DNA of 64,000 nucleotides from an uncultured Gammaproteobacteria bacterium (GTDB lineage Bacteria; Pseudomonadota; Gammaproteobacteria; JAJDYQ01), in assembly GCA_942491945.1 (NCBI GenBank), contig CALODD010000037.1:67500-131499 (forward strand). The letters run 5' to 3'. Position 1 is the first letter of the stretch. Each line of letters begins with the position of its first letter. Of this stretch, positions 1 to 64,000 are shown piece by piece. The position numbers and the translations under genes are program-made. Under the pieces are notes generated by a model. That model worked only from the letters and a program-made list of their open reading frames with translations. It made no database searches and was not told the origin of the DNA.

Positions 1-399
1 ATGAGAATCCCCTTCTTTGGCTTCTTCTGGAAACTACTGACTGGCAACAACCTGACCTTTCCCAAAATGCACATGGCCATCGTTAAATATGGTGACAACC
101 CATTATCGATGACCGTGGACTCATGGTGGTATCGAGGCAATGAACAGAACTATAGCCTCTACGACACCGAACAATGTTTTACCGATAGCAATGACGGCCT
201 CTCCTGTTTTCTCTCCCCATGGCATCTCGTAGGTCGCTATGAGAAGAAAAAGCACTGGTATCACGATTACCTGTTGCCACCGCTGGCAAAACTGTCTTAT
301 TTCATCGTCATGGCCATCATGGCTCCGTTTAACCGTAATGCAATGGCGCTCTATGCATTCATCTTTATTTTTACGCTATTTCAATTGCCCGTTATTTGA
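1..399 (+). CDS. Hypothetical protein with a hydrophobic C-terminus; possibly the left part of the integrative element next to tRNA-Phe
   Basis: Open frame starts at the window edge with ATG. No recognisable motifs. The C-terminal region resembles a TM segment. Confidence 0.2.
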   Translation: MRIPFFGFFWKLLTGNNLTFPKMHMAIVKYGDNPLSMTVDSWWYRGNEQNYSLYDTEQCFTDSNDGLSCFLSPWHLVGRYEKKKHWYHDYLLPPLAKLSYFIVMAIMAPFNRNAMALYAFIFIFTLFQLPVI

Positions 400-447
400 G
401 CTGGCGGGCAGCCGCAGGCTGACCTCCGGCTTAAATAACGGGTTAAG

Positions 448-514
448 AGACGTGCCTGTAACACGTCTTAAAAAAGGGGACTAAAACTTCCATACCAACA
501 CAGTAAACCACAGT
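448..514. repeat. ~68-bp conserved module with an 7-8-bp hairpin (agacgtg..cacgtct) upstream of rep. An inverted copy lies at 46523..46590.
   Basis: Direct comparison: the reverse complement of 448-514 matches 46523-46590 with about one mismatch. Confidence 0.75.
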
Positions 515-535
515 ACAACATAAAGGGGATTTAAC

Positions 536-1819
536 ATGGCAAGGTACAAAGCTAAGAAAATGGATCGTGAAGGCATGCTCTTCGCAACCGGACAAAAGAT
601 CTACGATTTATCCAATGTGAAGATCCTTCACAAAGGGGTCGACACCCTGAAATACCTCTACAAGGGCAAAGTAAACCTAGAAACCTACCAGCTCATCAAA
701 GATCTCTACGAGACAACCCACTCAGCCATCTTCGGATTTGCCGACCAAATGTGGATGCTCGGATCCGGTGGAGCCTCAGGCTACCGTTACAGACTTCAGA
801 ACAACGATCTCGGCATCATTCTGTTCTTCGGATCCAAGCACATCAAAATCGACGAAGACTGTAATCTCGAAGGCAATCACTTCAAAGCCGAACTATCGCC
901 TCACTTCATCCTTGCCAGAGAAGCCAAAGAAGTCGACCAGTTCATCGATAACCTCATGAAGCACTTCCTCACCGAATCAAACCGCCCACAACTGGCCGTA
1001 CACCTGTGTGCAGACGTCAAAGGTTGGGACATCCCACAGGACTTCGATCACCGCCTCAGAACACGTGCAAAGCGCCTCATGGACTACAAAGGCGTATCCG
1101 ATTATGAGTTCGACCTATCCGCTACATCAGTCACCTACGGCAATATGGAAACCATCACCTATGGCCGCGCAAACTCACTGCAATTCACCGTCTACGACAA
1201 GACATTAGCCAACAAAAAACAGGATAAAGTCGAGTTCTGGGAAAAGATCTGGAAGAAACAAACCAATGACAACTTCGAGCCCTACTACCAACCCGGCGAA
1301 AGAGTCAGACGAATAGAATTCCGCTTTCACCACACCGTCGTAGAACAGTTCTCAAGAACCCTTGCAACCGGCACAGATTCGGACGGAAACCCTTGTATCT
1401 GGGGCAATAAGAAAATCAGATCCTTCGTCGAACTAGAACAACACCTCACAGGCCTATGGCAATACGCCGCCATGAGCTTCCGCCTAGATCTCACCACAGA
1501 ATACATAGATCCCTTCTGGACAGTGATGATCGATGACGTTGAATTCCTGCCGCTCAAACCTGACCTGCTCTACAAGCGCGAATACAAAAGCCCAGGCACC
1601 GGATCCGATAGAAACGTCATCATGGCCATGGCCAACAAACTTTCAGTACTTGTACGCCGAGGCATGAAGAAAAAAGATATCTTCAAAACCTTCAAGAAAG
1701 ACGAAATCTGGCCAGATATCCAAGCATACTATTTCAACAAAGGATTCAACACAGAAGCCATCCGAGATCATATTTACCAGCTTGCAGACAGACGATTACT
1801 CCAGGGCAAAGCAGCGTGA
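536..1819 (+). CDS. Rolling-circle replication initiation protein (Rep_trans / filamentous-phage gene II-like family)
   Basis: 427-aa ORF. Inferred from its position as the first gene of an integrase-bearing element and from general Rep_trans-like sequence character. Overlaps the integrase start by 4 nt. Confidence 0.45.
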   Translation: MARYKAKKMDREGMLFATGQKIYDLSNVKILHKGVDTLKYLYKGKVNLETYQLIKDLYETTHSAIFGFADQMWMLGSGGASGYRYRLQNNDLGIILFFGSKHIKIDEDCNLEGNHFKAELSPHFILAREAKEVDQFIDNLMKHFLTESNRPQLAVHLCADVKGWDIPQDFDHRLRTRAKRLMDYKGVSDYEFDLSATSVTYGNMETITYGRANSLQFTVYDKTLANKKQDKVEFWEKIWKKQTNDNFEPYYQPGERVRRIEFRFHHTVVEQFSRTLATGTDSDGNPCIWGNKKIRSFVELEQHLTGLWQYAAMSFRLDLTTEYIDPFWTVMIDDVEFLPLKPDLLYKREYKSPGTGSDRNVIMAMANKLSVLVRRGMKKKDIFKTFKKDEIWPDIQAYYFNKGFNTEAIRDHIYQLADRRLLQGKAA

Positions 1820-2803
1820 TTCAGAAAACCGACAAAGGCTACAAAGTCGATGTACGCCCAGCAGGATCCAGAGGCATACGCATCAGAAAAACTTTCAAAA
1901 CCAGAAAGGAAGCCGTAGCCTATGAATCATGGATCCGAACACAAGCCAACCAACAAGAAGACTGGCAGCCACCCTCAAAAGACAAAAGAACACTCATAGA
2001 CCTCATCGATGAATGGTATGAAGCACACGGAAAAAACCTGAAAGACGGATCCAGAAGAAAAACAAAACTCCAAGCCATGGCCAAAGCCATGAATAACCCA
2101 CTAGCAACCAAATTCAAAGCCAATCAATTCACCGACTACCGATCAAACCGAATCACCAACGGCACACACCCAAACACACTAAATCACGAACTAGCCTACC
2201 TAAAAGCCGTATTCAATGAACTCAAACGTGCCGAGAAATGGCAAAGAAAGAACCCACTACAAAACACCAGAAAGATAAAGACCGACGAACCAGAAATGAC
2301 CTACCTCACCACAGAGGAAATCAAGGAACTACTCGAAGCACTAAAAAACAGAAAAAGTATGGATGCCTACCACGTATCACTCATCTGTCTAGCAACAGGC
2401 GCAAGATGGTCAGAAGCAGAAACAATCAGGGCTGAATACATCCAACCATACAAGATCACATTCAATGCCACCAAAAAGCGGCAAGTCCAGGACGATCCCA
2501 ATCAGCAAGGATCTCTACAAAACAATAAAAACCAAAGAGAGAGGGAGATTATTCAAATCATGCCTAGGTGCGTTCCGCATGGCCATGAAGGAAACCAATA
2601 TAAAACTACCAGATGGTCAAATGTCCCATGTACTCCGACATACCTTTGCCAGTCATTTCATAATCAATGGTGGCAATATACTAACCTTACAAACAGCTCT
2701 GGGTCATTCAAACATAACAGTAACCATGCGCTACGCTCATTTATTACGTGATCATCTGAAAGACACACTAAAATATAATCCCATTAGCTCGTTTCTATGT
2801 TGA
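1816..2803 (+). pseudogene. Tyrosine recombinase/phage integrase, frameshifted (+1 in an A5 run at 2473-2477). Paralog of the integrase at 46821-47813.
   Basis: The N-terminal 220 aa in one frame and the C-terminal 112 aa (HVLRHTFASHFIINGGNILTLQTALGHS..YAHL) in the +1 frame both align to the intact integrase at 46821. The expected junction is ...NATKSGKSRTIPI... Confidence 0.8.
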
Positions 2804-2856
2804 ATTTTTGCTTTTCGCCCTCACGTTATCATTTTCAACCAACAAGACAGATAAAT

Positions 2857-3072
2857 ATGAACGATTTAGATAGATTAAGAGATGCCATCCATACCTTATC
2901 GAACTTAGATAAAGTTGTTAAAGATAATCCTGACGTTACGTGCAATACCGCACTTCAAAGTTACGCAAACCTTGATATAGGAACTGAGCCTGATGTTGCG
3001 ACTTATATCTTTAAACTTATACAAGCTAACCCGAACATAACTTTTGGGGAATTCATTAAATATCTTACGTAA
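2857..3072 (+). CDS. Small hypothetical protein between the integrase and tRNA-Phe
   Basis: ORF with an internal ATG (MNDLDRLRD...). No homology recognised. Confidence 0.2.
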   Translation: MNDLDRLRDAIHTLSNLDKVVKDNPDVTCNTALQSYANLDIGTEPDVATYIFKLIQANPNITFGEFIKYLT

Positions 3073-3157
3073 AACTCAAAGTGGACATTATATGGGCACT
3101 ATGAATTAATGAGATAACCTTCAGTTATCATAACTTACTGATATTTAGATATTTAAA

Positions 3158-3233
3158 TGGTGGCCAGGGACAGAATCGAACTGCCGACACGGGGATTTTC
3201 AGTCCCCTGCTCTACCGACTGAGCTACCTGGCC
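3158..3233 (-). tRNA. tRNA-Phe (GAA)
   Basis: The reverse complement reads ggccaggtagctcagtcggtagagcaggggactgaaaatccccgtgtcggcagttcgattctgtccctggccacca. It has a cloverleaf, a GAA anticodon and a terminal CCA. Confidence 0.92.
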
Positions 3234-3288
3234 ATCAGGTGGGGCGCGTATTAAACTCGGAGACGGCTATAGAGTCAAGTAATTCGTC

Positions 3289-3552
3289 TTAGCCTTTGAA
3301 TTCAACGGGTTTTTCAGATCCATCACCGAAAAAATAGTTCTCCAGCTCGTTAAGTAAATACTCTTTTGCCTTGGGGTCGTTCAAGCTGAGGCGGTATTCG
3401 TTAATCAACATGGTTTGATGTAACAACCAGTCCTGCCACGCTTGTGCAGAGACGTTTCCCATGATTTTTTTACCCAGTTCGCCGGGTACGGGGGGGAATG
3501 CCAGCCCTTCCGCTTCAATACCCAGCTTAATGCATTGAACCTGTTTTGCCAT
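3289..3552 (-). CDS. yggX: Fe(2+)-trafficking protein YggX
   Basis: 87 aa. The KQTMLINE and GELGK motifs are typical of YggX. It is located downstream of mutY as in E. coli. Confidence 0.85.
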
Positions 3553-3627
3553 TGCTCTATTTCTCTATGATTTACGTGCAAATATACGCTATTTCGAACC
3601 AAATGCCGATTGCGTGCAGGAACATAA

Positions 3628-5061
3628 TTATTTCTGATTTCTGACGACGATGCTTTTGATTCTTTTTATCGCTTCATCGGCCGTTTGTATGCGGCGGCTA
3701 GGAGTTTTCATCAATAATTCCTGAATCACCATGTTCAACGGGCGCTTTGTATCTGGGAGACGCGGGATGTCGTCCGATACATGTGAGTACAGAATGTCAT
3801 TTACTGAACCTGAATTAAATGGAGGCTTTCCAGCCAGCATTTCATACAAAATGACGCCCATGAGATAGAGGTCACTACGACTATCTTCTGTATGTCCTTG
3901 TGCGCGCTCAGGACTACAGTAAGCAGGCTCATCAACGGCAGGAACTTCAGAAATATTACTCATGGCGTGTAACCGCCTGAATGCGCCGATGTCTGTAATA
4001 ACTGGTGTGTTTTCATCCCGAAATACCAGTTTATCTGGTCTAATATCCGAGACATAAAATCCGGCTGAGTGAATTTTCTGCAACGCCGACATCAGTTGCA
4101 AAAAGTATTTAATGGCTTCTTCTTCGGTCACGCCACGACGAGACAGACGGTCTGCCAATGTTTCGCCATGTAGTATTTCTTGCGTCACAATCAATCGAAA
4201 ATCGATAACCTGATAATCCAGCCAACGAATGATATTCGGATGATTCCAGGTCAGGATATCGCTGAGATCTTGCGTGCTTGCCTGTGACACGTCCTGCGCA
4301 CTCGCGGCTTTAAATGTCAGCAACTTGAGAAGTACCTTCTCAGACTCCCCCTCCTTCACTGCCTTAAAGGTCGTCGCATGCTGTCCTTTATCGATATATG
4401 AGATGATATTGTAACCGCCAATGGTTGCCTTACCGGCCAGAATGTCTTTGAAATCAAACGGCCATTCTTCGGCACCATGCAACATTGCCATTGCCAGATT
4501 AATTTCATGTTGGGTATGACGAGTGGCCAGTTCTAATTGGTCGGTTGGGCTAAGATCCTGCACAGGTTCTGAGACCTTTTTCTCACTTTCATATTCTTCA
4601 TCGGGGATATTTTTGAGCACGTCTTTAACGTACATCTCAGCTGTTTTCTTCAGCGGTGATTCGTAGCCGTGGGATTCCAGCACGGTTGAAACTAAACGTA
4701 CCAGCTGTTTGGAACGGATAGTGCGCTTAAAAAAGAAATCCTCAGCTCCAAGCTTCATGGCGCGAATCACATCGCGCGACATTTTCATGTCTTCTGGCGT
4801 TTTGTGAGAACTCATGAAAACCGTTGTCGGGAAGCCAGCTTCACTTCGATAACGTTCAAACCAATCGATACCGTTATCTTCCCCTTGCAGGTTGTCGATA
4901 ATGAGTAACTCGTAGTCTTTCCAGTTAACCATCACAGGCTCGCCCTGGATCTGAGGGTCGTATTCCTCCAGATGAACATCTGGAAAAATCTTTTCAATCA
5001 TATGCCGCAACACCTGACGGTGCTGCGCATGGCGATCAATAGTAAGAATCTTGTATTGCAT
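3628..5061 (-). CDS. Receiver (REC) domain - Ser/Thr protein kinase-like fusion with an atypical catalytic loop
   Basis: The N-terminal domain has an acceptor Asp (LLIIDNLQ), a conserved S and a conserved K. The kinase domain has VSDIRPDKL in place of HRDLKPxN, DIG for DFG and SPE for APE. The start ATG overlaps the mutY stop (TAATG). Confidence 0.7.
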   Translation of the reverse strand: MQYKILTIDRHAQHRQVLRHMIEKIFPDVHLEEYDPQIQGEPVMVNWKDYELLIIDNLQGEDNGIDWFERYRSEAGFPTTVFMSSHKTPEDMKMSRDVIRAMKLGAEDFFFKRTIRSKQLVRLVSTVLESHGYESPLKKTAEMYVKDVLKNIPDEEYESEKKVSEPVQDLSPTDQLELATRHTQHEINLAMAMLHGAEEWPFDFKDILAGKATIGGYNIISYIDKGQHATTFKAVKEGESEKVLLKLLTFKAASAQDVSQASTQDLSDILTWNHPNIIRWLDYQVIDFRLIVTQEILHGETLADRLSRRGVTEEEAIKYFLQLMSALQKIHSAGFYVSDIRPDKLVFRDENTPVITDIGAFRRLHAMSNISEVPAVDEPAYCSPERAQGHTEDSRSDLYLMGVILYEMLAGKPPFNSGSVNDILYSHVSDDIPRLPDTKRPLNMVIQELLMKTPSRRIQTADEAIKRIKSIVVRNQK

Positions 5062-6107
5062 TACAGACTTATTAACAAACTGGCGACGGGCTTTGGAAGA
5101 CCTAGCTCCTGCAATTTCTGTCTCGCAAACCATTCATAACCCGGTTCACTGACGCATGGGGTGCTGGAATCAACCTTGATATACCAAGGCTGTATATCAA
5201 GATGGTAATGACTAAACGTATGTCTAAAACTTATTCCCTTACTCATTGTGGTTATTTTTAATCCAAACTGATCGGAAATTATGTTCTGTATTCGCTCATC
5301 ATTCAACTCTCTGTCTACTTCCGGCAAACTCCATAACCCACCCCAAATTCCGACAGGTGGTCGCTTACAAAGTAGAAACTGTCCATCATAGTCACAGATC
5401 AACATATTCGTATGTTTACACGGTAACGTCTTCTTTGGCTTACGTGTGGGTAACTCTTCGGTCAGGTTTTGTTCGTATGCCTGGCAGTTATCGATCAAAG
5501 GGCAATCTCCACAACGCGGCTGTCTTCTCGTACAGAGTGTTGCACCCAGATCCATGATCGCCTGCGTATAATCGGCCAGTCGATCAACAGGCGTCAGCTG
5601 CTCGGCTAGCTGCCAGAGCTGTTTCTGTACGGCTGTAGTTCCCGTCCAGCCTTCGATCGCGGCATAGCGTGCCAGAACACGTTTAACGTTACCATCCAGA
5701 ATCACACCGCGCTCACCATAAGCCTGCGCCACAATCGCGCCAGCCGTTGAACGACCGATACCCGGTAATTGTTCAAGCCCTTCGACCGTTTCAGGAAATT
5801 TACCATTGTGTGATTTGACTACATCTTTCGCACAACGATGAAGATTGCGCGCTCTGGCGTAGTAACCCAGGCCTGCCCATAGCGCCATCACTTCATCATC
5901 TGAGGCAGATGCCAGTCCCCTAACAGTCGGAAACCGTTTAGTAAACTTCAGGAAATAAGGAATAACCGTTTTAACTTGTGTCTGCTGCAGCATGACCTCT
6001 GAGAGCCAGACACGATAAGCTGACCGATCTTGCTGCCAGGGTAAATCTTTACGTCCATGTTGATCAAACCAGCTCAGAAGACGCTGGCTGAAATGCGAGT
6101 CGCTCAT
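5061..6107 (-). CDS. mutY: A/G-specific adenine DNA glycosylase MutY
   Basis: 348 aa. HhH-GPD motifs, a 4Fe-4S Cys cluster (C..C..C..C) and a NUDIX-like C-terminal domain. Confidence 0.9.
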   Translation of the reverse strand: MSDSHFSQRLLSWFDQHGRKDLPWQQDRSAYRVWLSEVMLQQTQVKTVIPYFLKFTKRFPTVRGLASASDDEVMALWAGLGYYARARNLHRCAKDVVKSHNGKFPETVEGLEQLPGIGRSTAGAIVAQAYGERGVILDGNVKRVLARYAAIEGWTGTTAVQKQLWQLAEQLTPVDRLADYTQAIMDLGATLCTRRQPRCGDCPLIDNCQAYEQNLTEELPTRKPKKTLPCKHTNMLICDYDGQFLLCKRPPVGIWGGLWSLPEVDRELNDERIQNIISDQFGLKITTMSKGISFRHTFSHYHLDIQPWYIKVDSSTPCVSEPGYEWFARQKLQELGLPKPVASLLISL

Positions 6108-6713
6108 TTAATACAGGTCACCCGAATTGATAGTTGAGTCATCAACCTGTTGCAGACTGCAATCGGTTTTTCCCTGGTATTCGCATTCCATTCGTTGAAG
6201 CATACTCAATGTCGTTTCTTTCACCTGTGATTCCATCATGGTAGAGCCAATAAGCGGCGGCACCCAGAATGACGGCTGGCTTTCCGACTTGAAGCTAATA
6301 AGGCTTTGATGTTTGGCCAGCGGTTCTATCGTCCAGACAATATGGCCAAAATCAAAATCACTCTGTTCTGGTTCGATATCAAGGCGAATCTCGTTATCAG
6401 ATTCTTGCAACGTCAGGGTATTTCGATACTCAACACAAAATAATAAAACGCAGGTATAGGAGTGCTCTCTAATTCGACGAATGCCTGGTTGATCGGATGC
6501 AAGGTGCTCGACACTTTGTATAACGTCTTTCAGTACCACAACTCGATCAGGATCGGCTAAAACCTGCTTCGCATAGTTCGCACTGATATCGACTCTGGCC
6601 TGCAATTGCACTGTGTAAGTACCATTCTGCTCCGAGGCCGCATAATGTTCGATCTGAGCAGCCTGTGCACCGCTCATCAAAGCGATACACAAGGCTGCGG
6701 ACCGAATCCACAT
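6108..6713 (-). CDS. Secreted hypothetical protein (signal peptide), translationally adjacent to asmA
   Basis: N-terminal signal peptide ...SGAQAAQ. The start abuts the AsmA stop. No confident family assignment. Confidence 0.45.
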   Translation of the reverse strand: MWIRSAALCIALMSGAQAAQIEHYAASEQNGTYTVQLQARVDISANYAKQVLADPDRVVVLKDVIQSVEHLASDQPGIRRIREHSYTCVLLFCVEYRNTLTLQESDNEIRLDIEPEQSDFDFGHIVWTIEPLAKHQSLISFKSESQPSFWVPPLIGSTMMESQVKETTLSMLQRMECEYQGKTDCSLQQVDDSTINSGDLY

Positions 6714-8795
6714 TTAGAACAGGCCTTTCAGCTTATCTCCGAGCTTGTCCTTAATTTTATCTTTGACTTCTTCCTTCTTTTCTTCGACTTTCGCTTTAGC
6801 CTTCTCTTTGACCTTGTCAGACAGAGCCACCGATAAATCAGGCGTATAAGAAGGATCAGAAAACGGACCAGTCACTTTCACCGGAATGGTCACGCCTTTA
6901 AGCTTTTCCAGTTCATCACCACCCTGGCCTTGTAAGCTTCCCACAATGGATGCTTTCACAAGATAGTCCAGATATTCTTTGACCAGATCGGCTTTGCCTG
7001 CACCTTCAATACGCAGCAACGGGGACTTTAGAGAGAAGTCCTGATTATTTACCACACCATTGGTAATCTTGGCCGAACCTTTCAGTTCAGAGAAATCTGT
7101 TTTATCAGGCTCATTCGATGCCGTTGTCGATTTCCCCTGCAGCTTGGCCATACCTTCACGAATGACCTTGGCGATATTCACACCAACCAGCGCGCCGTTG
7201 GTAAAAGAAAACGTGGTGTTGCCATTGAGTGTTTTCTTCACTGCATTTTGTGAGTTACCGGTTGCCGTAATATTCACAGCGGCATCCGTTCGGCCAGCAA
7301 GCTTCGCCTCGCCCTGCATATCGGTCAGCAACGGTTCAATCTGTACACCATCCAGCTTTGAGCTGACCTTAAGACGCGGTGTTTTCTGACGCGCGTCGAC
7401 CGTTACATCAGCATTGTATTTACCCTGATACAGCGATGCCGATGGCTTCATATTCACGTGGCCGCCTTTTGCTTTCACCTGTACCACGATCTCGGTCGCC
7501 TTCACTTTCATCTTGGTGACTTCACCAATACGTGCAACGCCATTCATATTCAACTTACGCAACGTCTCGACTGGAAATAATTCCGCATTCGGATCACTTT
7601 CACCTTTCTCGGTCGGTGATTCAGATGGCGGTGGTAAATAACGATCCAGATCGATCTTGTCGATGGTCAGATCGAAGGTCAGCGCCTGAGTCGCAAAATC
7701 AGTCACAGCCAGCTTACCGTTCATTTTCGTGTCATCCAGCATCAGGTTGAGCTTATTCAAACTCGCCTGTTTCGTAGTGGCCGCCAACGCAAAGTCAGCA
7801 CTAACACGAGTCAATGCGCTTCCATCACCCGTCACAGGTGCATCCAGTCCCAGTGCCTTCATCAGATCACGCGCGTTGAACTGCGCCAAGGCAATCTGAC
7901 CATTGAAAGCGGGCTCACTCATAATGGATTTACCATTCAGGCTACCTGTCATTGCCAGTCCCATGGTATCGATACTCAGGCCTGCGAGTGACAGCGTCTG
8001 CGCCTTCAAATCGACGTTTAATGCGGTCGACTTCAGATCCAGTGCGACTTCGCCACCAGGTAGCGTTTTACCTTTGGCCTGAACATTCAGTGTCAGTGGT
8101 TCAATCGAAAACTGATTACCCTCAGCGTTTGCCTTGATGGTGCCCTTCATGTCGACACTCGCCGCAACAGCTGGATTGCTCATATTCAATTTAGTATTGA
8201 GCGCAATATCAACTGGATCACCCGCCGTCAGTGGGCCGCTTGTCAGATTAAAGTCACTGATCTTGATGTCCTGCCCCTGCTGTTCGTCCTGCCAGCTGAT
8301 ATTGGCATTCTCGATACGAATTCCACCGATTTTAATCGACTGCAGTTCAGGGCCATCGCCACTCTTATTCTTATGTTGATCCTCGGATTTATCACCCGCC
8401 AGATCATCCCAGTTGGTTTTACCGGTTTTATCTTTCTTCAGGTTCAGTGTCAGGCCATCAACGACGATTTCATCCATCTCGACCTGCTTATCCAGCAATG
8501 GCATCAGGGCAACCTGAATATTCACCGCATTCATCTGCGCAAAGGGTACATCACCAAAGCCAACCGCATTGCTCAGCTCGGTCTTACCCAGCGCCAGCCC
8601 GACTTTTGGAAACACACTCAAACCAAGATCACCTTCGATCTGCAGATCACGCCCGGTCTGCTGTTTCACTGCCTCAACAATCTGCGGTTTGAAGTCGTTT
8701 GGATTGATCACCAGCGGCAATATGACGGCCGCAGCAATAATGAGTACAAAACCGAGAACAACCAGTCCTGCGATAATCTTAATCAGCTTGCCCAT
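6714..8795 (-). CDS. asmA: AsmA family outer-membrane assembly protein
   Basis: 693 aa with an N-terminal TM anchor and a long beta-rich periplasmic region typical of the AsmA family. It is next to mutY, matching the Pseudomonas asmA-mutY-yggX synteny. Confidence 0.75.
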   Translation of the reverse strand: MGKLIKIIAGLVVLGFVLIIAAAVILPLVINPNDFKPQIVEAVKQQTGRDLQIEGDLGLSVFPKVGLALGKTELSNAVGFGDVPFAQMNAVNIQVALMPLLDKQVEMDEIVVDGLTLNLKKDKTGKTNWDDLAGDKSEDQHKNKSGDGPELQSIKIGGIRIENANISWQDEQQGQDIKISDFNLTSGPLTAGDPVDIALNTKLNMSNPAVAASVDMKGTIKANAEGNQFSIEPLTLNVQAKGKTLPGGEVALDLKSTALNVDLKAQTLSLAGLSIDTMGLAMTGSLNGKSIMSEPAFNGQIALAQFNARDLMKALGLDAPVTGDGSALTRVSADFALAATTKQASLNKLNLMLDDTKMNGKLAVTDFATQALTFDLTIDKIDLDRYLPPPSESPTEKGESDPNAELFPVETLRKLNMNGVARIGEVTKMKVKATEIVVQVKAKGGHVNMKPSASLYQGKYNADVTVDARQKTPRLKVSSKLDGVQIEPLLTDMQGEAKLAGRTDAAVNITATGNSQNAVKKTLNGNTTFSFTNGALVGVNIAKVIREGMAKLQGKSTTASNEPDKTDFSELKGSAKITNGVVNNQDFSLKSPLLRIEGAGKADLVKEYLDYLVKASIVGSLQGQGGDELEKLKGVTIPVKVTGPFSDPSYTPDLSVALSDKVKEKAKAKVEEKKEEVKDKIKDKLGDKLKGLF

Positions 8796-8832
8796 ATTCT
8801 CTTTCCTGTATGTATGAGTTTATCGATACGTC

Positions 8833-9303
8833 TTATTTGTTTTTTTGCATCGCCTGCAAAATCTTTTCCGGATGGTCGGCTGCCTTCGGCACCTTACGCC
8901 AGTGTTTGACGACTTTACCTTTACCGTCGATCCATACTGTGGAACGAATCACACCGATGAGTTTTTTGCCATACATCATCTTTTCACCCCAGGCGCCGTA
9001 TTTTTCCATAACCTTCTTCTCCGGATCGCATAACAGAGTAAAGGGTAGATCATATTTGGCGATAAATTTCTGATGCTTTTCTTCTTCGTCTGGTGAAATG
9101 CCTAATACCACGACACCCGCATCTTCATACTGCTGCCAGAGATCCCGAAAGCCACAGGCTTCCTTGGTGCAGCCCGGCGTATCATCCTTAGGATAAAAAT
9201 AGACGATCACATCAGAACCACGAAAATCTTTTAGCGCCACTTTATTACCGTCCTGATCCTTCAGGGTAAATAATGGTGCGGCTTTGCCTTCTTCAATTGG
9301 CAT
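8833..9303 (-). CDS. bcp: Thiol peroxidase/peroxiredoxin Bcp
   Basis: The FYPKDDTPGCTKEACGFRD active-site motif. Confidence 0.88.
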   Translation of the reverse strand: MPIEEGKAAPLFTLKDQDGNKVALKDFRGSDVIVYFYPKDDTPGCTKEACGFRDLWQQYEDAGVVVLGISPDEEEKHQKFIAKYDLPFTLLCDPEKKVMEKYGAWGEKMMYGKKLIGVIRSTVWIDGKGKVVKHWRKVPKAADHPEKILQAMQKNK

Positions 9304-9497
9304 GAAAACTCCTTTTTCTCATTGTTGCTTTAAATCTATTTTGGACAGCATAAGAGCTAATCACAAGTTAACCATATTACGGTTAACAACTCTTTACAAA
9401 AATGACCGATATCAGTTTTTTCGATTCTCCACCAGGCAGGAATCCTGCGTCATTATGATTCCCCATAACGCTACGTTATGATGCGCTTTGCCCTGTT

Positions 9498-10106
9498 TTG
9501 CTACGATCTACTATGTCAGCCAGCGACCTTAACCGTCTCCGCGAAGATATTCACTTCGAAACCACACTGTGTGAACAACCACTGAAATTCACCTCAACCT
9601 GGGGTATTTTTTCACCACGTGAGATCGATAGCGGCACCGACCTGTTGTTACGCTATCTCGAAGTTGATGCGGATAGCGATTGCCTGGACCTGGGCTGTGG
9701 CTATGGTCCTATCGGCATCACCATGGCCAGACTTGCGCCACAGGGTTCAACGCTAATGGTCGACAAGGACTTTATGGCCATTGAATATTCGAAAAAAAAT
9801 ATTGCGCAGAATCAGGTCAACAATGCACAGGCTCAGCTCAGCAACGGCTTTGATCATATTGATTCACAACGACGCTTTGATGTCATCGCTTCCAATATCC
9901 CGGCCAAAGTCGGTAAGGAACTGTTAACTCTTATATTGCACGATGGAAAACAGCGGCTCAATCCAGGGGGACGATTTTATGTTGTCACCGTGAATGGGCT
10001 ACGACAGTTTATGAAACGTTATATGACCGAGATCTTTGGTAACTATAAAAAGCTTAAACAGGGCAAGAATTATACCATCGCCTGCGCGACTCGAACTGAC
10101 GATTAA
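9498..10106 (+). CDS. Class I SAM-dependent methyltransferase (RsmC/RlmG-type small MTase domain)
   Basis: PREIDSGTDLLL, LDLGCGYGPIG (motif I) and NIPAKVG (NPPF-like motif IV). Confidence 0.65.
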   Translation: MLRSTMSASDLNRLREDIHFETTLCEQPLKFTSTWGIFSPREIDSGTDLLLRYLEVDADSDCLDLGCGYGPIGITMARLAPQGSTLMVDKDFMAIEYSKKNIAQNQVNNAQAQLSNGFDHIDSQRRFDVIASNIPAKVGKELLTLILHDGKQRLNPGGRFYVVTVNGLRQFMKRYMTEIFGNYKKLKQGKNYTIACATRTDD

Positions 10107-11461
10107 ACCAGACCTTCAGGTACATCTTCAGGGCTGATATCTTTTAAATGCCCAATAACCTGCGCACCATTATCAGGCCGATCCTCTGGTGACTTCGCCA
10201 ACAACACTTCGATAAGACCGTTCAATCCATCCCACTTATCAGTCAAAGCTGGGATCGGCTCACGTACATGCGCTGTAAATACCTGCAATGATGTCTTGCC
10301 TGTGAACGGGCGCTTACCTTCCAGCATTTCATACAGAATAACGCCCAGTGCGTACAGGTCGCAACGCTGATCAATCTTTCCGCCGACGGCCTGTTCAGGA
10401 CTAATGTAATACGGTGTACCGATGATCTGTCCTTCTTTCGTTAGATGCTTATCATGGCTATCAAAGGCCTTGGCAACACCAAAATCGACCAGCGCTAATG
10501 CGCCGTCTTCACGAAATAATATATTCGCTGGTTTTAAATCACGGTGCAGAATATTTAACTCATAAGCGGCCTGTAATCCTGCAGCGATTTGTGCCGCGTA
10601 CTGGATAGCTTCGGTCCGTGATACGCCTTCGCGAATTCTCGATTTTAAATCTCCACCTGGCAGGTATTCCATGACATTGTAAAAATATTCACCCTCAGCA
10701 ACATGCTCAAGAATTCGAACCACGTTCGGGTGATGAATTTCATTCAGTAATTCAAATTCCTGCGCAAATCGACGGGTTGAAACATCATCGATGAGCTGAT
10801 TATCCATTAGCTTTAGAGCATATAGCTGCTCGGATTGTCTGTGCCTGACTTTAAACACCGAAGCCGCACCTCCCATACCCAGATATTCCAGCACATCATA
10901 AGCACCCAGTCTGGCTTTACCTTCGGCGATCTCCAACATCGTGAACGGCCAGGTATTGTCCATCACCTCTTCGGGTAGCGTCAGCCATGCCCCAGAGAAC
11001 GGTGCATTAATTTGACTCATATCAGAAGGCTCGTCATCGACTTCCATGCTTTCTTTAGTGGCTTTCAATGTCGCAAGCCGCGCCAGTGATTCACGCAAGG
11101 TCTGGATATCCAGCATACTCATGGCCAGATAATCCAGCGCACCATGTCGCATCATCTCAGTGGATCGCTTCATGCTGTCTTTAAAGTCGATCACGATCAC
11201 TCGGCCAGCGATATCACTCTCGAGTTGCCCAAGAAAATCACTCGTAAACTCAAATTCCTTACCCGTCACCAGGAAAACAATATCGATAGAACTCAGGACT
11301 GAGGCGTTTAAATCTTGCAACGCCTGCCAGGAAAGACTGGTGGATGCAGAAAAAGCTTCGGTGAATAATGGTTCGAGCGCAGGCCGTAAACGAATATCAT
11401 CCAGCGCAATCAGCGCGGTATCAGCCTGCATGGCTGACATACGGTCATACTGCCCCGTCAC
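10103..11461 (-). CDS. Pseudo-receiver domain - Hanks-type Ser/Thr protein kinase
   Basis: Canonical HRDLKPANIL, DFGVAK and GTPYYISPE motifs. The N-terminal ~140 aa are REC-like but lack a clear acceptor Asp (IVFLVTGKEF). Confidence 0.8.
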   Translation of the reverse strand: MTGQYDRMSAMQADTALIALDDIRLRPALEPLFTEAFSASTSLSWQALQDLNASVLSSIDIVFLVTGKEFEFTSDFLGQLESDIAGRVIVIDFKDSMKRSTEMMRHGALDYLAMSMLDIQTLRESLARLATLKATKESMEVDDEPSDMSQINAPFSGAWLTLPEEVMDNTWPFTMLEIAEGKARLGAYDVLEYLGMGGAASVFKVRHRQSEQLYALKLMDNQLIDDVSTRRFAQEFELLNEIHHPNVVRILEHVAEGEYFYNVMEYLPGGDLKSRIREGVSRTEAIQYAAQIAAGLQAAYELNILHRDLKPANILFREDGALALVDFGVAKAFDSHDKHLTKEGQIIGTPYYISPEQAVGGKIDQRCDLYALGVILYEMLEGKRPFTGKTSLQVFTAHVREPIPALTDKWDGLNGLIEVLLAKSPEDRPDNGAQVIGHLKDISPEDVPEGLV

Positions 11462-11515
11462 GAAAATCTCCCTTATTAAATAAACTTAAAGTAGATCGTA
11501 CTGTAATTTTAGACC

Positions 11516-13519
11516 CTAACTGGCTTTAAGCAGTTTCTTTTCAATGGTATCTGGAATTGCCTGAGACAGCGCCTGAATCAAATCCTGTCCTGTGGCATAG
11601 CGATCTTCGCGTTCCTTTGCCAGTAAACAAGTGACTACATCATTCAATGGATCCTGTGGACTGGACAGTTGAGGCACTTCACCATTGACGTGCAGCCGCA
11701 TGATCTCGAGCGAAGATTCACCTCGATAAGGACGAACACGTTCCAGCATTTCATACAGAATGACACCAAGGGCATACAAATCACTACGCCCATCTAGCTG
11801 ACTTCCCACGGCCTGCTCTGGGCTCACGTAATGCGGTGTTCCAACGACCTGTCCTGAAAACGTTAGAGTCGTTTGTCCTTCAGCCATCAGTTTAGCTATA
11901 CCAAAATCAAGAATCGCCAGTTCACCATTGTCTCGAAACATAATATTAGAGGGCTTTAAATCACGATGCAGAATGTTCTTTTGGTGAGCTGCGTGCAGCG
12001 CTGAAGCAATCTGAGCTGTAAACCGAACCACATCCTGTCGATCAATACCTTCTTTGATGCGATCTTTCAGATCACCACCCGGAAAATATTCCATGATTGA
12101 ATAAGCACTATTCTGATATTGAGCAAGGTCACGAATTTTAACGACATGTTCGTGATTGACTTCTTCAATCAACTGATAACCACGCAAGAAGCGTTTCTGC
12201 CCCTGCTGATCACTGGTATCCATATCAAACAACTTCATAGCAGACAGTTGTTGTGTATCCTGGTGCTTCACTTTAAATACTGATGCTGTGCCCCCTACTG
12301 CAACAAACTCAATCACATCATAATTATTCAGTGAAGCTTTACCCGCTTCAATATCTGCAGGCGTAAAGGGCCAGCGCTGCCCCATACTAAATTCCACAGC
12401 CTTACCGTGATGTTCAGGTAGCTCGGCCTGCTCCGCCACATTATCACGTTCAAGAATAGACATCAGACCGGTAGTAATAAACGACGCCTCCGACGGTCGA
12501 TCGTTTAGTTCAATTTCCGGTTCATAGGCGTCCATCTCACCGGTATAACCAGTCTCAACATATGGCTGTGATTTGCCTTCGCGCAATTTATTCGGCACAT
12601 CATGTTCATCGGTATTACGTTCTACGATATCGATTAAACCGGGTGTTATAAATGACGCTTCAGATGGTTCATCTATTTCATATTCATCGTCATCATTGGC
12701 GGCCAGACTGTCATTAATATCCGTGGCCTCGAGGCTTTCAGCACGATATACCCGGTCATCCGGTAACTCGCTGACGCCGTAGGCCTGATTGTTCAGGCTG
12801 TGATCTTCCAGCTCATTAGTAACGACAGGTTCAAGCGTGGTGGGATCCAGCCTTGGCAACACCTCGGTAGGCTCATCGGTCATGCCGTCATCTTCCGGCA
12901 GTGCATCGAACCTGATTGGTTCGGCAGTTTTCGTAGACTCGGTAATTGGTCGAACTTCAGGTAACAGATCGGTGGTGGGTTCTGGCTCTGAGGCAGGTTC
13001 TACAATATTTTCTTTCGCGGCTTCTACTGGCTCCACGGATATGGGCTGGGCTTCACTGACATTTTCATCTTGCTGAGCCTTGACTGGTTGAGGAAAACGT
13101 TCTTCACGAAGATTAGCCGCCATCAGCAAGGCACGTGTTAATCGTTGTGCGCTAACTTTGGTGATATCAATATAATCAGCGCCGCCTGCACGAACCATAT
13201 CACCGGCATCATCGACCGTTGCTGACCGATCCAGAAAAATGGCCATCGGCAACGAAACCTGAGTGATCAAATCGAAATACCAGCTACGTATTGCTGGCTT
13301 ATTTTCGGACATATCGACAATGACCAGATCGACTTCAGACCAGTCATAGTCGTGCTCTGGCAATCCCTGCTCGAATGGATCAATGGCCGAAAACTGCGGC
13401 TTATCTAACAGGCGCAATAACGCCACGGCCAAACCTCGGCGATATTTCACCACTGACCCAATCACAAGAATGCGTTTAAACCCGCAATCCGCAAGATTGT
13501 CGATCATTTCCACAGCCAT
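11516..13519 (-). CDS. Receiver-like domain - acidic repeat linker - Hanks-type Ser/Thr protein kinase
   Basis: HRDLKPSNIM, DFGIAK and GTPHYVSPE motifs. N-terminal REC-like domain (VDLVIVDMSE). An internal ~35-aa repeat (..PSEASFITPGLIDIVERN.. and ..PSEASFITTGLMSILERD..). Confidence 0.8.
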   Translation of the reverse strand: MAVEMIDNLADCGFKRILVIGSVVKYRRGLAVALLRLLDKPQFSAIDPFEQGLPEHDYDWSEVDLVIVDMSENKPAIRSWYFDLITQVSLPMAIFLDRSATVDDAGDMVRAGGADYIDITKVSAQRLTRALLMAANLREERFPQPVKAQQDENVSEAQPISVEPVEAAKENIVEPASEPEPTTDLLPEVRPITESTKTAEPIRFDALPEDDGMTDEPTEVLPRLDPTTLEPVVTNELEDHSLNNQAYGVSELPDDRVYRAESLEATDINDSLAANDDDEYEIDEPSEASFITPGLIDIVERNTDEHDVPNKLREGKSQPYVETGYTGEMDAYEPEIELNDRPSEASFITTGLMSILERDNVAEQAELPEHHGKAVEFSMGQRWPFTPADIEAGKASLNNYDVIEFVAVGGTASVFKVKHQDTQQLSAMKLFDMDTSDQQGQKRFLRGYQLIEEVNHEHVVKIRDLAQYQNSAYSIMEYFPGGDLKDRIKEGIDRQDVVRFTAQIASALHAAHQKNILHRDLKPSNIMFRDNGELAILDFGIAKLMAEGQTTLTFSGQVVGTPHYVSPEQAVGSQLDGRSDLYALGVILYEMLERVRPYRGESSLEIMRLHVNGEVPQLSSPQDPLNDVVTCLLAKEREDRYATGQDLIQALSQAIPDTIEKKLLKAS

Positions 13520-13653
13520 CCCTCTTATATTTATGGTTATATCCTGTACTAAATACAGGGTTATTTTTATATGGACATGAGGATAGCAATAATTTCAGGG
13601 TGGGTATAGGAAACGAGTCACATTAACAGCGCCCATACCCCCTGTTATGATAC

Positions 13654-14109
13654 GTGGCCCTAAACCCTTTCCGATCTGAAATGCTGAAACAAACCGAATC
13701 ATTTGCCGCAGGTGAAAGCCTGCCCTGGACTGACGTCATAGACCAGCTACCATTCAATGCCGATGGCCTTTTACCCGCGATTGCCCAGCAATTCGACAGC
13801 AAGGAGGTACTGATGATGGCCTGGATGAATCGAGAGTCACTTCAAGAGACGATTGAGACCAGTCGGGTCTGTTATTTTTCCAGATCACGACAAAAACTCT
13901 GGCGTAAAGGCGAGTCATCGGGCCAGGTACAACTACTAAAAGAAATCCGCCTCGACTGTGATGGCGATACGATTTTATTGCTGGTGGACCAGACTGGCCC
14001 CGCCTGCCATACCGGCCGTAAAAGCTGTTTTTACAATCTGGTGGCAGACGACAAGGTCACGGTCGATAAAGAACCGTTGATCGACCCAAAAGAACTGTAC
14101 GGAAAATAA
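13654..14109 (+). CDS. hisI: Phosphoribosyl-AMP cyclohydrolase HisI
   Basis: The [15 protein letters not shown] motif. 151 aa. Confidence 0.85.
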
Positions 14110-14137
14110 TTGCGCAGGACGCGCTTAGGAAACCTCC

Positions 14138-15517
14138 ATGGCTTTACACATCCATAACACCCTGACACGGTCTAAAGAAGTATTCACACCGATCGATCCC
14201 GAACGGATCACCATGTATGTCTGTGGCCCGACGGTGTACAACTATGTGCATATCGGTAATGCACGACCTGCCGTGGTATTCGATGTGCTATTTCGCTTGC
14301 TACAGAAACTATACCCACAGGTGATTTATGCACGCAACATCACCGATGTCGATGACAAGATTATGAATGCCGCCAAAGAACAGGGCGTCAGCATTGAAGA
14401 AATCACCACGCGTTATACCGAGGCTTATCACCAGGACATGAAAGACCTCGGCGTACTCGAGCCCACCATTGAACCGTTTGCGACCGGACACATCGATCCG
14501 ATGCTGAACATGATTCAACAACTCATCGACAAAGATCACGCTTATGAAGCCGATGGCAATGTCATGTTTAAAGTTGGCTCAATGGAAGAATATGGAAAAC
14601 TCTCGGGCCGCGATCAGGAAGACATGATGGCTGGCGCGCGGGTCGATGTTGCCGACTACAAAGACAACCCAAATGACTTTGTATTATGGAAGCCATCAGA
14701 TGATGATCAACCTGGCTGGGACAGCCCCTGGGGTCGTGGACGACCGGGCTGGCATCTGGAATGCTCTGCCATGATCGAAACCCATCTCGGTGAAGTCATT
14801 GATATTCACGGTGGTGGTCAGGACCTCATCTTCCCGCACCACGAGAACGAAATCGCCCAGGGACGCTGCGCCCACGATACCGACGGTTATGTTAATTACT
14901 GGATGCATAACGGCTATCTCACCATTGATGGTGAAAAAATGTCGAAGTCACTCGGCAACTTTCTGACCATTCACGATGCGTTGAAAAATGCGCCGGGTGA
15001 GTCACTGCGATATGCCCTGCTGAGTGCGCAATACCGTCAACCTCTGGACTGGTCAGAAGAAACGCTGAAACAGGCTCGTGCCAGTATCGACCGACTGTAT
15101 AACGCTTTGCGTAAAGTACAGGATATCGAACCTGCGCCAACCGACACACCGCAAGAGGTTATTGATGCACTGGAAGATGACCTGAATACCCCCATCGCGT
15201 TATCCCATTTGCATGACCTTGCCACCCAGTTGAACAAAGCAAAAAATGATGGCGTAAAGGCACAGCTCAAAGCACAGCTACTTGCTGGTGGCGCGATAAT
15301 GGGAATACTTTTACTGAATCCTGAAGACTGGTTCCGCTGGCAACCGGCAGATAATGACGGTCTCAGTGATGACGATATAGATACGCTGATTCAGGAACGA
15401 CGTGATGCGCGCTCGAACAAAGACTTCCAGCGTGCCGATGAAATTCGTGGCCAATTGACTGAAGCGGGTATTGAACTCGAAGACAACCCTGATGGCACCA
15501 TCTGGCGTCGTACTTAA
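14138..15517 (+). CDS. cysS: Cysteine--tRNA ligase
   Basis: HIGNARP (HIGH) and KMSKSLGN (KMSKS) motifs. 459 aa. Confidence 0.92.
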
Positions 15518-15537
15518 TTCCAAAGTCATAGACGTTC

Positions 15538-16458
15538 ATGGAACTCACGCTATGCATGATCGTCAAGGACGAAGAAGACAATATCGCTGACTGTCTGCGA
15601 CCGATACACGATCTGGTCAGTGATATTCAAATTATTGATACGGGATCGAGTGATCGTACGGTCGAAATCCTGCAGGGTGAGTTCAATATACACCCACGCA
15701 CTATCCTATTAAGAGACCGACATTGCTTTAGCTTTGGTGGTGCACGAACACTCTGTTTCCAACAGGCAAAAACAGACTGGATAATGCTGCTGGACGCCGA
15801 TGAAAGAATCGAACGAGGAGAATTAGAACAACTCATCGAATACCCGATGCCACAGAAAACTCATGGCTTGTTTGTGAGATGGGTCACACAGACTAAAAGC
15901 CACACGATTGAAGATTACAAACTTCCAATCTTCTCGAAAGATACCCGACACCGCGGTCGCATGCATGACACTGCTCAACCTGACTTCAGAAAGAAAGGTC
16001 GTATTGCAAAATGGTATAACGATTTAACTATCAGTCATTTTCCCAAAGAATCCAGCCGAGCCGACAAATCTAACTGGCGCTTAAAAGTCATGTCCTGCGG
16101 TTTACGCTATTCACCAAAATGGTATCGACATAGCTGGTTTCTCGGATACACCTATTACAAGGACAATGATTTAGACAATGCCCTGCAGCATCTACAACGT
16201 TGCGCTAATTCTAATTCTGAACGTTTTCCTGTTGAGCGTATAAATAGCCTGATGGTAATGACAGAAATTTATGCGCAGCAGAATGACATGATGTTAGCTA
16301 GTGCCTCTTTAAATAAGGCATTACAACTATATTTATCACATGAAAATGATTTTGAAGTAAGCATCAATTTTCGAATGAAACACTGGCTATACCTAACATC
16401 ACAATATCTAACTCATGGTGAGTTACACCATATCAAAGCCTATGAGTTTTCGTACTAA
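15538..16458 (+). CDS. Family 2 glycosyltransferase with C-terminal TPR-like helical region
   Basis: MIVKDEEDNI...DTGSSDRT...LDADE, typical GT2 DxD-type N-terminus. Confidence 0.6.
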   Translation: MELTLCMIVKDEEDNIADCLRPIHDLVSDIQIIDTGSSDRTVEILQGEFNIHPRTILLRDRHCFSFGGARTLCFQQAKTDWIMLLDADERIERGELEQLIEYPMPQKTHGLFVRWVTQTKSHTIEDYKLPIFSKDTRHRGRMHDTAQPDFRKKGRIAKWYNDLTISHFPKESSRADKSNWRLKVMSCGLRYSPKWYRHSWFLGYTYYKDNDLDNALQHLQRCANSNSERFPVERINSLMVMTEIYAQQNDMMLASASLNKALQLYLSHENDFEVSINFRMKHWLYLTSQYLTHGELHHIKAYEFSY

Positions 16459-17849
16459 GACATCAACTCCGACCTGAAATCCTCATACTTGCCTGCGGCG
16501 CTGCGCGGTACGTCAGAAACCTGATTTACCTTAATCGTCATTCCCGGCAAGTCCTGTTCAAACATTCTCTGGAGCTGCATCTGCTCAGTATTTGTCAGCT
16601 CTCGTGTACAAACAAGATCAGCACGAACAAGATCGTATTGCTGCTGCACAATTTGAAATTGTTTCACTGGTGCAATACCACGCAGCCGAGGTTCATTAAT
16701 CAAAGGCCAGAATGACGTACCATCTTCTCGGAGAAATATATTCCTGTATCGACCCATGATTTTGTTGAGTACTTTTAGACCACGTCCACAGGAACATGGT
16801 GTATGCCCAACTTCAGCCAGATCACCGATTTCATAACGTATTAATGGCATAGAAAAATTATGTAGATCTGTTACCACGACTTTACCCGTTTCGCCCGGTG
16901 CGCAAGGCTGGCCTTGCTCGTTCAATACTTCCATAAACACATCTTCTTCCATAATATGATAATGACTATGTTCCGGACACTGGAGTGCCAGATAGCCAAC
17001 TTCCCCACAACTATAGCCATCGACTAAATCCATACCAAGCACTTGCCTCGACAGTTCCCTCAAACCCTCAGGAATCTGTTCACTAAACGTCATGACCTGT
17101 TTTAACTTAGGTGCGTTATTATTTTCCTGCCAGTAATAAAGCAAGGTTTTTAGATTAGAGGGGTAGGTCAGTAAGTAATCAATAGATTCCGCTTTAATCC
17201 ACTCTGTCTGATGCGCGACATCGGCATAAATACTCAAGCTGGCAGCTTCGCCCGTCACGAATACTCGAGCTGCCGCTTCCCCCCAACGATCATGACTGTA
17301 CGCCGTCGGATGATCGCCATCATGAAAATCCGTATAGCGAATTGCACCAAATTTTGCATGCAAATCCCGCTCATGCCATAGATGACCTCGCAAGGTCATG
17401 GCTTGCCAGAACATATCGGTTAACTGGTTTTTTATAGAATAGACCGGCATCCCGGTTGAACCAGAGCTATGACTGAAAATTGATAGACCATGCTGGCGAG
17501 ATGGGAAAGCACTTAGCAGTTCTTTCTGATGGTGTTGTAGCTGTTCTCGAGTCAGAACAGGTAACTGCAACCAACGGTCCATTGATAGTGGAAAATTAAA
17601 ACTTAGATTCAGCTCTCGATAATGCTGCTGATAAAAAGGTACTGTATCTACTGCGTGTTCCAGCAGGTGTTCAAGCTGAAATAATTGCAACGTCTGTATT
17701 TCACTGGCTGACAACCATTGGCTTTTTTCGAGTTGATATTGCACCGAAGCCATCGCATTCGCCTGATCACTCTGCTGCACGGGCCAGACGATACCTGGGA
17801 CATGTAACTCATCACTTCGAAACGTATGATTCAAATCAGGCAACCGCAC
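16455..17849 (-). CDS. PaaK/CapK/F390-synthetase-like adenylate-forming enzyme (paralog 1)
   Basis: SSGSTGMPV P-loop and YSCGEVGY. The C-terminus GKYEDFRSEL is shared with the paralogs. Overlaps the next gene by 14 nt. Confidence 0.65.
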   Translation of the reverse strand: MRLPDLNHTFRSDELHVPGIVWPVQQSDQANAMASVQYQLEKSQWLSASEIQTLQLFQLEHLLEHAVDTVPFYQQHYRELNLSFNFPLSMDRWLQLPVLTREQLQHHQKELLSAFPSRQHGLSIFSHSSGSTGMPVYSIKNQLTDMFWQAMTLRGHLWHERDLHAKFGAIRYTDFHDGDHPTAYSHDRWGEAAARVFVTGEAASLSIYADVAHQTEWIKAESIDYLLTYPSNLKTLLYYWQENNNAPKLKQVMTFSEQIPEGLRELSRQVLGMDLVDGYSCGEVGYLALQCPEHSHYHIMEEDVFMEVLNEQGQPCAPGETGKVVVTDLHNFSMPLIRYEIGDLAEVGHTPCSCGRGLKVLNKIMGRYRNIFLREDGTSFWPLINEPRLRGIAPVKQFQIVQQQYDLVRADLVCTRELTNTEQMQLQRMFEQDLPGMTIKVNQVSDVPRSAAGKYEDFRSELMS

Positions 17850-19407
17850 TCGACTTTCTTATAAATTCAATCGGTACACCATCCATATACTCGGGAACAG
17901 GCTGCCCCATCAAATCGAGCAGTGTTGCAGTCAGATTGATCGCATGTGTTTCAGGCAGGCGCTGGCCTTGCGGAATGGACTGACCGGAAAACAGGGCAAA
18001 GCCATACGGACGATGTCCACCCGTTCTGAAGTAAGGCACTGGGCCAATCAGACCGGCATTTTCATCACGCACACTATCGAAAGGCTGTTGGTCATTCCAT
18101 TGCACGATTAAATCGGCATCTGGTAACCCAGATTGACCAAGCTGCTTGCTAGTTCTGGTTCGAACAATATTTTTAACAACTGACTGTCCTGAACGACCAT
18201 CCTTCAGCTGCGACACTTGTGAAGCAAGCTGATCACAATAGTCATCGTACTGTTCTGCTGAAATCATGCCATCGCGCTCACGCCCTTCAAGATTGATTCG
18301 TATGTACCCATCGGAATAACTCGGTAAGGCAAATGCCGACATCTGAGACCAGACCGTTCGATACCAGTTCGCTGGCATCCAGTCGAGCAGATCCTGACGA
18401 GCAATCTGCTCATCCGGTGATTCAAGTTTGTGGCCCGCCTTGTCAGACAATCGCCGCCACATCTCATATTTCCAGTGCAGCGGGAAGTTATAATCCAGCC
18501 CATCCTGATAAAATTTATCGGGGTCACCCAACGCCATTTCGCCGGGGAATGCCCAGCGATACATCGACTCAGGTAACAGCAACATGCTTGAGACATCCAT
18601 CACATTCGCCTGCATGCCATGAATAGAAAATACTGCGATGGTTGTCGAGTCATCGGCATCATCCATCAACTTACCGATCAGTTCATCACTGCGGATATAA
18701 ATATCCCTGACCCCCTGCTCACTCTCATCAGAATCATTCAATGGGTAATCCAGCCCCAGATGCCAGAGCGAGTGCCCTGCAGGGTGTGTTTCACCAATCG
18801 CACATAGAAACAAATCCCAGTCATCACTCTGGTAAGTTTCCATGAAGAGTTGTTCACGCATATCCAGCCCCTGCATGAACTCCTGCTTTAATACCGCCAG
18901 TTCCTCTCGGTCATAGCAGTTACGATGATCCCGCATCAAGGTCGGATGACAGCCAATCCGTTCACGAACATCGGCCAGCCAGTCGGCTGGTATCGACTCA
19001 CTGGGTGCCTGTGGTGAATGCGCACCCCAGCCAATCAATTGCTTTCCATTGACATCAACATGTGGACGACTATGCGGCATATCCATCACAGCCACTTTGG
19101 CTTTGTCACCCAGGGCATAAAACGGTGCGATATCTTTAAAATCATTCGCACCGGATTCAGTTGCTGTATATGTCTCAGGATCATAGGTCAGCATGCCCCA
19201 GTAACCACTGGTTTCCGGTAGACAACCAGTCAGAAAGTTAGTCCAGGGCGTTTCTGATTGGTAGATTTCCATATTACGCAAGGGTACGTAACTACCCTGC
19301 TCAGCTAATCGGGAAAGATTCGGCAGATAACCATCGGTCATCCAACGCTCAACTAACAGCGAATCTGCCGCATCAATCGCAATCGCTAGTAAACGGGATT
19401 TCCTCAT
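17836..19407 (-). CDS. Type I phosphodiesterase/nucleotide pyrophosphatase (alkaline-phosphatase superfamily) protein
   Basis: The N-terminus AIDAADSLLVERWMTDGYLPNLSRL and SETPWTNFLTG (putative Thr nucleophile) resemble the NPP/AlkP core. It is coupled by 4-nt and 14-nt overlaps to the flanking PaaK-like genes. Confidence 0.55.
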   Translation of the reverse strand: MRKSRLLAIAIDAADSLLVERWMTDGYLPNLSRLAEQGSYVPLRNMEIYQSETPWTNFLTGCLPETSGYWGMLTYDPETYTATESGANDFKDIAPFYALGDKAKVAVMDMPHSRPHVDVNGKQLIGWGAHSPQAPSESIPADWLADVRERIGCHPTLMRDHRNCYDREELAVLKQEFMQGLDMREQLFMETYQSDDWDLFLCAIGETHPAGHSLWHLGLDYPLNDSDESEQGVRDIYIRSDELIGKLMDDADDSTTIAVFSIHGMQANVMDVSSMLLLPESMYRWAFPGEMALGDPDKFYQDGLDYNFPLHWKYEMWRRLSDKAGHKLESPDEQIARQDLLDWMPANWYRTVWSQMSAFALPSYSDGYIRINLEGRERDGMISAEQYDDYCDQLASQVSQLKDGRSGQSVVKNIVRTRTSKQLGQSGLPDADLIVQWNDQQPFDSVRDENAGLIGPVPYFRTGGHRPYGFALFSGQSIPQGQRLPETHAINLTATLLDLMGQPVPEYMDGVPIEFIRKSSAVA

Positions 19408-20789
19408 AGCTCTGATTTGAAATCCTCGTATTTCCCCGTTGGGGATCGTTCAATTTCATCCGGATAGACAAAACGAAATTCAAACGCATGCCGTAATTCT
19501 TTCGTCAGCATGTCACTGATGGTTTGCTGCTCATTCGTATTCAGCTCTCGGTCAGCGACCAGACGTACCTCGATCACTTCTGATTCGATCTGAGCGAGTT
19601 GTAACTGCGTCACTGGCGCGATCTCCGTAATACGTCGCGTTGAAAAGACCGGCCAGTGCGAGGAACCATCTGGTAGCTTCAACATATTCCTGGTACGACC
19701 CAGAATACGTTTCAGGGTTAGCGACCCTCGACCACAGGCACAGGGCTCTCCCACCTCAGCGTAATCTCCAATTTCATAACGAATCAGAGGCATCGCAAAA
19801 TTATGCAATGGGGTGACGACGACTCGCCCTGTTTCTCTGCTCTTACAGGGCTGATATTCGTCATTTAAGACTTCGACAAGCATCGTTTCAGAACAAACGT
19901 GATAACTACCATGCTCAGGACATTGGAAAGCAATATTTCCAACTTCCATTGCGCTGTAAATATCGGCAATCGATGTATCAAAAACTTTCTCGCAATAAGC
20001 TCGGTCCTCAGCAGTTAAGACTTCGCCAATCGTACGAATTTGTTCAATCGATTGTAGTTCTGCATCAGATTGATCCATCAACTCCGCGAGCGCTCTCAGA
20101 TTCGAGGGATAAGTTAATAGATAATCAGGTTGCTCATCCAACAGCCAACGCAGCTGATCGGCAACATCACATTCTATGCTCAGCATGACGGTCATACCGC
20201 CGGAGTAGACTTCATCAATCGGGTGGCCCCAACCGGCAGAGCGTATGCCAGGCGGTGACCGGGCTTCCTCACTATCACCGGTATAGCGAATCGATGCGAG
20301 TTTTTTACGATGATTCCGTCCATGCCATTCATGTTCTCGTAAAGTCTGCGCGTACCACATAAATTGCTGCATATCGGTGACATAGACATTGACTGGCAAA
20401 CCTGTTGAACCGGATGAGCCTGTTTCAAGGATATCGCCATGCTCTTTCGGTATTGCCGTACTGGTCAAATCGGCTGAGTGCCGCTGTAAAGCCCAGCGTT
20501 GAAGTACGGGGATAGACTGCCATTCATCGATACTAATACCCGGCCGGGAGAGATTGATACGTTGTAATTCGGATAGACTTCGATAGTAGGATACCGTCCG
20601 AATCGCATGATCCAGTAAGGCATGAAGTTGTTTTAGCTGTTGTTGCTGAATTTCACCACAGCTAAGCCGTTCAGACTGGCTAAACTGGAACTGCATAGAT
20701 AGCAGGGAGGCGGCCGTTGGTGAGGGTAAAGCCGGCCACATAACACCCTGCAATGTGGAGTCAGCGACTACCGGTGGCATTTCCATCAT
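19404..20789 (-). CDS. PaaK/CapK/F390-synthetase-like adenylate-forming enzyme (paralog 2)
   Basis: SSGSTGLPV P-loop and C-terminal GKYEDFKSEL. Confidence 0.65.
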   Translation of the reverse strand: MMEMPPVVADSTLQGVMWPALPSPTAASLLSMQFQFSQSERLSCGEIQQQQLKQLHALLDHAIRTVSYYRSLSELQRINLSRPGISIDEWQSIPVLQRWALQRHSADLTSTAIPKEHGDILETGSSGSTGLPVNVYVTDMQQFMWYAQTLREHEWHGRNHRKKLASIRYTGDSEEARSPPGIRSAGWGHPIDEVYSGGMTVMLSIECDVADQLRWLLDEQPDYLLTYPSNLRALAELMDQSDAELQSIEQIRTIGEVLTAEDRAYCEKVFDTSIADIYSAMEVGNIAFQCPEHGSYHVCSETMLVEVLNDEYQPCKSRETGRVVVTPLHNFAMPLIRYEIGDYAEVGEPCACGRGSLTLKRILGRTRNMLKLPDGSSHWPVFSTRRITEIAPVTQLQLAQIESEVIEVRLVADRELNTNEQQTISDMLTKELRHAFEFRFVYPDEIERSPTGKYEDFKSEL

Positions 20790-20877
20790 TGCTAACCCAA
20801 ATAAAATCCGCCGGGAATTACCTGCTATTGGGAATCAAAGCATCATGAGTCCCGACGATTGCATAATTAGCGATCTA

Positions 20878-22164
20878 CTACCTTGCAAGCGGCCGCGAAG
20901 TCGCATGAAACGTATCTGCACGATCAGATTGTGTCAGGGCACCTCTCATCAAGGTCGCGCCGATAATATCAGCCCCCGTTGATCCAATAAATGAAGCATC
21001 GACGACACCACCATCTACCGAATTTCCAAAATTCTGCACAATCGTACCTGTCAACACAGATCCACTGAACGTACCGCCCGCATCAAAGTTAGGCCCAGTA
21101 CCACCTGTCCATGAGCCCGTCCAGGTTTTATTCGTAAAATTCACTGTCATCCCAATGTTTTTAGTGCCTTTATGAGAACGCCCAATAAAGTTGACCGCAC
21201 CCAGATTTGACATCCCGTTAATGGTGGCAGCAGCAGTCGGACGGCCGGCAACAAAACTACCGTTTAATCTACCAGCCCCCTCAGCACCGTTCGCACCTGG
21301 AACAACTCGGTCGATAAATAAGAAGTTTAGGCGACCTTCCAGACCATCCGGCTCACCGTGACCCGTCGTAAAAGTACTCGGCGCATTAAACCCGAACCAA
21401 CCGGGTGCTTCATTAAGCGCTCCACCATACGTAAAAAAGTTAGTTCCACCCATACCGCCACCAGCAGTTATTTGACCACCAGTAGCTACCCCACCGATTT
21501 TAATTGGGGCCGGAGCAGCAGCACCTTTCATCGATAAATGGATACTCTGTTGAGCATTATTTGTAATTTTCTGCCATGGAGCCACTGGAACCGCAGGTAC
21601 TGGATTTATTGCGTCAACCGTTAGCGCACCGCCGCCCAAATTCGAAAAATTTGTTATTGAATAACTCATTGTCGTTACCACGTCTTTAGTGGTATTCACT
21701 GGAACCGTCGTCGGATCAGCATCACTGAGCTTAATAGCCAATCGACCAATTCCACCGACTTGTGGTTTATCGAGAGCACTGTGATTTAAACCACCGGTTG
21801 TAATATCACTAATACGACCTTCAGCCGCTACAAAACCACGGAAGTCACCTTTTGCAAGACGTGTTGTACTGCCTGTATTTGTAGTTCCGGGTCTAAAGTT
21901 TTGCTTCGGGTTATTCGCAACGCCGCTCTGACCTCCGGGACCTTTGCCGTTATTATCACCATTACTGCCGTCATTCTTAACGACAACCAGGCGTCCAGCA
22001 GCCGTCCTGTGAACAACGACGGGCTTAGTACTCGTACCAGCGCCGGCTAACCACGGACCCCAGTCGGTTACATCATCTGCAATCGCTGCTGGTGCAGCTA
22101 CAGCCATTGCTATGGAACAACTTAGTGTTGTTTTACGTCCATTCATGTTTTTCATGTTTACCAT
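20878..22164 (-). CDS. Gly/Thr-rich secreted beta-rich protein. Candidate surface-exposed cargo of the adjacent Slam-like OMP.
   Basis: Signal peptide with an AIA-DD cleavage site. No canonical lipobox. The C-terminal region has G/T-rich, amphipathic beta-barrel-like repeats (GTFSGSVLTGTIVQNFG...). Confidence 0.4.
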   Translation of the reverse strand: MVNMKNMNGRKTTLSCSIAMAVAAPAAIADDVTDWGPWLAGAGTSTKPVVVHRTAAGRLVVVKNDGSNGDNNGKGPGGQSGVANNPKQNFRPGTTNTGSTTRLAKGDFRGFVAAEGRISDITTGGLNHSALDKPQVGGIGRLAIKLSDADPTTVPVNTTKDVVTTMSYSITNFSNLGGGALTVDAINPVPAVPVAPWQKITNNAQQSIHLSMKGAAAPAPIKIGGVATGGQITAGGGMGGTNFFTYGGALNEAPGWFGFNAPSTFTTGHGEPDGLEGRLNFLFIDRVVPGANGAEGAGRLNGSFVAGRPTAAATINGMSNLGAVNFIGRSHKGTKNIGMTVNFTNKTWTGSWTGGTGPNFDAGGTFSGSVLTGTIVQNFGNSVDGGVVDASFIGSTGADIIGATLMRGALTQSDRADTFHATSRPLAR

Positions 22165-22236
22165 CCTGCCATCCAGAGATGACTTTAATCCGTTTCTGAA
22201 TTAAATAATTCTAGTTCAGTTTGTAATAACTGCTGT

Positions 22237-23505
22237 TTAGTTCCACTGTTTACCGATACTAATACCGGCCTGCTGGCGATCGTAGGAATAACCAATGGTA
22301 TTGCTATTGTTGTCGGTATCACTGAAATAGCCGCTGACAATCCAGTTCTTCAGACGCCCACTTTGAAAAGTATGATTCACACCCAGTGAAGTAGAACGAT
22401 AGGATTCATCACGATCATCAACCGACAGCAATGCGCTTATAGTGTCTTTGTATTTGGTGTCTTTATCTGTATAACGCAGCGATACAGTACCGCCCTTCCA
22501 GGCGTTCCAGCTACCTCCAACAAAGTATTCTTCACCTCGACTAGAGTAAGCATCAACCTTGGCGCTTTCATCAAAACTGGTTACTCCAGCAGATAGCGTG
22601 ACTTTATCGTTGATCTGATAGGCAACAGCCGCACTGATGGCTTTATAGGTACTATCGCGTCCCAAATTATCGTTTGTCTGGTCAGTGTAGTCGCGATCCT
22701 GAACCTCTGCAGATAGACTAATTTCGGCTTTTTTGTATTGCCAGGACACACCTGGAGCAATCGAAACATAGTTCGCTAAATTGGTATTCCCGAGACGAAT
22801 ATGATCAGCCTGCAGACTGATGGAACCACGTAGTTCATTTGCGATAACAAATGCTGGGCCGGTACGCACTGTCAGCACATCAAGATCGAAATCATTTTCA
22901 GAATCGTAGTCATCGCGGAAAAAAGCTAAATCTGTCAGCCACATCCAGGCAACGTCTTTGCCGCGCAGTTTGGTCGTTTTGTCAAACAAGTAACGATGGG
23001 TAGCTGACGCGTTGTAATTCGTACCTTCGTCCGACTGAGGATTACTCGTCGCTGGCAATGTCACGCCACCAATTGTTCCAGCACCGGCACCGACATTGAC
23101 GTTGTCATCGCTAGTACGGCCGACGAAGATTGAACCTGACCATTTATGCTTCTTACTCTCGTCTTGCAGACGTTGCATGAATTCACGAATCGTGACTTTC
23201 ACACCCTCAGGTGTTTTTGGATCATTCAGAACTTCTTCTGCCATGCCGCGCGCTTCCTGGAAATTCAGGGTATAAAAACGAGTCAGAGCAAGTTCCAGAC
23301 GAGCACGCGCAAGTGACGGCTCCTTATTAACAATTTGCTGAAGCAGGCCTACCGCGTCATGATAGTTACCCTGCTCACGTTGCTGCAGTGCTTCATCGAA
23401 CGCTTTCTGGATATCTTCAGAGACTGCATACGCAGGCGCTGCGACAGCTAGCGATAACACTAAGGCCGTCGATAAAGAAACCAATTGTTGTTTTAGTGAG
23501 CGCAT
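22237..23505 (-). CDS. TPR-domain plus C-terminal beta-barrel outer-membrane protein (Slam/DUF560-like)
   Basis: Signal peptide (..AAPAYA). ~100-aa TPR-like helical domain. C-terminal region of alternating amphipathic beta strands ending in W-rich residues. GGGGGAGTAATG RBS/start at 23505. Confidence 0.45.
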   Translation of the reverse strand: MRSLKQQLVSLSTALVLSLAVAAPAYAVSEDIQKAFDEALQQREQGNYHDAVGLLQQIVNKEPSLARARLELALTRFYTLNFQEARGMAEEVLNDPKTPEGVKVTIREFMQRLQDESKKHKWSGSIFVGRTSDDNVNVGAGAGTIGGVTLPATSNPQSDEGTNYNASATHRYLFDKTTKLRGKDVAWMWLTDLAFFRDDYDSENDFDLDVLTVRTGPAFVIANELRGSISLQADHIRLGNTNLANYVSIAPGVSWQYKKAEISLSAEVQDRDYTDQTNDNLGRDSTYKAISAAVAYQINDKVTLSAGVTSFDESAKVDAYSSRGEEYFVGGSWNAWKGGTVSLRYTDKDTKYKDTISALLSVDDRDESYRSTSLGVNHTFQSGRLKNWIVSGYFSDTDNNSNTIGYSYDRQQAGISIGKQWN

Positions 23506-23687
23506 TACTCCCCCCAGAGATGATAAAAGTGCGCTAGTCGCATAATGTATTGCATACGGACTACCATTAAATAGATAGCAATAATTCACAATATGATAAA
23601 TGTACTACCAATCCAGATATAATAGGGTAATAGCCTACATATTTAAATAGAAGATTTCAAAAGTCTACACACTAATTAACCGGATAA

Positions 23688-24356
23688 ATGTTACTTAAAA
23701 TTAACCATCACAAGCTCAGAGAGCCGTTGTCACTTCGTCAGGGCTCCAGCGATGAACACAACTATCAACAGATTTTTGTCGACGATGAATACTGTATTGA
23801 GACGAAGATTGCCCCAAAAACCATAGTAGATCTTGGGGCGAATATCGGTTTGTCAGCGATCTGGTTTGCTTCGCACTACCCAGACAGCCTTATTATTGCA
23901 ATTGAACCAGAACGGTCGAATTACCAATTACTAGCGGAGAACGCCTCTGTCTACGAAAATATTCGGACACTGCGTGCCGCAGTCTGGTTTGAAGAGACTG
24001 AGCTTCATCTTACAGATCCGGGAAAGGGCCACTGGGGGTTTCAAACTCAAGAACAAGACTCCCCTAATGCATTCGATCGCATCAGCACCGTAACTGTCCG
24101 ATCAATTATGAAAAACCACAATATCAATCACATCGATATTCTAAAAATCGATATTGAAGGCGCTGAAGTCGAATTACTTTCAGATAATTCCCAATGGATC
24201 TCTCAGGTGAATATGATCATCATTGAACTGCATGATCGTTTTCGCGAGGGGTGCCAGGAAGCCCTGCATAACATTGCACACCATTTTGATCAGCAATGGC
24301 AACAGGGCGAAAATATCGTACTGGCGAAATCTTCGTTTATTAACAGGGCGGCCTAA
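23688..24356 (+). CDS. FkbM-family SAM-dependent methyltransferase
   Basis: VDLGANIGLSAIWFA, typical FkbM motif I. Confidence 0.65.
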   Translation: MLLKINHHKLREPLSLRQGSSDEHNYQQIFVDDEYCIETKIAPKTIVDLGANIGLSAIWFASHYPDSLIIAIEPERSNYQLLAENASVYENIRTLRAAVWFEETELHLTDPGKGHWGFQTQEQDSPNAFDRISTVTVRSIMKNHNINHIDILKIDIEGAEVELLSDNSQWISQVNMIIIELHDRFREGCQEALHNIAHHFDQQWQQGENIVLAKSSFINRAA

Positions 24357-25735
24357 TCCAGCTCACTCATGAAATCTTCGTATTTACCAGATGCTGACCT
24401 GGGAATATCATCGACGTAGCGATAGTTGATTTTGAATGGATAACCCAGGCTCTCTTGCAAGACGTCATCCATTTTTCGAGTCTGCTCATAATCCAGAGAT
24501 TCTGACAACACCAGCTGCAATTCCAGTGTATCCAATGTTTTCTGGATTAATCGGTACTGACGAATATCTGCTATCGCATTGAACCGTCCATCCTCCATCA
24601 TCGGCCAGAAATAAGCACCATCGGGGCGTCGTAACATATTTCGTGCACGACCATAGACGCGGTTCAGCACAGGCAGGGTTCGCCCGCAACTACAGGCATT
24701 ACCCAGTTCTGCGTAATCCCCCACTTCGTATCGAATTAAGGGCGTTGCGAAACTGTGCAAAGAGGTTATGACCACTCGGCCTGTTTGTCCTGGTAAACAA
24801 GGTTCATCATTCTCATCGAGAATTTCGATGTAATTGGCTTCGGCTAGCTGATGATAATGGTCCTGTTCGGGGCACTGCAAAGCCAAATGACCCGTCTCTT
24901 GTGCTGAATAAACATCTTGCAGTTCCGCGCCAAGCACTTCTTCGCACAGTTGCCGCAAACCATCAGGCAACTGTTCTGCCATGGTCACAACGACCTTTAT
25001 CGACAGTGATTCATCACGAGACTGCAGAATACGACAAATTGCCCGTAGGTTGCTCGGGTAGGTCAACAAGTATTGCGGTCGCTCTTTCAATAACCAGTCG
25101 ACCTGCTCGCCAACGTCATCAATCACGTTTTTAACAGCACACTCGCCACTCTTAAACGCCATTGCTGTCGCTGAACCCCAGTCATCCAGGATGTACTCAG
25201 TCGATGCCTCGTGCGTATTCCCCAGGAAACGGATAACTGCAACTTTGTCACCTACTTCCCGCTGATGCCAGATATCGTCACGCATACTCTGCGCCATCCA
25301 CATCAACTGATTAACTTCCGTTCGATACACCGTAATCGATTTACCCGTTGAGCCCGAGGTACTGACTGAACTAATACCGCCATGCTCTTCAGGAGTGCGG
25401 TTGCAGCTAATCTCTGATAGGTTCTGCTGCAACTCGGTACGCGTGAGTATCGGTAACCTGCACAGGAAATCCGCATCAATCTTCATCCCCTGCCGATAAT
25501 TAACCTGATCTAGTCGTTCTCGATACCAGAGACTGTGCTTCCAGGCATGTTCAAAGAGCAATCCCAGCTGACGAAACTGCAGCCACTGAATTTCCTCCAG
25601 CGGCATTCGCTCCGATTGCTGCAGCTGGCGTTGCATAGCGAGTAATGTCGCATTCTCTGATGTAGGGACACCGGGCCAGACGATATTGGGAATTGCGGTC
25701 TTCACTTGCATCGCACTAGTGTGCCGGAACGACAT
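24353..25735 (-). CDS. PaaK/CapK/F390-synthetase-like adenylate-forming enzyme (paralog 3)
   Basis: TSGSTGKSI P-loop and C-terminal GKYEDFMSEL. Confidence 0.65.
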   Translation of the reverse strand: MSFRHTSAMQVKTAIPNIVWPGVPTSENATLLAMQRQLQQSERMPLEEIQWLQFRQLGLLFEHAWKHSLWYRERLDQVNYRQGMKIDADFLCRLPILTRTELQQNLSEISCNRTPEEHGGISSVSTSGSTGKSITVYRTEVNQLMWMAQSMRDDIWHQREVGDKVAVIRFLGNTHEASTEYILDDWGSATAMAFKSGECAVKNVIDDVGEQVDWLLKERPQYLLTYPSNLRAICRILQSRDESLSIKVVVTMAEQLPDGLRQLCEEVLGAELQDVYSAQETGHLALQCPEQDHYHQLAEANYIEILDENDEPCLPGQTGRVVITSLHSFATPLIRYEVGDYAELGNACSCGRTLPVLNRVYGRARNMLRRPDGAYFWPMMEDGRFNAIADIRQYRLIQKTLDTLELQLVLSESLDYEQTRKMDDVLQESLGYPFKINYRYVDDIPRSASGKYEDFMSELD

Positions 25736-25778
25736 TTATTAAGCTATGATTCGCCCGTCATAAATCGATTAGACCATC

Positions 25779-25979
25779 ATGAACATTACTTTAAACGGCG
25801 ACACACATCCGCTTGACGAGCAAGCCACGGTTCAAACTTTGATTGAACAGCAGGGTCTGATCGGCAAACGCATTGCTGTCGAAGTTAATCAGGAAATCGT
25901 GCCGCGCAGTTTGCATGAGGAGCACCAGCTGCAGGACGGGGATCAGGTAGAAATCGTTCACGCCATCGGTGGTGGCTAA
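25779..25979 (+). CDS. thiS: Sulfur-carrier protein ThiS
   Basis: 66 aa ending in GG, upstream of thiG. Confidence 0.8.
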   Translation: MNITLNGDTHPLDEQATVQTLIEQQGLIGKRIAVEVNQEIVPRSLHEEHQLQDGDQVEIVHAIGGG

Positions 25980-26084
25980 GAACATTTGAATACCGCGCAC
26001 ATTGGGAATCTGGCTCAAGTACGATAGACTTCCACACCTCGTCAGGACGACGATTTTCTTACACTCTCAACACGTGTTTATAAA

Positions 26085-26867
26085 ATGACGACAGATATTC
26101 TTAAAGTCGGTGAACGGGAATTCACCTCACGCCTGCTGGTTGGCACAGGCAAATATAAAGATATGGAAGAAACCCGTCTGGCGATTGAAGCCAGTGGTGC
26201 TGAAATTGTGACGGTGGCAATTCGCCGCAGCAATATCGGCCAGAATCCGGATGAACCCAATCTGCTGGAAGTCATACCACCTGAGAAGTACACCATACTG
26301 CCCAATACCGCGGGCTGCTATACGGTTGAAGATACCGTGCGCACCTGTCGTCTGGCGCGTGAACTACTCGATGGGCACGACCTCGTAAAACTGGAAGTCC
26401 TGGGTGATGAAAAAACCCTGTTTCCAGATATCACCGCTACTCTGGAAGCCACTGAAATTCTGGTCAAAGATGGTTTTAAAATCATGGTCTATACCAATGA
26501 TGACCCCATCATTGCCAAACGTCTGGAAGAAATGGGTTGTGTCGCTGTGATGCCTCTGGCTGCTCCAATTGGCTCTGGCCTCGGCATTCGTAATCCTTAC
26601 AACATTCTGGAAATCGTCGAAAACGCCAACGTGCCAATTATCGTTGATGCCGGTGTCGGTACAGCTTCTGATGCGGCGGTTGCTATGGAACTGGGTTGTG
26701 ACGGCGTGCTGATGAATACTGCTATTGCTGCCGCTCAGGATCCAGTTCTGATGGCTTCTGCAATGAAGAAAGGTATTGAGGCCGGACGTGAAGCTTTCAA
26801 AGCGGGTCGCATGCCACGCAAACGCTATGCGTCGGCATCGTCTCCAATCGACGGCACATTCTTCTAA
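26085..26867 (+). CDS. thiG: Thiazole synthase ThiG
   Basis: Strong similarity to ThiG, with LLVGTGKY and a conserved Lys region. Confidence 0.9.
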
Positions 26868-26912
26868 ACCATTTGCTGAGATAACTTCAGCAAACGGTTT
26901 AAATATTCAATC

Positions 26913-27593
26913 ATGGAAGAAAACTCCCGGGCGCATCATCGCCCTATCCGTAGTTTTGTTAAACGCGAAGGACGGCTAACTCCAGGTCAGGAACGCGCGC
27001 TTAAGGAACTGCTGCCTAAATATCAGCTACCAGATAGCAAGAATACTCTGGATCTGGCCACAGTCTTTGGTAATGACAACCCCGTGATCATGGAAATTGG
27101 TTTTGGCAATGGCAAGCTACTGGCACAACAGGCTCAAGATCACCCGGATTACAATTTCATCGGCCTGGAGGTGCATCGGCCCGGTGTTGGACATCTGCTG
27201 CAAAAGCTCGAACAGAACAATTCTGAGAACGTCCGCATTGCCAATGAGGATGCTATTGAAGTCCTGACGCAGTTAATCCCTGAACATAGCCTCTATGCTC
27301 TGTGGTTGTTCTTCCCTGACCCATGGCCAAAGAAAAAACATCATAAACGTCGTATCGTTAACCCACGTTTTCTCAAGCTGGTACATCAGCGATTAATCGA
27401 TACTGGCATGCTGCATATGGCAACAGATTGGCAAGACTATGCCGAACATATGCAATTAGAAGTGGATGCATCCAATCTATATCGCGAAGCAGATATATCC
27501 TCTTATCCTTTTCAACGACCACAAACCCATTTTGAACAACGAGGTCTTCGTAAAGGCCACAAAATTAAAGACCTGTTTTATCAGAAAAAATAA
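26913..27593 (+). CDS. trmB: tRNA (guanine-N7)-methyltransferase TrmB
   Basis: EIGFGNG SAM motif. FPDPWPKKKHHKRR is typical of TrmB. Confidence 0.85.
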   Translation: MEENSRAHHRPIRSFVKREGRLTPGQERALKELLPKYQLPDSKNTLDLATVFGNDNPVIMEIGFGNGKLLAQQAQDHPDYNFIGLEVHRPGVGHLLQKLEQNNSENVRIANEDAIEVLTQLIPEHSLYALWLFFPDPWPKKKHHKRRIVNPRFLKLVHQRLIDTGMLHMATDWQDYAEHMQLEVDASNLYREADISSYPFQRPQTHFEQRGLRKGHKIKDLFYQKK

Positions 27594-27683
27594 GGTCAAA
27601 GATTGTTACTCGATATTGGTACAACCGAATTGCTGGTATATTAACCAGTTGAATATGAAGACATAGCTAAATACGATTTTTTC

Positions 27684-30197
27684 ATGGCAATTTTGGGATC
27701 ATTCAGTCTTGGCGGCGCGCTAGACAAAATACTGACCACAGGCGATATTGAAGCGCCTGCAGTTCAGTCCGCGCTGAAGAAACTGACTGATAACCCCAAG
27801 GCCGCGATGGAGAAAGTGCTCAATGTAATCGCTTCCGGTCCGAGACTGCATCACTCAACAGCGTATAAGCTGGTTAGCCGCTTACTGGACAACACAACGG
27901 TTGGCATGGTGATGCAGGCATTACCCTCCTTTCCCGATGACGCTCAGGCACAAATTGCTACAACTCTAAATACCAGCAATCAATATGACCCACATTTGTT
28001 ACTACCGTATTTGCGCACACCACTAAATACCTCACTCTGTAAAGATATGCTCACAGCGCATCGCCGAGATTTTAAAGCTGCAAAATTACTCTCCGCAGTC
28101 ATCAAAATTGACCCGGATTTACAGGACAATGTATTCGAACTCATTCATGCCAATGTCGATGAAACAGCGCTTGCTGAAGCGATCGCCCTGAGTCATAGCA
28201 AAGACGACAATATTCGAACACAGGTCACCAGCATCATCGCCGAGTTTGACAATCCGGCGGCCCAGGAAGCACTGATGACCCTGTTGAATGACAACAGTCA
28301 AAAGGTTCGTCTTAATGCCCTGCGAGGTCTTGTCAAAATACGTGCTGATCTAGCAACAGGTGATTTATTCCGTTTGATGTCAAAAGCAAAGAAAGAAGAA
28401 TCGCCTTTAGTAAAGGCATTAATTAGCTGCTCCACCGACCCTAAGCTACTAGAAAACTTCATCGAGGCACTATTCGCACCGAAAGGCAAAATGAAGCCAC
28501 TTGCCATCGCTGGCCTGTCTGAATTAATGAATAAAGACGTGCTATATGAAATTTTTTACGAATTGCATGATAAGCCAGAAGCCACGCAGGATTCTATGAT
28601 CCGTTCACTACAGGATGCAGGTGGCGAAAAGTTTCTGACGGCCGCCAATGAATTACTCAGTCACTACGACGAAGATATACGACGACTGGCGGCGAATGCA
28701 TTCCATGAACAGGATACCGGTGAAGAAACTGTGATTGAAGGTATGTTGAATGGCCTAGCCGTCGACATACCTAACAATTTAAAGCTGGAATACATTGAAA
28801 AACTCGGACACGCTGGTGTCACTAGCGCAGTCGATCCACTCATTAAAATTTTAGGCAGCGAAGACACCGAACTATTCGCGCCTTCGCTAGATGCACTGGC
28901 AAGTATTGGCGACCCAAAAGCACTGGCTGCGGCTTTTGAAGCTCTGAACGCCAAAGACATTGAAATCCAGACAAGTGCGCTGAAGTGTCTAAATGCCATT
29001 ACACCAGACAAGTTTGCTGAACGCTTACGTGACCAGTTATTAGAGCTATCCAACCATGTCCATGAAGATGTCATAGAGGAACTAGTCAATACGGTTGAAA
29101 CACTGACTGACAAGCACAACCTTCGCACCACAACGCATTACAAACGCACGATTGAGTCGCTTAAAAAATCCGATAACGATGAATTTGGATTTGCGCCCGA
29201 AGCTTCGTCAGCGAATAGCATGTTTGCTCCTGAAGAAGAATCGAGTTCGTCTTACTCCATGTTCGGTAAGGATGAAGCTGATAATGGCGTCTTTGGCGTG
29301 GTCGATGAAACCGATAGCGGATCTGGAGATGAATCAGCTGAGCCAGCAGAAGAACCTGTCTTTGCGGTCAATCTCGAAGAAGGGCTAGTACTGAATGACC
29401 GCTATGAGTTGATCCGAGAAATTGGCCGTGGTGGTTATGGTTCCGTCTGGCTAATAAAAGACAACTTCATCCAGGAAGAAATGGTGATGAAGTTTCTTCA
29501 TCAACAGCTGGTATCAGACGATATTGCTATTGAACGTTTTATTCGCGAGCTACGACTGGCACGAAAGATTACTCACAAGAACATTATTCGTTTGTTCGAC
29601 TATCTCGATCTAGGCAAGGTCACTGCGATCTCCATGGAATACTTCGAGGGCGCAGCACTCTCCAGCCTCATCAAAGACGGGCCGATAGAAATTAATGCGA
29701 TTGCCAAGATTGCATCCATCACCTGCGATGCCCTGCATTCGGCGCATGAAGCCGGCGTTATTCACCGCGATATGAAACCGGCAAACATTCTGGTCGACAC
29801 TAACCATGAAATAAAAATTGTCGACTTCGGCATTGCAGCGGCCAGCAAACATGCAGAATCCAGACTAACCCGTACCGGTACTCTCATTGGTACGCCGACC
29901 TATATTTCACCCGAGCAAATTCAGGGTAAAGCGGTTGATGCCAGAACGGACATCTATAGTCTGGGCATCATCATGTACGAAATGTTATCCGGCTCACCGC
30001 CATATCTGGCTGATGACCCGATGGCACTAATTTTCATGCATGTTGAAGGCAGTGCACGACGAATTGATGACGTCAATCCGCTGGTTCCAAAGGAATTCGC
30101 TGATATCGTTCATAAGTGCATATTGCCTGATCCTGATGAACGCTTTCAGAGCATGCTAGAACTACGCGAAGCAATTTCTCAAACAGGTTTAGCCTGA
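27684..30197 (+). CDS. HEAT/PBS-lyase-repeat protein fused to C-terminal Hanks-type Ser/Thr kinase
   Basis: N-terminal ~530 aa of HEAT-like repeats. Kinase motifs GRGGYGSVW, HRDMKPANIL, DFGIA and GTPTYISPE. Confidence 0.8.
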   Translation: MAILGSFSLGGALDKILTTGDIEAPAVQSALKKLTDNPKAAMEKVLNVIASGPRLHHSTAYKLVSRLLDNTTVGMVMQALPSFPDDAQAQIATTLNTSNQYDPHLLLPYLRTPLNTSLCKDMLTAHRRDFKAAKLLSAVIKIDPDLQDNVFELIHANVDETALAEAIALSHSKDDNIRTQVTSIIAEFDNPAAQEALMTLLNDNSQKVRLNALRGLVKIRADLATGDLFRLMSKAKKEESPLVKALISCSTDPKLLENFIEALFAPKGKMKPLAIAGLSELMNKDVLYEIFYELHDKPEATQDSMIRSLQDAGGEKFLTAANELLSHYDEDIRRLAANAFHEQDTGEETVIEGMLNGLAVDIPNNLKLEYIEKLGHAGVTSAVDPLIKILGSEDTELFAPSLDALASIGDPKALAAAFEALNAKDIEIQTSALKCLNAITPDKFAERLRDQLLELSNHVHEDVIEELVNTVETLTDKHNLRTTTHYKRTIESLKKSDNDEFGFAPEASSANSMFAPEEESSSSYSMFGKDEADNGVFGVVDETDSGSGDESAEPAEEPVFAVNLEEGLVLNDRYELIREIGRGGYGSVWLIKDNFIQEEMVMKFLHQQLVSDDIAIERFIRELRLARKITHKNIIRLFDYLDLGKVTAISMEYFEGAALSSLIKDGPIEINAIAKIASITCDALHSAHEAGVIHRDMKPANILVDTNHEIKIVDFGIAAASKHAESRLTRTGTLIGTPTYISPEQIQGKAVDARTDIYSLGIIMYEMLSGSPPYLADDPMALIFMHVEGSARRIDDVNPLVPKEFADIVHKCILPDPDERFQSMLELREAISQTGLA

Positions 30198-30223
30198 ATA
30201 ATCGCATCTCCAGGTAACAGGCT

Positions 30224-30832
30224 TTGCTAGATATCCAGAATCTTAAGACCTGTTGCCACGATAACATCTGTCTTACTGTTACTTTAGGTGAATCCATTAG
30301 CATTGGCGGGCCATCCGGCTGTGGAAAGAGCGTTTTCCTTAGAGCAGTGAGTGATCTCGACCCACACGAAGGTAGCATCACTCTCGACAATCAGAACCAG
30401 CAGGACACACCAGCTCCACAATGGCGTAAGCAAGTGGGCTTCCTACCGGCAGAATATTTCTTCTGGACTGAAACTGTCACAACCTGCTTCGATGACACAC
30501 AGCAACCCGGCTGGCTGTCTTCATCCATGCTGGAACTTGGATTGAATACTTCAATTTTAGCGCGTCCGGTAAACCAGCTTTCAGCTGGAGAAAAACAGCG
30601 TATGGCCTTTCTGCGCTTACTGATGAATCAACCACGCTGCCTGTTACTTGATGAGTCATGTTCACATCTCGATGACGAAACAACGTTAGCCGTTGAAAAA
30701 ATCATTCTGAATTACCAACAGCAATCTAACGCTATGGTCATATGGGTAAGTCATGACAAGCAACAACGGCAACGAGTTGCTTCACGTCACTTAATGCTGA
30801 CAGATACCGGGCTGGTAGAGGCATCGTCATGA
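30224..30832 (+). CDS. ABC transporter ATP-binding protein (FetA/YbbL-like), TTG start
   Basis: Walker A GPSGCGKS, signature LSAGEKQR and Walker B LLLDE. Confidence 0.7.
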   Translation: MLDIQNLKTCCHDNICLTVTLGESISIGGPSGCGKSVFLRAVSDLDPHEGSITLDNQNQQDTPAPQWRKQVGFLPAEYFFWTETVTTCFDDTQQPGWLSSSMLELGLNTSILARPVNQLSAGEKQRMAFLRLLMNQPRCLLLDESCSHLDDETTLAVEKIILNYQQQSNAMVIWVSHDKQQRQRVASRHLMLTDTGLVEASS

Positions 30833-31635
30833 ATCTGGTGATACCACTGACTGCGATTGACCTGGCAATATCGGCTTTACTCGTACTGCTTCTAGCGGGT
30901 GTCACCATCATCCAGCAATTGCAGCTCGCAAAAATACTAATCATCTCGGCAGTGCGTGCGTTCTTACAGCTGTTGTTACTTGGCTATATTCTGAACATCA
31001 TTTTCGAGTTGCAGGAAGTCACCTGGATACTCGCCATCACCATCGTCATGCTGTTGGTTGCCGGCTATGAAGTAATGTCTCGGCAACATCGTAAACTCAA
31101 AGGCTGGTGGGGGTTTGGTACTGGAACTGTTTCACTCTTTATCTCATCTTTTTGCGTCATGCTCATCACTTTGACCAGCATCATAAATATTGACCCCTGG
31201 TATGAGCCGCAATATTTGATTCCAATCATGGGCATGTTACTGGGAAATACCATGACCGGGATTGCCGTCAGCATGGATCGTCTGCTGGAAGACACCTGGG
31301 TACAACGCGGCATGATAGAAACTCGTTTGTGTCTGGGACATACCGCTTCTGAGGCCATTTCTGATTTACGCCGCAAAGCCTTGCGCAGTGGTTTAATTCC
31401 CCTGATTAATTCCATGGCAGTTGCGGGAAATGTCAGTCTGCCAGGCATGATGACAGGGCAGATACTCGCAGGCGTGGAACCACTGGAAGCAGCCAAGTAC
31501 CAGATCCTTATTTTCTTTCTCATTACGGCAGGAACCGGCTTCGGTGCCTGGGGTGCAGTCACATTGGCAAGCTATCGCCTGTTTGATGATCGTCATCGAC
31601 TACGGCTGGAGCGACTGAAACAACCTGATGCATAA
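30829..31635 (+). CDS. ABC transporter permease (FetB/YbbM UPF0014-like)
   Basis: Multi-TM protein that overlaps the ATPase gene by 4 nt. Confidence 0.6.
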   Translation: MNLVIPLTAIDLAISALLVLLLAGVTIIQQLQLAKILIISAVRAFLQLLLLGYILNIIFELQEVTWILAITIVMLLVAGYEVMSRQHRKLKGWWGFGTGTVSLFISSFCVMLITLTSIINIDPWYEPQYLIPIMGMLLGNTMTGIAVSMDRLLEDTWVQRGMIETRLCLGHTASEAISDLRRKALRSGLIPLINSMAVAGNVSLPGMMTGQILAGVEPLEAAKYQILIFFLITAGTGFGAWGAVTLASYRLFDDRHRLRLERLKQPDA

Positions 31636-31729
31636 CCGACCTTTTTGTTCACTGTAGTTATTCCTAATCAGGGTTATCTACCCGTCATAGTTGCATCCGC
31701 TATAATCCGCACCACACACGGGGGCTCCA

Positions 31730-32854
31730 ATGACAACTATCGCAATTATCGGATCAGGCTTTGCCAGCTGCACGGCAGTCAAAACACTCAGAAGCAATGG
31801 CTACCAGGGTGATATCACTGTTGTTTCACCTAAGGCAGAATTATTTTATTTTCCAAGCCTGATCTGGGTCGCGAGCGGTGGCCGTGATGAAAGCAGCCTG
31901 CGAGTCGACCTGAGCAACTTCTATAAGCGCCATAAGGTCACTCATGTTACTGCACGTGCCACTGGGCTTGATGCCGGTAGCAATACACTTAAAACCAGTG
32001 CCGACGATATTAGTTATGACTATCTCATCATAGCCAGTGGTGGTCGCTATATCCGTAAACTACCGGGCATAGAGCACGCACATATCGCCTGCGCGGGTTG
32101 GGAACCAACCAAAGCCTGGGCCGACAAACTCAACAGCATGGAGTCAGGAAAACTGGCCTTCGGTTTCGCCAGCAATCCCAAAGAGCCTTCAGCCATGCGA
32201 GGCGGCCCGGTGTTCGAATTTCTATTTGGTACGGACACGCTACTCAAACAGCGTGGCAAACGTGATAATTTTGAACTGCATTTCTTCTCGCCAGCTCCGA
32301 AGCCCGGTGCGCGCATGGGAGAAAAAGCGGTCGACCGCCTGCTTGGGGAGATGAAAAAGCGTGGTATCACAACCCATCTTGGCAACAAGATGAAAGGCAT
32401 GGAAGCCAATAACGTCATGACCGAAGCCGAAAGCTTCGACGCCGACCTGATTATGTTTATCCCAGGGATGACTGGCCCAGATTGGGCTGCAGACAGCGGA
32501 CTTACACTGTCGGATGGAGGCTTTTTCAAGGCTGAAGAAAACTGTCGAGTAGCAGACTCAGAAAATGTTTATGTCGCCGGTGATGCCGGTAGCTTCCCAG
32601 GCCCAGACTGGAAACCGAAACAAGCTCACATGGCTGATTTACAGGCAGAAGCTGCTGCCAAAAATATTATCGGCCAGATAGAAGGTAAGGCAACAGACCA
32701 TACGTTCAAGACCGAGCTCATCTGTATTGTTGATAGCATCAACAATGGCACTATGGTGTATCGCGATCCAAAACGTACCATGCAATTACGTGGCATTGTC
32801 TTTCACTGGGCTAAGTCACTGTTTGAGTGGAATTATCTGCGCCCCTATCGCTAG
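31730..32854 (+). CDS. FAD/NAD(P)-dependent oxidoreductase, sulfide:quinone oxidoreductase/NDH-2-like
   Basis: The IAIIGSGFAS dinucleotide-binding motif. A second Rossmann fold at YVAGDAG. Confidence 0.6.
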   Translation: MTTIAIIGSGFASCTAVKTLRSNGYQGDITVVSPKAELFYFPSLIWVASGGRDESSLRVDLSNFYKRHKVTHVTARATGLDAGSNTLKTSADDISYDYLIIASGGRYIRKLPGIEHAHIACAGWEPTKAWADKLNSMESGKLAFGFASNPKEPSAMRGGPVFEFLFGTDTLLKQRGKRDNFELHFFSPAPKPGARMGEKAVDRLLGEMKKRGITTHLGNKMKGMEANNVMTEAESFDADLIMFIPGMTGPDWAADSGLTLSDGGFFKAEENCRVADSENVYVAGDAGSFPGPDWKPKQAHMADLQAEAAAKNIIGQIEGKATDHTFKTELICIVDSINNGTMVYRDPKRTMQLRGIVFHWAKSLFEWNYLRPYR

Positions 32855-32878
32855 TAAGTTTTTAGTTCACCCATTCAA

Positions 32879-34156
32879 TTACGCGCTAGACACCCAGCTG
32901 GTTTTGACCTGATTTCGTCCTGCGTCTTTTGCTTCATACAGCGCACGATCCGCTTCTGTGATTAATATCGAGTAATCATCGGTTTTTGCTTCATCCACAA
33001 CCATTGAACCAATACTGACCGTGACATACTCAGCCGCTGCAGATGATTTATGTGGGATAGCCAGGGCTTCCACAGCCTGCCTGACTTTGTCCGCGACTTT
33101 CAATGCACATTCTCGTGAACAGTCGGCCAGTATCAGGGCAAATTCTTCACCGCCATATCGTGCAGCCGTATCGCCTGGACGTCTAGCACAGTCACTGAGA
33201 ACTTGAGCAATTGTTTTCAACACTTCATCACCGGCCTGATGCATATAAGTATCGTTATAGGCCTTAAAGTAATCGACATCGATGATCAGTAAAGCGATCG
33301 GTCGCTCATCGCGACGACAGCGCGCCCACTCTCGAGCAATTCCCGCATCGAAACTACGGCGATTAGCAATTAATGTCAGTGAGTCAATCGAAGAGAGATA
33401 CTCCAGTCTGCCGACTGCTTCCTCCAGCTCAGCCTTAACCTTCTGTAAATCTTTTTCAATAATCTTACGTTCGGATAGCTCGGAATCCAGTTCAGATTTA
33501 GCCACCTGCAACTCATCATTCAAACGTTTTTGCTCAAGACGTAATTCGATAGCTTCACGATAACTATGATTCAGGCGCCAGGCTGAAATAATGAGGTATG
33601 AACCATATACCACTGTCATGATGCCGATAATAATCCCCGACATTCCCCCTGAGACTAGCCAGACCGCAGCCATTGGCAACAGGATCGGAAAAATAAAACC
33701 GTAATAGGCATAGACCAAGGCTGCATTAGAGGTCAGTGCACCACCAGCCATACCTGTCATCATCAGTACACCCATGAGTGGATATAACTGATCATCTCCA
33801 AATGGCATGAAGGAAAATAAGCCCCAGGCCACGCCAAGCAAGCATGTCACCAGCACGTAATGACGGGCACTTACCCGTGCCTGTTGCGCATCAAATGAGG
33901 CAGAGTCTGCATCTCTCAGGACATAGAATCGCAGTGCATTAATGGCCATCACCGCTGCAAACCACCACCAAAGTAACGCAATATCAACATCGTGAGCAAA
34001 AAACCACACGGCACCAATCGATACCAGAAAATTAGAGGCAATTGCCAGCGGCAACTGCTGCCGCACCATACGAACCAGTTCGATTAACGCCGCTTCCGAC
34101 TTTGCAAAATGTAATCCAGCTGAAACCAACACCACCCCCCAGTTTACCTGTCGCAC
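32879..34156 (-). CDS. Membrane-anchored diguanylate cyclase (GGDEF domain)
   Basis: N-terminal multi-TM sensor region. RYGGEEF active site. Confidence 0.8.
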   Translation of the reverse strand: MRQVNWGVVLVSAGLHFAKSEAALIELVRMVRQQLPLAIASNFLVSIGAVWFFAHDVDIALLWWWFAAVMAINALRFYVLRDADSASFDAQQARVSARHYVLVTCLLGVAWGLFSFMPFGDDQLYPLMGVLMMTGMAGGALTSNAALVYAYYGFIFPILLPMAAVWLVSGGMSGIIIGIMTVVYGSYLIISAWRLNHSYREAIELRLEQKRLNDELQVAKSELDSELSERKIIEKDLQKVKAELEEAVGRLEYLSSIDSLTLIANRRSFDAGIAREWARCRRDERPIALLIIDVDYFKAYNDTYMHQAGDEVLKTIAQVLSDCARRPGDTAARYGGEEFALILADCSRECALKVADKVRQAVEALAIPHKSSAAAEYVTVSIGSMVVDEAKTDDYSILITEADRALYEAKDAGRNQVKTSWVSSA

Positions 34157-34413
34157 AGTGTAAGCCTGCCCATATATGAGACACTGTCTAATATGGGTAT
34201 TTTCTTACCACTTAACATTTATTTACATTTCGGGAATGCATAATTAAGCCCCAGCGTGCAACGTTTACGCGAAATTTCTGTCATAAATTAGCGATTGCTT
34301 AACATTTGTTAACCGCAACAGGCTTTCATCATGCTGATTTTTCAATATAATCCGCATGGAAATTTTTAACGGGCTAACCCCCGAATATGTACCGATACCC
34401 TTGGAGGTTCTGA

Positions 34414-34722
34414 ATGAAAATCGTAAACACTGCAATTATTGCTATTTCTATGATGGCTGCAGCTCCTGCTATGGCAGGTGATGCTGGCGCTGGTGAAGCT
34501 GCATACAACGGCAAAGGCTGCTCAGGCTGCCATGGTGCTGGTGGTAACAGCCAGATTCCTACTTACCCTAAATTAAGTGGTAAAGGCGCTGACGTTATTG
34601 CTAAAGCACTGACTGATTTCAAATCTGGCGCACGTAAAGAGCCAACTATGAACGCTATGGCTGCTGGCCTGAGCGATGCGGATGTTGCTAACATCGCTGC
34701 TTATCTAGGCGCTCAAAAGTAA
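34414..34722 (+). CDS. Class I c-type cytochrome (c551/c552-like)
   Basis: Signal peptide. CSGCHG heme-binding motif. 102 aa. Confidence 0.8.
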   Translation: MKIVNTAIIAISMMAAAPAMAGDAGAGEAAYNGKGCSGCHGAGGNSQIPTYPKLSGKGADVIAKALTDFKSGARKEPTMNAMAAGLSDADVANIAAYLGAQK

Positions 34723-34753
34723 TCATTGATTACTTTTCAGGCTTTGCCTGAAA

Positions 34754-34785
34754 TAAAAAAGCCGACCATTGGTCGGCTTTTTTTA
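34754..34785. terminator. Rho-independent terminator, bidirectional, between cytochrome c and the downstream minus-strand gene
   Basis: aaaaaagccgaccattggtcggcttttttt: perfect 7-bp GC stem flanked by an A-run and a T-run. Confidence 0.8.
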
Positions 34786-34804
34786 TGTCTGCTCGAATGA
34801 ACTA

Positions 34805-35062
34805 TCAGAAGTTTTTCATGCCAAAGTGACCGCGTTCACCTGAATCACTGTCGACCATTTTGTCGGTCTCAATCGCCAGCTCAACGGCCATACTGATGGC
34901 TTTTTGCATGGCGCTCTTCTGATTATCCTCGGTGACTTTGCCACTGCCCACCATTTGCGAAAAAATTGCTGTCGCTGCTTCATAGATAACAGTTGGAAGA
35001 ACCAGGTCACTGCGCGCCACCCGAATTCGTGTCATTTCCGACATATCACGTAGATCAGACAT
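34805..35062 (-). CDS. Small hypothetical protein (85 aa)
   Basis: ORF bounded by the terminator. No family recognised. Confidence 0.35.
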   Translation of the reverse strand: MSDLRDMSEMTRIRVARSDLVLPTVIYEAATAIFSQMVGSGKVTEDNQKSAMQKAISMAVELAIETDKMVDSDSGERGHFGMKNF

Positions 35063-35161
35063 CTCATTCTCCTTGAGTGCTAGTTTATTATCGTGCCGTT
35101 AATCATAGCCTGTTTACCGCCTATGTCCCATACTCAACTATCAGATATGGACTGAACTGAC

Positions 35162-35785
35162 ATGAATAACAAAGTTGATAATGCAGTAAAACGACTACAA
35201 AACATCTTACCTCTGGAACAAAACTTAACCGCGTTATCTACCCAGGATATCAACGACTACCACAGTATTCTTCGTCAGTTTCTGGAGCATGGTCAGGTAA
35301 CCCAGAGCAATATCTACGCTGCCAGTAAATTAGCGGAACTCGGCTTTATTGTACTCAACGAAGAGAATGGTATTACCGGCGCTTACCCGTTTACCTCCGA
35401 GGATAGAATACACAAGGTACATTCGCCCTATGGGATATCACGTTGTATGTGTGCACTCGATGCGTTGGCGATCGCTCCAATGTATGAACTCACCACAACC
35501 GTCATGTCTCAATGCCATAGTAGCCGCGCTGAAATCATGGTTCAGCAGGATAACAAGCAAATCATCAATCCAGATGAATTAGACGAGACGGTGTTTGCCA
35601 TAAACTGGAATGCCTCATGCGCGGCGACCAGTTGCTCTGATTCACTTTGTGGGGAAATGATATTCCTGAGAGGGGAAAATCACATCGAAAACTGGCTGAA
35701 TGAAGACAAAGAACAACGAGAAATCTTCAATCTTACAGAGGCTGTTGAATTCGCGGCTGCGTTCTTCAAACCCCTCGTTGACTGA
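35162..35785 (+). CDS. MerB-like organomercurial lyase family protein (orphan)
   Basis: RCMCALDALAIAPMYEL aligns to the MerB YAWCALDTLIFPALIG region (catalytic Cys/Asp). A second Cys cluster (WNASCAATSCSD) sits where MerB C159 lies. Confidence 0.55.
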   Translation: MNNKVDNAVKRLQNILPLEQNLTALSTQDINDYHSILRQFLEHGQVTQSNIYAASKLAELGFIVLNEENGITGAYPFTSEDRIHKVHSPYGISRCMCALDALAIAPMYELTTTVMSQCHSSRAEIMVQQDNKQIINPDELDETVFAINWNASCAATSCSDSLCGEMIFLRGENHIENWLNEDKEQREIFNLTEAVEFAAAFFKPLVD

Positions 35786-35805
35786 CTACGCTAGCAAATA
35801 CCCGG

Positions 35806-36696
35806 TCAGCTAGGTAATGAGATAAAACGACCGGACGTATCGAGTGTTTTCGCGTTCGGATATAACTCACGCAAGGCTTTCTCAACATCAAAAGCAAAGG
35901 CTGTGGCCGATTGATAGCGATCAGAATCTGCTTTTGCCATCGCCCGTTTAACGATGTGTTCTACAACATCCGGAATACCATCACGCAGCGAGCTCATTGG
36001 CTCGGGATCATCGTGCATAATCTGAAAAGCCGTATGGCGGTTATCGAACGGATATTTACCGGTGAGAATCCGATACATGGTTGAGCCCAGGGCAAAGATG
36101 TCTGTTAGCTCAGAGATACGACGCTCGCGGTCAAAATGTTCGGGGGCCATATATGCAATAGTACCGGTATCCCGCGAAGGCGGCTCCTCGATTTTATGCG
36201 ACACACCAAAGTCCATAATCTTCACCATACCCTGGGCTGGGTGGTACATGATATTGCCGGGTTTGATATCGCGATGTATGACACCGTGATAATGGATATA
36301 TTCCAGTCCAAGACAGCACTTGTAGATAATATCCAGGGTCTCTTCTACATCTAGCGGCCCGGTGGCGTCCATATAGTCCTGAACAGAACGTCCAGGTACA
36401 TACTCAACAACCATGTAATCGATCATGCCATTATCGATCACATCATAAATAGTAATGATATTGGGGTGCGCGAATTTACCAGCGATGCGAGCTTCGTGAT
36501 AAAACTCTTCGATCACCATTTTTAAGTCGTCTTTGCTCAAGGCTTCCGCCTTGGCTTTCTTGATCGCTACTTCACGGTCAAGCAATGGATCATAAGCACG
36601 GTATACGATGCCTGAAGCACCTTCACCGGCTTTTGTCTTCAATTCATAACGACCAATGTAGTTATTTGAACCAGAATTTCTGGCTGGAGCTCCCAT
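35806..36696 (-). CDS. Hanks-type Ser/Thr protein kinase (stand-alone catalytic domain)
   Basis: GEGASGIVY, AIKK, HRDIKPGNIM, DFGVS and APE motifs. Confidence 0.82.
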   Translation of the reverse strand: MGAPARNSGSNNYIGRYELKTKAGEGASGIVYRAYDPLLDREVAIKKAKAEALSKDDLKMVIEEFYHEARIAGKFAHPNIITIYDVIDNGMIDYMVVEYVPGRSVQDYMDATGPLDVEETLDIIYKCCLGLEYIHYHGVIHRDIKPGNIMYHPAQGMVKIMDFGVSHKIEEPPSRDTGTIAYMAPEHFDRERRISELTDIFALGSTMYRILTGKYPFDNRHTAFQIMHDDPEPMSSLRDGIPDVVEHIVKRAMAKADSDRYQSATAFAFDVEKALRELYPNAKTLDTSGRFISLPS

Positions 36697-36732
36697 TACG
36701 TAATGATCCCTGGTTATTAATTATTTTCAGTG

Positions 36733-37233
36733 TTAATGAGAATGGCCACAGCCACCCTCAGCATGGACATGTCCATGAGACAACTCTTCTTCAGTTGCCT
36801 CGCGGACATCGACGATATTCACATCAAAATGCAGGTTCATCCCTGCCATCGTATGGTTACCATCGATAGTCACTTCATCACCATCGATCTCAGTCACAGT
36901 AATGACCATCATCTCGCCTTCCGGTGACTGCGCCTGGAACTGCATACCCGGCTGAATATCAGCACCTTCCTCAAACATATTCCGTGGCACAACCTGGATA
37001 CGCTCAGGGTCAACCGCACCATAAGCATCTTTCGGTTCGATACTGACGCTGACAGAATCACCAGCCTGTTTACCGTCTAAAGCAGTCTCCAGACCAGGAA
37101 TAATATTTTGTGCACCGTGCAGATAGGCAAACTCGCCATTTTCCGAGTTATCCATAACCTCGCCATCATCATCCTTGAGAGTGTAGTCCATAGTGACCAC
37201 ACTGTTGGCCGCAATCTGCATTGTGAAATCCAT
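36733..37233 (-). CDS. slyD: FKBP-type peptidyl-prolyl isomerase SlyD with His-rich metal-binding tail
   Basis: FKBP and IF domains. C-terminal HGHVHAEGGCGHSH. Confidence 0.8.
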   Translation of the reverse strand: MDFTMQIAANSVVTMDYTLKDDDGEVMDNSENGEFAYLHGAQNIIPGLETALDGKQAGDSVSVSIEPKDAYGAVDPERIQVVPRNMFEEGADIQPGMQFQAQSPEGEMMVITVTEIDGDEVTIDGNHTMAGMNLHFDVNIVDVREATEEELSHGHVHAEGGCGHSH

Positions 37234-37466
37234 TCGATAGTGAAAAAAATGATTTTAGCATGCAGATGCAATAAGTTCCTGCGATCTTAGCCAATTCATT
37301 ACCATTTAATCTGTAAGACTTTATGGCTAAACAACATAAATACCGAGGTTATACAGAGGCTTTATAGATCGCCGGATTAGACACTATTTGACTCAGGTCA
37401 GAATGGAAGAAATCCATTCTCAGGATAATTAAACCATAGAATTTTTAGCATCCTCGGAGAAAACCA

Positions 37467-37595
37467 ATGGAACAAATTATTAACCTGCTGTTTGGTAGCT
37501 TTACCGGTCAATTAACGTTGGCTGTAATGGGCACAATACTGGCTATGACCATCTACTTCATTTACCTGTTCATGAAAAAGCCAGAAGATATCTAG
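37467..37595 (+). CDS. Putative 42-aa small membrane protein
   Basis: GGAG RBS 8 nt upstream. A single hydrophobic helix. Below the ORF-track cutoff. Confidence 0.25.
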   Translation: MEQIINLLFGSFTGQLTLAVMGTILAMTIYFIYLFMKKPEDI

Positions 37596-37599
37596 CCAG

Positions 37600-38754
37600 T
37601 TATTTGATGAGCGCCTGTAACTGCTCAATCAGTTTACGGGCGCTATCAGCACTATTCTTTACATAAAGCTCTAACAAGGGGCGCATCCGTTCCAGGAGAT
37701 CGTCAAGCTGGCCGGTCACCTGTTCTTCACGATCTTTCTTTAATAGATAGAGCGCCTGTTCGACATTCAGGATCGGCGTGTTCGCATTACTAATCGCGCT
37801 TTCGTCATAGCTGACCTGATTCCCGCCTTTCTGCTGAGCTTCCTGCAGATATTCACCAGCCGCATCCATCAGGTCAATTACTCGTGTCGCGCCATCCACA
37901 TTAACTTTGGCCAAACCTATACTGGCACTAAAACCGACCTGTTCATTCTGATGTTGTAAAGAGACCGCATCGACCATTTCACGCACACGCCGCATCATCC
38001 GAATCGCGCCGGCAGAATCACGAGTACTCAACAACGCCGCAAACTCATTGAGTCCAGTTCGGCAAAGCATGTCTTCCTGCCGGGTATGGCGAGAAAGAAT
38101 TTCACCGACCTTTTTCACTACACTGTTGGACTTATCTTTGCCGATTTTAAGAAATAAAGATTTAAAATCATCAATTGCCAATCTGACGATCACCAAGTCA
38201 TGGTGGTTACGTTTCGCGTAAGACAGGGCCTGCATCGCGGATTTTTCAAAAAATGCCCTGGTACCAAGCCCAGTTAACTCATCAACTGCAGCGATTTCCT
38301 GTAATTCGGTATCTTTATCTGCCAGCTCATCTGTTGTGCGGACTAATTTACTATGTACCTGAATAGCCGCGCGTAACTGGGCAGAATCAAAAGGTTTGGA
38401 TAAAAACCCGGTTGCTCCCGCCTCAAAAATTCGGGTGCGGTTTTCTTCGGTATCTTCCTGCCCAGTGACAATGATGACAGGCATAGCTTTAATACGGTCA
38501 TCTTCTGAGCCGCGCACTTTCTCGAGAAAGCCGTAACCATCCATGACAGGCATGGATAAATCACAGCAAACGATCTTTATACTCTTATCCTTCTGCAGCA
38601 GATTCCAGGCTTCTTCACCATCTCCTGCTTCGACAACATCGTTAAGCCCTTTCAGAATCCTGGAGACAGATTTACGCATCACACGAGCATCATCTACGAT
38701 CATGATGCGCATTAGCGTTTCGTCTGTGCTAGCAGGTTGTGCTGCAGAGTTCAT
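37600..38754 (-). CDS. Response-regulator receiver plus degenerate GGDEF domain protein
   Basis: REC with D..D and an acceptor Asp (CCDLSMP). The GGDEF fold has TGLNEF in place of GG[DE]EF. Confidence 0.72.
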   Translation of the reverse strand: MNSAAQPASTDETLMRIMIVDDARVMRKSVSRILKGLNDVVEAGDGEEAWNLLQKDKSIKIVCCDLSMPVMDGYGFLEKVRGSEDDRIKAMPVIIVTGQEDTEENRTRIFEAGATGFLSKPFDSAQLRAAIQVHSKLVRTTDELADKDTELQEIAAVDELTGLGTRAFFEKSAMQALSYAKRNHHDLVIVRLAIDDFKSLFLKIGKDKSNSVVKKVGEILSRHTRQEDMLCRTGLNEFAALLSTRDSAGAIRMMRRVREMVDAVSLQHQNEQVGFSASIGLAKVNVDGATRVIDLMDAAGEYLQEAQQKGGNQVSYDESAISNANTPILNVEQALYLLKKDREEQVTGQLDDLLERMRPLLELYVKNSADSARKLIEQLQALIK

Positions 38755-38865
38755 TTATTCACTTGTCCAATATCAATTCACATTCTTTAACAGTGTATAT
38801 CTAGCTTACAAAGCCCGCCTACCCTACCATCGGCCTGTTAAAAAATCACTAACAAGGAGATACGA

Positions 38866-39678
38866 ATGGAATCTATATTAGCCGATGCACAGGGGCTCCT
38901 AATGGAGTATGGCATCAAGGTCGTGGCTGCAATTGCCATATTTATCATTGGTAAATGGATCGCACGTTTCCTGGTCAACTTACTAAAGAAAGTAATGCAA
39001 CGCTCCAATATTGAAGTGACTCTCATCGACTTCGCTGGCAATCTTTCCTATGCCGCCCTGATAGTGTTTGTCGTCCTGGCTGCCTTGAATCAGCTCGGTA
39101 TCCAGACCACATCCTTCATCGCAGTCATCGGTGCAGCAGGTCTAGCCATTGGCCTGGCGATGCAAGACTCGCTGTCGAATTTTGCTGCCGGTGTCATGAT
39201 GATTATCTTTCGCCCCTTCAAAGTCGGCGATTTCATCGAAGCTGCTGGTACGTCTGGCACAGCAACCAGTATCAATATATTTACAACCACTTTAAAGACC
39301 GGCGATAACCGAGTCATCCATATTCCGAATGGTAATATCCTGAGCGGCAATATCATCAATTATTCAGCCAACGACACTCGACGCATCGATATGGTTTTTG
39401 GCATCGGATACGAAGACAACATCAAACAGGCCAAGAGCATTATTGAAGAGGCCCTCAAAGCCGATGAACGTGTGTTACAGGATCCAGCTCCTACGATTGG
39501 TGTGGGTGAACTGGCCGACAGCAGCGTAAACATCGTGGTCCGCCCCTGGGTTAAAACCGACGACTACTGGCCGACTCACTTTGCACTGCATGAAGACATC
39601 AAAGAGCGTTTTGATTCTGCCAACATATCGATCCCTTATCCGCAAACCGATGTGCATCTGCACAAAACCGCAGCGTAA
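38866..39678 (+). CDS. Small-conductance mechanosensitive channel (MscS family)
   Basis: Three TM helices plus a conserved MscS beta domain (IHIPNGNI). Confidence 0.8.
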   Translation: MESILADAQGLLMEYGIKVVAAIAIFIIGKWIARFLVNLLKKVMQRSNIEVTLIDFAGNLSYAALIVFVVLAALNQLGIQTTSFIAVIGAAGLAIGLAMQDSLSNFAAGVMMIIFRPFKVGDFIEAAGTSGTATSINIFTTTLKTGDNRVIHIPNGNILSGNIINYSANDTRRIDMVFGIGYEDNIKQAKSIIEEALKADERVLQDPAPTIGVGELADSSVNIVVRPWVKTDDYWPTHFALHEDIKERFDSANISIPYPQTDVHLHKTAA

Positions 39679-39850
39679 TACTCACTATTAACCAACCACA
39701 TGATGGATAAGATTTACTTATCATGGAGGACAAACTCCTGAGATAGAATGCGCAGCCCGCTGAGGTACATGGATACCTCCGGGCTGATTCGCATTGCCTG
39801 GCAATGCCGCGGCATTTTAGCCGCCCGAATTCTAAATACAGGAGCACATC

Positions 39851-40723
39851 ATGTCTCAAAAACATCCAGTCGTGGCAGTTACCGGATCTTCTGGTGCTGG
39901 TACCACCACAGTAAAGCGTGCATTCGAACACATCTTCCTGCGCGAGAGCATCAAACCGGCGATCATCGAAGGTGATAGCTATCACCGCTATGAGCGTGCC
40001 GAAATGAAAGTCAAAATGGCACAGGAAAACCTCAGCCATTTCGGCCCTGAAGCAAACGAGTTTGGCATCCTGGCTGATACCTTCAAAGCCTATGGCGATA
40101 CCGGCATGTGCAAGCGTCGCTATTATTTACATAGCGATGAAGAAGCCGTTCACCACAATGGTCGTCTGGGCGTAGACAAAGCACCCGGTGAATTTACACC
40201 GTGGGAAGACATCGAAGAAAATACTGACATTCTGTTTTATGAAGGCCTGCACGGTCTGGCAAAATCAGATGAACATGATGTTTCTCAACACGTCGACCTC
40301 GGAGTTGGCGTTGTTCCAATCGTGAACCTTGAATGGATTCAGAAAATCCATCGTGACAATAAGGAACGTGGTTATTCAGCTGAAGCGATTGTTGATAGCA
40401 TCCTGCGCCGTATGCCAGATTACATCAACTACATCACGCCTCAGTTCTCAGAGACTGACATCAACTTCCAGCGTGTACCAACCGTTGACACATCCGATCC
40501 TTTCATCGCTCGTGATATACCAACACCCGATGAAAGCTTCATCGTGATCCGTTTCAAAGACCCAAGAAAATTCGATACTGATTTCCAGTATCTACTTTCA
40601 ATGATTGATGGCTCTTTCATGTCACGCCGTAATTCAATCGTGGTTCCGGGTGGCAAGATGGGTTTTGCAATGGAGATCATCCTGGCGCCAATCATTCATA
40701 AAATGATGGAAGGTCGCGGCTAA
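39851..40723 (+). CDS. prk: Phosphoribulokinase
   Basis: Near full-length match to bacterial CbbP/PrkB: VTGSSGAGTTTV, VPIVNLEWIQKIHRD, PQFSETDINFQRVPTVDTSDPF. Confidence 0.88.
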   Translation: MSQKHPVVAVTGSSGAGTTTVKRAFEHIFLRESIKPAIIEGDSYHRYERAEMKVKMAQENLSHFGPEANEFGILADTFKAYGDTGMCKRRYYLHSDEEAVHHNGRLGVDKAPGEFTPWEDIEENTDILFYEGLHGLAKSDEHDVSQHVDLGVGVVPIVNLEWIQKIHRDNKERGYSAEAIVDSILRRMPDYINYITPQFSETDINFQRVPTVDTSDPFIARDIPTPDESFIVIRFKDPRKFDTDFQYLLSMIDGSFMSRRNSIVVPGGKMGFAMEIILAPIIHKMMEGRG

Positions 40724-40727
40724 CCGA

Positions 40728-41847
40728 ATGCCGTTTCTTTCTGCCTACTCGGCACAACCAGATTGGGAACAGGCTGTTGACGAGTGTATAGCGCAAATCG
40801 CTGAACAAGCCCAGGGCATGACCCTGGGCTTTGTTTATGCATCAGATAGTTTTTCTCACCTTCTGCAGCCTATCATTGAGAAACTAAGCAATTCGACACA
40901 GCTACAGGACTGGATTGGCACAGTCGGACTCGGCATCTGCCATGGACGAGAAGAGGTTTATGAGCAGCCAGCTCTATCTCTCCTTATCACCGATATAGAC
41001 CCGGATAATTATCGATTGATCGAAGGGCTGGATAACCAACTAGAAAATTTACATAAACATCAGGCATGGTATGCCGACAACTTCGCCACCGTAGGCATCC
41101 TGCATGCAGACCCCTTTAACCAGTCCCTGCCTGAGATGTTAAATGAAATTTCCGAAACTGTTCCTGAAGGGTTTCTGGTTGGCGGGCTCTCATCATCGCG
41201 CCAGGATAACCCACAAATCATTGGGCAAGCACTCAGTGAAGGCAGCGTATCTGGAGCACTATTTTCAGAGAATGTGCCTGTAGCGACCGCTATCACTCAG
41301 GGGATGCTCACCTATCGCTCCCAAACGAACCATCACAGAATCACAACGTAACGTTATTATTTCAATCGATAACCGACCAGCGCTGGATGTCATGAAAGAA
41401 GACATCGGCGAAGATCTGTTAAAAAATCCAGATGAACTCGGCAGCACCATCTTTGTTGGTTTCCCTGTCAGCGGCTCCGACACTGGTGATTACCTGGTTA
41501 GAAATCTGATGGGCATCGATGAGAACTCGAATGTGATTGCCGTTGGTGAAATGGTCGAAGAAGGTCGTAGCATGATGTTCTGTCGACGCGATCGAGACAC
41601 TGCTCATGAAGACATGCATCGTATGCTGAGTAATTTACAGAAACGCATTGGTCATCAGCCCCCGAAAGGCGCTATTTATTATTCCTGCCTGGGTCGAGGC
41701 CGCTCACTATTCGGTCGCGACTCTGTTGAACTCAATATGATCCAGGATACGCTTGGCGATATCCCTCTCACCGGTTTTTTCTGCAATGGAGAAATCGCCC
41801 ACAACCAGCTCTATGGATTTACTGGCGTACTCACTGTATTTTTGTAG
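40728..41847 (+). pseudogene. FIST (N+C) domain sensor protein, interrupted by a +1 frameshift in a G4 run at 41300-41303
   Basis: FIST_N in frame 0 up to 41351. The +1 frame continues from ~41284 (..RGCSPIAPKRTITESQRNVIISIDNRPALDV..) into FIST_C. Confidence 0.6.
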
Positions 41848-41849
41848 GC

Positions 41850-42944
41850 ATGGAATATACCCAGCTAGGCCATACCGATATACAAGTTAGCCGCTTATGC
41901 CTTGGCAGCATGACCTGGGGTGAGCAAAACACAGTAGCTGAGGCCCATCAACAACTCGACTATGCCGTTGAACACGGGATCAACTTTGTTGATACCGCTG
42001 AGCTTTATCCTTCACCGCCTAGAGCAGAAACCCAGGGCCGAACAGAAGAATATATTGGTAGCTGGATAGCGAAAGGCAATCGCGACAAGATCATACTTGC
42101 CAGTAAGGTCTGTGGCCCTGCAAGAACGCTCCCCTGGATACGACAGGGTGAAACACGTTTTACGGAGACAACGCTTAGAGAAGCTCTAGACGACAGCCTA
42201 CAGCGCTTACAAACCGACTATATCGATCTTTACCAGCTGCACTGGCCTGATCGAATTACCAACATTTTTGGTCAGCTCAATTATCCATATATTGATGACG
42301 AGCAAGGCACCACAATAGACGAGGTTTTAACAACACTAAAAAGCTTTATTGACGCTGGAAAAATTCGTGCAATAGGGCTGTCCAATGAAACACCCTGGGG
42401 CATGATGCAATTTTTACACATCGCGCAGCAACATGATTTGCCTGTCGCCGCTTCGATCCAGAACCCTTACAACCTGCTGAACAGAAGCTTTGAAACCAGT
42501 CATAGTGAGATCTGTCATCGAGAAGGTATCAGGCTTCTAGCCTATTCCCCTTTGGCGTTTGGTGTATTAACAGGCAAGTATCTAAACAACCAACAACCCG
42601 CAGGCTCGCGTCTGGCATTATCAAAACATTTTAAACGCTATTCCAGTGAAGCAGCGACAACGACGGTAACACAATATCAGCAGCTGGCATCCCAGCATAA
42701 TCAGACATTAACTCAGCTGGCTTTAAGTTTTATCTATCAACAACCCTTTGTAACCAGCATCATTCTAGGCGCGTCAAACCTTAAACAGCTCGAAGAAAAT
42801 ATTAATAGTATTGAAAACCCACTAACGCCTGATCAGATTAAACAGATCAACAAGATTCACCTGAGAATGACCCAACCCCTGCCCCTGATTAACTACTTAT
42901 CAGACCAGACCGCCAGCCTGTTACCGCTTGGCTCAGTAAAATGA
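41850..42944 (+). CDS. NADP-dependent aldo/keto reductase (Tas-like)
   Basis: LGSMTWGE, FVDTAELY and the catalytic tetrad region. Confidence 0.8.
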   Translation: MEYTQLGHTDIQVSRLCLGSMTWGEQNTVAEAHQQLDYAVEHGINFVDTAELYPSPPRAETQGRTEEYIGSWIAKGNRDKIILASKVCGPARTLPWIRQGETRFTETTLREALDDSLQRLQTDYIDLYQLHWPDRITNIFGQLNYPYIDDEQGTTIDEVLTTLKSFIDAGKIRAIGLSNETPWGMMQFLHIAQQHDLPVAASIQNPYNLLNRSFETSHSEICHREGIRLLAYSPLAFGVLTGKYLNNQQPAGSRLALSKHFKRYSSEAATTTVTQYQQLASQHNQTLTQLALSFIYQQPFVTSIILGASNLKQLEENINSIENPLTPDQIKQINKIHLRMTQPLPLINYLSDQTASLLPLGSVK

Positions 42945-43269
42945 AAGCGACGCCCGCCAGGAAAAGAGAAAGTATCCTGCACAATCTTTCCACCTGCCTC
43001 AACTATCCTGGCCTGGGTAGCATCAAGATCATGACTATAGAAAACGATTAAAGCGCCACCACTGCTAGGATGCGTTTGCCTTATCTGGCTCTATAGAAAC
43101 TGCCCTCCAGCTTACGGTCACTAAATGCCCGGTAATCCTCTCCGTATGATTGGAATGTCCAACTAAATACCTGTTCAAAGAAAGCCTGAGTGGCTTCCAG
43201 ATCCCGTGCTGCAAACTCCACATAATTGATTGCTTCGTGTTCCATCGCCATTACGTTAACCCAGTTTAT

Positions 43270-43686
43270 TCAATTGATAACCACGCGGCTCAACATAAAG
43301 CGAAGAGAGCCAAGTTCAAAACCAAGATCATCGATTAAGGCGACAATACCGGTGGAATCACTTCGAGTCTGCAACAGTATTTCACATGTCCGACCCAGCT
43401 TTCCAATAACTGACGTGATCAGAAAACGCGCAATCCCCTGACGTCTAAATGCTGGTTCTATTGCAATACTGTATATCTCACTTCTATTCTTGGACGTATG
43501 CATCACCCAGATATACCCAACAGGTTGCCTCTCAACCTCAGCTACATCGATAAATGCGCGGAACTTATTACCGCTGATAACGCAGTGACCGTCATTAATT
43601 ATAGATTCAACTTGTTGAATGAGTACGGCCTTGCCCCTGCGCTGACTCAAACAGCGTGTTAAATGCCGTTTTCGCATGCTGCACAA
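43270..43686 (-). CDS. GNAT family N-acetyltransferase
   Basis: IAIEPAFRRQGIARFL acetyl-CoA binding motif. Confidence 0.6.
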   Translation of the reverse strand: MCSMRKRHLTRCLSQRRGKAVLIQQVESIINDGHCVISGNKFRAFIDVAEVERQPVGYIWVMHTSKNRSEIYSIAIEPAFRRQGIARFLITSVIGKLGRTCEILLQTRSDSTGIVALIDDLGFELGSLRFMLSRVVIN

Positions 43687-43889
43687 TCAAACCAATTATG
43701 AGGTGCCCATCATCAAGACGTGCTGGGCGAAGAGTAAAACCAGTTGCCATTTAGAAACCACTTACAACCGGTAGCCCAGGATATGAAAAAGCGACTTTAA
43801 AAGTCACAAGGCGTATAAACCCACACCGAAAGAATTCCTGCACAAAAACATATCGGGTAGCTAGTCGCTACCCGATATAAATTCCGTAT

Positions 43890-44126
43890 TTAGTCAAGTT
43901 GATAGCCAACACAACGTAACAGAATTACATAGGTCTCCAGACCGATACCCATGCCGTGCTCCAGATGATGCACAGTCGACACACTAATACCTGTTTGTGC
44001 ACGAACTTCTTCGTGGGTCAGGCCTGCTGCCAGACGCTTCTTTTTGAAATCCTGACCTAGACGTGCGAGTTCGTCACGCGCATATTTTTGCTCTTCGATC
44101 TTGGTTTTGTTTTTTCTCATTGCCAT
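43890..44126 (-). CDS. XRE-family helix-turn-helix transcriptional regulator
   Basis: RLAAGLTHEEVRAQTGISVSTVHHLEHG HTH_3 pattern. Confidence 0.55.
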   Translation of the reverse strand: MAMRKNKTKIEEQKYARDELARLGQDFKKKRLAAGLTHEEVRAQTGISVSTVHHLEHGMGIGLETYVILLRCVGYQLD

Positions 44127-44433
44127 GGTTAATTCTCCAGCTAATATAAATTTACCGGCACGTTTTTAACAACATACTCGGCGTGTGTCTGCATTGTCAT
44201 AAATGATGGCATGACTATCCAAGCGTCTCAGATATGAGACATAAGAAATAACAGCCTTTATCGCACATGAGGAAAATGCAACCCATTGATTTACATGGAT
44301 TTATAATACGGCACCAGATGGCACTATAAATACATCGTTATAAACGACTGATTGTTAAACTTTGTAAACTATTGTCACATTCAAAAATCAGTGAACAACC
44401 GAAGATTTATATGAGTCATCAAGAGAAATATAA

Positions 44434-44493
44434 GATGGTGCCCGGGGCCGGAATCGAACCGGCACGAGGTTGCCCTCGAGGGATTTTAAGTCC
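44434..44493. repeat. attL-type direct repeat: duplicated 3' ~58-60 nt of tRNA-Leu (anticodon loop through CCA)
   Basis: Identical to 50587-50646 (atggtgcccggggccggaatcgaaccggcacgaggttgccctcgagggattttaagtcc). Confidence 0.9.
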
Positions 44494-44612
44494 ATTAAGT
44501 TGCACCACAGTGATGCACATACTACTACACAAATCAGGAGGTTATATTCTGGGGCTACTCACTGAAACACTGTGTTTCACAATAAATGTGGACAATTTGT
44601 GGCCATCTTTGG

Positions 44613-45440
44613 CTAGTTGATTTGCTGCTCACCAAATGCAGACGGATCGTAGCTTAGAACATCTACATGTCTATTGATTAACGAGGATAGATCTAGATTA
44701 TCAAAGAGTGCATATTTCTCAGCTAAAGGCTTGAAATTTATTCCGTGCTCTGAATTACCATTGTAGAAGAGCATTGCTAACTCAGGGTTGGATAGCTGAG
44801 CCCTGAAAATGCCCGTGTACTCTTTTTTGTTAGCTACATTACTCTCATCGATAAATTTCATAATTCTGTAAATAAATCGAAAATAATGAGCCAGATCTGA
44901 ATTGTATTTCTGGAATGCCGCCTCATAAGAGCTTGAGATACGTTCATTGTACGCTATGTCGCCATTTTGACCCGCAAAGTGATTCCTTAGGAACTTATAA
45001 ATAAATGCAATTGAGTCCCTTCCAGCCTCTATAGTGCTGCCTCCGCCCTTTTTACGCATATCAATATCTTTAACTATCTCGTGATGCAGCGAAAACATAC
45101 TAAAAAGCCGATTTTCAAAATTCTGTAGTTCTAGAGCTTCACTTTGCTTGTTTAAAGCGACAGCTGAGTTTTCTAACTCTCTTGATGAATTCCTTAACTC
45201 GATTGTTTGAAGCTTAAGAGTTAACAGCAGTGCTATTAATGCCAGAAATGCATACGAAGCGCCTAATACACCACCGATATAATCACCAAAAGCTCCCCAA
45301 TCAGAGGATTTTTCTGAAAGGTCGGAGTTAAAGAAATGAGTAATGTAAAAAGTTAGAGCTATAACAGTAATTATCCAAGCCAGATTGGCAATAAATAATA
45401 TTGGAGGGCCGTCATTTTTCTTACTAGTAGATGCCTGCAT
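44613..45440 (-). CDS. Membrane protein, possible abortive-infection (Abi)-like protein
   Basis: Two to three N-terminal TM helices followed by a helical cytoplasmic domain. Island location. Confidence 0.35.
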   Translation of the reverse strand: MQASTSKKNDGPPILFIANLAWIITVIALTFYITHFFNSDLSEKSSDWGAFGDYIGGVLGASYAFLALIALLLTLKLQTIELRNSSRELENSAVALNKQSEALELQNFENRLFSMFSLHHEIVKDIDMRKKGGGSTIEAGRDSIAFIYKFLRNHFAGQNGDIAYNERISSSYEAAFQKYNSDLAHYFRFIYRIMKFIDESNVANKKEYTGIFRAQLSNPELAMLFYNGNSEHGINFKPLAEKYALFDNLDLSSLINRHVDVLSYDPSAFGEQQIN

Positions 45441-45455
45441 AAAGTAATTTGCCCT

Positions 45456-45677
45456 CTAAACTAGAGTTAGATTTGCTGTAGAGTGGGAGCTTCGCACCCG
45501 ATCTAATTCAGCATTGATACTTTTGAGCTCTTTATTGAGATATTTAATCACATTTCCTACATCAATCGCAGAAGCATCGTCATTACATGAAAGTATATAG
45601 AGGCTATCAAATGCATCTACCAGCTCATCATGACGATCTGAAATTCGTAATAAACTATGTTGAATCGTTCCTTTCAA
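45456..45677 (-). CDS. Small hypothetical protein (73 aa), possible toxin partner of the upstream RHH gene
   Basis: Overlaps the RHH gene stop by 23 nt. Confidence 0.3.
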   Translation of the reverse strand: MKGTIQHSLLRISDRHDELVDAFDSLYILSCNDDASAIDVGNVIKYLNKELKSINAELDRVRSSHSTANLTLV

Positions 45678-45849
45678 AGTAATCCAGCAAAATAACTCGT
45701 ATCAAGGAGCTGACAGACCTGTGGTCTTTCTCAGCCATTTGTTTAAGTTTCTCAGCTTCATCCTCATCTAGCTGGATCGAAACTGTACGCTTACGTGGAG
45801 CTTTACCTGGCCCCCGCTGTCCTCTTTTCTTTTTAGCTATATCTGGCAT
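45655..45849 (-). CDS. Ribbon-helix-helix (CopG/Arc family) DNA-binding protein
   Basis: KRTVSIQLDEDEAEKLKQMAEKDHRSVSSLIRVIL RHH signature. Confidence 0.5.
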   Translation of the reverse strand: MPDIAKKKRGQRGPGKAPRKRTVSIQLDEDEAEKLKQMAEKDHRSVSSLIRVILLDYFERNDST

Positions 45850-45955
45850 TTATTTTAAATAACTTTTATTTACTGTCAATATCTTTTTTAAATAACTTTC
45901 AATAATTCTGCTTAGTATTAAAGAAATATTCAAGTGTTCTTAATAGAACGAGGCA

Positions 45956-46384
45956 CTACTCTACTTCAGTTGATATGTATTTCTTTACGGCAAGGCGAAT
46001 AACTGAGCTTAAAGTTCTATCATCTCTCTCTGCAATTAATCTAAGTGCGTCCAGGTCTGATCTATCGATCTGTATCGAGGTGGCCACCTTCGATGGATTT
46101 TTACCTGGTCCACGTGTTCGTTTCTGCACCGGTTCGTTGATCGGATCAGCCTGTTCCGTACTTCTAGGTTGATTCCCATCTTCAGCCGGAACGGGATTTA
46201 GGGCTTTGTATCTAATTGGGTCTTTAATGCGGCCATCTACTACTCCTGCATCATAGACTTCTCTAGCCTTTTCTTTAGATGCCTTACTGAGAAATGCTTT
46301 AGCTCTAGTTGCAGACATACCATCTGCCTTCATTGCCTCTATAAGCCTTTTCCGTTCATTTGTAGTTAATTTATTACTTATCAT
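45956..46384 (-). CDS. RHH-domain protein with N-terminal extension (paralog of 45655-45849)
   Basis: The C-terminal ATSIQIDRSDLDALRLIAERDDRTLSSVIRLAV aligns to the neighbouring RHH protein. Confidence 0.5.
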   Translation of the reverse strand: MISNKLTTNERKRLIEAMKADGMSATRAKAFLSKASKEKAREVYDAGVVDGRIKDPIRYKALNPVPAEDGNQPRSTEQADPINEPVQKRTRGPGKNPSKVATSIQIDRSDLDALRLIAERDDRTLSSVIRLAVKKYISTEVE

Positions 46385-46522
46385 CCATGAAATTTAGCTT
46401 ATTCCGACTTTATGTCAATATGTTTTGGTATCTATTGGTATATTTTTACACTCCTTAGATTTGGTCATTTGTTTATTTTGGGATTGATTCTTGTCCTCTA
46501 TGTAAAAACCTTACATGTAACA

Positions 46523-46590
46523 GTGTGGTTTACTGTGCTGGTATGGAAGTTTTAGTCCCCTTTTTTAAGACGTGTTACAGGCACGTCTTA
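46523..46590. repeat. Inverted copy of the 68-bp hairpin-containing module found upstream of rep at 448-514
   Basis: Near-identical sequence. Lies ~130 bp upstream of the RHH gene start. Confidence 0.75.
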
Positions 46591-46820
46591 ATGGCAGTGC
46601 TGTGCTCCATGGCCTACCTGCAGTACGCCACCGCGCACAGCACTCCTATCAATTCCCGTAGTTTTTTATATTTATCTGATCGTTTATGGTCTATTACTTC
46701 GAATAAACAACATTCAAGTGGAATCAACATACCCACCCTTTGTCCACAGCTCTGGCTCTAAAGGAGCGAGCCGCTGTGGACAAAGCATGGATATGTTGAG
46801 GTGAGATCAAGGAAGGATTT

Positions 46821-47813
46821 ATGGGGCTACAAAAGCTAGAGGATGGCTGGAAATTAGATATTCGTCCTGGCGGTCGCTATGGAAAGCGCATCAGAAGGAC
46901 ATTCAAAACGAAAAAAGATGCTCAGAGGTTTGAGGCTTGGGCGAAGACACAGGCCACCCAGAAAGAAGACTGGGAACCTCCTGTGCGAGATCCCAGACGA
47001 TTAAAAGACCTGGTGAAAGAGTGGTATGGCCATCATGGAAAAACCCTGAAGGACGGCAAGAACAGAAAGAAGAAGCTCGACACAATCGCAAACCATTTAG
47101 ACAATCCTTTGGCCAGAGACATAAAGGCAGAAGTCTTCACTAAGTATCGCTCTCAGAGACTGGATGGCGGTGTCAGCGCAAATACTATGAATCATGAGCT
47201 TGCCTACCTGAAGGCCATGTTTAACGAACTGAGACGGATTGGGAAATGGGACAAACCTAACCCTTTGGCGAATACGAGGATGCTGAAGTTCGATGAGAAG
47301 GAAATGACTTTCCTCGATGGAAACGAAATTAAAATGCTCCTGGATGAACTCAAGAATCGACGATCATTGGACGCTTACTACATTACTCGGATCTGTTTGG
47401 AGACTGGTGCCAGGTGGTCAGAGGCCGAGACATTAAGAGCTGAGAGTGTTCATCCTGACCGGATTGTTTATTCGGGAACCAAGAGTGGAAAGACCAGGAC
47501 TGTACCGATTAACAAGGAACTACATGACCTGGTTAAACTGAAAGATCGGGGAAGATTATTTAAGCCTTCCTATGAATCATTTAAAGTGTCGATCGACAAT
47601 TTAGATATTGAATTACCTAAAGGTCAGATGACACATGTATTGAGGCACACATTTGCCAGTCATTTCATTATGAACGGTGGGAATATTTTAACCTTGCAAA
47701 AAACGTTAGGCCATTCAACACTTATGATGACAATGAAGTATGCTCATTTAGCACCAAATCATTTAGAAGAAGTGAAAACCTTGAATCCTATTCGTAAAAC
47801 CACGACCAGTTAA
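46821..47813 (+). CDS. Tyrosine recombinase / phage-type integrase (intact)
   Basis: 330 aa. ARWSEAETLRAE, HVLRHTFASHFIMNGGNILTLQKTLGHS and YAHL (catalytic R, H-x-x-R, Y). Confidence 0.88.
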   Translation: MGLQKLEDGWKLDIRPGGRYGKRIRRTFKTKKDAQRFEAWAKTQATQKEDWEPPVRDPRRLKDLVKEWYGHHGKTLKDGKNRKKKLDTIANHLDNPLARDIKAEVFTKYRSQRLDGGVSANTMNHELAYLKAMFNELRRIGKWDKPNPLANTRMLKFDEKEMTFLDGNEIKMLLDELKNRRSLDAYYITRICLETGARWSEAETLRAESVHPDRIVYSGTKSGKTRTVPINKELHDLVKLKDRGRLFKPSYESFKVSIDNLDIELPKGQMTHVLRHTFASHFIMNGGNILTLQKTLGHSTLMMTMKYAHLAPNHLEEVKTLNPIRKTTTS

Positions 47814-48682
47814 GTCTGATCGTTGAGCACACTACTTCTTACAAGATCTTTGATACGCTTCTTAAGTGTAAGGTTCTTCTTATGCATAAACTTTTTCAAA
47901 ACAGTTTTTTGCTTTCGTTGCTCTCGAGTTAACCCGGAGTCAGACTCATGGCAAAACAAGGCTTCTTCTAACAATATCTGAAGATTTAACAATAAAAGGT
48001 TAGTAATACCGTAAAACTGTATGCACTGACGTTCGACATCATGATCTAATAATTCTTTATTTTTTGTTGGTGCCGAATATATATCATAAACACCCAATTC
48101 AAACATGCAACCATACAGAGTTCCATGCAGTGCCTCAGAAGCATCCTCATACAAATACGAAAGATATGGAGACAAGGAAACATTATATTTCTGCTCAACG
48201 ACTTTCGAGCGAGCATCAATACTAGACTTAGTCCACCTAGGAACTTCACGACCATTGACACTAGTAAACTTTGAAACAGCATCCTGCAATTCATCAGGAA
48301 GGCTTTCATGCCAACCATCTTCGGAGAGTTTCAATCTAACTTTACCCTTAACAATAATCTTTCTATCGTATTTCCTAACACCCTTGTTTTTAGAATAGTC
48401 AACAAAATTATCTAGCTCTGATTTATCGCTAGCATACAGATAACCGATATTAACGACCTTTTCCAATATTGATCGGCCCACCATGTATGCCTGGCTTAGG
48501 AGCTGCGCCTTTAGTAGCAAATCAACAGCCTTACAGTCGAGTGATATCATTCTCCATAGAGGGGCAGTATATGTGGATTGTTCGACATTCATTGAAAACA
48601 AACCGATTGATATGCGTTCGCATAAATCAGACAGCTCACTCAATTGCTGAGAAAGATCAGTGATACTATTGCTTTCACTCAC
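47810..48682 (-). CDS. Hypothetical protein (290 aa), island cargo
   Basis: Long ORF with no recognised domain. Confidence 0.4.
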   Translation of the reverse strand: MSESNSITDLSQQLSELSDLCERISIGLFSMNVEQSTYTAPLWRMISLDCKAVDLLLKAQLLSQAYMVGRSILEKVVNIGYLYASDKSELDNFVDYSKNKGVRKYDRKIIVKGKVRLKLSEDGWHESLPDELQDAVSKFTSVNGREVPRWTKSSIDARSKVVEQKYNVSLSPYLSYLYEDASEALHGTLYGCMFELGVYDIYSAPTKNKELLDHDVERQCIQFYGITNLLLLNLQILLEEALFCHESDSGLTREQRKQKTVLKKFMHKKNLTLKKRIKDLVRSSVLNDQT

Positions 48683-48764
48683 AAGAAATAAGAATAAGAA
48701 AGTCAGTTATCGAACGACATAATAAGTCGAATCAATTCAAGACTTATAGACATTTAAATTACAA

Positions 48765-49280
48765 TCAAACATCTGCATCAGCTTCTCTATCCTCCCTTTT
48801 ACTATGAAGATCGTTAATAAACATAATATTACTGTAGATAACGTAAAACACCGACTGTATTTGAAGCAATCCTAGAATAATGACGAATGCTAGCGTCAAA
48901 TACTTAGCATGAAAGACATACCCTTCGTTGATTAATAGTACACCGAAAACCACCTTCAACAGGTACAAGACCATAATTGCAGTAACGACAAATGCAGAAA
49001 TCAACACACTACCAACCAATCCCTCTAATCTTTTAGTCTCAGTCAAAGTTTCACTGAAATCAGCATTTTCTATTGTAGAGGGGTTAACTAAACGACTAAG
49101 TGCATTAGGGTACAAAAATGCTATCCAGATACCCATTATTGTAAAAACCATAGTTGAGGCTGTCAGCAAGGCTGTCAGATAATCTTTTAAGTCAGAGTAT
49201 TCGTAATCCATCTCTAAATAATGGAAAACTGAAAGCAGCAGAAAGAATATAGCCACATATACTAATAAGCGAGGCACCAT
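48765..49280 (-). CDS. Four-TM small membrane protein, island cargo
   Basis: Four hydrophobic helices. Its start abuts the stop of the upstream 351-aa gene. Confidence 0.45.
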   Translation of the reverse strand: MVPRLLVYVAIFFLLLSVFHYLEMDYEYSDLKDYLTALLTASTMVFTIMGIWIAFLYPNALSRLVNPSTIENADFSETLTETKRLEGLVGSVLISAFVVTAIMVLYLLKVVFGVLLINEGYVFHAKYLTLAFVIILGLLQIQSVFYVIYSNIMFINDLHSKREDREADADV

Positions 49281-49281
49281 C

Positions 49282-50337
49282 TTATGCTCTCATCTGTTTC
49301 TTTACTGTATCTTTCTTCAAAGGCTTTAAGAGATTTCCGCGCTCTTTATCGATTGCATCTGCAAGCTGAATGGCATTTAACAGAACATCTTTTCTTTCAG
49401 GAACTACGATGCTGTCTCTTAACCTATATCGATCAACCCATCTTATGCCTGTGTCTGTAGTAAAGCCTACGTTATCCCAATCATGGGGCTTCCTCCCTTC
49501 TATAGCACTTTTCTCTATTATCTCTTTAATCTCTTTAACACTAGGCTTTGCTTCAGCTTTTACCTCTATCCTTCTACTTCTAGACCTTGGTTTTGGCGAT
49601 AGATACGGAATATAGTCATCAAACTTTTTAACCCATTCGGCTCTTTCATCGTTAGTATTAACTAACACAGTCTCTCTCCTAACAATGTGAGTAACTTTAT
49701 TTGCCAGTTCCTGCAGTTTACTGCTAGATGTCTTAAGGCTCATTAAACTCATTTTAAAGCGATACATAAATAGAGTTTTATCATCTTCTGTATGAGATAT
49801 CCGAACAAAGCCTTTCTCAGTATGTTGTTTTTTTCGTTTTGGGTTGTCGACACGATTATTTATGCACGAAATAACATAATCTTCAAAAAGTTGAGCATCA
49901 GTTACAGAATGATCAAATTTTATGGACGCAATAGAATTATATTCAGGAATTACCCAGTAGTAACATGGCCTACCCCAAATGACTTTTTTTCCATCATAGT
50001 CATTTGTATATTTGACATAAGTCCCATTTCCAGTTTTATTTTCTTCTTCTGCCCCCCATATTGTACCTGCGCCATCTGAATCAGACTTCCAAAGAACAAA
50101 AAAATAGTCCCCAGTGTCCTCATTTTTATACACATCGCTACAATAGCATTTAGGCATATTGCGCTTAGCGTTCAACGGATCCCAGGGCAGGGTCGCTGGT
50201 AATTTTCGACCTTTAAGCCACCCCATGATGAGCGAAAACGTCTCGTCTACCTCATATCCATGGGTTTTATCTGACCCAACTTTATGAAGTCCACAGTGAT
50301 CAATCTTAAAAAAGTTAATATGACCTACGTCTGACAT
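49282..50337 (-). CDS. Hypothetical cytoplasmic protein (351 aa), first gene of a two-gene cassette
   Basis: Long low-GC ORF with no recognised domain. Confidence 0.45.
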   Translation of the reverse strand: MSDVGHINFFKIDHCGLHKVGSDKTHGYEVDETFSLIMGWLKGRKLPATLPWDPLNAKRNMPKCYCSDVYKNEDTGDYFFVLWKSDSDGAGTIWGAEEENKTGNGTYVKYTNDYDGKKVIWGRPCYYWVIPEYNSIASIKFDHSVTDAQLFEDYVISCINNRVDNPKRKKQHTEKGFVRISHTEDDKTLFMYRFKMSLMSLKTSSSKLQELANKVTHIVRRETVLVNTNDERAEWVKKFDDYIPYLSPKPRSRSRRIEVKAEAKPSVKEIKEIIEKSAIEGRKPHDWDNVGFTTDTGIRWVDRYRLRDSIVVPERKDVLLNAIQLADAIDKERGNLLKPLKKDTVKKQMRA

Positions 50338-50588
50338 ATCTACTCCTTAACGCCTGAAAATGAAGGTGTACTATCTTACTATTAATATCAGAATAAGACA
50401 TAAGAATATAGCGCGAACGCCTCACGCTGCATAACTTGTAGACAGCTCACTCTCGTTAGAGAGTTGAAATAGCTGAATAGCATTCAGTAATCACCTCATT
50501 CGAATAACGAGAAGGTTAGCATGTGGACAATATGTGGACGATTAAGAATGGAGCCACACTTCACTAGAACGTAACTCATTGATTTGAA

Positions 50589-50675
50589 TGGTGCCCGGGG
50601 CCGGAATCGAACCGGCACGAGGTTGCCCTCGAGGGATTTTAAGTCCCTTGCGTCTACCAATTTCACCACCCGGGC
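50589..50675 (-). tRNA. tRNA-Leu (UAA)
   Basis: The reverse complement reads gcccgggtggtgaaattggtagacgcaagggacttaaaatccctcgagggcaacctcgtgccggttcgattccggccccgggcacca. Long variable arm and TAA anticodon. Confidence 0.92.
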
Positions 50676-50775
50676 AATACAGAAAAGTACCGAGTTAACT
50701 ATTTTAGTTGGGTTGCTTCCCAACATTATGCGATCGGTCGCAGAAGCTCTACTGTGTGATCACATTTAAAGAATA

Positions 50776-50849
50776 TGGAGGCTGAGCGCGGAATCGAACC
50801 GCGGTCCACGGCTTTGCAGGCCGCTGCATAACCACTCTGCCACCCAGCC
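50776..50849 (-). tRNA. tRNA-Cys (GCA)
   Basis: The reverse complement reads ggctgggtggcagagtggttatgcagcggcctgcaaagccgtggaccgcggttcgattccgcgctcagcctcca. Confidence 0.92.
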
Positions 50850-50870
50850 AGGATTGCATTGTCATTATAA

Positions 50871-50899
50871 TAAAAAACCCCGGCTTAACCGGGGTTTTG
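50871..50899. other. GC hairpin (aaccccgg..ccggggtt) flanked by A- and T-runs, between tRNA-Gly and tRNA-Cys
   Basis: Perfect 8-bp stem. Could be a terminator/attenuator or a processing site. Confidence 0.5.
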
Positions 50900-50904
50900 A
50901 AATC

Positions 50905-50980
50905 TGGAGCGGGAAACGAGATTCGAACTCGCGACCCCAACCTTGGCAAGGTTGTGCTCTACCAACTGAGCTATTCCCGC
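50905..50980 (-). tRNA. tRNA-Gly (GCC)
   Basis: The reverse complement reads gcgggaatagctcagttggtagagcacaaccttgccaaggttggggtcgcgagttcgaatctcgtttcccgctcca. Confidence 0.92.
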
Positions 50981-51017
50981 AAACAGGAGCGCGATTGTAC
51001 AGCGCGTTATCCGCCTG

Positions 51018-51581
51018 TCAAGCGTCTGTATCACGCATTGCCGGCCATGCGGCAATCAAATAACTGAACATTGACCACAGGGTCAGAACAACCGAGATAT
51101 ACAGCATAATCAATCCCGCGGTGTATGTCGGGAAAATCCGCTTACGCACCTTGTAAGCAATAGTAGTTATCGCCAGCATTTGCGCCGCTGTCTTGAATTT
51201 CCCTACCCAGGAGACGGCGACATTGGTGCGCTGACCTATTTCCGCCATCCACTCACGTAGTGCTGAAATCGTGATCTCACGGCCGATAATCACCACTGTT
51301 GCCACCATGAATGAAAACGTCGGGTTGTCCTGTAGCAAAACAATCAAGGCGGCAGCAACCATCAGTTTATCCGCCACCGGGTCAAGAAAAGCACCAAAAC
51401 GTGAAGTTAAATCCAGTTTTCTAGCCAGATAACCATCCAGCCAATCGCTAAACGCCGCAACCATAAAAATAACCGCGGCAATGATTCGAGAATGTTCAAG
51501 CGGCAGATAAAAAACCAGTATCAGCACAGGTATGAGTACGATTCGCAGCAGCGTCAGAATTGTTGGGATATTGAGTTTCAT
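51018..51581 (-). CDS. pgsA: CDP-diacylglycerol--glycerol-3-phosphate 3-phosphatidyltransferase
   Basis: The FSDWLDGYLARK and GAFLDPVADK CDP-alcohol phosphatidyltransferase motifs. The ATG overlaps the uvrC stop (TAATG). The N-terminal 100 aa of the 287-aa ORF are rejected. Confidence 0.85.
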   Translation of the reverse strand: MKLNIPTILTLLRIVLIPVLILVFYLPLEHSRIIAAVIFMVAAFSDWLDGYLARKLDLTSRFGAFLDPVADKLMVAAALIVLLQDNPTFSFMVATVVIIGREITISALREWMAEIGQRTNVAVSWVGKFKTAAQMLAITTIAYKVRKRIFPTYTAGLIMLYISVVLTLWSMFSYLIAAWPAMRDTDA

Positions 51582-53469
51582 TAATGTGAGTGCAGATGCT
51601 CGTAAATTTTTCGTGCCAGTGACTGACTGATGCCTTTTATTTGTTGCAAGTCTTCGATACCGGCCCGTTTTATACCATGAATGCCACCCAAAGTACTTGA
51701 TCAAGGGCCTGTCGCCGTTTTGGCACCAATCCCGGGATTTGCTTCCAACGACCGAAGTGCGGCGGTTTATCGCGCCGCTGTTTATGGCCGGTAACGGCAA
51801 AACGATGAGCCTCATCCCGTATCTGCTGTAATAAGTGCAGTGCGGGATGTTGGCTATCCAGTACTTTTTCATGCCAACCATTTTTCTCTACACCTTGTTT
51901 ATCAACTGATGGCAATATCAAGGTTTCAAAACCCGCTTTACGCGTACTACCTTTAGCAATACCCAGTAATCTAATATCTTGTAACTGTAAACTTTCCAAC
52001 ACTTCTTTTGCTTGTGTTAACTGCCCTTTTCCACCATCGATCAACAAAATATCCGGCAACTTTCCCTCTTCCTCCTGCACACGAGTATATCGCCTCTCTA
52101 AAGCTTGCTTCATGGCGGCATAATCATCAGCGGCTGTGATATCAGCAATATTAAAACGACGATAATCAGACTTCACAGCACCCTGATCATTAAACACCAC
52201 ACAGGAGGCAACCGTTGCTTCCCCTGAGCTATGACTGATATCAAAACATTCCATGCGCTGCGGCAGTTCATCAAGTGACAGTGCCTCCTGCAGGGTTCGC
52301 AAACGCTGTTGCAAACTATTGCGCGAACTCAGGTAGGTATGCGAACGCCTCCTGAGCATTATGTCAGCGCAATCTGCACCCATCGTGCACGGTCACTGCG
52401 TACTTTATTCTTTATAGCGACCTTGCGAGCCGGCCTGCCTGCTCAAGGCTAAACTCATCAATGAGCGCGTCTGTCTTCCAGGTGATGACTCACCACCAGC
52501 TCCGGCGGTATCTCATGTGCCAGGTAATACTGTGGCATAAAAGCCTCGAGCACTTCGGCTGCGTGATTCCATGACGCGTATCGCGGATAAAAAACCTTGT
52601 TACCCTGCATATTCCGCCGCGATACGAAGACCAGCACGCAGGCCTGCCCGCCCGGTATCGCGCAGGCCACTACATCAGTAGAGACATCCTGTTTGCCCAC
52701 TGACATACTGTTTTTCCTGTATCTGCCTGCAGATGGCCACCTGGTCGCGGAATAACGCCGCCTGTTCAAACTCCAGCTGTTCAGAGGCCCGCTCCATTTT
52801 GGCAACCAGATCATCAATGATCTGAGCCGTCTTACCCTTTAGGAATAATCGTGTGTGTTCTATATCACGCGCATATTCTTCTTTTGATATCAGGCCAACA
52901 CAGGGGCCACTACAACGCTTGATCTGGTATTGCAGACAAGGGCGACTACGATTTTTGAAATAGCTATCTGTACATTGACGTAGTCGAAAGATCTTGTGCA
53001 GTAGATGAATCGATTGCCGCACCGCTCCGGAACTTGGAAATGGCCCGAAGAATGTCCCCTTACGTGATTTCGTTGTGCCACGATAAAGCGATAACCGAGG
53101 AAAATCGTTCTGTGTACTAAGGTAGATATAGGGGTAAGTTTTGTCATCTCTGAGTAGAACGTTATAGCGAGGCAGGTATTTCTTGATCAGTGTATCTTCA
53201 AGTAATAGCGCTTCACTCTCTGTATGTGTGACTGTGGTTTCTATAGAAGCTATCTGGCCGACCAGTGCCAGTGTTTTACTGTTATGGGCCTTATTGAAAT
53301 AACTGCTGACACGTTTTTTTAAATGACGTGCCTTACCAACGTAAATGACCTCTCCAGCAGCATTCAACATTCGATAGACACCCGGCCCGGTAGAAACAGT
53401 GGCCAGGAATTCACGATGGTCAAAGATGCCATCTTCAACTTTATCGTCGGTTATCGATGCGTCATCCAT
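51581..53469 (-). pseudogene. uvrC: Excinuclease ABC subunit C (uvrC), disrupted by at least four +1 frameshifts
   Basis: The GIY-YIG N-terminus, the UvrBC-interaction and RNaseH-like middle, and the (HhH)2 C-terminus (..[32 protein letters not shown]) are all present but spread over four reading frames. Two shifts map to a CCC run and a GGG run near 51700-51760. Confidence 0.8.
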
Positions 53470-53475
53470 TCTTGG

Positions 53476-54120
53476 CTAAATCAGTTCTGCCGCCCGTTCA
53501 AAAACCGCTTCAAACATTTCTGTGGTTAATCGACGCGTTTGCGTGTTGTAGCGTGAACAGTGATAAGAATCGAGCAGCACGAGTTCATTGGGTAATAGAT
53601 GCTCGGCGGCATGAGCAAACTTATATGCACTCAATTTCAATCCCTGAGCTCTCAATACTGCATCATGCGCAATTTTCCCCAGGGCAATGATCACTGCATT
53701 ATCGGGCAAGTCATTTAGTTCGGCTTGCAGAAAGGAATTACATTGCCTAATTTCACTACCCGTTGGCTTGTTCGCAGGCGGCAGGCATTTAACCGCATTG
53801 GTAATCCGGCATCCTTTCATCTGTAAGTCATCGTCCGCAGCAACTGATTCAGGCTTATTTGAAAAACCATATTTATGAAGGGTTTCATACAGCAGAAGAC
53901 CCGCATGATCACCAGTAAACGGACGCCCACTACGATTCGCTCCATGCATACCTGGTGCTAAACCAACCACAAGCAGACGGGCATCAGTATCTCCGAATGA
54001 CGGCACTGGCTTACAGAAATAGTCTGGGTACTTTTTCTGGGTATCGCTCAGAAATTGCGACAAGCGACTACAGGCGGTGCATTCAGCATCGTAATGAGAT
54101 TTTGACATGATGCGCATCAT
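53476..54120 (-). CDS. Uracil-DNA glycosylase, family 4 (UdgA-like, 4Fe-4S)
   Basis: GLAPGMHGANRSGRPFTGDHAG and the conserved Cys ligands. Confidence 0.72.
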   Translation of the reverse strand: MMRIMSKSHYDAECTACSRLSQFLSDTQKKYPDYFCKPVPSFGDTDARLLVVGLAPGMHGANRSGRPFTGDHAGLLLYETLHKYGFSNKPESVAADDDLQMKGCRITNAVKCLPPANKPTGSEIRQCNSFLQAELNDLPDNAVIIALGKIAHDAVLRAQGLKLSAYKFAHAAEHLLPNELVLLDSYHCSRYNTQTRRLTTEMFEAVFERAAELI

Positions 54121-54223
54121 ATCTGCATTGCATGCTACTGATCAAAACCATGGCCTTACCGTATCGGTAAGATGGGAAATTAGACGTAGAAGTACGCCAG
54201 GGCTAAAGATTCTAAGATCGAGA

Positions 54224-55033
54224 TCAGTTCGGAAATAAAGGTTCGCCTGTAACTGGGACAATGCGAGGGGAAATAATACCTAACAGGATAACTTTGGCGA
54301 TCGCTTGCTGACGGTTACTGACATTTAATTTACGAATGATATTACGCATATGGAACGTTACTGTGCTCGCTGAAATATCGAGAATGTCTGCCGTCTCTTC
54401 AGTCGTTTTACCTTCCGCACTCCAGTAAAGACACTCTTTTTCACGCTCACTCAATTCAACGATTTCCTGTGGCTCATGTTTAACCAGATTACGATCTATC
54501 GCTGCCTGCATATGCACTGCGAACAAAGACAAATAAGGCATCATAGCTTCCACATCACTTGCGGTAATACCATTGCGACTATTGCTATAGATAAAGCTCA
54601 GAACACCATTACGTTTCAGCCCTGAGTGTATAGGAATACTAACGCCGTCATGGATGCCATGCTGGCTCGCCAGGTGCATAAACCGGATATCATTGGTTGT
54701 TTTCAGATAGTTCGAGGCATCTTGCCAAAGCAAGGGCAGATTCTGCTCCATGCAATAACGAAAGATTGGGTCTTCGTCAATCAAGCCATCTTTTCGATAT
54801 TGCGTCCACCAGGGCACAGGTAAATTATTGACGTGCAGATATTCGGGTGATTGCAAAGATACGGGTATAACAAGTGAATACTGGAAATACTGAAAATCGA
54901 GTTCGCCCGTAAACTCACTGGAGATACAGTAAATATCATGCAATGCATCGGCTTCGGCCAGCTGTTTGCTCGCTGAATCCAGTATCATTTGGCATGTTTT
55001 TTCTTCACAGACAGACATACTGCAACCAACCAT
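54224..55033 (-). CDS. LuxR-family transcriptional regulator with N-terminal autoinducer (AHL)-binding domain
   Basis: W..Y....D.DP pattern (WTQYRKDGLIDEDPIF). C-terminal HTH LuxR (EREKECLYWSAEGKTTEETADILDISASTVTFHMRNI). Confidence 0.62.
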   Translation of the reverse strand: MVGCSMSVCEEKTCQMILDSASKQLAEADALHDIYCISSEFTGELDFQYFQYSLVIPVSLQSPEYLHVNNLPVPWWTQYRKDGLIDEDPIFRYCMEQNLPLLWQDASNYLKTTNDIRFMHLASQHGIHDGVSIPIHSGLKRNGVLSFIYSNSRNGITASDVEAMMPYLSLFAVHMQAAIDRNLVKHEPQEIVELSEREKECLYWSAEGKTTEETADILDISASTVTFHMRNIIRKLNVSNRQQAIAKVILLGIISPRIVPVTGEPLFPN

Positions 55034-55122
55034 TTAATCAGGTCGCACACAGTACTCTTTTACCTTGAACAAATCAATTATTATAGCTAACTTTTCCGGT
55101 GCGTCATCCAGAACGCAATGCC

Positions 55123-56067
55123 CTAAGCATTTAATTTTGCATCATCAGCAACCAGCATATTAGCCTTATCCTCTTCTAAATCAGGGTTATTTTTCATCAC
55201 TCGCTGGCTTAGATAGGTCATCAACCACGCTTCCATTTCAGCTTCAATTGCTTCCATATCACCTGATGAAATCGATTCCGCCTTCTCGATATATTGATCG
55301 ATATCCGCATGTAATTGCTTCGCTACGGCCTCAACACCTGTAAGGCGGCCATAGTGAGTCAAGTACATCTGCTGAGGCTTAAAGCTTAATAGGCGGTCAA
55401 TTGATTGATGCAATGCATCCGGATCAAACTGCACTGGTGTCGTCGTCGGAAACCCTGTTGTGGTTTCAGCATAATCAAATTCACGATAGGAAATACCAAA
55501 CGTATCGCCGGTAAATATGCCCTGACTTATCTGATCAACCACGCAAAAGTGATGACGGGCATGGCCGGGCGTATCGATAAAGAGTAACTCACGCCCACGA
55601 AAATCCAGGAGAAACTCATCCCCAGCTTCGATGACACGCCCTGCATCGACCGGCAATAAATCACCATAAAGATTTTTGAAGTTTTCTTCGCCATAGACCG
55701 CTGAGGCACCAGCAATCAATTTGGAGGGGTCGATCATATGTCGGGCACCATAGGGATGAATCACCAGCTTTGCCTTCGGATAGAGTTGCATGAGCTGCCC
55801 CACACCACCAGCATGATCCAGATGCACGTGAGTTGGAATAATGTAGTCGACCTGTCCTTTGCTGTAACCACGCTCTTCTATCAAGGCAGCGATACCCGGC
55901 ACGTTGGCATTAACACCCGTTTCAATCACGGCAACACCACCGTCCTGCTCCATCAGATAACAGGCGGTCATACGCGGACGCGTATAGCCAGTATCCATCA
56001 GAGTGATTCCATGACTAAGATTTTCGAATTCGATTGTTGACATGTTTCTTTCCCTTACAGGGCTCAC
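55123..56067 (-). CDS. MBL-fold metallo-hydrolase
   Basis: THVHLDHAGG (HxHxDH). The true start is probably the internal Met (MSTIEF...). Confidence 0.7.
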   Translation of the reverse strand: MSPVRERNMSTIEFENLSHGITLMDTGYTRPRMTACYLMEQDGGVAVIETGVNANVPGIAALIEERGYSKGQVDYIIPTHVHLDHAGGVGQLMQLYPKAKLVIHPYGARHMIDPSKLIAGASAVYGEENFKNLYGDLLPVDAGRVIEAGDEFLLDFRGRELLFIDTPGHARHHFCVVDQISQGIFTGDTFGISYREFDYAETTTGFPTTTPVQFDPDALHQSIDRLLSFKPQQMYLTHYGRLTGVEAVAKQLHADIDQYIEKAESISSGDMEAIEAEMEAWLMTYLSQRVMKNNPDLEEDKANMLVADDAKLNA

Positions 56068-56120
56068 GATACGGGCATATTAAGGTATTATGCCGGCCTC
56101 TCGCTATTGACTGACTTTAA

Positions 56121-57500
<1,380 letters not shown>

Positions 57501-58081
57501 ACATGTAAAAAATTGTGAAGCAATTCCGATAATCCTTTATCGAAATCGCCACACTTCATACCAAGAAGGACGGGGCGGCCAGCTTAGCTTCTCTCCATAT
57601 CCCCCTTAAGCGCGTTCCGCCCTTCTTTTGATCAAGCCGGGTTGTGTCTTCTCCCCCTTTGATACAGCCCGGCTCATTCATTCCAGCAGACACCCACTAA
57701 AAGGTAATGGAAATAATAGCGCCAATCTGACTATAGATACCAGCACATAATGACCCTCATCAGGCCAGACAAAGAGTTATCCACAACCCTGAATAAGTGA
57801 AAATCATCATTAAAACCTCAAGCACTGCTTGAATTAAAATCCAATAACCCACTGATTTTAATGAAGATATTCAAAATATCGCTCTTGTAAAAACCGGCTA
57901 ACCTGCCGTTTTGTGATTAATTTGGCACTTTTTTTTGCAGAAACTGTCCATACTTATTCGTAACAACTGATTTGCTCCTCCCAGATCAGTCAGGTATTCA
58001 AGGGCTGTACTCCTTCCCCCGGGATGCAGCCCTATTTTTTTGCCCTCGCAAAACGCCCGTAAAATACATTAAAGTGCGCTC

Positions 58082-59224
58082 ATGTTGACACATCTAGGCA
58101 CATTCCCCGTCGAAGACTTCCTGCAACAATACTGGCAACAAAAGCCCTTATTGATTCGGCAAGCCTTCCCCGATTTCAACTCCCCCATCTCTGCCGACGA
58201 ACTAGCAGGGTTAGCGCTGGAAAGTGAAGTCACTTCTCGCATTGTGCTGGAAAAGGACGGGCAACATCCCTGGGATTGCCGGCATGGGCCATTTGATGAA
58301 GAAACCTTCCAGACACTTCCCGAGAGCCACTGGACTCTGCTGGTACAGGATGTTGAAAAACATTTGCCAGAACTTGCCGTCTTACTTGAACCATTTCAGT
58401 TTATTCCACGCTGGCGCATTGACGACCTGATGATCAGCTATGCCGCTGACCAGGGCTCAGTCGGGCCACATCTGGACCAATACGATGTCTTTCTATTACA
58501 GGCTGAGGGACAGCGTCACTGGCAAATTCAGAACCAGCCCGATACCGAAAACCTGATTGCAGGAATCGACTTACAGATATTAGAAAACTTCGCAGCCGAT
58601 GAGGACTGGGTACTAAACCCTGGTGATATGCTTTATCTGCCACCAGGCATTGCTCATCATGGTATCGCCCTGGGAGACTGTATGACATTTTCAATCGGCT
58701 TTCGCGCACCTACTGCGGCTGAATTACTCAATTCAATGGCGCATGATCTCGCTGAGGTATTTGAGAGTAACCTTCGATTCCAGGATACATTGCTCAATAT
58801 GCAGAGCGACAGCGGCCAACTTACAGAGCAAAGTATTCAGTCACTCACCGACTTAATGATAGAAGCCATTCATCAACCTGCTTTCGTCCAGGGCGTGATT
58901 GCAAAACACCTGTCCGAACCAGCGCCCGTCATGCCTAACTATGAAGTTCATAAAGAAGACTTCGAAACATTCAAACTGCTGCTCACTCAGTCAACATCAA
59001 TCAACTTTCATCCAGCCTTGCGTATGCTCTATACCGTACAGGAACAGGGTGTCGAATGGTTTGTTGATGGAGAACAGATACCGGCACATACAGCTGATGC
59101 AGGCGCCGTCAAAACAATCTGTAATGAATATAAAATTGCGTCAGAGATATTGGCGAATTCGCATTCCCTGTTGGCGCCAGCGTTTAATCTCTATCTAATT
59201 GGCGGAATCGAATTTGAAGATTGA
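58082..59224 (+). CDS. Cupin-4/JmjC-type ribosomal oxygenase (RoxA/YcfD-like, L16 Arg hydroxylase family)
   Basis: The N-terminal 200 aa align to E. coli YcfD (WRIDDLMIS...GPHLDQYDVF..Q..G.R.W). Confidence 0.68.
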   Translation: MLTHLGTFPVEDFLQQYWQQKPLLIRQAFPDFNSPISADELAGLALESEVTSRIVLEKDGQHPWDCRHGPFDEETFQTLPESHWTLLVQDVEKHLPELAVLLEPFQFIPRWRIDDLMISYAADQGSVGPHLDQYDVFLLQAEGQRHWQIQNQPDTENLIAGIDLQILENFAADEDWVLNPGDMLYLPPGIAHHGIALGDCMTFSIGFRAPTAAELLNSMAHDLAEVFESNLRFQDTLLNMQSDSGQLTEQSIQSLTDLMIEAIHQPAFVQGVIAKHLSEPAPVMPNYEVHKEDFETFKLLLTQSTSINFHPALRMLYTVQEQGVEWFVDGEQIPAHTADAGAVKTICNEYKIASEILANSHSLLAPAFNLYLIGGIEFED

Positions 59225-59636
59225 GATTCTCCACTGGCAACAGGCCAGGAAGTCAGCCTGCGAAATACGCCGTACTGTCTTTATTAATGAACAGCACGTC
59301 CCTGAAGAACTGGAGTGGGACAGCTCCGAAATTGAATCTGAATGCAGGCATGCTCTGGCATGGGATAGTCAAAATCAAGCCGTAGGCTATGCTCGCCTGC
59401 TGCCTAATTCACAGATCGGTCGTATGGCAGTGCTGTCTAACTACCGCCGACAGGGTATCGGACATGCCCTGTTAAGCGCGCTTGAGACAGAAGCCCAAAA
59501 GCTGGGCATGACTCACATATTTCTTCACGCCCAAACTCATGTCAGAGACTTCTACGTAAACTTTGGCTATGAAGAAACCGGCGATGAATTTGACGAAGTA
59601 GATATCCCTCATATTAAAATGATCAAAACGCTATGA
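59199..59636 (+). CDS. GNAT family N-acetyltransferase
   Basis: RRQGIGHALLSALE motif. Confidence 0.6.
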   Translation: MAESNLKIEILHWQQARKSACEIRRTVFINEQHVPEELEWDSSEIESECRHALAWDSQNQAVGYARLLPNSQIGRMAVLSNYRRQGIGHALLSALETEAQKLGMTHIFLHAQTHVRDFYVNFGYEETGDEFDEVDIPHIKMIKTL

Positions 59637-60160
59637 CCAATAACGAAGACAACACTCAAAGCGAACTGATCCTGGGCGAGAGTAAGCAGGTATTTGAACT
59701 CGAAAGCCTGCAGGATAACTCAACCCATGTGATGGGCATGCTTGCGCAGGCAACTCGCCACCTGCGTATATTTTCTCGCGATCTGGATCGGAGGCTGTTT
59801 GATAACAGTGACTTTATTGCTGCATGCAAAACACTGGCGCTACGTAGTCATTTTTGCCGAATTGAAATTCTGCTAATGAATTCACGTCAGATCACTGCCC
59901 AGGGGCATCGGCTGCTTAATCTGGCACGCGCATTGTCTTCACGTATCGAGATAAGACGTCCGGAAAAGCAGTTTGAAAAACTTCGTCACTTCTCTCTGAC
60001 GGTGGACGGCCAGGGCTATATCTACCGCACAATCAATGACCGTTACGAAGGCACCGCCAGTTACCATGATCCAAGATATTGCCGGGAGCTAGATAAAGAC
60101 TTCGATACAATCTGGCAGAGAAGTAATGTCGACCCTGAATTACGAAGCCTTAAAATATAA
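59633..60160 (+). CDS. Hypothetical protein (175 aa)
   Basis: ORF coupled to the GNAT gene by a 4-nt overlap. No family recognised. Confidence 0.4.
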   Translation: MTNNEDNTQSELILGESKQVFELESLQDNSTHVMGMLAQATRHLRIFSRDLDRRLFDNSDFIAACKTLALRSHFCRIEILLMNSRQITAQGHRLLNLARALSSRIEIRRPEKQFEKLRHFSLTVDGQGYIYRTINDRYEGTASYHDPRYCRELDKDFDTIWQRSNVDPELRSLKI

Positions 60161-60244
60161 AACATAAAAACGCGAACTTTTTCACACTGTGTATCCAATC
60201 ATCGCGTATGGTTCACACATGAATGAGCTTAAGGGATCGGAAAT

Positions 60245-61126
60245 ATGATTTTACAGCGCACATTACTTTTATTGTTGTTTGTTACTATTAGCTTGAGTAA
60301 TACTTGGGCCAACACCTCGGCAGCGGTCGTCCAGGGACTACAAATGCCAGCATGGGTAGAACGAGATGGACAACGCCGTGCACTCACTGCCAATCAGCCC
60401 CTGCAGTCTGGCGATAAAATCATTACCGGTAAATCTGCACGTGTATTACTGGCACTGGAAGAAGGTAGCCATATCAAGCTAGGTGAAAATGCCCAGCTAA
60501 ACCTCGCTGAAGTCCAGGCGCCAGAGCAACCATCTGGCGTGTTTACTGGTCTGGTCGATGTACTCAGTGGCGCTTTTCGTTTTACCACCAGCCTTATCGG
60601 CGCAACTAGACAACGTAATATCGATTTTCGTATTGGAACGGTTACGGCGGGGATACGCGGTACCGATATCTGGGGACGCTCGAATAACGAAAAAGATATC
60701 GTGTGTTTGATCGAAGGCAAAATTAATGTCGCTTCCGGTAATGACAACTTCGATATGTCTGACCCTCTTAGTTTTTATATCAAACCTAAGAATGCACCCG
60801 CAGATCCAGTCTCTCGCGTATCAGAAGAACAGCTGACGCAATGGGCCCAGGAAACAGAATTGCAAAAAGGTTTTGGTGTCGTTCAGGATAATGGCCGATA
60901 CGCACTTAATATTATGTCCGTACAGTCTTTAAATAATGCTCAGCTCAATCAAAATACGTTAAGCCATGCCGGCTATGCCAGCGAGATTCATGAAGCTAAC
61001 GTTAGTGGTCAAACATGGTATCGGCTTCGTATCACACACCTGGCTTCGCACGCGGATGCCCGGCAATTAAGCGAGCGATTACAACAGGATATTGCTGTCG
61101 GTACACCATGGATATCAACCATGTAA
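60245..61126 (+). CDS. Secreted FecR-domain protein
   Basis: Signal peptide. The FecR-like beta region is (SGDKIITGKSARVLLALEEGSHIKLGENAQL). Confidence 0.45.
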   Translation: MILQRTLLLLLFVTISLSNTWANTSAAVVQGLQMPAWVERDGQRRALTANQPLQSGDKIITGKSARVLLALEEGSHIKLGENAQLNLAEVQAPEQPSGVFTGLVDVLSGAFRFTTSLIGATRQRNIDFRIGTVTAGIRGTDIWGRSNNEKDIVCLIEGKINVASGNDNFDMSDPLSFYIKPKNAPADPVSRVSEEQLTQWAQETELQKGFGVVQDNGRYALNIMSVQSLNNAQLNQNTLSHAGYASEIHEANVSGQTWYRLRITHLASHADARQLSERLQQDIAVGTPWISTM

Positions 61127-61210
61127 TGGACATTTAATACACAGGCATTCTCAATATAGGCCATTCCTGTTATAAACACGCCTGAATCATGTTCTGGCGT
61201 AAACATCATT

Positions 61211-62584
61211 GTGATCGACAACCCATTAAAACGATTTAACAGTTACAGATCATTCATTCTTTGCTGTCTGCTTCTATGCTCACCATTATCTGGCTGGGCA
61301 GAAACCGAATATGAAAAAGGCTGGGATAAATTCCAGACCGGCCACTATGAAATTGCACACTCCATCTGGCTACCTCTCGCCGAGGAGGGTGACGGTGATG
61401 CCGCACTGGGACTGGCGATTATTTATGAGAACGGCCTGGGCCTCAGTCGCGACATCACAGCTTCGGTAAAGTGGTATCAAATCGCCGCCGATAATAATAT
61501 TGCCGAGGCACAACATGACCTGGGCATTAAATATTTCAGTGGCACTGGCGTAGAACGCAATCCGCGTAAAGCCTATGAACTCTGGAGACAGGCCGCAGAA
61601 TCAGGACTGAGTGCAGCTCAGACAAAATTTGCCTTCCTACATATTCAGGGCATGGGCACACGCCAGAACATCCCTGAAGCATTGAAATGGTATCGCCAGG
61701 CAGCAACACAGGGCAATACCGAAGCTATGTATAACCTCAGCCTGATGTATCAAAAAGGTACGGGCGTCCGTAAAGACCCACACCAACGTAGACACTGGCT
61801 CACCAGAGCATCTGACCTCGGTTATCCGAGAGCACAATATGATCTGGGATTGATGAAGCTGCACGGCAAAGATATCGAGAAAAGTGTCTCAGGTGGCAAA
61901 CAACTTTTACTAAAAGCAGCGGAGAATGGTTCGGTCGACGCTCAGTACTATCTCGGTACGCTTTATCTAAACGGTCATATCTTGCGCCCTGATCGCGAAC
62001 TTGCCGTGCAACTACTCGAATCCGCTTCTCGTAAAGGCCATAAAGGCGCGAAACAGGCGCTTGTCGATATTGATTCTCTAGATAAAGGTAACAGCCGTGT
62101 CCTTGGCCAGTTACCAAAACAAAAGACGGACGCCAAATTAAAAAAGAAGACGGCACCAGTTACCCGAACAACACCAAAGCCTGCACCTAAGAAAAACAAT
62201 ACTGTAGTGTTAAACGAAAAACTGGCAACGCAATCTCCACCACCGGCCGCACCTAAACCGGCTCCATCAGCGCCGCCTACTGGCCATGACCGTACAGAAT
62301 GGCTACTGGAGCAAAGTGACGATATTTATACCATTCAACTGCTGGCAACGACCGATAGATTGGGTGCCGTTAAAAGCCGGGCAAAATACCCAGCCTCGAT
62401 GGACACATTTATTTATCGTTTCAAACGTAAGGGAGAACTCTGGTATGCCGTCGGCGCTGGATTACACGATGATTACAAACAGGCCAAAAACGCAATTAAG
62501 CAATTCCCTGCCAAAGTGCGGAAAAATAAACCCTGGGTTCGTAGCCTGAAAGTCCTCAAACCGATTCTATCCCAGTCTCAATAA
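61211..62584 (+). CDS. Sel1-repeat (TPR-like) protein with C-terminal SPOR peptidoglycan-binding domain
   Basis: Multiple Sel1 repeats (A..GD..AQ..LG..Y..G). Pro/Lys linker. C-terminal YTIQLLAT..WYAV..G SPOR pattern. Confidence 0.65.
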   Translation: MIDNPLKRFNSYRSFILCCLLLCSPLSGWAETEYEKGWDKFQTGHYEIAHSIWLPLAEEGDGDAALGLAIIYENGLGLSRDITASVKWYQIAADNNIAEAQHDLGIKYFSGTGVERNPRKAYELWRQAAESGLSAAQTKFAFLHIQGMGTRQNIPEALKWYRQAATQGNTEAMYNLSLMYQKGTGVRKDPHQRRHWLTRASDLGYPRAQYDLGLMKLHGKDIEKSVSGGKQLLLKAAENGSVDAQYYLGTLYLNGHILRPDRELAVQLLESASRKGHKGAKQALVDIDSLDKGNSRVLGQLPKQKTDAKLKKKTAPVTRTTPKPAPKKNNTVVLNEKLATQSPPPAAPKPAPSAPPTGHDRTEWLLEQSDDIYTIQLLATTDRLGAVKSRAKYPASMDTFIYRFKRKGELWYAVGAGLHDDYKQAKNAIKQFPAKVRKNKPWVRSLKVLKPILSQSQ

Positions 62585-62661
62585 GGTAATTGCATTCCCC
62601 CATATACGAATATGACTGGTTTTTAGGGTGCAGTCATAGGCATAATCCGCGTTTTCGTTAG

Positions 62662-63333
<672 letters not shown>

Positions 63334-63349
63334 TCAAACTAAAGTACTA

Positions 63350-63380
63350 AAAAAGCCGGGACATGTTCCCGGCTTTTTTA
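63350..63380 (+). terminator. Rho-independent terminator downstream of adk
   Basis: aaaaaagccgggacatgttcccggctttttta. Confidence 0.8.
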
Positions 63381-63466
63381 TGCCTGCCATCTATACCCCG
63401 TTGGGTATTTACGACACGTTCCTCATTGGTAAACTCCTGATCATTCAAGTTTTTTCAGGTACCGAT

Positions 63467-63691
63467 ATGCCTTATTACGTTTACAAACTATTCCCGAATC
63501 GTACGTGTGAGCACGTCAACGATTTCGAGAGCTACAAGGAAGCCCGCGAACTGGCACGCGAAACTCGTGCTAATGTCACCGTGCAGGACAATTGCAATGT
63601 CAAAGTCGTGTTTGCCAAAGACAGTAAGGAAGCTGAAACGCTAATTCTGACACCTCGTGAACGCCCTATCCTCATGGAGCACGAGAAGTAA
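63467..63691 (+). CDS. Small hypothetical protein (74 aa)
   Basis: ATG just after the adk terminator. The longer 63242 start is rejected because it overlaps adk and the terminator. Confidence 0.35.
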   Translation: MPYYVYKLFPNRTCEHVNDFESYKEARELARETRANVTVQDNCNVKVVFAKDSKEAETLILTPRERPILMEHEK

Positions 63692-63703
63692 GACCGCAAT
63701 ACG

Positions 63704-64000
63704 ATGGAAGAAAACGAATACCGATCGACCTATAACGAGGTTAATCAGATTCGATGCGCCTTCGAAAAGGCCATATTGTCACGCCGTTGTAGCTGTAGTC
63801 AGTCGCATAAATTCTGTCTTGCGGAACGCGAAGGTGTTTCCTGCCAGTCCGCTCTGAAACAGGAACGCTGTCAAACTTTCCTGAAGGCCGCACGCGAGAA
63901 GGCCCTGTTTGTCTTTAAGCTCACTCAGTTTGATGGCGTACTACCCCATGCCAAGGAAATACGCGTGCAGATCGGTAGCTTGTCAGGCCTTGCTGAAAGC
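63704..64000 (+). CDS. Cys-rich protein (DUF1289-like putative Fe-S protein), 3'-partial
   Basis: ATG 63704. C-x-x-x-C.. C-x-C Cys pattern. The frame is open to the window end. Confidence 0.3.
   Translation, partial: MEENEYRSTYNEVNQIRCAFEKAILSRRCSCSQSHKFCLAEREGVSCQSALKQERCQTFLKAAREKALFVFKLTQFDGVLPHAKEIRVQIGSLSGLAES

Follow-up and report, generated by a model that had tools for sequence, protein, structure and literature searches.

Three putative ligases encoded in the window, which is the whole 64,000-nucleotide stretch of uncultured Gammaproteobacteria DNA analysed here, belong to the CapK-like clade, in the PaaK branch of the ANL superfamily, and are predicted from their sequences to be catalytically intact. 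This clade is already known, very large, and mostly uncharacterised, and the three paralogs (CapK1, CapK2, and CapK3) are new, old members of it. The new finding is that CapK2 belongs to a conserved module, CapK→NPP←GT2-TPR, in which a CapK gene is combined with genes for an NPP-like phosphohydrolase and a glycosyltransferase. Judged by gene context and literature precedent, there is about an even chance that the three proteins decorate a surface glycan by joining carboxylates to amines at the expense of ATP.

Three diverged paralogs with the PaaK-like fold

A preliminary description had reported three paralogs with a common C-terminal tail, and the three minus-strand open reading frames found here match it exactly in their coordinates (460–464 aa; Table 1). 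The P-loops that it listed, SSGSTGMPV, SSGSTGLPV, and TSGSTGKSI, were also recovered in CapK1, CapK2, and CapK3, respectively. Pairwise alignment gave 38–41% identity among the three proteins against 43–48% to their best relatives outside the locus, which bears out the proposal that the paralogs are ancient and diverged. They are about as distant from one another as from any clade member; the tree was star-like and unresolved, with all relevant nodes below 25% bootstrap, and gave no support for functionally distinct orthologous groups. Since the ligases are old paralogs, it is plausible that they differ in substrate.

Table 1 Features of the ligase cluster, with positions counted from the first nucleotide of the window.
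Feature	Position	Strand	Remarks
GT2 glycosyltransferase with C-terminal TPR-like domain (GT2-TPR)	15538..16458	+	306 aa; PF00535 58 bits and weak TPR matches
CapK1, CapK-clade PaaK-fold adenylate-forming ligase	16455..17849	−	464 aa; ORF and alignment
CapK1 tail RSAAGKYEDFRSEL	16464..16505	−	aa 449–462; A10 lysine K454
NPP-like alkaline-phosphatase-superfamily phosphohydrolase	17836..19407	−	523 aa; PF01663 65 bits (cut-off 23)
CapK2, CapK-clade ligase	19404..20789	−	461 aa; in the CapK→NPP←GT2-TPR module
CapK2 tail RSPTGKYEDFKSEL	19407..19448	−	aa 448–461
Secreted protein, putative type 11 secretion cargo	20878..22164	−	428 aa (425 aa from the database start)
Divergent Slam-like (type 11 secretion) outer-membrane protein	22237..23589	−	N-terminal TPR and beta-barrel
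FkbM-family SAM methyltransferase	23688..24356	+	222 aa; PF05050 61.6 bits, TIGR01444 93 bits
CapK3, CapK-clade ligase	24353..25735	−	460 aa
CapK3 tail RSASGKYEDFMSEL	24359..24400	−	aa 446–459; A10 lysine K451

Each of the three paralogs has the core motifs of the branch, namely a [ST]SG[ST]TG P-loop, a block with the ribose-binding Asp, a GR hinge, and the A10 Lys, and SGSTG, E280, D340, G362-R363, and K451 are invariant across 22 clade members. The AF2 model of CapK3 (pLDDT 91) has the two-domain adenylate-forming fold of the PaaK-like ANL branch. Its best Foldseek matches were PaaK1 (2y27), BT_0428 (4r1l), and PaaK2, with E-values of 1e-26 to 1e-28, and ClxA, HCL, NatL2, and AjiA1 were matched as well. 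CapK1 gave AMP-binding and PaaK-like profile matches, every one under its cut-off. All NCBIfam equivalog scores of the three proteins were far below their cut-offs, for PaaK proper (TIGR02155, 55–71 bits versus 646; NF041878, 69–82 versus 700), for the F390 synthetase FtsA (TIGR03335, 22–28 versus 459), and for the F390-related TIGR02304 (50–67 versus 252). The proteins are thus PaaK-fold ANL enzymes, but neither PaaK nor F390 synthetases, in line with the earlier interpretation.

The C-terminal tail is a clade-specific lysine motif

CapK1, CapK2, and CapK3 end in a common RSxxGKYEDFxSEL (VPRSAAGKYEDFRSELMS, IERSPTGKYEDFKSEL, and IPRSASGKYEDFMSELD, respectively), and 11 of the 14 tail positions are invariant among the paralogs. 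The PLIRYExGD block equals the tail as the most conserved 14-residue window, followed by YLLTYPSNL (10 of 14). Because the tail is tied as the top window, its conservation is real; it is one among several catalytic-motif blocks and no unique anomaly.

The tail is a clade-specific form of the A10 catalytic-lysine motif, PRSxxGK[YF]E[DE]FxSE, placed 8–12 residues from the C-terminus. The suggestion that it is not general among PaaK ligases applies to one half of it. In its first half, (P/E)RSxxGK, the tail carries the A10 lysine motif that is universal and that reads IPRSEGK in the C-terminus of E. coli PaaK (IPRSEGKACRVFDL). The second half, in contrast, is missing both in E. coli PaaK and in distant PaaK-like proteins, whose C-termini read PESGKHRFIIS and ESPTGKFRLCVS. 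The signature GK[YF]E[DE]F, which was derived in the present analysis and has no published definition, occurs in 101 of the 120 best matches, 73 of 105 genome-locus homologues, and 94 of 138 representatives of 50%-identity clusters, and was not found in E. coli PaaK or two distant homologues. The tail does mark a subfamily, the clade that Pfam calls CapK_C (PF27533), but it is not special to these three proteins: the clade comprises 1,734 50%-identity clusters at E ≤ 1e-30. PF27533 and AMP-binding are precomputed for a protein identical to CapK3 (P0001), and CapK_C is found in nearly all of its homologues; CapK1 and CapK2 were placed in the clade by their 38–41% full-length identity to CapK3.

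A conserved CapK–NPP–GT2-TPR module beside a putative secretion pair

The NPP gene lies between CapK2 and CapK1 and is translationally coupled to CapK2 upstream and to CapK1 downstream, the start of CapK1 overlapping its 3' end by 14 nt. Its product has no evident signal peptide, and the AF2 model (pLDDT 90) shows an NPP-like fold, with ENPP1/3, Xac NPP, PhnA, and SPAP as the best Foldseek matches (TM ~0.45–0.5, 12–16% identity; E ~1e-12 for ENPP1/3, Xac NPP, and PhnA). Members of this NPP family are mostly cyanobacterial, and cyanobacterial NPP paralogs are housed in an EPS cluster. On the other side of CapK1 lies the GT2-TPR gene, which is convergent with CapK1, their stop codons overlapping in CTAA.

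The module was found in four loci, namely the window and the loci L169, L170, and L171. Full-length GT2-TPR orthologues occupy the same convergent position in the latter three (E 1e-51 to 1e-61; 35% identity to the one in L169). In L170 the module adjoins an RmlA-like nucleotidyltransferase gene, epimerase genes, and several GT2 genes; in L171 it lies within a KpsC/KpsS-type capsule locus. Another locus, L164, carries an aminotransferase gene upstream of CapK-NPP-CapK-NPP. The expectation that clade members always occur as triplets with an NPP gene was contradicted by a survey of 82 loci, in which a single CapK copy prevails, two copies were counted in about 20 loci and three copies in two, and NPP adjoins CapK only in L012 and L016. 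Most of the 82 loci thus have one copy.

Between CapK3 and the other two ligase genes lie the secretion pair and the gene for the FkbM protein, which is convergent with CapK3, the stop codons again overlapping in CTAA. The Slam-like, cargo, CapK2, NPP, and CapK1 genes all run in one direction and either overlap or are spaced by 72 and 88 bp. The true start of the Slam-like gene is probably near 23505 (MRSLKQQ..., with a signal peptide). Its product scored 30.3 bits for TPR_Slam (cut-off 35.2) and did not match SlipAM; among its aligned relatives, six of six matched TPR_Slam and three of six SlipAM/DUF560 (best SlipAM E 3.9e-6). The adjacent putative Sec-dependent cargo carries a signal peptide at its N-terminus and a TbpB_B_D-type barrel at its C-terminus, together with a WGPW motif and TAAG. 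Its residues 291–421 aligned by hhalign (probability 96.7%, E 4.7e-10) with the barrel found in a family of cargo proteins that match PF01298 above its cut-off, while a word-index search found no homologue of the protein. The CapK-Slam pairing recurs elsewhere yet is not obligatory: Slam and a TbpB_B_D cargo stand beside CapK in seven loci (L002, L019, L046, L052, L077, L083, and L089), Slam and FecR-domain proteins do so in L029 and L060, and TPS exoproteins are also recurrent neighbours, but CapK is nearby in just 3 of the 80 loci of the window's Slam subfamily.

Possible roles of the ligases

In the reading that we prefer, each CapK would adenylate a carboxylate with ATP and hand the acyl group to an amine instead of CoA, yielding an amide, and the likeliest carboxylate would be that of a sugar acid in a glycan or glycoconjugate of the cell surface. 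CapK2 would act together with the GT2-TPR glycosyltransferase and the NPP-like phosphohydrolase. By analogy to Campylobacter capsule amidation, a sugar would be added, then amidated with a phosphorylated amine, and the phosphate finally removed. CapK1 and CapK3 may introduce additional or different amide decorations, the FkbM protein may contribute methylation, and the Slam-like pair, which is co-transcribed with CapK2-NPP-CapK1, would be part of that cell-surface locus too. A link to glycans is supported by the sugar genes and capsule locus around the module in L170 and L171, by a GT4-CapK fusion protein (P0379), by a distant CapK homologue of Methanohalobium encoded among GT2 and GT4 genes, and by the EPS cluster around cyanobacterial NPP paralogs. 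Against it, no Wzx/Wzy, Kps, or sugar-nucleotide genes were found near the cluster in the window. Furthermore, in a census of 129 immediate CapK neighbours from 81 loci, class-I methyltransferases (13), OCD/mu-crystallin proteins (5), and aminotransferases (4) stood out; the commonest neighbours are not glycosyltransferases, a pattern that suits small-molecule chemistry no less than glycan chemistry.

It is indeed possible, although we consider it rather unlikely, that the ligases condense small carboxylic acids with amines to give a diffusible amide, for example a metallophore, a solute, or a signal, which is tailored by the NPP, FkbM, and GT2 proteins and bound or delivered by the Slam-secreted protein, as haem is by haemophilin. 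Known cargo of type 11 secretion systems (T11SS) binds haem or metals (PMC12282271), and small molecules are the substrates of the closest solved relatives of the CapKs, including PaaK, ClxA (3,4-AHBA), NatL2, AjiA1, and HCL. Weak NCBIfam matches to FlxY, BagE, and DdaG, a CapK-methyltransferase fusion (P0359), and the census, in which a decarboxylase also appears, point the same way. However, an exporter, a TonB-dependent receptor, and a regulator are all missing from the cluster, CapK2 has a glycosyltransferase as its conserved partner and their module occurs in capsule or sugar loci, and the GT4-CapK fusion argues against such a pathway.

Decoration of a secreted protein appears less probable still. 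Here, GT2-TPR would act in the cytoplasm, glycosylating the co-encoded cargo or some other surface protein ahead of its export by Sec, and the CapK, NPP, and FkbM proteins would then elaborate this glycan or carboxylates of the protein. The closest solved sequences to GT2-TPR, GmaR (E 1.9e-11) and SunS (8.8e-7; aa 4–251), are protein or peptide glycosyltransferases, and cytoplasmic glycosylation of Sec-exported adhesins has precedents in HMW1C and the autotransporter heptosyltransferases. The tight, co-directional spacing from Slam to CapK1 and the recurrence of CapK genes beside secreted proteins (Slam cargo, FecR-domain proteins, and TPS exoproteins) also fit. On the other hand, GT2-TPR was not found in any other Slam/cargo locus examined, the L169–L171 modules stand without Slam, CapK is rare around this Slam subfamily, and we know of no ANL enzyme that amidates a protein-bound glycan. 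We are even more doubtful of the broader form, in which CapK-clade ligases are dedicated decorators of secreted surface proteins and the module, with its GmaR/SunS-like protein glycosyltransferase, builds an amidated glycan on the T11SS cargo of its own operon before export; if true, it would tie an uncharacterised ligase clade, whose members number in the thousands, to the way in which exoproteins of the T11SS, TPS, and FecR types are modified after translation.

Ordinary phenylacetate- or aryl-CoA ligases, or F390-synthetase-type nucleotidyl transferases, serving catabolism or cofactor modification are very improbable: homologues are annotated as 'phenylacetate-CoA ligase' by their sources, the fold matches PaaK, and hydrolysis of a nucleotidylated product by an NPP enzyme is conceivable in principle, but the equivalog scores lie far below cut-off, the window holds no paa genes (cysS and thiG flank the cluster), methanogens are not among the hosts, the lysine for carboxylate adenylation is retained, and the closest solved relatives include the CoA-independent ligases NatL2, ClxA, and AjiA1.

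Comparison with known systems

PaaK itself (E. coli b1398; B. cenocepacia PaaK1/2, 2y27 and 2y4o) has the same two-domain fold (Foldseek E ~1e-28) and shares with the CapKs the P-loop, YxxxE, IRYxxxD, and GR hinge motifs as well as the IPRSxGK lysine motif near the C-terminus. The identity is about 20%, however, and the CapKs have some 35 additional N-terminal residues, a further stretch of about 30 inserted residues near aa 165–205, and a set of cysteines (QCP...PC...CxCGR) not present in E. coli PaaK. After the lysine they read YEDFxSEL, in contrast to ACRVFDLR in E. coli PaaK, and a paa operon is missing around them. The benzoxazole-pathway enzymes NatL2, ClxA, and AjiA1 (6siw/6tm4, 9s3l/9s45, and 6wuq), among the best sequence and structure matches, have the CxCG motif in common with the CapKs, and the end of ClxA (KPKYVEY) aligns with GKFEDF. 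In these enzymes the acceptor of the adenylate is an O or N nucleophile rather than CoA; they differ from the CapKs in sequence (20–22% identity), gene context, and their aromatic small-molecule substrates.

In Vibrio cholerae, the glycine amide on GulNAcA of lipid-linked VPS depends on VpsH, a protein described as PaaK/CapK-like; genetically, it is needed to put an amino acid on the uronic acid carboxylate of the lipid-linked repeat unit (PMC13463779). VpsH and the 'CapK' capsule proteins (CapK_C, PF27533) resemble the three ligases in annotation, and CapK3 carries the precomputed CapK_C match. One vpsH gene lies in a Wzx/Wzy cluster, whereas at the CapK locus three paralogs are accompanied by NPP, GT2-TPR, and FkbM genes and assembly machinery is missing from the vicinity.

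In the C. jejuni HS:2 capsule, the glycosyltransferase Cj1432N, the amidoligase Cj1438C (serinol-P), and the phosphatase Cj1435 act in succession (PMC11800397). That set also has an aminotransferase, Cj1437, as does L164 upstream of its CapK genes, and its setting is a KpsC/KpsS capsule, like that of the L171 module. The window ligases are ANL proteins, and we take the Campylobacter amidoligase to have a different ligase fold; the phosphohydrolase is AlkP/NPP-like in the window and the phosphatase is a HAD protein in C. jejuni. Since the Campylobacter enzymes are not homologous to the window proteins, the parallel is one of logic only, and this proposed common logic would run from glycosyltransfer through ATP-dependent amidation, by a phosphorylated amine, of a carboxylate on the sugar to dephosphorylation.

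Three CapK paralogs of the PaaK fold

The three PaaK-fold paralogs, CapK1, CapK2 and CapK3, lie on the minus strand at exactly the positions given in a preliminary description of this DNA, and translation of their open reading frames also bore out its account of differing P-loops and of the C-terminal tails RSAAGKYEDFRSEL, RSPTGKYEDFKSEL and RSASGKYEDFMSEL. Their AMP-binding matches in Pfam were weak, and their NCBIfam matches (DVU_1553 family, FlxY, PaaK, an F390-related family and BagE) all fell far under the curated cut-offs, with scores of 55-71 bits against 646 for PaaK (TIGR02155) and 22-28 against 459 for F390 synthetase. The nearest solved sequences were PaaK-family ligases at about 20% identity. 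As shown by Foldseek, the AlphaFold model of CapK3 (pLDDT 91) matched PaaK1, BT_0428 and PaaK2 (E values of about 1e-26 to 1e-28), followed by ClxA, 2-hydroxyisobutyryl-CoA ligase, NatL2 and AjiA1; a literature search turned up no paper on PDB 9S3L/9S45, which are ClxA by the Foldseek description. Because all three proteins have the P-loop, the YSxxE and IRYExGD blocks, the GR hinge and the terminal lysine, which are invariant in a 22-member alignment, CapK1, CapK2 and CapK3 all look catalytically competent from their motifs. Among the cysteines of the pattern QCP ... PC ... CxCGR, three are invariant and one is nearly invariant across the CapK clade. The CxCG element also occurs in BT_0428, NatL2 and ClxA but is absent from E. 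coli PaaK, and the cysteine set may form a putative structural zinc site.

Coordinates of the features discussed (window positions)
Feature	Position	Strand	Remarks
CapK1	16455-17849	minus	ORF, 464 aa
CapK2	19404-20789	minus	ORF, 461 aa
CapK3	24353-25735	minus	ORF, 460 aa
CapK3 cysteines C288, C313, C348, C350	~24686-24874	minus	from the clade alignment
NPP-like phosphohydrolase (NPP)	17836-19407	minus
GT2-TPR glycosyltransferase	15538-16458	plus
FkbM methyltransferase	23688-24356	plus
GT2-TPR/CapK1 stop overlap	16455-16458	convergent	CTAA
FkbM/CapK3 stop overlap	24353-24356	convergent	CTAA
Slam-like outer-membrane protein (OMP)	22237-23589	minus	TPR + barrel; TPR_Slam match sub-threshold; relatives also match SlipAM/DUF560
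Secreted protein (putative cargo)	20878-22164	minus	C-terminal 130 residues match barrel of TbpB_B_D-bearing cargo family
Ser/Thr protein kinase genes (four)	3628-5133, 10103-11461, 11516-13519, 27684-30197		around CapK cluster
GGDEF diguanylate cyclase genes (two)	32879-34156, 37600-38754		around CapK cluster
Low-GC island	44613-50980		GC 0.37-0.42; also carries DUF5677
Putative AbiC abortive-infection protein	44613-45440		in low-GC island
Phage-type integrase	46821-47813		in low-GC island
tRNA genes (three)	50592-50980		adjoin low-GC island

The paralogs share 38-41% identity in full-length pairwise alignment; measured alongside outside relatives, each has 39-41% with its siblings and 43-48% with the best of those relatives. 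They are certainly not recent duplicates, in agreement with the earlier reading. In neighbour-joining trees of 169 and 172 sequences (100 bootstraps each), no node around CapK1-3 was resolved, all having less than 25% bootstrap, and the trees therefore separate neither lineage-specific triplication from ancient duplication nor orthologous groups. The CapKs adjacent to NPP genes did not form a monophyletic group in these trees.

The C-terminal tail as a clade signature

The tail (RSxxGKYEDFxSEL) has 11 invariant positions in a 14-residue sliding window across CapK1-3, tying with the PLIRYExGD block for the most conserved window and standing just above YLLTYPSNL; its conservation is genuine, yet it is one among several catalytic-motif blocks. 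The A10 catalytic-lysine motif of ANL adenylate-forming enzymes sits near the C-terminus in all PaaK-like enzymes. As E. coli PaaK ends in ...IPRSEGKACRVFDLRNIVGA, the first half of the tail, PRSxxGK, is this ordinary A10 motif. In contrast, the second half, [YF]E[DE]FxSE[LIV], is missing from E. coli PaaK, and also from two distant PaaK-like proteins (ending PESGKHRFIIS and ESPTGKFRLCVS) taken from a plasmid collection, a search of which gave only distant homologues (23-29% identity). Thus, the proposal that the tail is not a general PaaK feature holds for its second half and fails for its first.

GK[YF]E[DE]F was found in 101 of the 120 best database matches, 73 of 105 genome-locus homologues and 94 of 138 single-domain representatives, and the tail-bearing homologues carry the precomputed Pfam assignment PF27533 (CapK_C). 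Since it occurs in most CapK_C homologues and is absent from PaaK, the tail is, at the level of sequence, a signature of the CapK-like clade and not peculiar to this locus; it does define a subfamily, as had been suggested, but one that is a huge known family. HMMER, run over all 1.84 billion cluster representatives, returned 1,734 CapK members (each standing for a cluster at 50% identity) at E<=1e-30 and 11,642 at E<=1e-10. The clade is thus very large, hardly any of it has been characterised, and its members are routinely mislabelled 'phenylacetate-CoA ligase'; the tail offers a cheap signature that parts it from true PaaK and should sharpen annotation.

Several homologues are fusions, joining CapK to a class-I methyltransferase (P0359), a GT4 glycosyltransferase to CapK (P0379), or two CapK units in tandem over 800-970 aa (P0257, P0243, P0248, P0316 and P0325). 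The tandem fusions suggest that the products of paired CapK genes work together as heterodimers. A distant archaeal homologue is placed among GT2 and GT4 genes.

A recurrent module of CapK, NPP and GT2-TPR genes

The observation behind the preliminary description was thus correct and its interpretation half right, and its rule that the genes always occur in triplets with an NPP gene was wrong: among 82 CapK loci retrieved with the family alignment, most have one copy, about 20 have two and two (L032 and L037) have three, and an NPP homologue adjoins CapK only in L012 and L016. A search from the window NPP showed a mainly cyanobacterial family, whose cyanobacterial members are found, apart from any CapK gene, in EPS loci alongside genes for GT4, acetyltransferase, Wzy and Wza. 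In Gloeothece citriformis PCC 7424 (L166, CP001291 5.07-5.10 Mb), for example, three NPP-like paralogs share an EPS cluster with GT4, GT2, hexapeptide acetyltransferase, Wzy_C, sulfotransferase, cellulase and Wza genes and no CapK gene.

The shorter, proteobacterial-type NPPs usually have a CapK gene upstream (L164, L169, L170 and L171). In the last three loci, a GT2 gene (301-307 aa) comes next after the CapK-NPP pair in convergent orientation and is a full-length orthologue of the window GT2-TPR (E 1e-51 to 1e-61; 35% identity over 300 aa for L169), and the window has the same order except that CapK1 stands between NPP and GT2-TPR. The L170 module abuts genes for an RmlA-like nucleotidyltransferase, epimerases/dehydratases and several GT2 proteins, and that of L171 lies within a KpsC/KpsS-type capsule locus. 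Our literature search found no description of this gene combination.

Both convergent pairs in the window end in a 4-base overlap, which supplies a TAA stop to the plus-strand gene and a TAG stop to the minus-strand gene, and the convergent NPP/GT2-TPR junction is tight in L169-L171 as well (gaps of 13, 4 and 1 bp). L164 (3045-10239) has the order aminotransferase, CapK, NPP, CapK, NPP, then a protein of >1,200 aa with a FecR-like N-terminus; its two CapK copies are mutual nearest relatives (92% bootstrap, neighbour joining), and the CapK-NPP unit has therefore undergone tandem duplication.

A Slam-like secretion pair inside the CapK cluster

The Slam-like and cargo genes are co-directional with CapK2, NPP and CapK1, with neighbours either 72 or 88 bp apart or overlapping. 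The barrel match of the cargo had 96.7% probability (hhalign, E 4.7e-10), and a word-index homologue search with this protein returned itself alone. Slam-like genes lie <=10 kb from CapK in 7 of 82 other loci of several distinct architectures, well over a roughly estimated chance expectation of ~1%. From the Slam side, CapK was nearby in just 3 of 80 metagenome loci, and we therefore rejected CapK as an integral component of type 11 secretion (T11SS). The link between CapK and Slam is recurrent yet facultative; should it be functional, decoration of glycans or proteins would be connected with T11SS. Because the protein glycosyltransferases GmaR and SunS are nearest to GT2-TPR among solved sequences, the cargo itself might be the target of decoration, with low probability.

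In the Slam-like OMP subfamily (loci L083-L160, L019, L052, L077 and window 20878-23589), BTLCP (Peptidase_C93, LapG-like) and PAS-HD-GYP genes almost always lie upstream and divergent, and the cargo has a conserved N-terminal DSxxxWGxW-x(5-6)-[PT]AAG (14 of 14 metagenome cargo proteins and three of the four checked from genome loci). This N-terminal motif resembles the LapG di-alanine cleavage site, which suggests that T11SS cargo is released by c-di-GMP-controlled proteolysis. In the window cargo, WGPW and TAAG are spaced differently, and neither a BTLCP nor an HD-GYP gene turned up in the window. A text search of two papers on T11SS neighbourhoods gave no mention of ligases, BTLCP or HD-GYP.

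Genomic surroundings and source lineage

In promoter and terminator scans the counts were level with those from shuffled sequence, and Rfam gave no match within the CapK cluster. At 44-50 kb, a low-GC region was considered as a polysaccharide locus and rejected, since it is an integrase/AbiC island. Two of the four kinase genes are adjacent, and a long helical-repeat region lies ahead of one of the four. Sampling of the source lineage is sparse: the best match to CapK3, other than itself, among 5.8 billion proteins had 45% identity, the cargo has no word-index homologue, and the window CysS is the sole member of its 90% cluster. One Logan-assembled sequencing run contains an NPP fragment (P0121) of 100% identity.

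Proposed chemistry and comparison with known systems

The fold, motifs, clade and synteny of the CapK genes are direct observations. A small-molecule amide pathway is a serious rival to glycan decoration, because no polysaccharide assembly genes lie near the CapK cluster in the window, because class-I methyltransferases (13), OCD/mu-crystallin proteins (5) and aminotransferases (4), not glycosyltransferases, lead among 129 immediate CapK neighbours, and because the nearest solved relatives of the CapK proteins work on small molecules.

Decoration of a surface glycan has two precedents. The sole functional datum that our literature search found for a CapK-like protein concerns VpsH of V. cholerae (CapK-like by description), which is required in the lipid-linked VPS disaccharide for amidation of the GulNAcA carboxylate with glycine (PMC13463779). 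Capsule glucuronate of C. jejuni is acted on in turn by a glycosyltransferase, an ATP-dependent amidoligase that uses serinol-phosphate, and a phosphatase (PMC11800397). From these precedents we infer the chemistry, step order and substrate of an analogous three-step decoration, in which GT2-TPR would add a sugar, CapK2 would then amidate, and NPP would finally dephosphorylate; CapK1 and CapK3 would put on further or different amides, and FkbM would methylate. Overall, the useful outcome is the annotation signature together with the CapK-NPP-GT2-TPR module, which provides a concrete hypothesis, open to testing, for one subgroup, namely that a surface glycan receives a sugar, is amidated and is then dephosphorylated.

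Follow-up and report, generated by a model that had tools for sequence, protein, structure and literature searches.

The Slam systems of Neisseria are host-associated systems of nutrient piracy or immune evasion. It was shown in 2021 that DUF560 proteins secrete soluble cargo with a signal peptidase I (SPI)-type signal peptide and a single TbpB-like barrel (PMC8406197; PMC8560813), and the haemophilin-like class has since been found to be mostly soluble, with 912 soluble and 96 lipidated members (PMC12282271). The outer-membrane proteins (OMPs) of marine cluster 3 match DUF560 and occur together with DUF1194, glyoxalase and ThyX; among their cargos, the few with a predicted barrel are SPII lipoproteins (PMC12282271). 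In practice, the type 11 secretion system (T11SS) is delimited by two kinds of sequence model, Pfam DUF560 and those of the TbpB barrel.

The pair of genes considered here, found in a 64-kb stretch of DNA that was analysed as a whole (the window), is missed by both. Haem-scavenging proteins already show its arrangement, an OMP with a lipid-free cargo, but the gene family to which it belongs is undescribed. The preliminary description of the locus regarded a non-lipidated Slam substrate as unusual; soluble T11SS cargo having been established since 2021 (PMC8406197, PMC8560813), a substrate without a lipobox is no oddity and, taken alone, is established biology. What is new is an unannotated OMP–cargo subfamily, with a W-G/S-x-W that is invariant in the cargo and lies near its mature N-terminus.

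The locus and its flanking genes

Both open reading frames (ORFs) lie on the minus strand (Table 1), and the ORF list has them where the preliminary description had placed them. The OMP is encoded by the upstream gene, its ATG preceded by GGGGGAG, and the cargo gene follows on the same strand after a gap of 72 nt. No terminator-like site was found in this 72-nt gap, and promoter and terminator scans gave nothing better than shuffled sequences. For the cargo gene, the ORF from 22164 to 20878 is present as described, but its start needs moving: the ATG at 22155, with AGGA 8 nt upstream, is the likelier start on sequence grounds, and the length that it gives equals that of an NCBI-derived protein, P0001.

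Table 1. Features of the OMP–cargo locus (positions in the window; aa, residues of the encoded protein)
Feature	Position	Strand	Basis
Slam-like/T11SS-family OMP gene, 422 aa	22237..23505	-	ORF, homologues, AlphaFold2 model
OMP signal peptide, aa 1–27, AYA/VS	23425..23505	-	Hydropathy and A-x-A rule
Periplasmic TPR-type helical domain of OMP, aa 30–116	23158..23418	-	AlphaFold2; TPR_Slam match at aa 34–86
14-stranded beta-barrel of OMP, aa 120–421	22243..23148	-	AlphaFold2 model
Cargo gene, 425 aa from ATG at 22155 (ORF reaches 22164)	20878..22155	-	ORF
Cargo signal peptide, aa 1–26, SPI type, AIA/DD	22078..22155	-	Rule-based
Conserved mature N-terminus of cargo, DDVTDWGPW, with W-G/S-x-W motif	22051..22077	-	Two family alignments
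TAAG of cargo, aa 51–54; matches LapG-type di-alanine consensus, may be chance	21994..22005	-	Motif match
C-terminal TbpB-like 8-stranded beta-barrel of cargo, aa 297–420	20896..21267	-	AlphaFold2 and Foldseek
PaaK/CapK-like adenylate-forming ligase, directly downstream of cargo	19404..20789	-	NCBIfam and PDB matches
AlkP-type phosphodiesterase	17836-19407	-	Stop/start codons overlap with neighbouring ORF
Second PaaK/CapK-like ligase	16455-17849	-	Stop/start overlap with phosphodiesterase ORF

The pair sits in a block between cysS and thiS that also holds a GT2 gene, an FkbM methyltransferase, three PaaK/CapK-like ligases and an AlkP-type enzyme. The first ligase downstream probably shares an operon with the cargo gene, and a ligase of the same family directly follows the cargo gene in two other loci (L009 and L011). 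With gene overlap as the sole basis, the AlkP-type phosphodiesterase and the second ligase would be linked to the OMP–cargo pair as well; the overlapping stop and start codons suggest one operon running OMP–cargo–ligase–phosphodiesterase–ligase. The ORFs scanned, namely those flanking the pair and most of the other large ones in the window, gave no match to a TonB-dependent receptor, TonB or haem-utilisation family, and no BTLCP gene was found within the 64 kb.

The outer-membrane protein

The predicted signal peptide of the OMP (MRSLKQQLVSLSTALVLSLAVAAPAYA) is cleaved before VS, and the protein contains no Cys. In a word-indexed comparison with 5.8 billion proteins, the OMP itself drew no match and a 12-sequence OMP profile drew six proteins; phmmer and profile searches of PDB sequences returned nothing. 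PF04575 (SlipAM, DUF560) does not match the window OMP even at E ≤ 10, and the Pfam model TPR_Slam matches it (E 8.7e-7 at aa 34–86) with 29.8 bits, below the cut-off of 35.2. Of 1048 homologues that were found (257 at E ≤ 1e-10), 99 were aligned; SlipAM matches 46/99 (best E 4.5e-22) and TPR_Slam 84/99. The closest relatives, at 38–43% identity, stand above the SlipAM gathering cut-off of 22 bits: P0006 (38% identity; E 8.5e-77 to aa 5–419 of the window OMP) scores 35.1 bits over model positions 1–288, and the cut-off is also passed by P0010 (25.0 bits) and P0002 (43% identity, 23.2 bits).

The AlphaFold2 model of the OMP (pLDDT 94.7, pTM 0.87) consists of five TPR-type helices (residues 30–44, 48–61, 66–78, 82–93 and 100–116) and 14 strands. 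Its highest TM-scores against the PDB are with the 14-stranded OmpG (TMt 0.66–0.70); a solved Slam structure is absent from the PDB matches listed, so that the fold match is one to generic barrels only. The model and the SlipAM/TPR_Slam homologues together bear out what the preliminary description saw in the upstream gene, an OMP with a TPR part and a 14-strand barrel that belongs to the Slam/DUF560 superfamily. The DUF560 match that this assignment had called for is absent when PF04575 is applied directly to the window OMP and present in its relatives; because those relatives pass SlipAM, 46/99 and 84/99 homologues match the two models and the AlphaFold2 model is confident and fits the fold, the missing direct match is overridden.

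The likely cargo protein

The cargo is rich in G (16%), A (11%), T (11%) and N (8%). It is identical to P0001, the sole match that a word-indexed comparison with 5.8 billion proteins gave; no Pfam (PF01298 included) or NCBIfam model matches it, and neither do PDB sequences in phmmer and profile searches. Its signal peptide comprises a basic n-region with GRK, the hydrophobic core LSCSIAMAVAAPAAIA and then A-I-A before DD, the cleavage site being called by rule. The single Cys of the protein, Cys13 in TLSC, lies at the start of the h-region; neither PROSITE PS51257 nor the classic pattern [LVI][ASTVI][GAS]C is matched, a canonical lipobox occurs in 0/12 cargo relatives, and most of these have no Cys in the signal peptide at all. 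The SPI site and the missing lipobox were thus read correctly in the preliminary description, and a lipoprotein was rejected, with a full h-region and A-x-A following the Cys.

The AlphaFold2 model of the cargo was built on a 9-sequence alignment and has an overall pLDDT of 41.7, with the C-terminal third alone usable; there, pLDDT is 63–88 over aa 300–420 and eight strands are formed at aa 320–420. In a Foldseek search of the PDB with this model, 47/47 matches at E ≤ 0.001 are Slam/T11SS cargo barrels, and the best 50 matches are all TbpB, NHBA, fHbp, HphA or hemophilin (6om5), TbpB being the best (E 6.9e-6). The cargo barrel superimposes on that of fHbp with TMt 0.67–0.70 (rmsd 3.0 Å) and on the NHBA C-domain with TMt 0.66. 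Pfam TbpB_B_D is matched by the cargo homologues in L011 (7.4e-6) and L032 (3.8e-5). An hhalign comparison of the cargo family with an fHbp barrel was not significant (E 0.23), the register being as expected. An integral 8-stranded OMP was also considered for this domain and rejected, as the protein does not end in an aromatic residue and each top fold match listed is to a soluble barrel of the TbpB type.

The N-terminal part of the cargo, about 270 residues, is unusable in the AlphaFold2 model and is characterized by two conserved motifs, W-G/S-x-W and G-D-[WF]-x-G-[YF]. In the former, W32 and W35 are invariant in both cargo alignments, and the motif is present in 13/13 cargo-like neighbours of OMP relatives. 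The TAAG of the cargo sits in a hairpin turn that is modelled at low confidence.

Linkage of the two genes and sister loci

A cargo relative adjoins an OMP relative in 11 other loci (L001, L002, L003/L004, L005, L006, L007, L009, L010, L011, L032 and L133), and the adjacency of the two genes is therefore not due to chance. Of about 120 loci listed for a degenerate DNA pattern of a cargo motif, run on metagenomes, at least two are true cargo loci, L032 and L129, and in L032 an OMP again lies directly upstream. A genome scan for related loci gave two distant ones. No cargo gene was found beside the OMP relatives L132 and L134 in the DNA available, and the neighbour in L001 and on the contig of P0006 is a protein of 117–121 aa without a barrel. 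Beyond the OMP and the barrel-bearing protein, neighbours vary from locus to locus.

In sister loci, a LapG-type protease gene (Peptidase_C93) lies beside the OMP gene, with HD-GYP genes adjacent. L001, L002, L011 and L032 have both this BTLCP gene and, in the cargo, a PAAG that follows W-G/S-x-W five residues on. In V. cholerae FrhA, PAAG has been validated as a site of LapG cleavage (PMC6890996).

Interpretation and alternatives

We interpret the two genes, with a probability of about 0.8, as a Slam-like module of type 11 secretion whose cargo is soluble and non-lipidated, because of the homology and fold of the OMP, the barrel of the cargo, the type of its signal peptide and the conserved linkage. 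The barrel and the linkage also uphold the earlier view of the downstream secreted protein as the likely cargo. By analogy with described systems, both proteins would pass through Sec and lose their signal peptides to signal peptidase I; the OMP would form a 14-stranded barrel in the outer membrane with its short TPR domain toward the periplasm, recognise the C-terminal TbpB-like barrel of the cargo, presumed to be the T11SS targeting domain, and carry the cargo across the outer membrane. Outside the cell and without a lipid anchor, the cargo might be released, or kept at the surface through protein contacts.

The flanking genes invite another reading, in which the OMP serves a pathway for a glycan or small molecule as its outer-membrane exporter or porin, and the Gly-rich protein is a periplasmic or surface accessory. 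TPR-plus-barrel polysaccharide exporters exist, and a protein of this kind would resemble them. The embedding of the pair in the GT2/FkbM/ligase/AlkP block between cysS and thiS, the overlapping codons that suggest a single operon with the ligases and the phosphodiesterase, and the recurrence in L009 and L011 of a same-family ligase after the cargo gene would all suit such a pathway. However, the unit that is kept across loci is the OMP plus the barrel-bearing protein while the other neighbours change, the homologues of the OMP are SlipAM/TPR_Slam proteins and its partner bears a T11SS cargo barrel, all of which makes a glycan exporter quite improbable. We likewise consider it unlikely that the downstream protein is not translocated and instead acts on the OMP, as its partner or regulator, from the periplasm or the inner side of the outer membrane: it has no lipid anchor, and the invariant N-terminal W-G/S-x-W could be a periplasmic docking element, but every solved match of its C-terminal domain at E ≤ 0.001 is a T11SS cargo that is secreted or exposed at the surface. 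That the cargo is a classical Slam-dependent surface lipoprotein, acylated at the sole Cys, is hardly credible. There is one Cys in the first 16 residues (TLSC), but it directly follows the basic n-region with no hydrophobic stretch ahead of it, PS51257 and the classic lipobox fail, a full h-region and A-x-A lie downstream, and the signal peptides of most relatives are Cys-free.

For the T11SS module, a more speculative elaboration is conceivable, if rather doubtful: W-G/S-x-W might substitute for a lipid anchor and, once the C-terminal barrel had guided the cargo through the Slam-like pore, hold it at the OMP or the periplasmic face, and in the sister branch the LapG-type protease, acting in the periplasm, might cut at PAAG and free the cargo, the window pair being either protease-less or served in trans via its TAAG. 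The HD-GYP neighbours in the sister branch suggest that cargo release may be under c-di-GMP control. If true, this would give a T11SS a 'retain and cleave' switch in the style of LapA/CdrA.

The pair escapes both sequence models although its folds are those expected and its linkage is conserved; the T11SS family and its cargo repertoire are therefore wider than a model-based census indicates, especially outside host-associated bacteria. With the N-terminal motif, and with a LapG-type protease and matching cleavage motif in sister loci, the recognition, retention and release of soluble T11SS cargo become testable.

Comparison with known systems

Only the sister loci resemble the LapG/BTLCP-controlled adhesins LapA–LapE (T1SS) and CdrA–CdrB (T5bSS), in the Peptidase_C93 gene beside the OMP, the adjacent HD-GYP genes and the PAAG di-alanine motif near the terminus that would be retained. 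They differ from LapA–LapE and CdrA–CdrB in the class of transporter, in that the piece removed would be only about 15–40 residues rather than a folded retention domain, and in that no gene for a LapD-like receptor was found; in the window, by contrast, there is no BTLCP gene. Like the marine cluster 3 OMPs of Rhodobacteraceae/Roseobacteraceae (PMC12282271), the window OMP is divergent and non-host-associated, with a cargo that sequence models detect poorly, whereas the DUF1194, glyoxalase and ThyX neighbours of that cluster are all absent at the window locus.

With Neisseria Slam1/Slam2 and their cargos TbpB, LbpB, fHbp, HpuA and NHBA, the locus shares the architecture of the OMP, and TbpB, fHbp and NHBA are the best fold matches of the cargo; the Neisseria cargos have an SPII signal peptide and a lipidated Cys, and the window cargo has neither. 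Also close are the pairs with soluble cargo of T11SS subcluster 1B, namely HrpB–HrpC of Xenorhabdus nematophila, hemophilin Hpl of Haemophilus haemolyticus and HsmA–HphA of Acinetobacter baumannii (PMC8406197, PMC8560813). In contrast to these, the window OMP is not itself matched by Pfam SlipAM, none of the window ORFs scanned was assigned to a TonB-dependent receptor, TonB or haem-utilisation family, and the cargo has no sequence similarity to hemophilin or HphA, its N-terminal domain being unrelated and carrying W-G/S-x-W. As in subcluster 1B, however, a TPR plus 14-strand OMP adjoins a Sec/SPI, non-lipidated, single-barrel cargo, and it is the fold of this cargo that the structures of HphA and hemophilin match.

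Gene pair and signal peptides

Re-reading of the ORFs, signal peptides and composition showed the preliminary description of the two genes to be accurate in positions, strands and signal peptides (see table). The cargo gene lies 3' of the OMP gene, with a spacing of 72 nt; a longer OMP ORF, GTG-initiated from 23589, is unlikely, and the cargo length from its ATG matches that of the identical NCBI-derived protein P0001. The OMP is absent from the matches in a collection of 5.8 billion proteins, while the adjacent cargo (P0001) was found there; the source record may lack an annotation for the OMP or call it differently. Its signal peptide is classic and ends in AYA↓VS. The cargo (Gly 16%, Ala 11%, Thr 11%) has a basic n-region, then a hydrophobic core, then AIA↓DD, and the earlier assignment of a signal peptidase I (SPI)-type site without a lipobox stands: the cargo has no match to PROSITE PS51257 or to the classic lipobox pattern. 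The sole Cys immediately follows the n-region, with no hydrophobic stretch ahead of it.

Positions of features in the window and at other loci carrying relatives of the OMP, the cargo or both
Locus	Feature	Position	Strand	Remarks
Window	OMP gene	23505→22237	minus	422 aa; GGGGGAG Shine–Dalgarno 5' of ATG
Window	Cargo gene	ORF opens 22164, ATG at 22155	minus	425 aa; AGGA 8 nt before ATG
Window	TAAG	21994–22005	minus	cargo aa 51–54; 16 residues past WGPW; low-confidence modelled hairpin turn
Window	Block holding the OMP–cargo pair	15538–25735		between cysS and thiS/thiG
Window	Ser/Thr kinase genes	3628–5133; 10103–11461; 11516–13519; 35806–36696		Pfam-confirmed
Window	Ser/Thr kinase gene	27684–30197		motifs read from translation
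Window	GGDEF protein genes	32879–34156; 37600–38754		
Window	Low-GC stretch	44000–50000		0.37–0.42 vs about 0.47
Window	AbiC-like abortive-infection gene	44613–45440		in low-GC stretch
Window	Phage-type integrase	46821–47813		in low-GC stretch
Window	DUF5677	47810–48682		in low-GC stretch
Window	Second integrase N-terminal domain	1816–2751		
L001	Peptidase_C93 gene	1964–2635		adjoins Slam-like OMP gene
L002	Peptidase_C93 gene	696–1340		adjoins Slam-like OMP gene
L011	Peptidase_C93 gene	2232–2870		adjoins Slam-like OMP gene
L032	Peptidase_C93 gene	1903–2550		adjoins Slam-like OMP gene
L001	Barrel-less W-G/S-x-W and PEP-CTERM-tailed genes	4416–5456		also on contig of OMP homologue P0006
L010	PEP-CTERM protein gene	3361–3930		

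Identity of the outer-membrane protein

The only Pfam match of the OMP is TPR_Slam, below the cut-off (E 8.7e-7; 29.8 bits vs 35.2), and NCBIfam and PDB sequences gave none. The preliminary description had named failure to match DUF560 as grounds for abandoning a Slam assignment, and literally the OMP does fail (no match to SlipAM (DUF560, PF04575) even at E ≤ 10); its homologues, gathered by exhaustive HMMER search, reverse this outcome. These number 1048 (257 at E ≤ 1e-10, 74 at E ≤ 1e-30) and align end to end. TPR_Slam was found in 84 and SlipAM in 46 of 99 aligned homologues (best SlipAM E 4.5e-22), and three of the ten closest pass the SlipAM cut-off of 22 bits: P0006 (38% identity to the OMP; 35.1 bits, across the whole model), P0010 (25.0 bits) and P0002 (43% identity; 23.2 bits). 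An AlphaFold2 model built on the 99-sequence alignment (pLDDT 94.7, pTM 0.87) has five helices (aa 30–116) followed by 14 strands; in the PDB fold comparison, the 14-stranded barrel OmpG gave the top TM-scores, and no solved Slam structure was among the matches listed. From the homologue matches and the predicted fold, we conclude that the OMP belongs to the Slam/T11SS superfamily, as a divergent member that escapes the Pfam model.

Cargo family and its C-terminal barrel

Pfam, NCBIfam and PDB sequence models gave no match for the cargo, and its sole match among the 5.8 billion proteins was itself; relatives were therefore gathered by synteny. A related protein is encoded downstream of the OMP relative, on the same strand, at L003/L004, L005, L006, L007, L009, L011 and L133; the gene is divergently oriented at L010, and the relatives at L001 and L002 are shorter or partial. 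Applying a cargo-motif DNA pattern to metagenomes yielded at least two more cargo loci, L032 and L129, with the OMP gene at L032 directly upstream of the cargo relative, as in the window. The relatives share an SPI-type signal peptide, an invariant W-G/S-x-W, mostly 5–8 residues past the predicted cleavage site (further in at L011, L032 and L129), and a C-terminal domain in which this pattern recurs: Y-G-x-S ... V-x-F ... W-x-G-x-W ... F-x-A-x-G-T-I-S-G ... G-x-V ... F-x-G ... I-x-G ... D-x-F. A canonical lipobox is found in none of 13 proteins (the window cargo and 12 relatives), and most relatives lack the signal-peptide Cys; the missing lipobox thus extends to the whole family, which is predicted to be uniformly non-lipidated.

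Modelling and comparison with the TbpB/fHbp fold, as the preliminary description had proposed, located the similarity in the C-terminal part. With nine sequences in the alignment, the AlphaFold2 model of the cargo is of low overall quality (pLDDT 41.7); it has eight consecutive strands at aa 300–420 (pLDDT 63–88). All 47 Foldseek matches in the PDB at E ≤ 0.001 are known Slam/T11SS cargo: TbpB (best E 6.9e-6), the NHBA C-domain (TMt 0.66), the fHbp C-terminal barrel (TMt 0.67–0.70, r.m.s.d. 3.0 Å), HphA from three species and hemophilin (6om5). Pfam TbpB_B_D is matched by two family members (L011, 7.4e-6; L032, 3.8e-5). The modelled C-terminal barrel is therefore, on fold and family matches, the domain that defines T11SS cargo.

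Genomic surroundings and mechanism

Besides the pair, the block encodes a GT2 glycosyltransferase, an FkbM methyltransferase, an AlkP-type phosphodiesterase and three PaaK/CapK-like ligases that are paralogues of one another (pairwise E about 1e-111 to 1e-114). Overlapping stop and start codons point to a single operon, in the order OMP, cargo, ligase, phosphodiesterase, ligase; at L009 and L011, the gene directly 3' of the cargo gene likewise encodes a ligase from this family. Elsewhere in the 64 kb, the density of eukaryote-type Ser/Thr protein kinase genes (five) is unusually high, two GGDEF proteins are encoded, and the low-GC stretch is probably a mobile island.

The reading as a Slam–cargo pair is borne out by OMP homology and fold, the cargo barrel fold and gene linkage, all established in this analysis. 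By analogy with the characterized family, from which we infer recognition, translocation and final location, both proteins would be exported by Sec and cleaved by SPI, the cargo barrel would be recognized by the TPR-bearing OMP, and the cargo would be translocated across the outer membrane; we assign this account a probability of about 0.8. The partner protein, with its barrel of the T11SS-cargo kind, is unlikely to remain periplasmic. The flanking enzyme genes share the block, and an OMP acting as exporter in their service is somewhat less probable still. A cryptic lipoprotein, for which the cargo has its single Cys and no lipobox, is very improbable.

BTLCP protease and PAAG in sister loci

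At L001, L002, L011 and L032, the OMP gene has a Peptidase_C93 gene (BTLCP, LapG family) upstream of it in divergent orientation, and in exactly these loci PAAG occurs five residues past W-G/S-x-W (WGPW/WGSW). The protease gene is present in 4/4 PAAG loci versus 0/5 informative loci without PAAG (window, L003/L004, L005, L009, L133; Fisher's exact p ~0.008, calculated by hand and not corrected for relatedness). In V. cholerae FrhA, experiments have validated PAAG as a site of LapG cleavage (PMC6890996), and CdrA, a non-T1SS adhesin, is also released from its OMP by LapG (PMC4694147). This co-occurrence, with the LapG precedents, suggests that the N-terminal peptide may be a retention element freed by proteolysis; a literature search found no paper joining LapG or BTLCP with DUF560 or T11SS. 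The retain-and-cleave reading rests mainly on the sister loci rather than on the window, which has no BTLCP gene within its 64 kb and whose TAAG could occur by chance (~4% expectation from composition).

The protease gene is flanked by HD-GYP genes at L011 and L134. L132 and L134 have protease and OMP genes and no nearby cargo gene, a poor fit to a simple T11SS picture. On L001 and the P0006 contig, a barrel-less W-G/S-x-W protein of 117–121 aa is followed by a PEP-CTERM protein; such barrel-less proteins run against the rule of targeting by the C-terminal barrel. A PEP-CTERM protein is also encoded nearby at L010.

Comparison with known T11SS cargo

The preliminary description took a non-lipidated Slam substrate to be unusual, a view that the literature overturns. 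Grossman et al. 2021 showed secretion of 'soluble, nonlipidated proteins' by DUF560 proteins and grouped cargo that combines an SPI-type signal peptide with one TbpB barrel into a class of its own, which holds 97.8% of subcluster 1B cargo (PMC8406197); Bateman et al. 2021 report HphA as a Slam-dependent hemophore (PMC8560813); and a 2025 census counts 912 soluble versus 96 lipidated hemophilin-like cargos and 285 soluble fHbp-like cargos (PMC12282271). Lack of a lipobox in a Slam substrate is thus nothing out of the ordinary. The window pair differs in other respects: the cargo has no sequence similarity to hemophilins, and, unlike in known soluble-cargo classes, no TonB-dependent receptor, TonB or heme-utilization family was reported among the scanned ORFs (flanking genes and most other large window ORFs). 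The N-terminal motif of the cargo is family-specific, and both OMP and cargo fall below the sequence models; we rate the pair as a member of an undescribed T11SS subfamily, invisible to such models.

Follow-up and report, generated by a model that had tools for sequence, protein, structure and literature searches.

Analysis of a 64,000-nucleotide stretch of DNA from an uncultured Gammaproteobacteria bacterium (hereafter, the window) revealed a 6.15-kb island inserted in a tRNA-Leu gene, which is probably a reduced integrative element of the HP1/P2 type carrying three candidate phage-exclusion modules that are independent of each other and move separately. These are a gene pair matching the PADLOC family PDC-M18, a putAbiC-family membrane protein, and a DUF5677 protein (cf. 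Table 1). A first-pass annotation had found no recognisable family among the cargo, which is contradicted by the matches to PF16872, PF18928, and the PDC-M18A and PDC-M18B models.

Table 1. Features of the tRNA-Leu island, with positions counted from the first nucleotide of the window.
Feature	Position	Strand	Basis
Distal att repeat, displaced copy of the tRNA-Leu 3' half	44435..44496	-	Repeat search
TGTGGACAATTTGTGG motif, 91 nt inside the distal repeat	44587..44602	+	Motif search
putAbiC-family membrane protein, 275 aa	44613..45440	-	Pfam PF16872 2.2e-23
Putative 73-aa TTG-start ORF, overlaps RHH64 by 23 nt	45456..45677	-	ORF map
RHH64, 64-aa CopG/Arc-type ribbon-helix-helix protein	45655..45849	-	Pfam RHH_1 7.7e-9; PHROG Arc-like repressor 4.5e-7
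RHH142, 142 aa, C-terminal ribbon-helix-helix domain	45956..46384	-	Pfam RHH_1 0.0025, below cut-off
Divergent intergenic region, int/RHH operon, 436 bp	46385..46820	.	ORF map
HP1/P2-family tyrosine integrase, 330 aa	46821..47813	+	Pfam Int_N 1.5e-37, Phage_integrase 1e-19
DUF5677 protein, 290 aa, all-alpha	47810..48682	-	Pfam PF18928
PDC-M18B, 171 aa, four hydrophobic segments (hydropathy)	48765..49280	-	PADLOC PDLC04500
PDC-M18A, 351 aa, soluble, predicted RexA-like fold	49282..50337	-	PADLOC
TGTGGACAATATGTGG motif, 51 nt inside the tRNA-proximal repeat	50522..50537	+	Motif search
tRNA-proximal att repeat, anticodon loop to 3' end of tRNA-Leu	50588..50649	-	Repeat search
tRNA-Leu (anticodon UAA), integration target	50589..50675	-	ARAGORN; Rfam tRNA 55.5 bits

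Island borders and integration module

The perfect repeats of the tRNA-Leu 3' end that had been described at both borders were recovered as a 62-nt direct repeat with a single mismatch at position 60, leaving 59 nt perfectly conserved, and such a repeat cannot be explained by chance. The island DNA reconstitutes the 3' 58 nt of tRNA-Leu(UAA), and its GC content of 0.391, as against 0.468 in the left flank and 0.471 in the right one, bears out the low GC noted earlier. Absence of the island from the same site in a relative, which the first-pass annotation had put forward as a check, was observed in contig L005, the one relative (of a different species) that provides the empty-site evidence: there, an uninterrupted 3' part of tRNA-Leu, including 19 nt located 5' of the repeat boundary, runs straight into a homologue of the left-flank HTH gene. 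A scan of the island with Rfam returned three tRNAs and a spurious, sub-threshold Trp_leader match and nothing else, while a search of the phage collection for near-identical island DNA yielded a tRNA-sized match alone.

The integrase shares 47-51% identity with those of HP1, HP2, S2, and 186. It could be aligned over its full length with HP1 Int (50% identity), and its catalytic residues (R198, H272, R275, H298, and Y307) fall in invariant columns of the alignment. Judged by these data, the enzyme is an intact member of the HP1/P2 family, as the earlier description of an intact tyrosine integrase had it. The region between int and the divergent RHH operon contains a promoter-like TTGACA-16-TAAATT sequence at 46418-46391 on the minus strand, and is presumed to be a regulatory switch region. 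Furthermore, a paired TGTGGACAATWTGTGG motif is present in two copies in the entire 64 kb, each of them just inside an island end, whereas none of 100 shuffles gave two copies. These are possibly arm-type binding sites of the integrase.

The perfect att repeats, the intact integrase, and the paired arm-like motifs at both ends would also suit an autonomous, still-mobile mini-element, i.e., not a remnant left by deletion but a satellite-like 'defence cassette carrier', which would move by excision and subsequent helper-phage packaging or transformation. The empty site in the relative is consistent with such a reading, and so is a second sighting of the island sequence, from a separate sequencing run, which differs only by a 3-nt deletion over 2,227 nt. 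However, the second sighting may come from the same organism, poor sampling of the host lineage limits any view of spread, and four family libraries revealed neither an excisionase nor any replication, cos/pac, or mobilisation gene in the island. We consider this explanation unlikely, and the island most likely originated as a drastically reduced P2/HP1-like prophage or as a mini-element derived from one.

The M18A/M18B gene pair

The PADLOC analysis suggested by the first-pass annotation identified the 351-aa protein as PDC-M18A (3.3e-37, residues 6-338 of 351) and the 171-aa protein as PDC-M18B (3.3e-15, residues 7-168 of 171), the latter being also matched by phrog_37654 (7e-19). Both genes are co-oriented, with the stop codon of PDC-M18A and the start codon of PDC-M18B 1 nt apart (TAA-G-ATG), and they appear to be translationally coupled. 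This, together with the four hydrophobic segments of PDC-M18B, agrees with the coupled pair of a 351-aa and a 4-TM protein recognised at first reading.

In all 43 other loci that could be checked, M18B was located directly downstream of M18A, i.e., in 26/26 bacterial-genome loci (those with a complete M18A gene and downstream DNA) and in 17/17 viral contigs. The PDC-M18 family comprises about 560 clusters at 50% identity and is distributed among Gamma- and Betaproteobacteria, prophages, and satellites. Within 3.5 kb of M18AB in other genomes, we found six integrases (raw count), as well as MmeI-type RM, PD-T4-6 kinases, MkoA, DrmMI, and type IV REases. In a P. rubra P2-like prophage, marked by a GPA replication protein, the order is att side, M18A, M18B, variable genes, and a convergent int, which, in terms of gene order, is the same layout as that of the island. 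Since the surroundings of M18AB in the other loci, up to a distance of 10 kb, were devoid of homologues of DUF5677, putAbiC, and both RHH proteins, both a conserved multi-gene system extending beyond M18AB and DUF5677 as a third M18 subunit were rejected.

A pair with the same composition, named 'RexA + 4TM' (pFR81, from E. coli IAI75), was cloned and challenged with 8 coliphages by Rousset et al. 2022; it is listed in their Table S2B as one of the 'additional tested systems' and is absent from the validated list. Identity to the pFR81 proteins amounts to 27% for PDC-M18A and 36% for PDC-M18B (protein 2, E 6e-25), and the island pair is, on sequence grounds, homologous to the pFR81 pair and a member of a PADLOC candidate family. 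PDC-M18 also appears as P4-hotspot system 4 in the Domainator paper, beyond whose table we found no literature validating it.

The link between PDC-M18 and the fold of lambda RexA was made through independent structure prediction and comparison, in which M18A is predicted to have a RexA-like two-domain fold. Sequence homology between M18AB and RexA/RexB was rejected after a series of negative searches: (i) BLASTP of the M18 proteins against RexA and RexB gave E values of 0.075 and 4; (ii) hhalign, with profiles built from 51, 65, and 26 sequences, gave a probability of 0.2-0.4% against RexA, even with the 65-sequence profile, and of 0.1% against RexB; (iii) the Pfam RexA model PF15969 matched neither the window protein nor pFR81 nor ten distant family members at E<=1, and the RexB model PF15968 gave no match; and (iv) a PDB sequence search for a Rex link was negative. 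A Foldseek search of M18A against the PDB produced nothing below E 0.059.

The RexA fold alone does not imply defence, because RexA also acts in the lysis-lysogeny switch of lambda without requiring RexB (PMC11077077). This role is in favour of regarding the island as an inert prophage remnant, the cargo of which serves a present or former phage lifestyle and not host defence; for example, M18A would bias the lysis-lysogeny switch like RexA, with M18B, the putAbiC protein, and DUF5677 as functionless leftover morons or superinfection-exclusion genes. M18AB lies beside int in the P. rubra prophage, a real P2-like one, too, the tests of homologues brought no validation, and the host neighbours uvrC and a FIST gene appear broken, which suggests a genome tolerant of decay. 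However, all eight island ORFs are intact, whereas host genes close by are fragmented. Moreover, the pairing of M18A with M18B is strict across the 43 loci, many of which have no prophage switch genes nearby, and M18AB is also found in P4-type satellites, which are regulated differently. We consider an inert remnant unlikely, and we favour candidate exclusion modules as the explanation of the cargo.

The putAbiC protein, the RHH operon, and the DUF5677 gene

The Abi-like membrane protein annotated previously was verified as a member of the putAbiC family, with a PF16872 score of 83 bits (cut-off 22) and a match to phrog_8999 at 2.8e-41. It consists of two hydrophobic N-terminal TM segments and a predicted cytoplasmic putAbiC domain. 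PADLOC matches to AbiP (4.9e-8) and AbiC (1e-6) were weak and covered part of the models only. The homologues bear the NCBI name 'putative phage abortive infection protein' and were found at the end of a P4-like satellite, beside an EcoRI-MTase and GmrSD, and in an integrase island; no tested member of the proteobacterial clade to which the island protein belongs was found.

As regards the two RHH regulators reported before, RHH64 was corroborated by its Pfam match, whereas RHH142 fell below the Pfam cut-off and is visibly paralogous to RHH64, to which it is tied by the DNA repeat D9. The small overlapped ORF is indeed present, but nothing supports it as a gene: the 73-aa product had no family match in four libraries and was a singleton in the protein collection. 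In another reading, the island would be stabilised by addiction modules of the toxin-antitoxin kind: RHH64, as an antitoxin, would counteract the 73-aa ORF or the putAbiC protein, and M18A would keep a toxic M18B in check. Toxins often take the form of small overlapping ORFs or of membrane proteins, M18A and M18B are apparently translationally coupled, and RHH64 gave weak matches to the RelB, CopG, FitA, and BrnA antitoxin families. However, none of these matches reached its curated cut-off, and such matches are to be expected of any RHH fold; moreover, no recognisable toxin partner was found beside the RHH gene, the 73-aa ORF having no homologues. An RHH protein as a conserved partner of putAbiC was rejected as well, being absent from four homologue contexts. 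We find addiction modules very unlikely; the toxin-antitoxin and abortive-infection readings are not mutually exclusive.

The 290-aa protein, formerly considered an orphan, turned out to belong to DUF5677, with a PF18928 score of 40.4 bits vs. a cut-off of 27.1, and PF18928 is carried by all its homologues but one. An invariant motif, Y-x-DASEALHGT-x-YG, is present in the protein. The gene converges on int with an ORF overlap of 4 nt and, from its genomic setting, is a stand-alone cargo gene. One homologue was found in a P4-like element, with a reverse transcriptase and a resolvase as neighbours, and a DUF5677 ORF tested in Enterococcus was outside the five active ORFs (PMC12632615). As far as gene neighbourhoods indicate, all three cargo families recur in P4-like satellite ends, in prophage ends, or beside restriction genes.

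Proposed mechanism and significance

The original proposal of an anti-phage defence island holds by association, through the contexts of the families and the RexA-like fold predicted for M18A, whereas no demonstrated anti-phage phenotype for the M18, putAbiC, or DUF5677 families was found in the literature. We propose an integration module made up of the integrase, the att site in tRNA-Leu(UAA), the probable arm sites, and the divergent regulatory region with the two RHH proteins. In the first exclusion module, M18A, a soluble protein with the RexA fold, would sense an infection cue, probably a phage DNA or protein-DNA intermediate. On doing so, it would open or activate its co-translated partner, the 4-TM M18B, the activity of which would collapse the membrane potential and abort the infection. 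The second module would be the two-TM putAbiC protein; its gene comes last in the RHH operon, and this operon may keep the potentially toxic membrane protein repressed. The third one would be the stand-alone DUF5677 protein. A bolder version is that M18 represents a branch of Rex exclusion unrecognisable by sequence, in which a DNA sensor with a RexA/RdgC fold gates a new 4-TM effector, and that the island is a minimal, still-mobile HP1-type vehicle shuttling M18AB and two single-gene exclusion functions. We offer this version tentatively, as a possibility that is on balance doubtful. If M18 were a Rex branch, Rex-like abortive infection would be far commoner than the lambda-centred view suggests, and the island, compact as it is, would lend itself to use as a test construct.

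In conceptual terms, little of this is novel: islands that combine a tRNA site, an integrase, and defence-type cargo are well documented, and the three cargo units are already catalogued in Pfam or PADLOC, as candidates where defence families are concerned. The modest value of the analysis lies in the predicted tie between PDC-M18, a PADLOC candidate, and the fold of lambda RexA, in the strict A-B linkage over 43 loci, and in the finding that an HP1-type module targeting tRNA-Leu(UAA) can survive in the form of a 6-kb carrier of three candidate exclusion genes. Given its small size, the whole island could be cloned, and three families with only negative or no experimental data could thereby be tested directly.

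Comparison with known systems

The integration module resembles that of HP1 in two respects: (i) the integrase has the same domain set and catalytic residues at 50% identity and (ii) the target is tRNA-Leu(UAA) from the anticodon loop to the 3' end, a segment that is also present in HP1 attP. It differs in that attP abuts int in HP1, whereas in the island 2.8 kb of cargo separates int from the tRNA-proximal att site, in that the island is devoid of cI/cox, replication, and structural genes, and in that RHH proteins stand where HP1 has orf1-4 and cI. The 275-aa protein shares a strong putAbiC domain match and a membrane-anchored architecture with lactococcal AbiC/AbiP and Pfam putAbiC, whereas its matches to the PADLOC AbiC/AbiP models are weak and partial. 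The M18 pair and pFR81 agree in their two protein families and in gene order, and each is carried by an integrase-bearing mobile element; however, the island pair resides in an HP1/P2-type tRNA-Leu island and the E. coli pair in the P4 psu-int hotspot, and their sequences are distant.

As in lambda, a small 4-TM protein is encoded directly after a protein with a predicted RexA fold, the hydropathy of M18B is comparable to that of lambda RexB, and the lambda pair is prophage-borne. In contrast, M18A and M18B are longer than their counterparts (351 aa vs. 279 aa for RexA and 171 aa vs. 144 aa for RexB), M18AB lies outside any cI-rex operon, and M18AB is not known to confer an exclusion phenotype. 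By analogy, lambda RexA/RexB is likely the mechanistic counterpart of M18AB, in which a sensor opens a membrane channel and the infection aborts.

The island at tRNA-Leu

The region is a tRNA-integrated integrase island whose proteins belong to the known PDC-M18, putAbiC and DUF5677 families, so the earlier description of its cargo as only unknown had to be abandoned. Its placement at tRNA-Leu by the first-pass annotation was borne out by the repeats and the low GC content, and every ORF listed there was present in our ORF map. The direct repeats are 62 nt long, with a single mismatch at position 60, and run from the anticodon loop to the 3′ end of tRNA-Leu, plus one base; the GC content between them is 0.391 versus 0.468 and 0.471 in the flanks. 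A presence/absence comparison revealed a contig from a relative (L005) without an insertion at this site. It contains a homologue of the left-flank 78-aa HTH gene and, about 300 nt away, an uninterrupted 3′ part of tRNA-Leu carrying, 5′ of the repeat boundary, the 19 nt GAAATTGGTAGACGCAAGG that occur nowhere in the window but at the true tRNA, and it was therefore considered the empty site. Furthermore, L032, a contig of 2,227 nt obtained in an independent run, matches window positions 46963-49192 exactly except for a 3-nt in-frame deletion, so this part of the island has been observed twice. The deletion, the sole difference, removes one Ser codon of the DUF5677 gene.

Coordinates of island components and other features of the window
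Feature	Position	Strand	Remark
tRNA-Phe gene	3158-3233	-	further potential island target
FIST-domain gene	40728-41847	+	broken
Direct repeats	44435-44496 / 50588-50649		
putAbiC gene	44613-45440	-	275 aa
73-aa ORF	45456-45677	-	TTG start
RHH64	45655-45849	-	
RHH64 promoter	45852-45879	-	sigma-70-like, near-consensus, 11/12
RHH142	45956-46384	-	
RHH142 promoter	46391-46418	-	sigma-70-like, near-consensus, 10/12
Integrase gene (int)	46821-47813	+	330 aa
DUF5677 gene	47810-48682	-	290 aa
M18B	48765-49280	-	171 aa
M18A	49282-50337	-	351 aa
tRNA-Leu(taa)	50589-50675	-	ARAGORN; then tRNA-Cys, tRNA-Gly
Rfam Trp_leader	50870-50970	-	28 bits vs gathering score 41; overlaps tRNA-Gly; regarded as spurious
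uvrC	51670-53469	-	split

All island proteins are singletons at 90% identity. Since nine host housekeeping proteins are likewise singletons or members of tiny clusters (15 billion proteins), this status reflects a poorly sampled host and not an unusual island. Two host genes near the island are broken, and the island ORFs are all intact. The uvrC gene, located just past the tRNA cluster and pgsA, is divided among three ORFs that lie in different frames (GIY-YIG+UVR, UvrC_RNaseH and UvrC_RNaseH_dom), and because at least two frameshifts are required for such a split, it represents either a pseudogene or an assembly error. The FIST-domain gene is broken up, with FIST N and FIST_C in separate ORFs; its counterpart in L005 is a single 371-aa gene.

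The putAbiC, DUF5677 and PDC-M18 proteins

The 275-aa membrane protein, which had been claimed to lack a known family, has two N-terminal TM segments and strongly matches Pfam putAbiC (2.2e-23) and, near full length, phrog_8999 (2.8e-41), its PADLOC AbiP and AbiC matches being weak and partial. Its homologues, named 'putative phage abortive infection protein' by NCBI, were found at the end of a P4-like satellite in Vibrio, beside an EcoRI methylase and GmrSD/HNH in Natronospira, among unannotated neighbours in Halomonas and in an integrase island in Microbulbifer; a conserved RHH partner was seen in none of these four contexts. In the island, the paralogous RHH64 and RHH142 genes (DNA repeat D9; Pfam) are upstream of putAbiC, within a single string of co-oriented genes that diverges from int over 436 bp, and strong promoter-like hexamers precede each of them. 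We infer that the RHH proteins regulate this operon and perhaps int or excision. The two promoters end just 3-7 nt ahead of the annotated start codons, and either the annotation has the wrong start codons or the RHH transcripts are leaderless, like the one that PRM yields for lambda cI. The 73-aa ORF found no support as a gene in four family libraries and the protein collection.

The 290-aa protein is not the orphan it was taken for, as it matches Pfam DUF5677 above the cut-off (4e-10) and has 26 homologues, with PF18928 in all but one. In their alignment, Y-x-DASEALHGT-x-YG forms an invariant block, accompanied by R70, E74 and a TRW motif; the protein is all-alpha, and its invariant motif of acidic and histidine residues may indicate an enzyme or a metal site. 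In Paraburkholderia sediminicola (contig L033, 4830-8840), the DUF5677 gene follows a serine recombinase (resolvase) gene at a distance of 50 nt and adjoins a reverse-transcriptase (RVT_1) gene with two small ORFs; the P4-like element that contains them also encodes AlpA and a DUF927 primase. The resolvase adjacency fits the use of serine recombinases as defence markers in a preprint (PMC12632615), in which DUF5677 was enriched and the one such ORF tested was outside the five active ORFs.

The 351-aa and 171-aa proteins, a pair said to have no recognised family, are matched over their full length by PADLOC PDC-M18A (3.3e-37, residues 6-338) and PDC-M18B (3.3e-15, residues 7-168), respectively, and also by PHROGs 24371 and 37654; neither has a Pfam or NCBIfam match. 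The M18B ATG lies 1 nt past the M18A stop codon. According to Table 2 of the Domainator paper (PMC11754643), PDC-M18 is system 4 of the P4 hotspot of Rousset et al. 2022, whose Table S2 lists plasmid pFR81 ('RexA + 4TM', E. coli IAI75). The two proteins encoded by pFR81 share 27% (E 2e-43, full length) and 36% (E 6e-25) identity with the window pair. Since pFR81 is placed in sheet S2B, 'additional tested systems', a PDC-M18 homologue was challenged with eight coliphages, without validation.

A word-indexed search with PDC-M18 yielded 212 matches, all 'hypothetical', from Pseudoalteromonas, Marinobacter, Endozoicomonas, Pseudomonas, Serratia, Yersinia, Pantoea and several Betaproteobacteria, and an exhaustive profile search of 1.84 billion representatives yielded 562 clusters at E<=1e-3 and 411 at E<=1e-10. 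An M18B homologue was immediately downstream of M18A at all 26 bacterial-genome loci in which the A gene was complete and followed by further DNA (contigs L002 and L003 and 24 loci of the GTDB scan) and on 17 of 17 IMG/VR contigs. As no DUF5677, putAbiC or RHH homologue occurred within 10 kb of PDC-M18 in any of these loci, we consider the pair a self-contained two-gene unit. Within 3.5 kb of it (23 genomes), we found six integrases, type IV REases and two each of MmeI-type IIG enzymes, PD-T4-6 kinases, MkoA and DrmMI, neighbours that are suggestive, although the counts come without a background control. In Serratia, the pair ends a P4-like satellite, past the primase and Ogr/Delta genes. We lean towards a defensive role of the cargo: the proposed defence island stands as regards candidate families and mobile or defence contexts, but pFR81 and a DUF5677 ORF, when tested, were not validated or active.

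Comparison with HP1, P2-like prophages and lambda Rex

The tyrosine integrase is indeed intact, as claimed. It matches Pfam Int_N (1.5e-37) and Phage_integrase (1e-19), is 50% identical to HP1 Int over its full length, and keeps R198, H272, R275, H298 and Y307, invariant in a three-way alignment. Integrases sharing 47-51% identity with it were found by tblastn in Haemophilus phages HP1, HP2 and S2, in coliphage 186 and in P2-like phages of Aeromonas, Yersinia and Pasteurella. The annotated HP1 attP (U24159, 251-694) holds the same tRNA-Leu(UAA) segment, CTTAAAATCCCTCG...GGGCACCA, as the tRNA-proximal repeat. HP1 and the island have the integrase family, target gene and crossover segment in common; the island therefore uses the HP1 solution, and the choice of the tRNA-Leu(UAA) 3′ half is conserved from a Haemophilus phage to this distant host. 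However, attP abuts int in HP1, whereas 2.8 kb of cargo separates int from the tRNA-proximal att in the island. The 64-kb window contains exactly two copies of the 16-nt motif TGTGGACAATWTGTGG, on the same strand, 91 nt and 51 nt inside the two repeats (two copies in 0 of 100 shuffles), and, judged from sequence, this pair represents candidate arm-type sites.

In a real P2-like prophage of Pseudoalteromonas rubra S1946 (L006), M18A and M18B come directly after the host genes, followed in order by three variable genes, a P2-type integrase in convergent orientation (43% identity), small ORFs and the P2 GPA replication protein; its cargo thus occupies the slot that it has in the window, on the att side of int. 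Mainly because of this layout, we interpret the island as a P2/HP1-like element in reduced form, and the att side of int is suggested to be a cargo slot in marine P2-like phages. In L006 (10001-19080), GPA is located at 17053-19080, and a DUF6731 protein and a small TM protein also lie between the prophage end and the integrase.

Membership of the pair in RexAB by sequence was rejected, since BLASTP gave E values of 0.075 (RexA) and 4 (RexB), hhalign gave probabilities of 0.4% (51-sequence profile), 0.2% (65-sequence profile, distant members included) and 0.1% (B profile), and the Pfam RexA and RexB models matched the lambda proteins and not the window pair, pFR81 or ten distant family members. 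Four hydrophobic segments were seen in M18B, and the hydropathy of lambda RexB seems similar. By analogy, the pair may work like RexAB, the fold, TM topology and gene linkage being the only elements of such a mechanism observed here. We propose that three separate exclusion modules would ride one HP1-type vehicle. PutAbiC would be a membrane-acting Abi protein held in check by RHH repressors, and RexA-fold M18A would detect a nucleic-acid or nucleoprotein cue specific to infection and then activate its co-translated 4-TM partner M18B, whose activation would depolarise the membrane and abort the infection, as in the established Rex model.
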